From: Lobosporangium transversale
Taxonomy: Eukaryota
Assembly: GCF_002105155.1 (NCBI RefSeq)
Contig: NW_019028980.1
Span: 1,302,001 to 1,366,000 of the forward strand
Reading direction: 5' to 3'
Length of the DNA: 64,000 bases
The notes beneath the pieces were generated by a model. That model made no database searches and was not told where the DNA came from. It saw nothing but the letters and a program-made list of their open reading frames with translations. Below are positions 1 through 64,000 of the stretch, piece after piece. Made by a program: the position numbers and the translations under genes. How positions within the stretch are numbered: the first letter of the stretch is position 1; each line of letters opens with the position of its first letter.

Positions 1-1104
1 TGCGTCGGCACGTCCAATGAGGTTTTCTATTATAGTGATCATTGGACGGAGACGACCACAGGACCAAGTATATAGCATCCCGATTGCTTGATCATTAAAA
101 TGGCCTCTCAGCTTTGATGCAGAGCTTGAGGAACCTTGTTTCTCCAAATATCGTACAAGTGTCTTGAAGTATGTCCGGACTTTTGCTTGATTATCCCATC
201 TAGGAAACGATACTGCACTCTTGAACCTCGAGTCATCGAGAACTTCTCGATATTCCTTGAAGCTTTGCCAGTTCTCTTAATCCAAGCAGGATCATAAATA
301 CAAAAGCCTATCCCGCAAGGAACTATGCAGATTTGTAGTAAATTCTCTGATAAACCCTCCAATCCATGAAAGAATGCTGATAATATTGGTCGCTTAGTGT
401 TGTCGTTATTAATAAACTGGTATTTAGCCTCCCCTCCCCATATCCTGCGTCTCGTTCAAAATAACCAAAAACATAGAGTTGCCTTGATGCCGCTCCGAAA
501 GGACCCTGATTAGATTGTCGAACCAATCTTGCAGGAGCTTGTCAAGGCAATTAAAGCCAACTCCACCAAGTAATTCTGCTACTTTTGTGAAGAGCGCTAG
601 GAATAAATCTGTCCTGGATGGAACCGAGTTTCCTCAATGAACTTCTCCAAGGACCTGTGGACACACTTGCAATAGCATCCATTGGCTAGGCGTCATTCTA
701 CCTTCGGACAAGTAAAAAGGGTAAATTGATGAGCATCAAATATAAAACATAAAGGCACTTTTGCTTACGTTCTTCAAGGGGTATACGAAAACCAAACTGC
801 GATTAACCGCCTATGAACGCAAGACACAGAACATTTGGTGAGATTATAAACAAGCGTGGATATCCCAGACATCAAGGACCTTTTCCTCCTAATCTCCCAT
901 CCGTCTAGCATGGCTCCCAAGGTAATTGATGTGAGAGGGATGATTCTGGCGAGATTGATGCCCTCAACAGCATGTAGCATTAATATACCGAGAACTATGA
1001 ATATATTGACGACACAATCTAATATTGTATCACATTTTACCGGTCAAGCGCGTGGCAGCCTTGGCCACATTCTTGATGTTTTTTTATTCCATGTCCCTGG
1101 ACGC
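1..1104 (-). pseudogene. Decayed, headless CRN-type C-terminal NTPase module (runs off the window edge)
   Basis: Manual minus-strand translation across stops and frameshifts gives TPSQWMLLQVCPQV, FLVILNETQ (degenerate Walker B), RPILSAFFHG...CIVPCGIG, FPRWDNQ and LYTWSCGRLRPMITIIENLI. These resemble motifs I recall from Mortierella CRN NTPase domains. I see no ubiquitin-like head exon between it and the upstream CRN stop at 1706. Confidence 0.7.
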
Positions 1105-1198
1105 CTAGAGATTCAGACGCACCGTCTTCACATACTGACACTGAATTGGCCGAACATACAACAAATATGATCTCATTGATCACAGGTTGCCATCCCGT

Positions 1199-1269
1199 GC
1201 ACGCACCATGGGGCTAAAACGACATTTATGTCTTTAGAGCGGAGCTGTCATCCTAGCTCCTGGTTAAAC
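1199..1269. repeat. CRN-associated hairpin site S1
   Basis: GCACGC-ACCA-T-GGGGCTAAAACGACA...TGTCATCCTAGCTCC-TGGT-TAAAC. Imperfect inverted repeat with the same outer motifs as 44366-44435 and 46797-46863 but a different core. Confidence 0.75.
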
Positions 1270-1270
1270 G

Positions 1271-1560
1271 TTCTGGCGCCCTGGATGATGATAATTGATA
1301 GGCCTTCCGCAAGTGGCAAGCATCCAGATGACAAAGCATATGAGAAAGGATAATTTCCTATGCCAGCTGTCCTGGTGATAATAATATGGTTTTGGGTCTC
1401 ATCATCAGACTCTCACTGGGTTCTCCACAGGATTCTTCATCTCTATCCGTTTTTACAAAACTCTTTGATAATAGTATCACAAAATCCTGCACACAAGATC
1501 GCATAATGACACAGCTTTATAAAGTTCTAAATGCCCCAGTAGAAGGCAGGACGGATTAAA
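1271..1560 (-). pseudogene. Truncated remnant of another CRN NTPase module (Walker A region), ending at site S1
   Basis: Reads HIIITRTAGIG/(K)LSFLICFVIWMLAT/LSIIIIQ over frameshifts, which aligns by eye with LFVTGTPGIGKSAFLVYFAIRLLAE..PPIIIFQ of the intact CRN next door. Confidence 0.5.
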
Positions 1561-1705
1561 CCGCTCTATCTATTCGTCTAAAAGGTAAGTGGATGATGAT
1601 GGCTTCATTCATAAAGAATGAGCCATTGTAAAAAAATTCTCAAGGAACGGGTATAATGCTTTTTTTAAAAAAGACAAAATTTCATCCACTTGATTGGTAT
1701 TCGAT

Positions 1706-4159
1706 TTAATTCTTCAGATTCGTACCGGCTGATCCTCCTGAATATGCAGCTTCGGTGTCGATTTTTATAACACGCTGTCTCACATCTTTTACGCATTCAG
1801 GTGTTTTCTCGGCAATCCAACCTTCGAGGGTACGAAACTTCTGAACTTTAAAATCGTCATATACGTTTCCTGGCACCGCAAAATAGAGGAAAATGGTATC
1901 GTCACTTCCCTTCGACATTGATTGGTCTCCCTTCGACTTTGATCGGTGTCCCTTCAAGCAGGGTCCAGTAATACAATCAATTATCTCCTTGAATGGTGCT
2001 TGCTTGATTGAATGCTTCCCTGCTACTGTGACTTGAAATAGCTTGTTGGGTCCCAATGCAAAATCAATGCACGGAAATTTAGAATGTGCTGGTACAAACA
2101 ACTTGTCAGCTGCTTGAGTGAGCCCTGATAATTCCTCTGGAGTCCGGAAAAACACCACTTCTGGATTTGCTGGAAAATCAAGAAATCCTGTTTCGCCTGA
2201 CTGGAGATCCCTAAAGGGAAATCTAATATCACCACGTCGAAATAAGTGATGAGCATAGATTTCAAACACCGGGCCTTTAGCTATATCCTCTCCGCCTTTG
2301 ACAAGTTTCGCCAATACATCGACCCAAGTGTTATCTTTTATTTTGTCCATAATCTGTGATTCGACCCAACGAGATGCCCACACCAGGTAGAAGTCGAGAT
2401 GGTCAGAAGTGGGGACTCTATGGAGTAAACGACCACTAAATGCACTCGCATCTTTTCCTTGTGCAAAGAGGCTTACAAGATCTGCTGGCTTCTCGAGTGT
2501 GTCAATGGCCGCCTTGACGCGGGAAAACGCACTTTTTCTAGCTTCCTTAATATTTTCTTGATCCATGGATAGTGAAAAGGCTGGGGCCTGTAGGACCTGT
2601 CTTGGTACTCCCCCCAACTTGTAAAAAAGCTCCTCCAAAAATTCTTCATCCACTAGATGATAATACTCTACATTGGCTCTACATTCTTTAAGCTCGTCCA
2701 AACTCCAGAGTGACATGTGATAGTAGCTAAAGCGTGCAGTTTCCTTGGCGAATTCACCGTACTGCTCATTGAGAGTTTTTGGTGATGCCGCAAATATCGT
2801 CCTGGCTTGATCTGGTAGAGGGTTCTCACTACTATCAACTAAGTACCACGTTTCAGGTCGAGCAAGGAAATCTTCGAACATCGTTGTATTCCCTTTACGT
2901 TGGCAAGTTGTTCCTCCATAAACATAACATCTGTCATGCTGCTTATCTTGGAAAATAATAATCGGTGGATTTTCCTCATCGTGTTCGGCAAGGAGGCGGA
3001 TGGCAAAATAGACCAAAAAGGCTGACTTCCCAATTCCAGGTGTTCCAGTGACAAAGAGTCGGTTCAAACCAGTTTCATGAGGGGTACTTAACCTGGATGT
3101 AATATGGTCATAAAGCTTTTCATATTCTTCTCTGATATAAAGATGCCTTGTTTTAGCAATAGGGAAGACACGACCCTCAGGGGCAGTCAATATTTTGGAA
3201 CCCTTGATACCACCAGAATTTCGGAGCTCGCAAGCCACGCTAACAATGCTGTAGTAAATACTATCTCCTGATAACTCCTCCCCCATGTACGAAAGCACCT
3301 TGACCCTCTCTTTCGAGTTGAGAGGCGAGAGGACAGGGCTACCATTCACTATCCCTTTCGTTACAAGCCCCGCTTCTGTAATCGCATCCCTAAGAGCACC
3401 TCTGCTACTTATACTTGGACGAGCTTTTTTAGAGGGTGACTCTGATAAAGGAGATAGAGTGATCAAAGTCAATATTTTTGATTTATTGCACTGCACATCA
3501 CTCTAAAATTGATCAATAACCAGCTTCTCGGCCAAAAGCACTCACCAGAATCTTCATCTTGTTTTCTTTTCTGAGCTAAGTATCAAAAGCGAATAATGAG
3601 AAAGAACGTTGAGTTATCAAGACACAAACCAAATGGTGATATCATGCACATGGCCGTTTAAGATATAAACCAAGCTTCATCAACTGGAAATATCAACAAT
3701 CAGTCCATCAAGAGCCAAAGATATACCTCGCTGTGGTGGCTTGACAAAAACATGGATAGTTTCCTCTGGAAGTTCGGAAATAAATATGTCCCCAAGCTTC
3801 CTTGACGCGACTGTAAGAGCCTCTTTTGACTCGATTTCTGACTCAACGACGATCTTGCCTTTGTCAGGGATGGAGACCCTGTAGAGAGTTAGCTTCTCTG
3901 GTGGGATATCACCAAACCTAGCAGGCGAATAGATGATTTGCTTGAGTTCATCGACTGAACAATTGGAAAGAATCTTTACAGAAAAAGAAGTTGCTTCTCC
4001 ATCAACAATACAATAAATCTGTAGGCTGGTTGGTTCGGGGATTTTAGGGTCATTGGTGCTTGAAGACTCTTCCTTCGCTTCCCCTTTTCTTTCTTCTTTC
4101 CTTTCATACGGTTTAGTTCGAGGTGATAGGCATCGTGGTGATGTTCTGTCGCTTCCCAT
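1706..4159 (-). CDS. Crinkler (CRN) family effector, locus A: ubiquitin-like CRN N-terminal domain + P-loop NTPase + restriction-endonuclease-like domain; apparently intact
   Basis: Predicted exons 4159-3727, 3575-3546 and 3441-1706 with GT-AG phase-1 introns that join in frame. Head: LQIYCIVDGE...VDELKQII...IHVFVKPP. Walker A GTPGIGKS, Walker B WYLVDS, GGVPR motif, REase-like FPCIDF..LFQVT. Confidence 0.88.
3622..3664. repeat. Possible shortened or degenerate hairpin site S4 in intron 1 of CRN A
   Basis: GACACAAACCA...GTTTAAGATA versus GGCACGAACCA...GGTTAGATA of S3 (9/11 match on the left motif). It lies in the same intron as S3 does in CRN B, but the stem is poor. Confidence 0.4.
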
Positions 4160-4915
4160 TGTGATTTCAAAAACAAGGGTGTAAATGGACGGAGGACAGA
4201 AAATAGGGAAAGGTTGATAAAAATGCCAAAGGATGATAATTCAGTAGCAGGATGGTTCAAAATTGTCTAGAGATGAAGTTGAGGGAGGAAAAGAAAAAAA
4301 GAAAAAAAAAAGGAAAGGAAAGGAAAGGAAAGGAAAGGAAAGGCAATGAATGAAGGCTTGGAATAAATAAAAGAGCAAAATTGATGGGAGCAAAACTGGG
4401 GGGAAATAAGAAAAAAGTGAAAAGAGGATAAAGGAAGAAAAGGAAGAGGAGAGTGCAAAAATGAAGTGAAGCAAGTTAAAGAAAGGAGCGACAATTGATA
4501 AATCTGTTCCTTTATTTCAAGGTTGGGCTATGCTGTGTGTGTCTGTGAGAAATTTTTTTTTCTTGTTGCACAAGACGCCATGCGATTAAAGATTGAATTG
4601 GCCCCCAAGTGTGACGTAACATGTATTATTTAAATACACAAACACTATTCGTCTCTTTAACTCTCTTGTTTTCACCACACAATCGAAAGTGTGCACATCC
4701 ACTCTTCACCTTACATTCATCCCACTATGAACATGTCTAATACCTCATTCCAAGAACAAGAAGCTGTTACTGATGCTCCTATCAATGATGTTCTCGCCAT
4801 CAATCAAATTGAAAAGATATTGATCGGTGGATTTGAAGATATTCTAAGTGTTCAAACACGAATAATATATATATAATAATAATTTTCTGTATCAATGCTT
4901 TCCTTGATGATATCA
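4160..4915. repeat. CRN upstream/promoter block, homologous to 47375-47973
   Basis: Long shared strings such as CAGTAGCAGGATGGTTCAAAATTGT, GAAGTGAAGCAAGTTAAAGAAAG, CTCTTGTTTTCACCACACAATCGAAAGT and ACATTCATCCCACTATGAACATGTCTAATAC occur in both. Confidence 0.92.
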
Positions 4916-5243
4916 AAGCAATAATTATGCTTTAGAGAAAAGCCCTTGACGCGTCAAACTCTGGGAAGGATAGAGAGGATGACAGTGAAGAAAGAGAAGG
5001 ATAATGATCAAGTAGATATCCTGGCTGGCCATGAATTTGAATTCGAGGTAAGTGTTGCATTTATATTATAAAGTCTAGTTCATTGCTTGAGAGCATATAA
5101 TAAAGAAAAAGCTGGACATTTGTACGTTAACTCTAGTCTTTGAAGACGCGCGTATTGAGAATGGACTTAATAATATTGTTGTTGTTCAAGCCGCAAAGCA
5201 CTATAAAGTTGATCCTGAATCCAGAGATCTGAGCCTGAAGAGA
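4728..5243 (+). pseudogene. 5' fragment of an unknown spliced gene divergent from CRN A, truncated by the hAT element
   Basis: MNMSNTSFQEQEAVTD...GGFEDI, then a donor mutated to CTAAGT (GTAAGT in the copy at ~47919). A second exon ends FEFE|GTAAGT, and after CTCTAG a third reads FEDARIENGLNNIVVVQAAKHYKVDPESRDLSLKR up to the TE edge. Confidence 0.5.
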
Positions 5244-5990
5244 AAGGGCGTGATGTTTTGGTTTCCAGCACGTGCTGGAAGAAAACGAGCACAAACCTAT
5301 TGCCCATACAGCACAAGCTGATTGCCCATACAGCACAAGCTGATTGCCCATACAGCACAAGCTGATTGCCCATACAGCACAAGCTGATTGCCCAAACAGC
5401 GCGAACCTGTTCTGAAACAGCATGAACCTGTTGTGAAACAGCATGAACCTGTTCTGAAACAGCACAAACCTTTTCTAAAACAGCGCGAACCTGTTCTGAA
5501 AACAGCACAAACCTATTGCACAAACAGCGCCAACCTGAAGAAAAAGCATACAGGCTTAAAAAAATCCACAATCATTTGCATGCATAACAGGCTTCTTCTC
5601 TTTTCGCACTACCATTACCATTGCCATTACCATTACCATTGCCATTACCATTACCATTGCCATTGTCATTCTCATTCTCATTCAATTCTCAGAGAACCTT
5701 CTGCATCATCCCTATAAACACGCTTAATACCACGAACAGTTGACAGATTAACTTTATTTGTCTGATCTTGTCTCACAAAGCGGCCATGTACTTTAATAAT
5801 TCAGTAAATGCTCGGCATCTCTGCCTCTGCTTTCTCTTTATTACTAATGTTGACTATATATAGTCAAAGCCAACTTCTACTTCCATAGCTAGGCTTCTAT
5901 ATCTCTATATCTCAAAGATCTTAAAGACCAATAATCATCGTCTGTGACGCCAAGTAACACTGATACAATTGTACTAGATTCTTCTCTTGC
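5235..5990 (+). repeat. Left long inverted repeat with internal 22-bp and 21-bp tandem arrays and a (CCATTR)n microsatellite
   Basis: ATTGCCCATACAGCACAAGCTG x4 (~5299-5390), AACCTGTTCTGAAACAGCATG-like units x5-6 (~5404-5530), CCATTA/CCATTG run ~5612-5665. Confidence 0.95.
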
Positions 5991-6235
5991 AACAGCCTTC
6001 GCAAAGAGACAAAGGGAACAATCTTTAAATATGTTGAGCCCATTTACTCAATCCACATAAAACAGTTTGTTCCCCTCGTGGAGGAGAGAACCCTCGATAT
6101 ACGATAAAACTTTTTTTGTCCATATTCCTGTTTTGTTTAATAAAGTTTTTTCTGTTCTCATGCTCCCACTTTCCATTCCTCTTCCTGAATCAGTCTGCCT
6201 GACCTTGAAACGCAATTCCTTTTTTTTATTCAACG

Positions 6236-9200
6236 ATGAATGATAAGAGTGAGAATTTCTTGTTTGACAAAGAGCATGGCGAAGAGTATGGCGAAGAGTA
6301 TGACGAAGAGTATGACGAAGAGTATGGCGAAGAAAATAACGACGACTTTGATGAATATCACTCATTCAACCAGGAAGTCAGAAAATCTAGACGAAGACCC
6401 TACTTTCAACGAGAATAGGTGCGAATTCGAGACTGACGATGATTACAGCGGGTTTTCTGGAAGGCGATCGCCTGTAAGTCTATACCTTTGACTCTTAGTT
6501 GCTAGTTAATACTTGATATCCCTTGCTTCGAGCCTTTTTACTGACTTCTTCCGTACGCGTCAATGCTTCTGTAGTCAGAGAGCCTCATCGACCGACGCGC
6601 CCAGCGGCAAGCGCAGGCGAAGTGTGATATATGGCGTCGTGGTCAGGACAGACACGAACAAGAGCAAGTTGATGTTTACCAAAGCAACGATATTGACCAT
6701 TCTGGCGGAGAATACAATGTCTTGGGCGTGAAGACGCGCGAAGGGCGTTCAAGGTCTATGTTCGAGGAAGTGCAAACACGCCAGTTGCCCCAAGTGACTT
6801 CAAGAAGCGAAGCCAGCGTCGCCGCCAGTAGCATCAGGTCTGCCCAAGCCAAACGAGGATATCCTAAGACTCCTTCTCCTCCAACAAATCAGGGACTGCC
6901 TATTCAACCTGCCAGACCTAGGTCATTCCTACGTTCAATCTCAGCATCCCATGTTCTTGGCTCACCCTCTACATCCACATTATGCGCTCCGCGACAATCC
7001 CCACTACCACCGCTACAAAGGGCCGAGAGCTTTCATTATTATCGCAGTCCACAGCCTAGGTCTTATCTCCTCAGTTACTTCATCGTACTCTGGACGGCAT
7101 AGAGATATGCATGGCGTTCAGCCCAAGTCGCCCATCTCCCTGCACCAGACCTCTCGGGCATCTTCATCGTCCTCCTCTTTTCGTGGACTTCCTCAGATCT
7201 CACGAGATTTAGCCTATCCTTTATCTTTTGACAACCCATAAGCAACCCTGCTTGCAGCTGAAGCTGAAGCTTTGGAGCAGCGTCGACCTAACCTACGTAC
7301 CAGTCATGGAGCATCGGAGACATGGTACACGCTATATGAATCGCTTGAACTTGGCGTTTTACCTTCGCCCGAACGGTGCGACGACGCGCCCGCCTCACAA
7401 AAGCCTTTGGCACAAGTCCCAATACATAAGTCCATACGCAAGTCTAGTATCCTTGGACATTTCTATAATACAGATGCATCTGGCTTCTTCGAATGCCAGG
7501 TTAAGAACAGTCTCGGGGTAAAGTGTGGCATAAAGTACAAGAAGTTAGGGGCGGCAGATCACGAAAAAACCATCTCCTCAAAAACCACTCCACAATATAT
7601 GAAGCTGTGCAGGAATTTCGCCTCTATCAAGGCATGGTCCAGAATGTCAAGTCGTCGAAAGATCAAGATGATGATGATGATGAGCCCCCTAGACCACAGG
7701 GGAACTTCGAAGTGGCTAGAGAGGGATTTGTTCTTACGACTATGAAGAGGCCACTTCCGTATGAACAACAGTTCTTCGAGAAATTACTTTTAAGGCTTAT
7801 CGCCGACAACGGAGCGACCTTCAAAATAATTGGCTCGGATTCTTTCAAGGCAATATGTTTGCAACTTAATGCATTATACGTAATTCCAAGCACAGACGCT
7901 ATCCAATCAAACATGGATTTAAGTGTAATGCATATGTGGAGGCAAATCGAGATACATCACTGATCGTAAAATTCAAGGCGCAATCACAGCGGATAGTTGG
8001 ACAAGCGGTGATCAAAGGAAGTTCTTTGGAGTAACATTTCACTTTCTAACACATGACTTTCAGCCGGCTTCAGTTGTGATTGGCATGGAACGAGTCCAAG
8101 GCCCTCAATCGGCAGAAGTCCTATTGGAAAAGCTTGGTAAGAATATCATAGCTTTAGCTCTGTCGGTTTACTGCCTGTTTGAGACCTATGTAAATAACAC
8201 TTTTAATCCTGGAATTTGTTCTATAGAACGTGTAGTCGCAAGATGGAATTTGGAAGGGCATTTGATCTGTGCAACAACGGATCAAGGGTCGAACATAAAA
8301 AGAGCCATACAGCTTTATAATCTAAAGAAGAGTATTACCTGGCTTCCCTGTTTTTCCCATGTAATACAGCTGTGTATCAATAAGGCATTGGAACGAAGTT
8401 CTGGAGCTAAGGCGGTGATGGAAAAATGCCAAAAGATCTCAACCTTCTTCAGAAGCTCCAGTCTTGCTATGGATCTGCTTAACAATCAGCGTAGCAAAAG
8501 TAACAAAAAATTGGTCAAACTGCTTACAACGAATGTCACGCGATGGAACTCAAAATTCAACATGGCAGCAAGGGTGCTTGAAGTTTCAGAAGCAATTACA
8601 GCGGTCTATCAATTAATGAGGGCAGGATCCAAAGACGAAAAGCTCAAGGCTGCGGAGCTCGGGCGGCACCTCCTTGTCGAGGGAGAGATCGAGACCCTGC
8701 AGGAGATTATCACGCTCTTGGAGCCGGCTGCCAAGCTTACACACTGGGCAGGCGCACATGATAACCCGACCATTTCGCAAATCTATTTGAGGGTCTACAC
8801 CATGCTCCCGGCGCTTACAACATTCCGAACGGAAGAGACGAGAGAGTTATGGCAAAGCCTGGACGAACAGATCAAAAAATCGTGGCCTCTCCAGGACATT
8901 CCAGATACCGTGCTCATTTCTATATTCCTGAACCCTGCTTGCGCAGCACTCGATATCTTAAAGGATACGATGCATGCTAGTGGGGAAAGTCTGTTTATAA
9001 AAGCAAAAAAACTCTGCAGCGAAGCCTTTAAGATATTCAAAGAGAATAATACAGTGACAAAAAATCCATTGCAAACGAGTGATTATCAGATACTCTACTT
9101 CTCTTCGAATTTTGCGGTAGAGCTCTACGCTTCATCGGTACGCTTGCCGGACTACAATCACGATCGCTTTAAAGATAAGCCTCAGGACTATTGGAGGCCA

Positions 9201-9416
9201 TATGGCATCGATGAAAATATCTCAGTTGAGGAACTTGCCCACTTCGCGCGCTCGTACCTCTGTATCCAGTCCACATCAACTGAGTCTGAGCGTTTGTTCA
9301 GTAAGGCAGGGCTAGTCCTCTCTCCACTTAGGACCAACCTCAGTGATCGAAATGTGCGCAACATCATTTTTAGTCACAGCTTTGAGAAGATTCGGACTTT
9401 GTTAGACTTACAATGA
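6236..9416 (+). pseudogene. hAT transposase (BED zinc finger, DDE core, C-terminal dimerisation domain), frameshifted
   Basis: BED-like CQVKNSLGVKC...HLLKNH split by a frameshift at ~7550, with a second shift at ~7952. Then TADSWTS, TTDQGSN, PCFSH (CxxH), TRWNS and YLCIQSTSTESERLFSKAG. Likely 90-nt intron 8137-8226. The 5' boundary (acidic N-terminus from 6236) is uncertain. Confidence 0.9.
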
Positions 9417-10094
9417 AATAAATTAAGCGTTTTTATCTACACTGCGCGTCAACAGTGTTGTATTTTGTCCACTACTTGTGAAAGTAGTATAAAGTGATTG
9501 GCAATATTAAGTTTTAGCTTTATTCTGAAAGATGCGTCTATATTTTGGACTCCATCAATGAAACTCGCTATATTTTAATGCTCAGACGGAGGCCCAGGCC
9601 GTTGTGATGACATAAGGACATCTTCCTTTGACTTTGCAGCTTTTTTTCTGATTACTCATCGTAATGTGGTAATTCTTCATCTATTAATTCTCGAAGCTAA
9701 TATCTAGAGGATTTACAAACCACTCATCAATTTCAAAGAATGTATTGATCAAGCAGATGTCGGGCGCGTTTCACCCCTTTCTTTATGAGAGCGTTCTTGA
9801 GAGAAGACAAGTCAACTAATAGGACATTGGATAGGCCAGAGAGCAACTTTAACATGGCATTATGTTTAAATTTTACTTTGATATCCCGATGAGAATATGC
9901 TGTATCGCCATGCCGGTTGAAGAAATAAATGATAAAAAGCTTTTTCTCATACCATTTTTAATGACTTACACTTAACATCTGCCTCAAGAATAAAGTATAT
10001 ATTCCACGGAGTGACAACCATGGCGCCTGAGGGATAGGGACTTCAGCATTGCTAAGCCAGGGCAAGACTTCTTTTACTAAGCCCAAAAAGAGTG

Positions 10095-10850
10095 GCAAGA
10101 GAAGAATCTAGTACAATCGTATCAGTGTTACTTGGCGTCACAGACGATGATTATTGGTCTTTAAGATCTTTGAGATATAGAGATATAGAAGCCTAGCTAT
10201 GGAAGTAGAAGTTGGCTTTGACTATATATAGTCAACATTAGTAATAAAGAGAAAGCAGAGGCAGAGATGCCGAGCATTTACTGAATTATTAAAGTACATG
10301 GCCGCTTTGTGAGACAAGATCAGACAAATAAAGTTAATCTGTCAACTGTTCGTGGTATTAAGCGTGTTTATAGGGATGATGCAGAAGGTTCTCTGAGAAT
10401 TGAATGAGAATGAGAATGACAATGGCAATGGTAATGGTAATGGCAATGGTAATGGTAATGGCAATGGTAATGGTAGTGCGAAAAGAGAAGAAGCCTGTTA
10501 TGCATGCAAATGATTGTGGATTTTTTTAAGCCTGTATGCTTTTTCTTCAGGTTGGCGCTGTTTGTGCAATAGGTTTGTGCTGTTTTCAGAACAGGTTCGC
10601 GCTGTTTTAGAAAAGGTTTGTGCTGTTTCAGAACAGGTTCATGCTGTTTCACAACAGGTTCATGCTGTTTCAGAACAGGTTCGCGCTGTTTGGGCAATCA
10701 GCTTGTGCTGTATGGGCAATCAGCTTGTGCTGTATGGGCAATCAGCTTGTGCTGTATGGGCAATCAGCTTGTGCTGTATGGGCAATAGGTTTGTGCTCGT
10801 TTTCTTCCAGCACGTGCTGGAAACCAAAACATCACGCCCTTTCTCTTCAG
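10095..10850 (-). repeat. Right long inverted repeat of the hAT element
   Basis: Reverse complement of 5235-5990. Confidence 0.95.
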
Positions 10851-10854
10851 AATT

Positions 10855-11584
10855 AATCTATTTGACAACCCGGGTTGTCACTCTTATTTGACAACCCCCC
10901 CCCCAATTTAGCAGTCACACCGGCTTATTTGGCAACCCAAGGTCTTCAATTTTCACTTTTTTGTTATTTGACAACCCGGTTGTCAAGAAAAGAAGAAAAA
11001 TTGTCTTTTTCAACCTGTCACATGACAAGTCTTCACCCTCTTGCACTTATGGAGGGCCTTTCTCAGCTGGATTTCTAAAATGGTGGCAACACTCCATTAT
11101 CATGACTGTGGTTATAGCTTCTTCTGTCTCTCTTTTTTTCCTTTCCGCGTCTTACGCATGCGCCATCAAGCGTCGCATAACCACTCCGAATTTATGTATG
11201 CTTATATATCCAAAAACCCCTTAGTGCATGTTACCCGTATAGGCACATTTTCTATAAAGCAAACCCTTGTTTTAGAAATCAGTTGTAATAAAAAACAACA
11301 CCTCGTAACCAAAAAAAAAAGCTTGTTATTTGATGGAAGCTTTTAGATTGCTGGAGGGATTTCGTGTTGCTGAGGGATAGCAATAGAAACGATTTTCACA
11401 TAATAATCTTGCCAATAAAAAAAGGGTTGTCAAATAACAGTGAGCTTGGGGTTGTCAAATTAGATATTTTACTATTTGGCAACCCGGGTTGTCACGCAAA
11501 GAAAAAAAACTGAGAAAAATAATTAAGGGGGGGGGTTGTCAAATAAGAGTGACAACCCGGGTTGTCAAATAGATTCACCCCCTG
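10855..11584. mobile_element. Non-autonomous hAT-like MITE (~730 bp), left tip missing
   Basis: ~49-bp TIR AATCTATTTGACAACCCGGGTTGTCACTCTTATTTGACAACCCCCCCCC at 10855, inverted at ~11527-11575. The right end finishes CACCCCCTG (reverse complement CAGGGGGTG, hAT-like). Many subterminal TTTGRCAACCC motifs; no ORF. Confidence 0.85.
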
Positions 11585-11609
11585 CATGCTCTTTAAGAGA
11601 GAGACTATA

Positions 11610-11644
<35 letters not shown>

Positions 11645-12519
11645 CACAAATAAACACATACGCGTGCGTAAATTGCTTGGCTCTACTATCCTGTCTCCCT
11701 TTGCCCTTCTTCCTTGTCAATGTCATTCCTTCGTACGCATTCGATATACCAAAAAAAAAAAAAAAAAAAAAAAAAGGAAGCTGAATATCCATATTAACTT
11801 TTTATGGAATAAAAAATGATTTTTGACAAGACATCTCCAGCTTTTGTCAATGGAGCAATGTACATGTAGTCAATAAATAAATTAGGGCGTTGAGCCAGAA
11901 TCAACTCTATTTTTTTTTCTTTTTTTTTTTTTTCTTATCTTCGTATCTTTGAAAATGTGTAGTATAGTGAGCGACAAATACATGTAAATGTGATAAAGAA
12001 AGCAACCTAGCAAGCATGCTCTTAAAGGCGAGGCACATCAATTGACATGTCTGTTTATTTTTGTGTACAATATAGACTAGGAATACATTTTCTGTTGACA
12101 CATTAACACATCAAAAATGGGGAGGAGGGAGGGTTCTCACGCGGCGAAAACTATCATTCGGCGAGGGTGTTAGCATTGCACAAAACATTCAAACAAAATC
12201 GATTGTTTACGGCGGATTTTTGTGATCCCTACCAAAATAGACAAGAACGCGCTTTTGAACCGGATCTGCTCTGCTCCATGGTATACATCCTGCATTTAAA
12301 TTTTTTGACAATTGCCAAGACTTTAGACCAATCAAAAAGAAATAAAACACAAAATATGGGAACTTGAACAACTATAAATTGCCCATCGTCTTTGCCACTT
12401 TCTTTTCTTCTTCCTTCCTTCCTTTACTTCCTTCAACATCTTTTCTTTCCTCTCCTACTTTCATTCTTTTATATATATATATATATATATTTTTTCCTAG
12501 AACTCCTTTATCCTTCATC

Positions 12520-12705
12520 ATGACTATCGAGGTCCCTGAAACCAAGTATGACTACAAGAACTATACTCAAGGCCCCATTGCCTACCCTGTGCAAAAGCGA
12601 TCCCAAAGAATCGACATTGGTGATGGGCTTGTCATGCGTTGGTCGACTCGCGAAGATGCGGACAATGTTGCTGATTGCATGGCCGAGGCTTTTCGCGTAA
12701 TATTC

Positions 12706-12737
<32 letters not shown>

Positions 12738-12925
12738 TACTTTTTTTTTTAAAAATGACTAAATATTTTATCTTTATCATTTAATTTTTTTTTTTTTTTT
12801 TTTTTTTTTTTGGCAGTGGATGCCAGGAGCTGAAATTGTCAAGGAAGATGAGCGGCCTGGTCCTCATGCTATTGTCCATGCGGCCATGGTAAGTCTTTTT
12901 TTTTTTCTCATCTTTTTATTATTGC

Positions 12926-12956
<31 letters not shown>

Positions 12957-14601
12957 CAAAAATTAATTAATAATTTGCGCTGCACTTAACAGAAACGACT
13001 GCTGCACGGCAATCATGGCGTGATGACAGAATTCGATTACGCTCTCGTAGAGAACACTCTAGCCAAAGAAGGTGAAAACCCTATTGTGGCCTGTATCTGT
13101 CTCCATGCTTGTAGTGGATACTATGGCAAGGTCCGTCTGGTCTATGGCAAACCAGAATGTGTTGGTACCCTTCCAGGTAAATATATTTATAAAAAAAAAT
13201 AAAATAAAATAGATCGTACCTGCCACATTCTTCCAACTCATATCCTTCTACTATTGATCCCATGTCCTCATAGAATACCGTAACAGGGGCTTAATCCGTC
13301 GACTGTTCCATGAAATGATCCACCCAGCTTCCGATAGCCGTGGCGATCTTATCCAGATCCTTCCTGGGATCCCTCACTTCTATCTCCAATTCGGATACGA
13401 ATACGCATGCCGTGATCGAACCCCTCTCATAATTGAGACTCCTCTAACGGTCCTCCCCGACCTCGATCCAACTTCTAAAAAAGGACAAAACGGTGATCTT
13501 GTCCCAGATGAAACTCTCTTTGCGCTTCGAGCCCCTACTTTGGACGACATCCCTTATCTGGTCAAGATGAGTACGCCTGAACGGCTATTGAATCAAGCAA
13601 AAATCGGCTTGATCTATGATGAAGCTTACTGGAAATACACAGCCTTTGAATGCTGGCGGACCCAATCCTGCAAGTATGACACTCCTCGAACCACCAGGAT
13701 CATCGTTGATCCAAAGACCGGTCGTGATTGTGGTATTGCCACCATCAATGTTCGGAAAATCCCTGTGCTTCATATCTTTACACTTGAGGAAGGGTATCAA
13801 TACCGGGATGCACTCTACCCTGTCTTGCGTCAATTAATCCATATCATTAGTCAGCCCACTCCCTGGGAACTGAAGCAACAGCAACAGCAACAGAAAGAAA
13901 AGCAAGCTGATGAAAAACAAGAGCAAAACAAGCAAGACAATAAAAAGGAGGCAGCGGTAGAAAATGTTGAAGCCAAAGAGGACAACAAGCCAAACTCTCC
14001 GGCGCCGGCCCAGAGCGAGAAAAAGATTCAGACACTCGGCATTGCTTTGGATTACCAACATCCAATCGCTCAACTTCTCGAAAGTAAATCCAAGCTTAGT
14101 TCATTCGAGCTTCGGTTCTACACTCGCATTTTCTCTTATGCAAAGTTCATCCTTAAAGTGGCTCCGGAACTCGAAGATCGTCTGGCCAAGTCTTGTCTCG
14201 CAGGCATTACTGTCACTTGGCAATTCGATTTCTTTCGTAAAGTCGTCGGCTCTGCAGGGCGTGGACTCGAGATCGTCTTCAAAGAGGGCAAGATCGTCTC
14301 TGCTACAGATGACTATGTCCCCCTCTCAAATGATGCCAAAATGCTTGCGGCTCGCAAGAGAATCGCTCTGGCGAAAGCAGAAGGTCGACCTGACAAGAAG
14401 CCTTTGATCTTCTCGGCAGAATTTGCGCCCCTTTCGTTCACAAAGCTGCTAGTCGGTGAGAAGAGCCTTGAGCAGATGTTGGAGCATTATGCGGAAGCTT
14501 CCGTTTCTGACCCGGACGAAGGCACAGGACATGAAGCAAAAATGATGCTTAACATTTTGTTCCCAAAGCAGCAGTTTCACATGGACACGTTCTGGTGGTA
14601 A
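12520..14601 (+). CDS. GNAT-family N-acetyltransferase, Eis-like/bacterial-type architecture
   Basis: Exons 12520-12696, 12817-12888, 12993-13176 and 13274-14601 join in frame. Acetyl-CoA motif VGTLPEYRNRGLIRRLF and GIPHFYLQFGYEYA. Confidence 0.85.
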
Positions 14602-15122
14602 CATCTTTCACATCGACAGTCATAGCCCCTTCCGTGCTAGCAAATTTTTCTTTGTCTTTATTTTTTTTTTTTTTTTTTTTTTTTTTACATTCCTATTATA
14701 ACTATTATGTTGACAAACTAGTATGCTAGTGTGGTGCAGATAATGCAGATGTTATTTTTTTTTTTCCGAAAAGTACGATGATGGTCAATGATAAATGTGA
14801 ATGAGAAAAAGAGAAAAATAAAAAATAAAAAAGGAAAAAGGAAAAAGGAAAAAAAAAAAAAAAAAAAGAATTGAAAGAATTGAAAGACAAGAATGAAAAG
14901 GAAAAGAATGCAAAAAGATAAATAAATGCATCATGAATAAAAGTAAGAAAAGTAGGATAGGATTTCGGTAGGAGGATGATAAAAGAAAAGAAAAGGGTAT
15001 AAAACACTGACAACCTGCCATACCATTCTCGTTTCTCGTGGTCTTGGAAGGATCGGTAGTTCTGCATTGGATATGGGTATGATCGGGTATGAAGGATAGG
15101 AACGACTTTTTTTGTTTTGTTT

Positions 15123-15159
<37 letters not shown>

Positions 15160-15196
15160 AGCAGGCGCCATGATTAAAAAACAGACATCAATCTAT

Positions 15197-18100
15197 TCAC
15201 ATTTGTTGAGGATCAACTGGCATTGGACCATAACCTAGATCGGCACCCATCTGGGGCGCAATATTTGTTACATTTAAGCCAGGAGCTGGAATACCACCGC
15301 TAACTGCGAGCTGGTCGTTCGCCATAAAGTACAAATTGCCTCCCGTGTTATTGTCTTGCATCATTGCCATGTTGACCCTCTGCGTATCATTGGTAGTCAT
15401 CGTCAATGTCGAAAGCATGGCGGGAGTTGGATGAGACATGGAAATACCCGTAACAGGCATTCTCACATTGAGGGGCAGTGACATACCAACTGGTACTGCT
15501 GTTGGTGTAGGGCTTCTCAAAGATACCGTAGGAGCAATCCCCGTCTGGAACCCTGGCGATCCTGAAGGCGTCAATGGCTGTACGCCACCATCTGCTGATG
15601 ATACGGCCACAAGCCCATTGGGCTGAGGCTGATAAACGGATTCGATCATCACTACGCCACTATCTGCCGACATGGGACCATTGCTCATCATCATGGATAA
15701 TGTTGGAACTGAGGATGACGATGAATGAGTAGAGAGTGCGGGTGTCAAAAGCGCAGTGTTGAACCCTGTCATAGAGGACTTGAACAATGTGGCATCACTA
15801 GCACTTGTCATAGCTATTGAGGCGGATGGGCTTGTGCCTGGAGGCATCGTGCCAATACCGTTAATAGGGGAGCCCCCGATAGTTAACGAGTCTGGTGCCA
15901 CCGTAAGATGCGATTGCATCGGAAATGTTGGTGTGGGTAGGGCTGGCACTGCAGGAATCACTGATGCTGTAGAAGCTGATGCGGCTGATGTTCCCACAAT
16001 AGCTGTGGCAGCTGCTGCGGCAATTGCAGCGCTCTGACTCTGATTGCGTCTGTGTTTAGATCTTCCAGACCCCGCCGTGTAATCAGGATGGTATGGATGG
16101 CTGTAGTGCGCACGATGCTGCTGTGAACTAGTCGATGCCGATCCAGTATCACTGACTTTATCAGATGATGAGGTCGAAGCAGCCCCATGTGTGGCTCCCG
16201 ATCCGCGCAGAACTCCTCCACCTTGCTTAGACTCGTGGGCAAGCTCATGCTTCTTAAGAGATCTAGCGTGGTAATACGCCTTAGGACATCCCTCGACAGC
16301 ACAAATGTAAGGCCGAACATTAGAATGTGTCTTAGTATGTGTGGTTAACGAGTCTGGTCGAGAAAACTTTTTATCGCAACCTAGAAGCCAAAATAGAGTG
16401 CATATCATAAAATCAGAATAAGAAAATAAAATAAAAAGAAATGACAGTGCTCGACATTCAAAGATCCCTTACCTGGCACAAGACACTTGAAAGGTCGCTC
16501 GCCAGTATGGGTCCGCAGGTGGTTATACATTTTATGTCGTTTAGTGAATGGTTTCATCATCCTAGGACATCCTTGCCAATCACAGCTATAGCAAGCTTTG
16601 CCACTGCCAATATGCGTCTCTGCAACATGGACGTTCAACTCGACCATAGACTCGAACGGCGTGTTACAGTCCCTCCACAAACAGACCAGCTGCTGTGGCG
16701 TCTCGGAGTCTTCTGCGCCATTCGTATCTATTGAGCCTTTGCTTGACTTTACTGGCGGTTCTTCACCATCTTCGCCCTCATTTTCGTCATCTTCCAGGTC
16801 ATCCTCGTTTTCTTCGTCATCATCATCCCCATCATCGTCTTCATCGTTATTAGACGCAACAACTGCATGAAGGTTTGTAGGCGATTTGACAGCATAGGAT
16901 GATATGGTTGGAGAAGCCAGTTCTTTCTTCAGTCCTTCATCTTCTGTATTGGCTTGCATGGTGAGAGTTGGAGGCGAATTGGCAGGTGAAGGCGGTGACA
17001 GTGAAGATAACTGAGGACTTTCCTGCTTCTGTTGTGGCTCCTCTGTCTGAGCCTCTGATACTGACGATCCAGCTGAAGAGGATAAAGCTAAAAACAGTGG
17101 CTTAAAGGTTAGTTAACACGATCTAATATCAAATTAACAGACATTCACTTATTTGAAATCTAAATAAACGTGCACTACCAACTCTTACATTTCTCGTGCA
17201 TAAGCTCATCAGTTGACTCTTGCTTAATGGTGCTCATCCTTCGCAGAGGAATTGAACCTTCCAACTGCATTACCTTCTCAATAAGTTCCTGCTTCGTCAA
17301 CTCTTGCAGTTCGTCTCGCGTAGAAGGCTTCTCCAACTCTAACGGCTCCATCTTGGCTTCCTTGACGTCGTTCAGATTTTGAAGTTTGAATGTGGACGAG
17401 ACCTCCATAATGGTATCGACGAGCGAGTTATTGACGGGTCCTAAGATAGGTGAAGGCGCCGAAAGCGGCCCTGGGGAGTACGCATGACCGGGCTCTGCAG
17501 GAGATCCGAGGGTAGAGAGTGGCATTGCGCGTGCTTGAATCTCAGAAACGTTGATTTTTAACCCTGCTGCTGCCGCTGCTCTCGGGGAACGACTCTGGTG
17601 TGGTTCTACCCGGTGCAAACTATTAAACAGTGCTTGCTCCTTGGCTGCCATCATTTGCTGTTGTTGTTGCTGGAAATCTTGCTTTTGAAGCTGAATCCTT
17701 AACTCTGGCGAATGTTGGCCAGACGATGGATGACGACGGTGACGCTTCAATGCGTCTGTACTGTTAGGCAGGGCTGTTTCAGGCGGTGTGAATGCCGGAG
17801 AAGTGTTGACACTAGAAGGATGAGATGCTGCGGGTTGCATCGAGGGTACCAATGGCATGAATGAGCCCATGGATTCTGTACTAGACAGCGGCGTTGGATA
17901 AGGCATACTGGCTGTTGTTACGGCTGCAACAGAATGAGGTATCTGTTGGACTGTAAACCCTGTTGTATCCATTTCTCGACCTGGCTGCGGTATATTTGCC
18001 TGCAGAGGTCGTCCTTGAATATCTTGATTCAAACCTATACCCGTAGTCATAGCTTCCATTTCCTGAGCAACTGAGCTCATCATTTGAGGAGCTGCCATGA

Positions 18101-18231
18101 TCATCATGCTTTGGCCAATAGGCATCATAATGGGTCCCATGGTAGCTTCTACTGGACTGACGAGCGCTTGCTGAGAAGATGCAATGGCCACGGCTGCTAT
18201 CATGTCTTGTTGCTGCTGTTGCCGTTGTTGC

Positions 18232-18268
<37 letters not shown>

Positions 18269-18822
18269 GCTGTAGCTGCTGCTGTTGTTGTTGAATCTGA
18301 GCATTAAGCGCATGCAATTCCATGGTCGCCTGATTCGCGCCATCAAATGAAGACTGATGACGATGTATTACACGTGGCTGATTTGATGACTGTTGAGAGG
18401 CAATTACGGGCGTATGTGAACGAGATTGTGCGTTGATCTGTTCCTGGATTAACATTGCATTTTGCATCGACATCTCCGAGACCGAGACCGATACCGGCAT
18501 ACTTGTCGCTATGATATGTTGTACATGCTGTTGTTGCTGTTGGATCTGTTGCTGAAGGAGCTGCTGTTGCTGCTGCTGTTGTTGATGCAGTTGCTGTATC
18601 TGCTCCTGCTGCTGTTGCTGAAGTTGCTGTATCTGCTCCTGCTGCTGCTGCTGAAGCTGTTGGACTTGCTCGTGTTGCTGAAGTTGATGGACTTGCTCAT
18701 GTTGTTGAAGTTGATGGACTTGCTCATGTTGCTGAAGTTGATGGATTTGCTCATGTTGCTGAAGTTGATGGATTTGCTCATGCTGTTGTTGCTGTTGTTG
18801 TTGTTGTTGTTGCTGCTGCTGC

Positions 18823-18856
<34 letters not shown>

Positions 18857-19664
18857 GCTCCTGTTGCCGCTGCTGTTGCTGCTGCTGTTGTTGTTGTTGC
18901 TGATGTAAATGCTCTGTCTCTAGCATCTGTAAATGCATATTTTGTGACTCGGCTGCTTGTTGAAACGACATTGGTGTCAACACCGATATTGGCTGTGACT
19001 CTGCAGAGAGTATTGAAGGACTCACGAGTAGCAATTGTTGTTGTGCGGCAGGAGGGCTCATGGGTAGCGAAGACAGTAACGGAGCTTGAAAATCATGTGC
19101 GGGCATTGCTACAGTTGTTTGGAGCGAGAGATGTGGCTGCTCCATCATCTGCTGTATCTGTTGTTGCTGATGCTGTTGGTGCTGTTCAAACTGCTGTTGC
19201 TGTTCGAACTGTTGTTGCTGTTCGAACTGTTGATGCATTAATTGTTGTTGCTGCTGCATTAATTGTTGTTGTTGATGTTGCTGTTGTTGTTGCTGTTGTT
19301 GTTGTTGTTGAGTAGTTGGTACAGCCACAAAGTGGTGGGCTGGATGTGAGGCAGTGCTTGATTGAACTACCCCTTCCATCGGGAAGGATGTAGAAATGAT
19401 TTGTCCTTCAGGTCCAAAGACATGGCTGGGATGCTGAAGAGGAGCTCCGTTCATTAAAATAGGCTGATTATTATTGCTCTGTTGGAGTTGCTGTGGATCA
19501 TGAGTGTCGTTCAAAGGTGCAGCAAACCCTTCTCGAAGGGGAGCAATGTGTCCATTGTTTAATGTGTTGCTATGTAGAAGAATATGGTCACTACTCTCCT
19601 TGATGCTGTTGCTGACGAGCGTCTGATCATTAGGGGCCGAGGAAAAGCCTGAAATGTGGGTCAT
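15197..19664 (-). CDS. C2H2 zinc-finger transcription factor (4 fingers, tandem CWCH2 type as in Gli/Zic/Zap1/PacC) with poly-Q N-terminus
   Basis: Exons 19664-17189, 17087-16473 and 16380-15197. Fingers CLWRDC..H..H, CDWQGC..HLRTH-TGERPF, CLVPGC..HTKTH and CAVEGC..HELAH. Confidence 0.9.
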
Positions 19665-20149
19665 TGGGCCGCTTATGTAAAGTCAAGAAAACTATGAAGA
19701 TGATAGGAGGCGGAGTGAGGATGGTGTATAAATGTGAGTAGTTAGACCTTGGGTGAATGGAGCGGATATCGAACTGCAAGTACATAATAAAGATTATGAA
19801 AAAATAGGTAAGAGATGAGTACACAAGTAAATAACCAGTCAATCAGTAGATGGGCACCAATGAAATTAGTAGTGCAGTGCACAAGTGAGTAAAGCGGAGA
19901 GCCAACCAAAAAGAAAAGATTCGAAAAGATAAAACAGCAAAGGTATTTCGAGAGGAAATAAAAAATGAAGGGAGTGACATGTCCATGAGCATGAACAAGA
20001 ATAAGAATGTAAAAGTAAATGAAGAAAGAGACAAAAAATTCATTGACCTCATTCATTGACTAAGAGGACGAAGCCAATGGTGGGAGCTAATTTGTGCGTT
20101 TGTCTCCGAATGTCTGTGCAAGATTTTTCTGGCCTATTTCTGGCGGCAG

Positions 20150-20189
<40 letters not shown>

Positions 20190-23100
20190 AAGAAGAACAA
20201 CTGGATTGGTTCCGCTTCTGTAACACTGCGTCCACAAGGACAAACACGTCGCTTCTGTGTGGCCTCACCTCTCTTTTGTCTATTCTGTGCCATGAGCAAA
20301 AGTAAAAAAACAACTCGTTCATCAATCTGTTTATCTGCAGCCCATCATCAATGACTGATGTAATCTTCCTATTATATAAGACACAAGCGTTTGATTTTTT
20401 TTTTTCTTTCGCTTTCACTCTTGTTCAAGCAAGTGCTAGCTTTGTTTGGCTATGGGACTGTACAGAGTTGTGCAAAGTAGTGCCTTTCAATATGGGGCTT
20501 TCGCAGAACAGAGTTAAGGGTTCACAAGATTGTGCTCTATTCATGAGCAACAAGAAACTTGGCAGAATCCACATAAGAACAAGCTCATATAAAACTTCTT
20601 TTGCGGCTACTTGTTCAGCTTCTCTATGAGCATAGATAGTACACACCACATCACACCATACAAAAGAAATCGCACCGCTTCCAAGAAGGTCAAAGACAGG
20701 CAGATAGAGATGGTTTGGGTTGTACAAGAGTTGGTCTTACTATGCTTATGTATATGTGAGAAGCCAGCAAGTGAAAAATGAGGAAGAAGAATATTTTTTT
20801 TATATTAAAATATAAAAAAAAAAAAAAAAAAAAAAAAAGTTGCTAGTTCTCTGTGGAAGACAAGAATCGAGATGGTTAAAAACAAATGTGGTTGTTGAAT
20901 TGAGTGTGCGAGTGAGTAAGTGAGTGTAGTGAGTGAATGAAAGAATGAGCAAGTGAGCAAATGAGTGAGAGAAGGGTGCACAAAGAAAAAGGCAGGGCAA
21001 CGATCAACCGTGCCCAATATTCAAAAAATAAAATAAAAAAAAACTTTGTCAAAAGACAAAAGACTCAGGGGAAAGGGATGTAAGGATGCCCTTCTGTCTG
21101 ACACCTTTTCACGACTCTTGTCTTTCTCTCTTTCTTTTTATGCAGACTGATTCTCGTGGAAACAAGTGCTTCTCATCAAGACGATAGCATGCCTTGGAAT
21201 TTCAGGAGTCCAAGGGCAAAGGATTAAGACACTGAATGGATGCTACACAAGACACAAAGCTAGCGAGAAGGTGGATACTGCAAAAGAATTCTCGTGGCAG
21301 AAGTTTGTGTCAATCGGCGCATGCATCCCACCGAATATTTGAATTCATGACTCCTTTCCACACCCTTCACCCTTCTCCTCTCAAAAATTGGAATGCAGTG
21401 TGAAAAAGAAAAAGAAAAAAAAAAAAAAAAAAAAAAAAAGGCCGTTTTGTATCCTACCTTTTGGTCTTTTATTCCTTTGTCAAAACTGTCCTTTGGTTGA
21501 CACGGGTTTTGGATACTCTTGTCGCGATTGTCCACGCTTATGGAGCAGGTCTAGTCAACACAAACGAGACTCACAATCACTTTCACCTGTCTAGAATTTG
21601 TAAGATTGATAGAAAGCATTAACAAGAAGAAAGAAAAAGAAAGAAAAAGAAAGAAAAAGAAAGAAAAAGAAAAAAAAAAAAAAAAAAAAAAAAGTCAGTA
21701 AAGTGTATTCTTAACATTAGAGCAGTTGAATGATTTGACTTTTGCAGTTTGTTCCCTACAGACACCCCCCAATGTGTCTTTGATCTTCAACAGAACATCC
21801 ATGGAGAGTGATAAGCTTTTTTCCACTTTATTGGCAACGCCACACAAAATAAAGAACAACGAGAATAAAATTGAGAAAATCACAAGACAAGAGCTTCCCA
21901 AACATTCACCCCCCTTCCCCTTCCTTTCCTCTTGCGAATGACGCATTTTTTTGGGGGGGAGGAAATTGGGGGTTGGACAAGCAAGCCAGAAAAAGTGTTG
22001 CATTGGTTGGTGGCGAATGTATCAATGATAGAGGATTAGGTACTGAAAGGAGAGTACGAATGTGTGAAAGTAAAGATGATCCGAGAAAGGATAACATCCC
22101 AGGTTTCGTAAGAAGCCTATTCAATCAATCCCTTCACCGTCGAGTTTACTCATCTTTTTTAGAAATCGTCAGTATTCTTGCTTTTCTTTTTTTTTTTTTT
22201 TTTTTTTTTTTCTTCCGCAACGAACACAAGGAAGATAACAACCAACGGTTTTTTAATAAAAAGATTGGGTTATTTTATCAGAGGCGCGTTCTTTTTTTTT
22301 TTTTTTTTTTCTTAAAAAAAAAAAGAGAAAAGAGGGATAAGCTAGTAGGTTGTCTAGGAAAGTTGCGCGTGTGAAATTGATAGAGCGGCATATTGTTGTG
22401 TTGTGTGTGTGATAGATGTGCATGTGCGCGTATTGGTGCTGGATATTGAATTGAAATAAAGTGTACATACTATAGGCGTATAGTAAGATGTTGGAAATGT
22501 GTTAAGCGTGTCTGGGTTAAGCGTGTGGATATGAGTATAGATGTGGATGTGGATGTGGATGTGTGTGTGTGTTTAGGGTGCAGGTGGAAAATGGAGCTAA
22601 CGTCAAAGGACTGACTCCGTTTCGGTAACTGACTCAGGCACAACTCAGGTACAAGTGTTTTCTAGTAAATTCGTCTATAGGATAATATTTTACCAGTGGT
22701 AAGAAAAAAAGAAAAGGTGTTGTATAAAAAAAAAAAAAAAAAAAAAAAAAAGGGTAAAGGTTACTTTTTTTTTTTTTCTTTTTTTTCTCAGGTGTTGTTG
22801 TGCAAGTGTAAGAGAGAGATGTGTGTGGATGAGAGTATTGTTGCTGGACAACGAAACGAACAAGAGACAAAGGAAGCAGATGTGGAGTGTAGGTCAAAGG
22901 AGGAGAACAAAAGGGAAAAGAGGAAAAGAAAGAGAGAAAGAAAGAGAAAGAGAGAGAGAGCGAAATATAATACGAAAGAAAGGAAAGCTCAATAAGAAAA
23001 AAGAAAAAAAGAAAAAAAAAGTTAAATTCATTCGCTATTTCATAGTATAGTATTCCTATTCAAAAGCATATATTATTGAATAGTCACTTGTCATTGTATA

Positions 23101-24596
23101 TTTGTATTTATGAGGATTTGACAAATGGTATAAAAGGTGGGCTTGAAAAGCAAAAAAGAAAATAAAAAATAAAAAGAGTAAATAAAATTTGTCTGTGGTC
23201 ATGATGATTTGTATTATGATACGATAGACTGTGTATACATATATTTTGATGAACTGAATCAATTTATTGATTTAACCTTCGATCAACATCGTGGCACATG
23301 TACCCAATTTAAACAACAGCCTATTTTATTCTACTCTTCGACAATACAAGTTTTTTTAGTCGTCAAATATCTAGTCCGTGCTATGGCAGACGCGTTTTAA
23401 TTGAGTGCTAAAGTGCTATGCACGATCTACATTTCATCCCTTTCGTCCTTCTTCTTCCCATAAATGCAAGATATTCCTCCATCCCCCAGCGGATTCTTCA
23501 GAATTTAGCCAATGAACACAAGAAAAAAAAAAAAAAAAAAAAGGAGAATGCACGAACATGCACATGTACAGCTTTCTTCCTTCGGTACACCAGGAATATC
23601 CGCGCTCAGTTCCCTTTTTACAAAAAAGAGAAAACGCTGTTGCACCAGTTTTCTATCGAAAAAAATGTACTTTTCTCACCTCCCTTTTCCTTTTCCTTTT
23701 CCTTTTTTTTCCTCATTCTTTCTTCAGGAGAATGTCTGGTCCCGCTACGGAAGTTTAGCCGACATTGACAAAGGAACAGTGCCTTGTTTATCTTTTTCTG
23801 GTTCTTCTCTCTTTCCTCCCAATTGTTTTGAATACTTTCTACAAGTAATTTTTTTTTCTTTGTTTTTTTTTTGTTTCCTTACCATCTTTCACGCAATGTT
23901 CCACGTAATCCTCGTAATGTTTGCTTGACACAATAGTTGCGGCGCAGGCCTACAACCGTCAGAGGACGGATACACAAAGAGCAGGTATCTTAGCCTTGTC
24001 ATCTTGGGAAATGCCCTATTGGTCTTTTTTTTTTTTTCTTTTTCTTTTTCTTTTCTTTTCTTTTCTTTTTTCATGCGGCAAAGAAGCATGACTCCTTTTA
24101 TTTCGGGCCAGCTAGATCTATAAGCTATTATTACCTCCTGCATGGCTGTTCAAGCTCATGAGATTGCACGTAAAGCCAAGTCTGCCTTTTTTTTTTTTTT
24201 TTTATACATCTTCATTCTACTCAATTTCTGTCCTTTTTCCTTTCTTCATAAATTATAATATAAAAAAAAAAAAAAAAAAAAAAAAAAGAATGTGGGAGAG
24301 ATGATGATGCATTGATGCATTGAGACGTCCAGAAAAAGAAGCTGACCTCATTTTCGAGCTATCGTCAAAATCCCCGTGCTCAGCTCTACTGATACTGTAG
24401 TATCTAGAAAACCATTTGCTACAGAAAACACATTAGAAAATCCCAATGAACCAACCAGAAGAGCGAATGGGCAAGCACACGAAGTTGGCTAACGTGCGCG
24501 CCAAAAAAATTAATGATCCCATTTCTGTATGTTTGCCCTCACTTTCCTCCCATTGAAGCCTTGAATGCTTTCTCTTTCATTCAACTATTTACAATA

Positions 24597-24630
<34 letters not shown>

Positions 24631-38741: not shown

Positions 38742-41700
38742 GTTTCGTTATGAGAAGTAAGTAGTGAAGGGAAAGGATCAATTGTGATTCGATTGCGATT
38801 GAAGGACTTGAAATACGTCAAAGTAAGGGCGCTAAAAGTAAAGTCGGAAATTTTTAAGAAACTGAAAACTAGGGGATACGAAGTGAAGAATGATTTGATA
38901 GGGATGCGGAATAGATAGTTCGTACAAGACAAAATAATTATTGCCTTGTCAAGGAGCAAGTCTTCAAGGCTGAGGAGTGCTTTTTTCTCGCTCTATCGAT
39001 GAGAAGTAGGAGACTTGAAAAGAGGATAACAGAAGTAAAAATGAGGAAACAAAAAGGAGGATTGTCGATAATGCAGAACCATAATATATGCATAAAAAAA
39101 AAGTGTAACACACATGTCAATGACAAAAAAAGGCAAAGCAAAAACGTTTGAGCCTGCCCACAAGCCAAGTCGCTGGAACCAAGTATTATATTCAATTGAA
39201 TAAATATATAGTCTTAGTATTGCAGCGAAGCATTACATTTATACCTGAAATATTTGGGCTCCGGAAGTTTCCTTGCGCACAAACAGTATATTGCTCGCTT
39301 CGCTGCTCCTGCTTCCACCCGAATGAAAGTCTTAATTTCCCTCAAATAGATGTACTTGGGGCGTTAAACCTTGATGAGCTTTCTGAGGCTTATTCTACTG
39401 GGCTGGGCAAGATCTGTGGACACATGTGGGGCTGCTCAACCCCTTTTTCTCCGCGTGTGCTTTGCCCAACCCCACGCCTCCTTGGTGATTCAGGGTTAAT
39501 TGACATGTATACGTGCCATACCCCTCGAATAGTACACAATTGAGCATCTCATGGCCACACTAAATTAGAGGTCCTTTATTTTTTTTATTTTTTATTTTTT
39601 TAGGTTCAAAAGATAGATTGATAGTTTATACCAATGATGCTACCTCCTGTAGTTTCTTGAGAATAAGCCAAGGATTGGTAATTGGTAATCAAAAAGGCCT
39701 ACTTATCGAAGTACATGTAGTCAATCAAACGCATCGACCTACTTTACCATAAGGATTTGAAGCCAAGTAATCATGTGCAATCAATAATGCATGGGCCCCA
39801 AATACCAGCATTCTCCCTCTTACTTTATTCGAATGTACGCTCTTTCTCCCACATTCAGTGCATCCAACTAAACACATGGGCAGGACCATAGCCGCATTGC
39901 CTTTTCTTGGCGACTTGGAACTCCCTCACACAAAGGTTCGTCCTAACCATTCGCCGACTTTGGCAACGAATGATCTACCCTTTATTCATGTGTAGTATCG
40001 TTTTATTTCCAAAAACTGCTGGATACTAAAGTGTTTTTCTGTTTCAGACGCCTTCAAAAGCTATCCAGAGTAATTTTTTTCTTTGATCTCATAAGAATAA
40101 AACTGGCGCTTCTGGCCCCTTCATCGCTAATTAACCCTGTTAGTAAATAGATAACTATAGAGAATAAAAATGTAGAAAAGAGCATTGCTTTTCCTCGAAC
40201 TGCTTAACTATCATATCATCCTATAACTACATGAATTTAGGGAGTAGTGAGTAATGGTTGGTGAGAGGAGTATAAGCGGTATAAGCCCAGATAGGTTTTT
40301 CAGTAAACTCAGTTGATTTTTGGGGGAAATCAAGGATCATCATATAAAATATAAAAAAAAACACTCTCCACATCCACATGTTCATTGAAATATAGAACAT
40401 GTTGTAAAAATAAAGAGCAAGAGCATGAATAAACGTTTATTTTATTCTTATTTCATTACCTATTAGCATAAACAATCATAGCATCAAAACAAATGACAAC
40501 TTTACAGAACAATCTCTGTTGTGCCCAGTCATGCAAATTTACATCCAATAATTCAAGATGAAAATGCTTCTTTGATAAAGCCCCCAAATAAAGACCCTAT
40601 TGTTATGAAACACAAAAACAAACATCAAGAAATCATTCGATATTTTGATTAAAGCCCTATTTGCCTGTCGGCATATACCAATATTGTAAGTAACTAAAGT
40701 AATATCACGTCCATTCAGTTACTTTGAGTTTTGAAAGGGGTCAAAGAATAAAAACCCTTGTTTAAAGGTGTATATATAAACACATCTCCACATTCCCGCT
40801 TTACTTCACTTGCAGCTCTTTGTATGGTTCCAACGATCCTCACTGCTTACTTTAAATATATTCTAGTAGGAACCACTAGATGACTCCAGCATACCTTACA
40901 ATGTTGCTTTGCCTTGGCATTTGTTTATGTCATAGGATGCTATTGGGAAAAAAATAAAAAATAAAAAATAAAAAAATAAGAGGAAATTTACTTTAAGACG
41001 CGTTTTTTGTGTCTGTGCATGTCATAATTTATTGAAGTGACAAAAAAAAATTGTTTACGCACGTTCCAACCATTCAACATCATTCGCTTTAGACTTTGTT
41101 GCCTACAGATTACATGTTTGCACAAACATAACTTTCCCAAGATACTTTTCTTTTTACTTTTTCATTCCATTTTTTGTGGGGGTGGACCATAGCCAAGGAT
41201 TATTAATTTTTTTTTTTCTCCTCCACAAAAAGAACCTGATCGCCTTCAATGACTTCCTTTGTACAGCCCAATTCATTCGGTCACGAACCCAAATAGTTTT
41301 AAAATGAACGGTAGTTGATTTGATGGCTGATTTTTACATTTCATTCTGTAGACCATATATAGATTCGTAGCCAGATGAACTGGGGCTATAGATTATGTGA
41401 TATCTCGATGATACATATAATACATCCATTCAGGCAACTGTCTCCAAATGTTCTGTTGCAACTCTATGGCTTAAAAGCTGACCTTGAGCTTATTGACCAT
41501 GCGCATGAATTGATATATAGATAATTTCCTTGCCAAGCAGCTCCATCACTTAAAAAAAAATGAAACATTTCACTCGAACATCTGTTCCACACGTGTGAGA
41601 CCCCCATGGCTGATGTTCTGGCTGTTGGAAAGGAAAAAAAAAAAATCTATACCTTAACGAATGAATTAACACGCAATATATGTACTCTTTATTAATATTA

Positions 41701-43784
41701 TAGTTTACCATCGATATTCAATAACGCGACTAGATCTATTTTAGCCTCGCGTTCCATGCCAAGGTCTTTCCCTCCAGTAACCTTTTCATTTATTCCATCC
41801 GTATTTATACCTGTTTCACTCACCGTACTAGCGTCGTTTATTTCTGAAGCATGCATCAGCTCAATAGACTGCAATAGTAACTGATCAAGGCGCCTATCAA
41901 CGGGCGAATTTATCCAATAACCTTATTTTAAGCCACACTCTCTTCCAACATTTGCAGGGTCATTTTGATCTGTTGGATTGACAAAAGGCGTTGAAGAGCC
42001 CAAGTTCCTCACCCTTTGAGCTCAATTCATTGCCTTGCCTGAATCGGATTATAAATCTCTCCTCATATATTCGCAGTTAATCCAAGCCCTCCCCCTTAGT
42101 ATCTTCCGCCTCTTTTTCCCAAATAGGATGCTCGATGCAACTATGTCATGCACAAACAGCAAGTGGGAAATGCTAGAATTTAGCTGTTACATAAACAGTG
42201 CTTTGCCCAATCTCTAGATTGTTCCTTGTAGAAGAACTACATAATATAAATAGTTGTCTCCGTAGTCCTAGCTAGACTTTCCTCAGCAATAATAAAATCA
42301 ACCATAATCCTAGACCCTTGGCCCCTTGACCTATACTTTTGCAGGTCGTGTGTGGACATTTGGAGAGAGAAGCTTTTGACATTGATCACTCTTACAGACC
42401 TACAAAGAAAACCTCAGGCCATCTTCCACTGAACGTGTGGGACAGGGAGAATGACATAATATATTCCAGTGCATGACACTCCAAGATAAAAACACTAAGT
42501 GACCAAGACTTCAAATTCATCCTAGACTATTTCATTTGCTTAAGCTTCGTGTTTTACATGGATTTATGATTCCAAAACAATTGGACAAAATTGTCCTACA
42601 AACCTTTCGGTTTTAGGTATCGACACATCTGTATGGTCTGGAACTCTAGACCAACATAAAAAAAGAATAGTTTATAATGTTCATGTTTGCTCGAAAGGCA
42701 GGCTTACTAACCCTATCTGTCTTGCATAATTCTTGAATGATATCATGTGGTTTTTTTAATCACAAGGGTCATGGTCATGGGGTATGTTTGCATCACGTAT
42801 AAAATGAACCTTTTCTGCATCACCTTTTCAACTCTTTGCCATTCTTCCCTCACATATTTCTCTCTGCAACACAATCAGTTAGGCCCAACCTTGAGCCACA
42901 AAGGTTGAGAATTGGAAACCACTGAGGAACCGCCAAGAGTCATTTCCACCATACATTATGGTGTAAAGGCCCATATGCACCATCGATATATAATATCTGC
43001 GGTGTGAACTGTAGCTACGAAGTTAATGAGAAACTCATAACTGCGTGGATAAAAAGTAAGCAGGATATACTATCCTTCCTACCTTTGACAGTAAGCCAAT
43101 ATACTTAGTATATTGAAGAGTAGAACGAGGGGCCCGCCTAAGGCAGGTCAATGAAGAATGTGCCCATCCATTCGTGACATGATTTGTCTCGGGTAAGGAA
43201 GCTATGATAGAAAAAAAAAAAAAAAGGATGTCTATCTTTACGTTCTTAGCCATTAACCATTATTCATAACTCATAAACCTCTTTTAATTACATCTCTTGA
43301 AGAATGTGTCTATGCTAAGGTAGCCAGGAGACGGTTTCCCAGCAAGTTCAAGTACCGCGTGGCCAGTTGGTCCGTTGTACCGGATGCGACCTAGTCGCTT
43401 GATACGATTTTTTCGCTTGTTCGGCCATGTGGAGTCCACAGGTCTAATAAAGTCAGAATTCTTGACCATGTATACCAATCGTCATGAACATGATTGACTT
43501 GATATGTGTGTTGTGTATTATGTATGGCGGCTGCTCGGCATCTGTTGTATTATTTCCGTATCTGCCTGGACTTGGCAGTAATTAGCAGAATTGTTTTGGT
43601 TTCTCTTGAATGGCCGCCATCCAGGGAGCTAGCTAGATTTACTGGAGTTCACTGCATTGTTCAAAACAAGACTATTCTACTGGTACTCAGCCAACTCTCA
43701 AAATGTGATGTAAAACAACGTCTAAAGACACTTCAATAAAATTATGAGACGGAGAATAGGATATTCTAGCCTCTTCTATGTACT

Positions 43785-44335
43785 GGCGACTGTTCGGACT
43801 CCATCTGATACTGTACAAACACCTGAACACTGCCACATGCTATTGGCTACTCTATGTCCCTTAAACAATATTCTTAGCATACATCCGAACTTTTGCAAGG
43901 GATGTGTCAATACTTCGACAAACAAATAACATTTAATGGCTACATCACAGCCCTTGGATTGTGGAAGCGCTGAAAGTATGCGGAAAACGGGAACCATTTG
44001 TGTTTTTACTAGCAACAAGCGTGGTTTCAAAAAAGTGTGCCTCCAAGGAACAAGTCCTATATCCTTCATTGCTCAAAAGAGACAATCTTGTCTTTTCTGC
44101 ACCCCAAAAGCTCGCCATAATCCTATTGAAGCGTTCAGAGGCAATATTTGCCTCATAGTTTGAGGATTAGCAGACTTTCAGTCAAGCTTTATTGTTTTGA
44201 ACAAACACAGTAAATCCTGTCCATTCGAAGTTAGTCCCTTTGGATGGCAGCTATTCAGGGGATGCTAATCATTTCCGCTAAATTGCGGTGAAATCAGAGC
44301 AGATTTGGAAAACCAACAAGCACCGAACAGTCGCC
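43785..44335. mobile_element. 551-bp MITE, copy 1 (Tourist/PIF-Harbinger-like TIR)
   Basis: Begins GGCGACTGTTCGG and ends CCGAACAGTCGCC. Near-identical direct copy at 54593-55143. No real coding capacity. Confidence 0.85.
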
Positions 44336-44365
44336 TTAACAAGTGAGCGAGGATCTCTATGGCGC

Positions 44366-44435
44366 GCACGGACCATGGGGCGACTTTTCAAATTCTTTTT
44401 ATAAAGAAGAAATCCAAAGTCGTCCCCGGCTAAAC
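44366..44435. repeat. CRN-associated hairpin site S2 (185 bp after the CRN B stop)
   Basis: GCACGG-ACCA-T-GGGGCGACTTT...AAAGTCGTCCC-CGGC-TAAAC. Direct repeat of 46797-46863 with 7 substitutions and a 3-nt indel. Confidence 0.9.
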
Positions 44436-44620
44436 ATTTCACCGAGGTGGAACAATGAAACGGATTCACAGTTTTGAACAGAACAGCTTCCATAGCTATG
44501 AATGAATGAATGGATACTTGAGTGGATTGACAATGGCGATTGAAATAGCGCCTTTTGTGATGCAGATGTATAATACAAGTCTTTTATTGACTGTCCAAAA
44601 TTTCGAGTTGATTTAGGTGA

Positions 44621-47374
44621 CTACGACATATAAGCCCGAAATAACTTCGACTTGAGTTCATCGTAGCATATATGTCTGATTTGAGGATATTCGATGACTT
44701 TGCCTGTGTGATTAGGAGACCCTGCATTTTTATCAGCTTTATTTCCACCACAGATGTAGACAATTTGAAAGTCATTGCAGGGCTTTCCATCTCTTGTGAC
44801 TGCAAACTTCTTGACGGTCTTTCTTTTCTTACTGCTCCCTTCATCATTCTTGTTGTTATCACTACTCTCATCATTTCCCTTTCTTTTCTTAATTCCGGCA
44901 TTGGTTCCTTTGCCATCGCTCTGGTTGTTACCTCTCCCCCTATTCCCCCTATTGCTCTTATTGCCCTTTCTCTTGTCATTACTGGCTATATTGTCGTTCT
45001 CGTCATCAGCAGGTTCTTCAGTCATAGTTGCTTGGTGAACACCACCAAATGCAGCATCCAAATATTCCTCAATCTGGTTCTTACCTGTGGCTTCCCTTTT
45101 CGAAAATGCCTTGTCAATGTATACTGAACCTGTTGGGTCGTTATGGACCGTGAACGAACTAACCGACACTTGGATGAACATGTAGCCCAATATAAAATCG
45201 AATCGTGCATACGAGCCTCCGTTTATCAGGATCTTTTTGCCATCTTCTCCTATAGTTTCAAGCATCCTTGGTGGCGTTCCTATTAGCTCGTATCCCGAGA
45301 TATTGAAAATAATATCCATCTCGTTAGTGCCCGCAAGATCCGTTGACTGGAACGTATGAGACTCTCCTCTAATAAGCTCCCGAAATAGGGCCTCTTGAAA
45401 TTGGTTCCCATCGCTTGGATAGTTATATCCTTCCGGATTCCTTGGAGCGCGTGGAAATAAGTTGATGCCGCATTGGAATAGAAATCGAAGCATACTTTGT
45501 CGTGTGCTATTAAGCCGCTGTCGATCTGCTCCACCGTGGGCTGTTCTCCTTTTATGCGTTTTATTGAATCAATCAAACTGACCAAATCGCCCGGTACTCG
45601 GTTGGTAATCCTAATAACAGTGTTCTTACGACTCTCGAGATTCCTTTGAGTTGTCAAATCGAGGTGAGAAATGACAATTTTAAATAGTTTTTCGAACGTG
45701 TCTGGCGACAAAGGCCCGACATAAACGAGATAAAAGTCTGAATCATTGAGGATGGTCCTTTCAAACTTGCCATGTGCACTGCCTGTGAACACAACACACG
45801 CTCCACTATTTACACCACTCGCCCAAGTGTTGAAGCTATCCAGAGAAGCCAGGATAGGAAGCCTACTTGTTGCATGAGCTTTGTCGCTAGGAAACAGAGC
45901 ACCATGCTCATCGACAATGAAGAGAGTCTTTTCCCCTTGTTGTTGGAGTAAGTCTCCTAATATGTGCTCGGCAATAGCTTCCACACTCCCACAATTTGCC
46001 ATGGTGGAGAGCTCTTTTGCAGTCAAGATATCCTTATTGAGATCTAGGAAGCGTTGACAAATCACTCTTGATGCCTCACATTCTCCTGACAAACAGCAAG
46101 GGCCCTTGCGTCAGCGATGTAAAGAACTGGCCAGCCATGAGCATATGCCTTAGCGGCAAGAAACCAGGTTATATAGGACTTCCCGACTCCCATAGGGCCA
46201 GACAAACATTTTGTAAACGCCAAACCAGACTTCTCGGCCATCGCTTCCCATAATTCCATCATCTGCTCGGTAACAAGATCTTGACTCTCTAATCCAAAGA
46301 GCTTTGGCTTATGACCAAGGGCTTTTATCTGTATCTGATCGCCAGCCTTAACATCCTTCAGTAATGAGAACTCCAAACGACTGTCCGGCTGGAAGTTGGT
46401 ACTATTGAGCATATCTGTCAGGAACTTGGGTAAAGATACTGTCTTCCCATTGGCTAAAGTATAAACTTCTCGGGGTTCCGAGGGGCCAAGGCGCTTTGTA
46501 GAGTGCTCTTTGAGCATATTAAATAGCAGGACTGACATGAGTATGAAATAAACAAACTTCCTCAAGAATCATCAAAACTATGAGCGGGATAAACTCACCT
46601 TCTAAATCTCCGTCTCCTGTGTCTTCTAGGTTCCTTTTTGGGCTTCTTGGGGCTGTTTAAAATCCATGCAATAAATAAACAAGAGGATAGTTAGATAGGG
46701 CCTTGATAAAAGTACTTGTATGCGATAGGGCAGTGGGAAGCCGAAATAAGCCCAAGTAAAAAGGCTCGCGAGAGGACAGTGAGAGTCAGAGTATAGGCAC
46801 GAACCATGGGGCGACTTTTCAAATTCTTTTTATAAAGAAATCCAAAGCCGCCCCTGGTTAGATAGTTTAGCCATGATACATCTCAAACATAAAGAGCTGT
46901 TTTGAATTACATCAATGACGTCATGAATGACAATAAGCTTCGTCAATTAAAAATATCAACAGCCATCAGTCCATCAAGAGCTAAATACATACCTGGCGGC
47001 GGCAGCTTGACAATGATGTGAATGCGACCTTTTGCTGCACCTTTTGGAAAATAAGTGCTGAGTTCTTCAAGTTCATCGAGCACTACAAGCGATTCTTCGG
47101 ATAATGTTTCCAATCCTTTCTTCGTTGTGCCGCCGGGGATGAGCTTGAGAGTGAGCTTCTCCGGTGGGATATCACCAAATCTAGCAGGCGAATAGATGGC
47201 TTGCTTGAGTTCATCAACTGAACGATTGGAAAGAATGTTTACAGAAAAAGGCGCTGCTTCTCCATCAACAATACAATAAATCTTTAGGTTGGTTGGCTCT
47301 TTCTCAACCTCTCTTTCTCTTTCAATCGAACCACGTCTAGATGGACCATTTGGTGTTGTTGTTCCGCTTCCCAT
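44621..47374 (-). pseudogene. Crinkler (CRN) family effector, locus B: ubiquitin-like head + NTPase + REase-like domain; frameshifted as assembled
   Basis: Exons 47374-46993, 46652-46599 and 46507-44621. Head LKIYCIVDGE...IHIIVKLPP, Walker A GPMGVGKS, Walker B FIVDEH, REase-like RFDFILGYMFIQVS. Frameshifts near 46090 and 45410. Confidence 0.85.
46797..46863. repeat. CRN-associated hairpin site S3 inside intron 1 (46992-46653) of CRN B
   Basis: GCACGA-ACCA-T-GGGGCGACTTT...AAAGCCGCCCC-TGGT-TAGAT. Confidence 0.9.
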
Positions 47375-47973
47375 TATGATTTCAAAACTGTTTAAAAACA
47401 AGGGCGTAAATGGACGGAGGACAGAAAACCGGAAAAGTTTGATCAAAATGTTAGGTATGGTAAGTCAGTAGCAGGATGGTTCAAAATTGTGACAATGTAA
47501 GCTGTGGAGATAAAGGTGAGGGAGGAAAAGAAAAAAAAAAAAAAAAAAAAGGAAAAAAATGGCAATGAATGAAGGCTTGGACAAAATGAAAAAGGAAGAG
47601 AGGGAGGAAGGAGAGCAAACTTGACGGGAGCAAAACCGGAGGGAAATAAGAAAAAAGTGAAAAAATAAAGGAAGAGGAAGTGAAGCAAGTTAAAGAAAGA
47701 GCGACAATTGATAAATTTGTTCCATTATTTCAAAGTTGGGCTGTGCTGTGTGTGAGAAAATATTTTTTTCTTGATGTGACGTATTATATAACATCAAACA
47801 CTCTTGTTTTCACCACACAATCGAAAGTATGCACACCCATTCTTCACCCTACATTCATCCCACTATGAACATGTCTAATACTCCCTCATTCCAAGAACAA
47901 GAAGCTGTTACTGATATTGTAAGTGTTCAAACGCGAATAATATTTTTTGTATCAGTGCTTTCTTGGTGAAATA
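47375..47973. repeat. CRN upstream/promoter block, second copy, including the start of the divergent gene
   Basis: Homologous to 4160-4915 with indels; homology stops at the retroelement edge at ~47974. Confidence 0.92.
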
Positions 47974-50900
47974 TGCCAGGATCATAATAAGTAACGAGAA
48001 CGAAAGAAAGATGTGTTTATTATGATCCTGGGATCTTCGTTAAATAAAAAGAGTAAAAATCTTAGCTATAGTAAAAACCCATATAAATGACTGCTAATCG
48101 CAACATAACTACTCCCCCAGACGAGCGTCCAGGTAAGAGCGAGTGCTTACAAAGCTTGGAAGGAAAATATATAAAATCTTCCTATTAGGATAATTAGTAT
48201 CGAAGGAAAAGTATAAAAACCTTCTTGTTTGAAAATAAATAAATTAATTCTTTGAAGGAAAATAAATAAAACCTTCAGCGTCTGCATTTCTTTTTAGATG
48301 CGACCATAAAAAAAGGATAAAAATAATAAAACCTTAAGTTTGATTTGATAGTGAGGAAAACGTTCATGCTTGTTAAGATATGCGTACAAAAACCTCAGTG
48401 AAGCTACATTCGTTTTTGCTTCTACTTTCTGTTCTTTTGTCTTTTCTGAACCCTTGACTCTACAACTGTTGCGGGTTGCTTCCTCTTAGCCATTTTGGCA
48501 ATCATATGAGGGTTTTGCTGATTAAGCTTTTTATAGTACTTATTGATCATTGCTTTGGAGTCAAAGTCTTCGTACCTAAGTTGCGAGTTGTGCTTATCGT
48601 CATACCCTTTCCACTTAACTGTGTACAGTGTCTCTCCCCCCTTAGAAGTTTCATGACTCAAGATAGCTTCGACTTCATAATGATCATCGGCATCATCCGA
48701 AGCATCAAGTGGTCGATCCACTAGCTTAAGCTGTTCAGGAGCAAAATTACGAGGTAGTAGTTGTCTCATCGCGTCACGGAGAACATATGTACCACGAACA
48801 GTGCGGCGAACTACTTGAAACGGCCCAATGTACTTATTATCAAGTGTACTATTAGCCAAGGGGTCTTTGATCATCACATAGGCGGCAATAGGAAAGTCAG
48901 TTATAAAATGATTTGAGTTGAATTTATCCACCATTTTCTGCTGCGAGGCTGTACTCTTATCTGCAATAGCAGGGAATAAAAGGTCAGTAAGATACTTTAA
49001 GCGCTCATTCAATTCTGATTCAGATAGCAATCGTGATTTCGATACCGAGAAGTCAGATATGCCGGCGAAAGATCGACCATAAAACAGCGCAAAAGGCGCC
49101 GAGCCATGAAGGCTAGAAGCTCTAGTATTCATTTGTAACTGGACCATAGGAAGCTGGTCATCCCATTTAGTGATTTCGCCTTGAATAGATTTCTGCAAGA
49201 GATCTTTAAGGGTACGGACATTACGTTCTGCTAATCCATTGGCCCGAGGATGATAAGGCGTTGTAAGCCTATGATCAATCTTAAGCTTGGTAGTTAACAA
49301 TCTGACAACAGAGTTGACAAATTCAGTCCCATTATCACTCTGGATAATTTTAGGGAACCCAATGGAGCAGAATAATTTGAAAAGTCGAGCGGCGACAGTA
49401 ACCGCATTCCGATTAGGTAGTGGTTCGATAAAAACAAACCTCGTGCATGCATCTACGGCGAGAAGAGCGTATTCGTTGCCTGCGTCACTGACAGGAAATT
49501 GGGCTAGGTCAATGTCTATGTGCTCGCCTGGTAGAGTAGCATGTATCGCTTTGAGTGGATGATAGCCTTTACGCACGATATTATAGTGCTGGCAAGCAGA
49601 GCATTGTCTTATCCACTGATTGCAGGCTTCACGCATTTTGGGCCAGTTATACCCTTGCTGCTGCAATGATACAACCATGGCATTAATGCCAAGGTGTCCA
49701 AAGCTGTGTGTATCTTTCAAAAGTTGCTTTTGCTGATCATCAGTAGGCGTCACTCGTTGCACTTCTTGATCTTGAATCTGGTGCACATAAGGTAAAGAAG
49801 TATTAAAACTTTCAATCCTTGGAATAAGATCTGCTGATTGCGTAACTATTGGAGGATCAGTTGTGTCAATGGAGCGTAAGCTGCGTCTTGTTGATACTGC
49901 AGATACTCTTGTAGACTCTGATTGAGAAGACTCTGGATGGGTCGGACTATTTTATCGGGCCCATAATTCATCAGGAAAAGCTCTCGATAGCGCACCAGGA
50001 ATAATGTTCAGCAATCCAGGTCTGTAGATGCATTGGAAATCATAGCTGAGAAGGGTTTCTCTCCAGTCCGCTAAGATCTGTGAAAGTTCCTTTTGTTCAT
50101 GAATATAAGTGAGTGGTTTGTGATCAGTGTATAGGGTGAATTTGCGACCCCATAAGTAGTAGTGAAACTTTTTGCAAGCATAGATAATGCCTAAAAGTTC
50201 TTTCTTATATGCTGGGTAGTTGCGTTCGTGGTTCTTTAAAGCTCTAGCCATAAAAGAAATATAATTGACTTTGGTTCCATCTTCAGGACCATTTGGTAAT
50301 TGGTAAAGCACTGCGCCAATGCCTAGATTGGACGCGTCAGTGGCCACATAAAGGGGCTGAGAGAAATCAGGGAATGACAATACAGGTGCTGATACGATGA
50401 GCTGTTTCAACTGATTAAAACAACGCATTTCTAAATCACCAAGTGTAAAGTGTCCTTTGACGTTTCTCAATTTATCCAAAGGTGCTGCCAAAGTACTAAA
50501 GAGGGGTATGTATTCTCTGAAGTAGTTAAACATCCCAAGGTATCTTTGTACCATTTTGCCATCGGTGGGAGGAGCCCATGATTGAACATTAGCAACTTTT
50601 TCTGGATTAATCCTTCTACCATTTGTATCGATGACGAACCCGAGCAACAAAACTTCCATGCGGAGGAAATTGCTTTTTTCCTTATTGATAATCAGATTGG
50701 CACTTGTCAATAGTTTGATCACCATTTTGACATGTTCAGTGTGCTCTTCAATGCTGTCGGAGAAAATGACAATGTCATCAACATAAACGCTAACGAAGTG
50801 AAGATATCCAAGCAATTGAGATATTCCTCTTTGGAATATACTGGTCATAGGCTTCAACCCAAAAGGAGCACGAGCAAACATATATTGTTTGTTCATATGC

Positions 50901-52996
50901 TTAAATGCCGTGTAGGGTTGGCTTTTCTCATCCAGAGGTAATCTATGATATGCTTGTGACAAGTCAATTGTAGTAAAATACTTATGACCTGCAGCTCGTT
51001 CCAATATTTCGGAAATGATAGGGATAGGAAAGTTATCAATATCCACGAGCTGCTTGTTCAGCGTTCTTGGGTCAAGACAGACTCTGTATTTAATAATTTC
51101 GCCTTCTAAATTCTTCCTTGCTGCTAGTGTGAGAGAGTTATTATAAGGATTGCCCTTAAGCGCCTCATTATAACTCCGCTGTCTAACCAATTCTGTACGG
51201 TGGTATTGACTTCATCCATTTCTACTTGCGCGTAGAACCTACGAGAGCGTTCTTGGATCACACAGTCATCTCTGACTTTTAGATGGACTCTCATAATGTC
51301 TAGTGGACAGTGACTCTTAGGGTCAATCTGGCTATTAGAGCAAAGGAAGGGATAAATGGCTAATAAGAACTGCTTCTTCTGTTCGACGAATTCAGTTTCT
51401 AACTCTTGGTCTTTCATAGTGGAGGGCACAAGTGGCGGTTTACTTTCATCATCTAATAAATCATCTGCCTTTTCAGCAACAGCTGTAGCTATGCCATGGA
51501 TCCCAAAGCCGAAGCGATAAAATAGATCCATTCCGATAAGGAAGTCGTAATAGCCCATAGGCATCACACTGACTCTGCATTCTACTGTTCGGTGATTACA
51601 AGAGAGAGTAATAGCATCTACTGTGCCGACATTTTGAAAACCAGTAGTGTCGTCTGCAAATTTAATTACAGTATTTTTCGAGGTTGCAGTCCTTATTTTG
51701 AGGTCTTTGGCTACTTCTCGACTGATGAAGGATACGTTGGAACCAGGATCAAATAAAGCCGTGTACAATAGGCCATTTATAGTTATGGGAACAGATATTC
51801 TGTTGTCTTCCGGTTCAGGTCCTCTATAACCAATATTTCTATTAGGTTTGGGATCCGCATAATTGTCATGCGGATGTGGTGCTTTTGATTGTGATTTTTT
51901 AGAATTTGATACAAAATCCAACAACTGATCTATGTCCTTTATAGCGTCTAAGGACTTGAATTCTCCGAAGACTCTTTCCTGACCGGCATCGGACAACGTC
52001 GTTATGACCTTGCCGTAAAGGAGCACGCCCATGGGCTGTAGCCCACCAGCTTCAACAATTGACTCTATTCTGTCCGCGAAGGTATTGGCATCTTCGTGAG
52101 GCAAGACAGTAAGGTCTGTAATTTGGCAAGTGATCCAGGATCGAATTAAATCGAGCTTCAGGATCAAATGGATGCTCCTTTTGACTTGCTTCCAAGAGCG
52201 ATCGCCATAAGCTTCTGTCTTTATCAGGCGGTTGTACTTGTTATCCAAGCGGATCTGTTCTAGAGCAAATCCCATGTACCGCCAAGCTAAGTCCTCGAAG
52301 AGATCGTCCGTCAGGAAGTTATGGTAGTACGTCTCGAAAGCCTTGAGGAAGTCGATAACAGTTCTTGCCACCTTTAGAGCTATTTCTTTCTCAGGTACAT
52401 TGTCCAACTGGAATTTAAGCGTAGGGGCATTCGCTTTCTTCTCCAGCTCGACCCTTGAGAAGTCGATTTCTTTGGTAGTTATGTCTAGGACAGGGACCCG
52501 TTTGTAGTTGAAAACTCGGATCAATGCAGCATGTTTCTTGATTTCATAATCAGGTGCGATATCAAGACTGCCGCTGTCCTGCATATCAACATCGCTGGGA
52601 GAAGAAGCGGCTCGTTGCTTGACAATCCGTTGACGTTCCTTGCAGATGGCTTCCTGGGCTTCAAGGTGATCTTTGATAAGCTTATAATGGGCTTCAGCCG
52701 CGTCATAGTCTTTTGTAGGGATTTGAGCTGATTGTGAAATTCTCGCTGAGCTTCTTGCTCTTCTGGGGAGCGAGGTCGTAATTTAGATTTTTGGTTATTA
52801 TTGTAGTTGGTGAGCAGGCGAGTTTTTTCGTCCATACATTGCTGTCTTTCCGCATCAGCCTCTTGGAGAGACTGCTCAAGTTCAATAAGGCTTGGGGAGA
52901 CAAGTTTACTTCAATTGTCGAGGGCATCGCAACGGTAGGGTTTTGAGCTTCAACGACAAAGGAAGAAGGAGTGGAATTGATTGAAGTAGAGTTCAT
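47974..52996 (-). mobile_element. Ty3/Gypsy chromovirus LTR retrotransposon, disrupted and apparently lacking its 5' LTR
   Basis: Order Gag-PR (LFDPGS)-RT (YVDD)-RNaseH (ATDAS)-IN (HSFGH..CSAC, DID/SDNG/AERN, GPF)-chromodomain (YEVEAIL..YTVKWKGY). In-frame TAA at 49952-49954 and frameshifts near 51170 and in gag. PPT-like GGGGGAG at ~48112-48118 precedes a short putative 3' LTR ending in CA at 47974. Confidence 0.93.
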
Positions 52997-53450
52997 TTTT
53001 TTTTATTTTTTTTTTATACATATATATACGAGTGCCATCATCTCTATCCATGTTAAGACACAACGCGTCAGGATGGCATGGTTTGTATACCACGTTCCAA
53101 ATTGAGGCAAATTAACAATAGATCGCTCTGATCTGCAGGAATCCATAATTACCCCACATTGCTCTGTCTCCTGGTCCAAAATAAACATTTTGAATTGTTT
53201 TGTGAGGGTGTGACGCTTAGTAACATTGGCAAAATCAAGATCAGTGATTGGTTGATGGTCATGCCATGCATGGTGAATGCGGATTAGATGGGGATGTCAA
53301 TGGGGAATGTCATTCTTGAAGAATCGTTTTGAGGCATTCTCGCTTCTCCATTCCTCATTCCTAAACTACGACCACTATCAAGTCTTCTTTTTTTTTTTTT
53401 TTTTTTATACGTTCAAACTGCACCCGTTGACATCAATAAAGCAACATCAA

Positions 53451-54590
53451 TATGTCGTCAAATACCAACAACACTTCTGTTTGTTCACGTACCACTAAGT
53501 CAGCGATACGTCAACAGTCTGAGTTAGAAGCTCGAGAGGCAAGGCCTACTCGAAGAAATAACCGTCTTCTTTTATCACTGTCTCCTAATATCAAAGCTCG
53601 ACCCACTGGACTCATCTTTCAGGGGAACGTATCAAGAGCCAGAATAAGAGTGCCTGACTCCTTATCTCCAGAGCCGGAATCATATTCACGTGCCATTAGT
53701 TCTTCTACTGAAGAGTCTTGTCAGACTAATGCACTAGGCTCTTCACGAGGGTCACAAAAGAGAAAGTGTCCTAGTGAGGATGACTTAGGGTCTATTGGGT
53801 TTTCCTCTTCTCCTCTTAATAAGAAGAGTAGATTTTTGAAAGGATAAGATCGAACGATTGAACTTAGGCAGGATGTTGTAGATTGTAATTGTGCAAGTTC
53901 ATCACCCAAGTCTAAGGCGTCACTACACATTGTTATAGAATATCAACCTATCTTTAAGAACAACAACCAGCATGTGCCTAAATTCATGTGGGACTTCAAG
54001 GTTGCAAGGGTTAAGCAAGAGCAATATAAGGACAGTCTAGGCGACTACATTGACATGGGCGTACATAGCAAGAGTAGGGGGATCCGGTGTCTGGGAAGCT
54101 GCAAACGCAATGGCACGATCAGGCGTTTCATCCGTGCCCCATGGCACCAATATGGATGCAGAGTTTTTCATCACCGATGTTCAGCCCAAAGTGGACAAAG
54201 CCTCAGGTACCAACAGGATCTCAAGGCGCTAGCGTAACCACATACGGTTGATTTCATCAGCACTTGGATATGCATCTAGAGTCATGATATTACCTTGCCA
54301 GTTGCCCATGCCTATCATTTTCATTGTTGTACATAGAATATTTACGCAGCACAAGCATACGAATCTGTACAGAATACACTATGATGGCCAGTGTGGGACC
54401 TACAAGCTGCGACGAGCTCAATCTGGGCAATGCGATATATGCAAGAGAAGGTATAACGAGAATGGCTAACTTCAAGTGAGTCGAAATGGAACAGCAACAC
54501 TACAGAGCTATAGCCGAGAGTTTAACTCGCAATATCCTCGTCAGGGAATCGGATATCAACGAAAAGATTCTCCTAAGACAACATCTTGCT
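53451..54590 (+). pseudogene. Degenerate ORF of unknown type (Ser/Arg-rich N-terminus)
   Basis: Chain of + strand ORF pieces (53452-53847, 53974-54237, 54050-54232, 54248-54469) with stops and shifts and no poly-A tracts. No family recognised. Confidence 0.3.
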
Positions 54591-54592
54591 AT

Positions 54593-55143
54593 GGCGACTG
54601 TTCGGACTCCATTTGATACTGTATAAACACCTGAACACTGCCACATGCTATTGACTACTCTACGTCCCTTAAACAATATTCTTAGCATACATCTGAACTT
54701 TTGCAAGGGATGTGTCAATACTTCGACAAACATGTAACATTTAATGGCTACATCACAGCCCTTGGATTGTGGAAGCGCTGAAAGTATGCGGAAAACGGGA
54801 ACCATTTGTGTTTTTACTAGCAACAAGCGTGGTTTCAAAAAAGTGTGCCTCCAAGGAACAAGTCCTATATCCTTCATTGCTCAAAAGAGACAATCTTGTC
54901 TTTTCTGCACCCCAAAAGCTCGCCATAATCCTATTGAAGCGTTCAGAGGCATTATTTGCCTCATAGTTTGAGGATTAGCAGACTTTCAGTCAAGCTTTAT
55001 TGTTTTGAACAAACACAGTAAATCCTGTCCATTCGAAGTTAGTCCCTTTGGATGGCAGCTATTCAGGAGATGCTAATCAATTCCGCTAAATTATGGTGAA
55101 ATCAGAGCAGATTTGGAAAACCAACAAGCATCGAACAGTCGCC
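54593..55143. mobile_element. 551-bp MITE, copy 2
   Basis: Same length and nearly the same sequence as 43785-44335. TIR GGCGACTGTTCG / CGAACAGTCGCC. Confidence 0.85.
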
Positions 55144-55367
55144 ACTGGAAAATGCAGAGTTTGTTCCCCGAGCAAAGCTTTTTGAAGTCACGTCAGTTAT
55201 CAGTAAATACACACAGTGTCCCGTTTTTCAACGCTCTTTCGATCCAAGGGCTGAGACATAGTCATTAAAGGAAACATGTTTGTCAAAGTATTGATATATC
55301 CCTTGGGGAAAGTGCAGGGTAGTCAATAAATGTTTATACGGTTACATATTGAGCCTGGACAATCGTC
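55144..55367 (-). mobile_element. Older, diverged, inverted partial copy of the same MITE family
   Basis: The reverse complement starts GACGATTGTCCAGG (cf. GGCGACTGTTCGGA) and contains CAAGGGAT..TCAATACTT.GACAAACATGT, CAGCCCTTGGAT and AAAACGGGA in the same order as the MITE 5' half. Confidence 0.75.
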
Positions 55368-56130
55368 TATATCATCACATCCTGCCTGTGTTTTTGCATA
55401 AATTGTCTATCTTTATTTCTTTCATTGCTGGATTTGAATGGGGAGTAGACAGGCCCTATGATAAGATAATATCAAATGCTTCGAGATGTTAACCATCAGA
55501 TCTATTCGAGATACGGTTAGAGCTTGTAGAGCTGCTTTTTGCTATGGTCAAATTTTTATAGACAGAAAAAGACAATTCCAGATACATTTCTGTTACCTGC
55601 CTGGCACATACGCGTTATAAGCTGAAATGTATCAAAGTAGGCTGAATGCATGAATATGAGCGGATGAGCTGCACATTAGCTTGATCAAACGACTTAGATC
55701 AATGCCAAATGCACTTGCCACTCTTCAAGGTATGTAATTGAAAGAAGGTTTATGAGCTATGAAGAGTGGCTAATGGCAGATAGTAAAGTCGCGGAGCCTT
55801 GAGGCTTTCTCTGGACACAACTGAAAGCTTAAATATAATGTAAGTGGTTTACACCATGAACATGTATACATTTTATGCTCAAAGAGTTGGGTTATTGGTG
55901 CTTCTCAAATTCGTGACCTTGGATCCCACCTCCAGTAGAGCTAAAATATATGGCTCTTACGTATATGTTAAATTCATAAAACTTTATTAATCGACGCCAA
56001 CGTCAAGCTAGAATAAAGCTAGAATAAAACTATGTTTTTCAATTATTGTTGCTAATCCATGCTACGTTTTACAGTGCCTTAATAGCCTACTATGGCTGGA
56101 CCACTAATACATCAAGAGCGATAACGCTTT

Positions 56131-56943
56131 TCAAGCCCCGCGGTCACTGTCGACCCTGTCATCCACATCCTTGCTCTTTTTCTTGATCTTCTCTGCTGTG
56201 TTCTGCCCATTGATACCCACGGTCTTCTTGACAGAATCCAATGACTCCTTCACAAAGTTTGACACCTTGTGTGCGCCAGCCTTTACTCCATCTACTACAG
56301 ACTCCCCTGCGTCTTCGATGCGATCCTCAGCCCGATCGACACGTCCTTTAACAGTTCCAGCGACATTTCCAAGAGCTGCCCCAGCCTCTTCCGCACGGTA
56401 GGCCAACTTCTCAATAATTACCTCACTCTTGCCATTCATATCCTTACCGAGTTTCTGACTAAGCTCTTCTTCAAGCTTCTCAAGCCTTCTATGCAGATCA
56501 TCGTCGGTGATATGATGGTTGCTGCTTGTGTCAACCCTCTTGAGTTTAAGCTTCACTTCCAATTTCTCAATCATCTCACCTAGTTCTCTAGAGGTCTTGT
56601 CCTTAACCTCCAACTTTACTCCAATTTTCTCTCCAAGCTTTTCCAACCTCTTGAAGAAGTCATCTGCGATTTGCTTAATCTCGCTGGCGCCATCTAGAGA
56701 TATGGGTTTACAAAGGATTACTTTTCCCATCTTTATTATTATTTCATTTGCAGCAGCCATATAATAAACTTTTGGGGTATATAATACCTTTGTCATTTTC
56801 GACAATAATTTCAATAGTCTCTTTCTGAAATTCCAACAAGTCCTTTGGAATGGGTTCACGATCAGCTTTGACTTCAGCCTCGCTTTCCGTGGCATTTTCT
56901 GGAGCCCATCCTGGGGCACTCTTGATAGGATCCTTACGGAAAA

Positions 56944-56979
<36 letters not shown>

Positions 56980-57344
56980 CAGTCATTTTCTATTTAAAAC
57001 ACATGCATGATGTCACACATTCGGACAAAAGAGGATTGTAAACATTGCGCTTGCGTTAGAATATTCAATAAAGAGCCTCCTGGAGCGATGGTACCTACTT
57101 TGTGGAGTGCTAAGTAAGCGATATGATCAAATAGAAGTGAGAGCGAGATAAAAGAAAAAGAAAAAGTTTATTAGATTTTTATTAAATGTCATGAAGCATT
57201 TTTTTCCTTCAAAGATCGTAAATTAAGTCCTTACCTTGAAAAGGCTCTATGCCACTGAGGCGTGGCTGCTGTAATAGGTGTAGCTCGATGATGGGGCTGA
57301 ACAAGGCGGAGAGAACGCGCTGCGGCGATACGTAAAAGGGACAT
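56131..57344 (-). CDS. Mitochondrially targeted LEA-like hydrophilic protein
   Basis: Exon 1 from ATG 57344 gives MSLLRIAAARSLRLVQPHHRATP...RAFS (presequence-like). An internal exon has APGWAPENATESEAEVKADRE; the last exon is charged and helical (AEEAGAALGNVAGTVKGRVDRAED). Internal exon limits are approximate. Confidence 0.65.
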
Positions 57345-58429
57345 CACTGTGAGTACAAAGGAATACGCGAGATAATAAAGATAACAATAGATGCAGATTT
57401 GATACGTGAACTGAGTGAATATATACGCGTGTTATGTGCTGTGTGTTGTGTGTTGTGTAAACGAGAAGACGTGAAGGGACTTTTGACTGTAAGAGAAAGA
57501 AAAAAGTGTGAGAAATAGTGTTTGCAGAGAAAGACAAAGAACACCTTTGGTGGCTCAGCACCAACAATTCGCTTTATCCGATCCAAATCACGAGATTGAC
57601 CAGAACGTTCGCCCAAAGGCAGTAAGAGTAAGAAATTATGAGCTGAAGCGCAAGCTATCACTGATCCTATCCTGTCTATTAGATAGTTCAGTAGTTCTAG
57701 GTGTCTACTTATTCAAAGAAAGACTACCCAAGTAGACTTGGCATGACGATTAAAAAGATTATTTCTCCGCAACTAAAGGTTGCCTAACGTACATGTACTT
57801 GATATGCCTGACTTTTGGCTCTCAAACCACGGTGATCTCACTCATTGATTCTTTGTACTGGTGGCTTTGGGAATTGGCCCGAGCACTCGTTTACAACCAT
57901 GTGAGTGAATATTTTATTTTATGTATGATAGCTGGAATGTCAAAAGCGGAGTGTGGATACACATTTACCCTGTAGCCTTATTGGCCGTTCAGCCCCTTCT
58001 CTCACTTGACCACTCATAACTATGAACAAGAGAAACAGCACTTTTTCAGCTACTTACATTTTACGCACTTGTCTCAATAGTGTTTTTTTAGTCTTAAAAA
58101 GTTCTGAAGTTCTAATGATTGAAGACTGAGTAAGTTGCTTCAGGTCAATTGCAATAGGACAGATTGCAACAACAGATCTACGATGATTCTGTGAGGGACA
58201 CCAACGTCATTTGACGAAAAGACAAATAAACCAAACTGAGTGAGTCTCTGCCAATCAATGCAATAAGAACATGTAAATGTACATGTACTACAGCTTTAGC
58301 TTTTTTGTGTGTGATCTGTTCCCTCAAGACCAGGTACACCTTCGTATAAAACGCACAGGCTACCCCAGCTCTTTATTTACTTTTCTTCATCCACCGATCC
58401 ATCTCATCGCCTTTCCTCCACTCCTCTTC

Positions 58430-58515
58430 TCTCTTCCTTCTTCCTTCTTCCCTCTTCCCTCTTCCCTCTTCCCTCTTCCCTCTTCCCTCTTCCCTCTTCC
58501 CTCTTCCCTCTTTCC
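58430..58515. repeat. (CTTCCCT)n pyrimidine-rich tandem repeat upstream of the transporter
   Basis: About 9 tandem 7-mers. Confidence 0.85.
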
Positions 58516-58665
58516 TCTTTCCTCTTTTCTCTCTCCTCTCCTCTCTCTTCTCTTCTCTCTTTCCCCTCCTCGATAGCTCGTTCCGGGCTTAATCTGAATA
58601 TCCTTCTTTCCTGTTTGATTCAACACCTGTTTGATTCACGGAGTCTCCACTTTCATTTAACAGCC

Positions 58666-60051
58666 ATGAAAAAGCATGAAGTCTCAGATTCCGAGGTGGC
58701 GAGCATCAGAAGCGACAAAGAATCAATTGAAATCGATCTCCTGGCTGAGAGGCCTGAACAGGGATCCAACATCCTCGCCTACGCTAATGTTGTCTGCGTT
58801 GTCGCAGGTAAACATCATCTGTCCAAAAATGCACAGCTACTTCAGCTTGTGCAATATCATATTTCTAAAACATAGTATTTGTTCATTCGTTTCATTTCAG
58901 GCACTGGGATTCTTGGTCTTCCTTATGCTCTAAAGATGGGTGGCTGGATTGGTGTTGGTGTTTTGTTGCTCACCACGATTATGTCCATTTACACCGCTAT
59001 GCTTCTCATGAAGTGCCTCTACTATAATGGCAAGTACCGTCTTCACTCGTATCAGGAGATCGGACGTCACGCCTTCGGTCGTCCTGGTCTCATTGCCGTC
59101 TGGTTCTTCCATACCTCAATCGTCCTTGGCGGTCCTATTATGTACCTCATCTTAGCCGGTACAGAGATGAAGGGACTCGTCACTAGCACTGATATCAGCG
59201 TTAAAGCTTGGATCTGGATTTGTGCTGGCATTATTGCTGTTCCCTTCGTAGCCTTGAAGACTTTGAAGGAGGTTGCTATCATGTCTATCTTTGGAGTCCT
59301 TGCTACTGTTGTTCTTGTCGCTATTGCTGTTCGTGGTTCGGTTATGGATCTCAGCAACCCTGAATATGCTGATGTTAGGCATGATACCGTTGTTCCTATA
59401 AATCTACCTACTACTATTGCCTCGATCTCGATCTGCTATGGAGGCAATGTCGTCTACATGCACGTTGAGGAGGCTATGCGCTATCCTAAGAGCTGGAACC
59501 GCGTTGTTGCTGCTGCTTTGTCCACTTGTGCAATCTTCTACCTTGCTACTGCCATCCCTGGCTACCTCACCTATGGTCACAAGGTCGAGTCACCCATCCT
59601 GGGCAACTTGCCTCGGGATACCACTACTAAGATCGGTATTGTGGTCATCATTATCCACGTTATTCTTGCTGCTCCTATTCTTCTGACCTCCTTTGCTCTT
59701 GAGTTTGAGCGTCTTGTCGACGTCACTGTCGCACGTCGTGGTAAGATCATGGAGCGCGTCTACCGCACTGTAATTCGGTTGACGATCATCGGTGTCTGTG
59801 GTGCTATCGCTTGCACTGTTCCTTACTTTGGCAACTTTTTGTCACTCTTGGGTGCTCTCGGCAACTGTACCTTGATCTTTGTTCTTCCCATTATCTGCTA
59901 CTTCAAGCTGATTGGGTGGAGACACTTCAAATGGTATGAGTTGGCTTGGTGCGCTTTCATTGTTCTCGTCGGTATCATCAGCGCCATCATCGGCTCCATC
60001 GATGCCATCAAGGCTATTCATATTTCTTTCGTAAACGATAGAGTCAATTAG
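58666..60051 (+). CDS. Amino acid/auxin permease family (Aa_trans, AVT1-like) transporter
   Basis: Exons 58666-58807 and 58901-60051. NVVCVVAGTGILGLPYALKMGGW, SYQEIGRHAFG, EEAMRYPKSW, ~11 hydrophobic helices. Confidence 0.93.
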
Positions 60052-61088
60052 AAAGTTCCAAAAAAAAAAAAAAAAAAAAAAGAGTACTTTTTGTTCCGAT
60101 TCCCTTTCATCTTCCTGTAAAATATCTCGAACAACTTTTTTGTACCATAGCTCTGATAAAGATCTAGTAGTCTATTATTTCTTTTTTGGCTTTTATTACA
60201 TATTCCAAAAACATGTAATGGTGTCCCATTGTCCATTATGGCAATTAGCGCAGCACTGCAGCTGTTAGACTAACGACTATTTTGTCAGATGCAGCGTTTC
60301 TGACGCTAAGCTGTGCTGTCTTTTAAAAATCCATCGCATTTCCCTGTCAGCATCACAACAACAGGTTTCCGCACATTTTAATACTATAAAATCGGTTGTC
60401 TCTATTAAAATAACACCCCTTCGGCGGGGAAAATTGCTATTCTCGCCGGAATTTCTCGTGAATACACGGTATATTGAAGCTTTTTTGACTGTAAAAGATT
60501 GCTTAAGGGCATTATGCGTATGTGGCGATCCACAATCCAAAAAGATTATACGCGCGAGGAATCTTTTTTTTTTTTTTTTTAGCACCGCCACAAAGGCAAA
60601 AGAACATGGGCTGAGCAATTTGTTTGTTGCTTATGCAATAAAATAAAAGTACTTGATTTTTTAATCTGCTCTCTCCAGCGCGATAAGTTTACTCCATCTC
60701 GTTTGGTCAGTGATTCTTACATTTTCTATTCAAAAAGTGGTTAAATTGTTTTGGTGGCTGATTTTGATATTTCACTACCCGCAACGAGCTTGTAACAAGG
60801 GGAAATAATTGGCTCTCAATACATTCAAGCTTATTCAAAAAATATAAGAATCGCCGACCAAATGGGTTGGACAAACTGCAACTTGCATAGTAGTTGTAGG
60901 TCCGGAATTCAGTACTTGTATGAAAGTATCTTTTTTAGGATATTTTCGTTTAGTGCATACTTTACCATGTAGCTATAAATGATGGCTTTCTTTCTGTATC
61001 CTTATCATTTCTCTTTTTTCTTAAAAAACTCCTCAATACCACTCCACTATATTTCAAACCAATAAGAGATCGGTCTATTCTGGATATA

Positions 61089-63956
61089 ATGCAAGAAAAA
61101 AACACTCTGGCCCCTGCCATCATCACACAGGATCACATCCATGCTATAGTGTCGCAGCCCTACGAACTGAATGAGTTTCCTATTCCGCACTTGTTCATCG
61201 TCTTGCCTCAAAGGACTCATTCTCAAAGCGCTACTGCTGATCAACCCCTACTAAGTCGTCAGTTTCGATTGTTCTTCTTGTGCGAATGCGGACGACATAC
61301 ATCTACCAATCCCATTATCGAAAAAGAAACTACGAACGGAATGATAACAACGATTCAACATGAGATCCACCTTGCAAAGCATAAAGGATATAGTATTATT
61401 AAGCCCAGTGAGTTTTTTGAACGATATGGAAGATACGCCTTGGCGATAATGGAGATGATCAAGCAGGGGTTCTCGGCCGATGGAATGACAATACGGCCAT
61501 TATCACAGAGTCAAAATCAGCTAACAAGAGAAATCAGTTCTTTGGAGAGTGGTCTTGATCTTGCCAAGAATAGCTTCAGTTCTCTTGTTGATGAGACTAT
61601 CAACTTTATTCACAATCAACAAATAACGACCAATCTCAATAGCAAATGGGGTTACAGTGACTGCAGTAATGGGATTGATGTTGACAATAGCGATGATGAT
61701 ACGGCCTTTCTTACAATCAAAAGTAGAAACAAAAGCAAAAGCAGTCTGGAAAAATTAACCAAAACACCACTGCTGGAGGGCGCTGATTTACGCCAACTTG
61801 AGTCGTATCTCTCTATCGAGGATGATGAATGCACGCCTGGCAACTTGTATCGGATGACCATCCAAGATGGTAAAAAGACTAGATGGGTCTGTATTGACCA
61901 TCTTCGTGCGAGCTTTAGACCTGCGGCGGAACATGAGCTTTTGAACATGATCGAGCGGTGTAATAAAAGATTGTATCAAGGAGAGCGGTCCCAGCTAATG
62001 GTAGTACTTATGAACAGGACTCAGGCTGAACAGCTGTACGATGTGCTGAAAAAGACGCAGATCGTGCAACAGTTAAATATTGTCCTGGCTTGGGACGTAT
62101 CATGGAGGGATATCCGGAAGTTGGCTTCAGCAGTTACCGAGAGCAATGTCGTCCATTTCTCGATGGCTGGTCACCTGTTCACAAGAACTGGATCTCTACT
62201 CGATATTCTCAACCGGTTCCGTCGGTTCAACCCGGTCGTGCAGCTTCTTTTCAAAAATCAAACGGTCCAGTCTTTACACTTGGATGGGTTTCAGGATTTT
62301 TTTGCCCATGTCTCAGCAAAGTCGCCACAACGATATTTTCGCCATTCAGCAGAATTGGCCCCTCAACTACGCTCCCTTACACTACGCTTTCTATTCAATG
62401 TCGCGGATAGGACCCATGTATCAATCATGACGCGAATACTGAGGGCCTGTCCTTCTCTTGCAAGGCTTACGCTTTGGTGCGATCAACTGTGCCCTACGCT
62501 TGACTTTATCATGAGCCAGATTGGCAACAACAACCAAGATAATCACAGTTTTGTTACATCAACAGCAGCATTAAATCAACTCAAGCTCGTTACAGAAAAC
62601 TTTACGATGGTCTTCAGGCTCTTTCAAGGTGCTATTCAAGAAGGTACTATGAGAGCAATTGCACCTTTTATTAAGATCGTCTCACAAGAACAAGCACTGT
62701 TACAACGGCGGACACTTGTCACCAAACTCATCCTTAACCACGAGCGAGATACCCCAGTCATGGACGAACAATCGTGGACCCGGTTTTTACTCTTGAGCCC
62801 CAAGTTGTCTGAGATTGAGATCTGCTGTCACGATAATCATCTTCCTATATATATTGATATGATTACTTCTGTCAGAGTGAAAATCATCTCCCAAAACGAA
62901 GGCACCTTCGCGCTACACCGACTCCAATTCAACTTACACATGACAACGTTAGTCTCACTATCCTTTCCATTAAGCCTATATTGTCCTAAGTCCGTTGACA
63001 CCCCATTGCCTAGAATCTCAGTAAACAGTCTGGATACCAGCGAGTTCTCTGGTCCGAGTCCCCCTTCCAGTGCCTTATCCCAAGTTTTGCGAGAATATGG
63101 CTCAGTTATTAGAGACTTGCTAGTAGATGACAAGTTCACATATGATCATGCCATGCTCCTAGATGAAGTGACCAAGGATCGGGGTTCAAAACTTCGCACA
63201 TTGACATGCATACGATCAGTAGGAAAAGACAACAGCAGTGACAGTTATGAATGGATAGAACGGGTTCTGGAACGTTCAACTGAACTAGAAAGATTCACTC
63301 TTGAGTTTTATAAGCTTCATGAGGCTAATCAAAAAGGACTGATGGAGAGATTATTACTTCGGGTAGGCAAACGAGTGCACAAATTGGTTCTAGGCTCCAC
63401 TTTCCCTGAGGAATGGCTTCCTAAGGTCGCTCGAGCCGCTCCAACACGGTATGAATTGCCTTTACTGGACTCACTATCAATTTGTGCTCATGGGCTGCAA
63501 GAGCCGCCACAGAATATTGTCGAATGGATCGCCAATATAGTCTCAAAGCCATCTACGGTCATCCCGGGCACAAATTCAGGACAACAACAGCAGCGGTTTT
63601 CGAGATCCGTCGAGCCTACAATTCCCTATACAACAACAGCGAGAACCTGGACGGCATTAGAACGGATCTGGATAGGAGGTATCCACTTCCGACCTCAGCA
63701 ATGGGAGGTTATTCTTAAAGCTATAGACTTTTCATCACTACAAGACTTGGGTTTCTATGAGACCAATTTTGATTTGGTCCAACTCCAGTTACTGATTAAT
63801 CTTATTCCGGAGCCAGGGACTTCACCCTCTCCACTGCACTGGCTGCGGCTCGGTGGGACGATATTCGATGGCAACTGGGAGGGTGGTGGCGTTCAAATTC
63901 CTTCCGAAATGATGACAACGCTTCAAAGAAAAGCATCTCTCATCAGGCTCTCTTAA
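61089..63956 (+). CDS. Intronless 955-aa protein of an expanded Mortierella-type family (PxLFIVLP/FFLCECG domain followed by RNI-like degenerate LRRs)
   Basis: Single long ORF. Motifs FPIPHLFIVLP, FRLFFLCECGRH, HEIHLAKHKGY, EGADLRQLESYL, GNLYRM..RWVCIDH, then LxxLxL repeats. Confidence 0.75.
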   Translation: MQEKNTLAPAIITQDHIHAIVSQPYELNEFPIPHLFIVLPQRTHSQSATADQPLLSRQFRLFFLCECGRHTSTNPIIEKETTNGMITTIQHEIHLAKHKGYSIIKPSEFFERYGRYALAIMEMIKQGFSADGMTIRPLSQSQNQLTREISSLESGLDLAKNSFSSLVDETINFIHNQQITTNLNSKWGYSDCSNGIDVDNSDDDTAFLTIKSRNKSKSSLEKLTKTPLLEGADLRQLESYLSIEDDECTPGNLYRMTIQDGKKTRWVCIDHLRASFRPAAEHELLNMIERCNKRLYQGERSQLMVVLMNRTQAEQLYDVLKKTQIVQQLNIVLAWDVSWRDIRKLASAVTESNVVHFSMAGHLFTRTGSLLDILNRFRRFNPVVQLLFKNQTVQSLHLDGFQDFFAHVSAKSPQRYFRHSAELAPQLRSLTLRFLFNVADRTHVSIMTRILRACPSLARLTLWCDQLCPTLDFIMSQIGNNNQDNHSFVTSTAALNQLKLVTENFTMVFRLFQGAIQEGTMRAIAPFIKIVSQEQALLQRRTLVTKLILNHERDTPVMDEQSWTRFLLLSPKLSEIEICCHDNHLPIYIDMITSVRVKIISQNEGTFALHRLQFNLHMTTLVSLSFPLSLYCPKSVDTPLPRISVNSLDTSEFSGPSPPSSALSQVLREYGSVIRDLLVDDKFTYDHAMLLDEVTKDRGSKLRTLTCIRSVGKDNSSDSYEWIERVLERSTELERFTLEFYKLHEANQKGLMERLLLRVGKRVHKLVLGSTFPEEWLPKVARAAPTRYELPLLDSLSICAHGLQEPPQNIVEWIANIVSKPSTVIPGTNSGQQQQRFSRSVEPTIPYTTTARTWTALERIWIGGIHFRPQQWEVILKAIDFSSLQDLGFYETNFDLVQLQLLINLIPEPGTSPSPLHWLRLGGTIFDGNWEGGGVQIPSEMMTTLQRKASLIRLS

Positions 63957-64000
63957 TATAGTTACTCTTATATATATACTATTGCTATTTCTACCTTCTC

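What the first reader, a model, noticed from the sequence alone, without database searches (positions are those of the whole stretch)
44366..46863. CRN C-terminal toxin module bracketed by directly repeated ~70-bp hairpin sites: candidate integron-like cassette system in a fungus
Seen: S3 (46797-46863) lies inside intron 1 of CRN B, between the head exon and the NTPase-REase module. S2 (44366-44435) lies 185 bp after the stop. They are direct repeats with sharp edges and no similarity outside, delimiting a 2431-bp unit of splice acceptor + micro-exon + toxin exon. A third copy, S1 (1199-1269), sits after CRN A, and a degenerate candidate S4 (3622-3664) lies in intron 1 of CRN A; S4 to S1 spans 2423 bp. 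All copies I found are tied to CRN modules. Known: CRN effectors diversify by swapping C-terminal domains behind the N-terminal domain, and bacterial integron cassettes are bounded by folded attC sites. Inference: these are recombination or insertion sites that load promoterless toxin cassettes behind a fixed promoter and head exon, with the junction removed by splicing so the frame is preserved. I know of no described site-specific mechanism for CRN shuffling.
Basis: partly seen in the sequence, partly recalled or inferred. Interest (0 to 1): 0.93.

Follow-up and report, generated by a model that had tools for sequence, protein, structure and literature searches.

The report
Hairpin sites bracketing fungal toxin modules
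A 70-base DNA site predicted to fold into a hairpin sits, in the same orientation each time, in the first intron or just behind the toxin part of some Crinkler genes in two soil-fungus lineages; it likely serves as a cut-and-join point for moving toxin modules, which would be a new way for a eukaryote to shuffle toxins, but no mover enzyme or excised circle was found.

Summary
S1, S2 and S3 are real; S4 is not supported. They share fixed ends (RYYYARCC ... GCCCCATGGTnCGTGC), are 67-71 nt long and lack a target duplication. The window is probably Lobosporangium transversale.

New evidence: the same site, with a different but pair-keeping stem, lies in intron 1 of a Crinkler (CRN) gene from another lineage (L017, E 1.4e-9), before a different module type. 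A second L. transversale record implies an S1-type site behind a divergent module. Sequencing runs suggest tens of copies; the placeable classes mostly adjoin CRN sequence.

Against a general integron-like system: 56 of 57 relatives' heads and CRN A lack the site. Homology often runs through it. The attC 3' core is not met, and no circle or recombinase was found.

Best reading (0.4): a single-stranded hairpin site that an unknown enzyme uses to move CRN modules in a subset of genes. Rivals: a CRN-targeted tiny mobile element spread by gene duplication, or the end of a rolling-circle unit.

The parts
46797..46863 (-). S3, hairpin site in intron 1 of CRN B
   Evidence: (z -5.1 on the gene strand)
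44366..44435 (-). S2, hairpin site 185 nt behind the CRN B stop; followed by 30 nt, a 552-bp MITE and other DNA
1199..1269 (-). S1, hairpin site with a different stem, between module A1 and the headless module A2
   Evidence: (z -3.5 gene strand, -0.65 other strand)
46993..47374 (-). CRN B head exon (Crinkler N-terminal domain), phase-1 donor
   Evidence: Pfam PF20147 E 5e-15; 99% to P0062 over 89% of the head
46653..46992 (-). intron 1 of CRN B, holding S3
   Evidence: GT/AG signals; exon map of P0062
46599..46652 (-). micro-exon of module B
   Evidence: P0062 residues 104-121; intron-2 joint 46507-46599 in run X1
44621..46507 (-). toxin exon of module B (P-loop NTPase, then a putative nuclease part); broken into three frames, near 46085 and near 45400-45460
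   Evidence: nuclease label is from family knowledge, not tested
3727..4159 (-). CRN A head exon; its intron 1 carries no site
   Evidence: Pfam PF20147 E 1.6e-16
1706..3502 (-). module A1, open frame, RHS-type P-loop NTPase; no significant similarity to the piece of module B compared
1355..1400 (-). remnant Walker-A motif of a further A-type module, about 85 nt before S1 (approximate limits)
1..1000 (-). A2, headless degenerate NTPase module behind S1, running off the window (start approximate)
3622..3664 (.).

Best explanation
The 70-base element is a CRN-tied DNA site, predicted to fold as a single-strand hairpin, that likely marks where an unidentified enzyme cuts and joins DNA to move or copy headless toxin modules behind a promoter and head exon in a subset of Mortierellaceae CRN genes. 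Shown: fixed ends, variable stem, one orientation, positions in intron 1 or behind modules, two lineages, several module types, many copies, no target duplication. Inferred: the gene-sense strand is the folded one; the enzyme (tyrosine recombinase or HUH type) acts in trans and reads the bulged outer stem and the CGTGC tail; a module leaves or is copied as a circle with one site and enters at another site, giving site-module-site as at CRN B; splicing removes the junction. Much of today's copy number likely comes from later duplication of whole genes or segments.
For: (1) A profile built from the window's three sites alone finds one site in 80 metagenome loci: L017 575-644, E 1.4e-9; the best hit that is not a site scores E 3. 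It lies in intron 1, on the gene strand, behind a head whose five nearest heads in the set are other metagenome loci, not the window's, and before another module type. (2) Length stays 67-71 nt while inner identity falls to 40-58%; 5 of 20 pairs change on both sides and 92.5% of cells pair. (3) The 5' box is RYYYAAC in S1 and S3 and RYYYAGC in S2 and L017, the attC box as given in PMC5027507. (4) No flanking duplication longer than 2 nt in 4 of 4. (5) P0001 has a module only 52% like A1, and its predicted tail reads through an S1-type site. (6) In DNA run X3 one contig class joins the site to a different upstream sequence at 46856/46857, one base from an attC-type AA|C crossover; in run X1 another contig joins it to a different downstream sequence about 20 nt past the site. 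(7) P0062 is a mosaic: head 99%, micro-exon 89%, toxin exon 72-88% like CRN B. (8) A headless module follows S1.
Against: Only 1 of 57 relatives' heads with sequence shown behind them has the site, although these heads carry diverse modules, including A-type (L024, L025) without it. CRN A lacks it, and A/B homology ends at 46935, about 70 nt before S3. In X3, three contig classes share about 100 nt (two of them 240-270 nt) downstream of S3 and one class shares the upstream spacer, so homology runs through the site as in whole-gene duplication. The segment shared with P0001 begins at 1526 or earlier, not at S1. Near-identical pieces of the already broken A2 are annotated six times in another assembly, which fits segmental duplication. 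No S2-S3 joint was listed (12 of 27 joints hidden, contigs drop rare forms). No recombinase among the 30 of 120 window ORFs scanned. Strand bias is modest: the gene strand folds better in 3 of 4 as RNA. The covariation count rests on four sequences, two nearly the same, and a structure derived from them.
Confidence: 0.4

Rival explanations
1. A tiny non-autonomous mobile hairpin that prefers, or is kept in, CRN genes and is then spread by gene and segment duplication. It does not direct module exchange, though two copies could recombine by plain homology.
For: Patchy presence (1 of 57 relatives' heads; CRN B yes, CRN A no). Homology runs through the site in paralog classes. Broken A2 is multi-copy. 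The related RHS genes of trypanosomes are named for being retroelement hot spots (PMC5289972; details recalled).
Against: No target duplication; asymmetric tail outside the stem; same strand as the gene in 4 of 4; the one outside copy falls in intron 1, a few percent of the 257 kb searched (rough figure); no unattached copy in about 55 kb of non-CRN window.
Confidence: 0.3
2. The site is the 3' end of a rolling-circle (Helitron- or HUH-like) unit. Head-plus-intron or head-plus-module segments are copied up to the first or a later site, which leaves sites inside and at the end of CRN loci with no ordered cassette array.
For: The sharp edge is at the 3' tail CGTGC in 4 of 4. S2 closes the CRN B locus and its upstream flank is multi-copy. 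No target duplication. CRN genes were linked to helitrons in P. infestans (PMC5289972, citing Haas 2009).
Against: No CTRR end and no A|T insertion on the gene strand; the hairpin is far longer than Helitron terminators (recalled); no Rep/helicase among the ORFs scanned.
Confidence: 0.2
3. An RNA element of the pre-mRNA that affects splicing or termination and so sets which downstream module is joined to the head.
For: Always on the gene strand; four positions alternate between A-U and G-U pairs on that strand; in L017 it abuts the branch point.
Against: No Rfam match; S1 and S2 lie 436 and 185 nt past stops, S2 with no module behind it; the site is absent from most CRN introns that splice by their signals.
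Confidence: 0.1

Closest known systems
Integron attC sites (PMC5027507; passages read)
   Same: Imperfect hairpin with conserved ends and variable inside, an unpaired base on one arm, an RYYYAAC-like box at one foot, direct repeats around promoterless modules.
   Different: The GTTRRRY box is not met; there is no unpaired central spacer; the fixed part is a 16-nt 3' motif; the bulge lies on the 3' arm of the gene-sense strand; no integrase or attI found; eukaryotic, junction in an intron.
CRN recombination at the HVLVVVP motif and helitron-linked CRN arrays of Phytophthora (PMC5289972 section 11 and passages; PMC3726527 passages)
   Same: Head domain fixed, C-terminal module variable, switch near the end of the head, tandem arrangement.
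   Different: In the passages read the hot spot is a coding motif and no dedicated non-coding site is named; here a non-coding hairpin sits in intron 1 and behind modules.
HUH transposons: Helitrons, Replitrons (PMC10288648; passages read), IS200/IS605 (recalled)
   Same: Oriented, hairpin at an end, usually no target duplication; Replitrons have terminal direct repeats.
   Different: The Replitron-1 repeat is 6 nt, not a 70-nt hairpin; Helitron end motifs are not met; no transposase inside the unit.
Crypton, DIRS and Ngaro tyrosine-recombinase elements (PMC13465315; passages read)
   Same: Tyrosine recombinases occur in Mucoromycota and could act in trans.
   Different: Cryptons have 4-6 bp direct repeats; DIRS and Ngaro have inverted or split repeats around a reverse transcriptase; none is described there with 70-nt hairpin sites.

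Membership tests
integron attC site | RYYYAAC box at the 5' foot | tested here: inconclusive
   exact in S1 and S3, one mismatch (AGC) in S2 and L017
integron attC site | complementary GTTRRRY box with conserved GTT | tested here: not met
   GTGCGTG, GTCCGTG, GTTCGTG, GTCCGTG
integron attC site | unpaired central spacer between R and L boxes | tested here: not met
   predicted outer stem is continuous but for one bulge
integron attC site | extrahelical base(s) on one arm and a variable terminal stem | tested here: met
   invariant unpaired A68; inner identity 40-58%; predicted folds only
integron | IntI-type recombinase and attI site | tested here: inconclusive
   none among 30 of 120 window ORFs; no whole genome held
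integron | circular cassette intermediates | tested here: inconclusive
   no S2-S3 joint listed in four contig sets; contigs cannot show absence
MITE (DDE class) | target-site duplication and symmetric terminal inverted repeats | tested here: not met
   flank repeats of at most 2 nt; CGTGC tail lies outside the stem
Helitron 3' end | short hairpin, then CTRR, inserted between A and T (motif recalled; AT/TT target in PMC10288648) | tested here: not met
   3' flanks
Replitron | short terminal direct repeats and a Rep HUH gene | tested here: not met
   repeat is 67-70 nt; the unit encodes an NTPase module
known structured RNA | Rfam match at gathering score | tested here: not met
   0 matches in window and L017
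CRN / CR effector gene | Crinkler N-terminal domain | tested here: met
   PF20147 above cut-off for both heads
CRN / CR effector gene | C-terminal NTPase with REase-fold nuclease | tested here: inconclusive
   P-loop hits are weak; REase fold not tested

The most novel reading that the evidence does not exclude
Some Mortierellaceae run a eukaryotic counterpart of the integron: a trans-acting recombinase reads folded single-strand sites to excise, store and re-insert promoterless toxin cassettes behind a fixed CRN promoter and head exon, with the site hidden in a phase-1 intron and silent cassettes kept downstream.
Probability: 0.3. Interest if true: 0.95.

Novelty: new variant of a known kind. 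Interest (0 to 1): 0.72.

Why it matters
How CRN/CR toxins swap C-terminal domains is an open question; the accounts read here invoke homologous recombination or helitrons. This gives a concrete non-coding site with a 16-nt invariant core that can be scanned in public Mortierellaceae genomes and tested in a two-site reporter. If it is a structure-read recombination site, it would be an attC-like system in a eukaryote and point to a new recombinase. If it is only a CRN-targeted mobile hairpin, it is still an element family not found in the searches made.

Tried and rejected
No whole genome is held, so the genome-wide scan could not be run. A strict site pattern found 0 in metagenomes; it would also have missed L017 by one base, so this blank says nothing. 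Looser patterns found 0 in viral contigs and 0 in prokaryote genomes. The bare core gave 25 viral matches, all at most 15 bits on the model: treated as chance. Plasmids gave three 35-39-nt matches at E 0.2. CRN heads in viral contigs: none. No RNA holder is on record; X1 is RNA by guess and by a spliced joint. Its cover falls to about 1.5 between the CRN B stop region and S2; one run, not used as evidence. Similarity between the spacers upstream of the sites: not significant. A search with the site-spanning tail of P0001 found only itself. ESM Atlas gave no usable hit for an A2 piece. S4 rejected. LTR/TRIM rejected (no TG...CA ends). Paper searches: Crinkler+Mortierella+recombination 5 papers, none on this by listing; integron-like+eukaryot+cassette+fung 4, unrelated by listing; CRN+Mortierellaceae+effector 0; Crinkler+site-specific recombination 0; Helentron+hairpin+Mucor+termini 0. 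Zhang et al. 2016 is not held and was seen only through the review PMC5289972; it, its supplements and Haas et al. 2009 may describe CRN flanking repeats. Earlier notes of this scan: six look-ups showed none on this site.

Full report
Setting. The window is 41% G+C and no whole genome is held. It carries two minus-strand Crinkler genes, CRN A and CRN B, both with a Pfam Crinkler head above cut-off. The 47 best of 61 homologs of module A1 are, where named, from Mortierellaceae and Jimgerdemannia. Proteins 99% identical to window frames are named Lobosporangium transversale by NCBI, so the window is probably that species.

Observation. S1, S2 and S3 exist as described. The core GCACGNACCATGGGGC occurs three times in 64 kb, always exactly, against a chance mean of 0.44. 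S2 and S3 are 88% alike over 67 nt. S1 has the same ends and a different inside (58-59% overall, 40-42% inner). On the gene strand the folds score z -3.5 (S1), -2.1 (S2) and -5.1 (S3); on the other strand -0.65, -4.1 and -3.9. S4 fails folding, profile, model and alignment tests, so CRN A has no site in intron 1. The toxin exon of CRN B is broken into three frames. A probable RNA run shows intron 2 spliced. Behind S1 lies a headless, degenerate NTPase module, A2. Behind S2 lie only 30 nt, a MITE and other DNA.

A copy in another lineage. An alignment of ten heads drew 149 metagenome relatives, of which the best 80 were kept. A profile built from S1-S3 alone found one site there, L017 575-644 (35.9 bits, E 1.4e-9; best non-site hit E 3). 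It is in intron 1, about 42 nt after the donor and just before the branch point, on the gene strand. The contig is 50% G+C, its head is closest to other metagenome heads (51-58%), and its module resembles those of L001, L027, L039, L045 and L047, not the window's. Across the four sites the ends are fixed, 5 of 20 predicted pairs change on both sides, and 0 of 500 shuffles reach the paired fraction; the structure came from these same four rows, so this overstates the support. Among 58 post-head regions L017 and CRN B hold the two most stable 70-nt folds. A covariance model finds nothing further in 321,450 bases. So the site is real, older than one species, and tied to CRN genes, but rare: 1 of the 57 heads printed (the other 23 loci matched only part of the head and were covered).

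A copy in another record of the species. P0001 matches module A1 at 52%, and its predicted tail matches window 1526-1176 at 70%, straight through S1. The amino-acid differences imply one A-T to G-C change in a stem pair (my inference from codons). The shared segment also holds a Walker-A remnant and starts at least 250 nt before S1, so here the site is inside the shared unit, not at its edge.

Copies in sequencing runs. Contig depth is not a copy number, so these are rough ratios to unique flank (about 9.5 in X3, 120 in X2). Summed depth at site columns of S2 is 523-831 in X3 and 4683-8087 in X2, which suggests tens of copies. In X3, three variant contigs (depth 31, 53, 62; about 15 copies) continue from the site into module-B-type intron sequence; one (112; about 12 copies) joins the site to the CRN B spacer; one (46) jumps from the site to the conserved start of intron 1. 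The flank upstream of S2 stands at about 8-14 copies. The classes I can place thus mostly adjoin CRN sequence, but many rows were hidden (263 loose ends, 14), so scattered copies are not excluded. Two rows bear on breakpoints: the class of depth 53 leaves the window's sequence at 46856/46857, one base from the attC-type AA|C crossover, and an X1 contig leaves about 20 nt past the site into a different sequence that is pyrimidine-rich on the gene strand. Against this, homology on both sides of S3 in most classes is what whole-gene duplication gives. No S2-S3 joint was listed. P0062 is a mosaic (head 99%, micro-exon 89%, toxin exon 72-88%), which places a switch after the head without fixing it at the site. 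Pieces of the broken A2 are annotated six times in another assembly.

Mechanism. Fixed ends, a bulged outer stem, a variable pair-keeping inside, one orientation and no target duplication are the marks of sites read as folded single strands by tyrosine recombinases or HUH enzymes (PMC5027507, PMC10288648). I put 0.4 on a site that directs module movement, 0.3 on a CRN-targeted mobile hairpin spread by duplication, 0.2 on the end of a rolling-circle unit and 0.1 on an RNA element. The evidence does not settle whether a site travels with the module before it or after it: the sharp CGTGC edge and the terminal place of S2 favour the first, the 46856/46857 switch the second. Intron 1 is phase 1 in CRN A, CRN B and L017, so a switch anywhere in it keeps the frame and a precise site is not required for that.

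Comparison. It resembles attC in build but is not a member: the GTTRRRY box and the unpaired spacer are not met, and no integrase was found among the 30 of 120 ORFs scanned. It fails the MITE, Helitron-end, Replitron and Rfam tests. Papers seen: PMC5289972 (passages and section 11), PMC3726527, PMC5027507, PMC10288648 and PMC13465315 (passages), PMC12957317 (abstract and outline, not used); others as search listings only; no supplements. Five searches showed no description of such a site. Zhang et al. 2016 and Haas et al. 2009 were not read.

Verdict. Observation partly confirmed, interpretation partly supported. The site is a real, apparently undescribed CRN-tied hairpin conserved across lineages; the cassette mechanism is plausible and directly testable but unproven. 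Interest 0.72.

Noticed in passing
window 43784-44335 and 54592-55143: A 552-bp MITE-like repeat, 97.6% alike, with inverted ends GGCGACTGTTCG and high depth in DNA runs; the 3-nt flanks of the two copies do not form matching duplications. One copy sits 30 nt past S2.
   Followed up: partly
run X8 on window 43500-47500: Matching contigs differ almost only by C>T (74) and G>A (131) of 224 places, unlike the other three runs: a repeat-induced or methylation-driven mutation pattern in a Mortierellaceae isolate.
   Followed up: no
window 5235-10850: hAT-like DNA transposon with 759-bp terminal inverted repeats, 99.7% alike, holding inner tandem repeats; a 49-nt inverted repeat pair follows at 10855-10903 and 11527-11575.
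   Followed up: no
window 48422-52782: Ty3/Gypsy chromovirus-type retrotransposon frames (protease, RT, RNase H, integrase, chromodomain) just upstream of the CRN B promoter.
   Followed up: no
L017 541-552 and window 46980-46988: Both site-bearing introns carry GTATTTAGC near the donor, found in 1 of 57 relatives (L017 only); in L017 it extends to a 9-nt repeat of the site's own 5' end.
   Followed up: partly
window 1-1000: Pieces of the broken module A2 are annotated six times at 90% identity or more in another assembly, mostly on short contigs; possibly a subtelomeric or archived cassette family.
   Followed up: partly
window 43300-43730: Very high depth in run X1 at 43500-43728 and a plausible plus-strand exon near 43330-43500: an unannotated host gene ending next to the MITE.
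   Followed up: no
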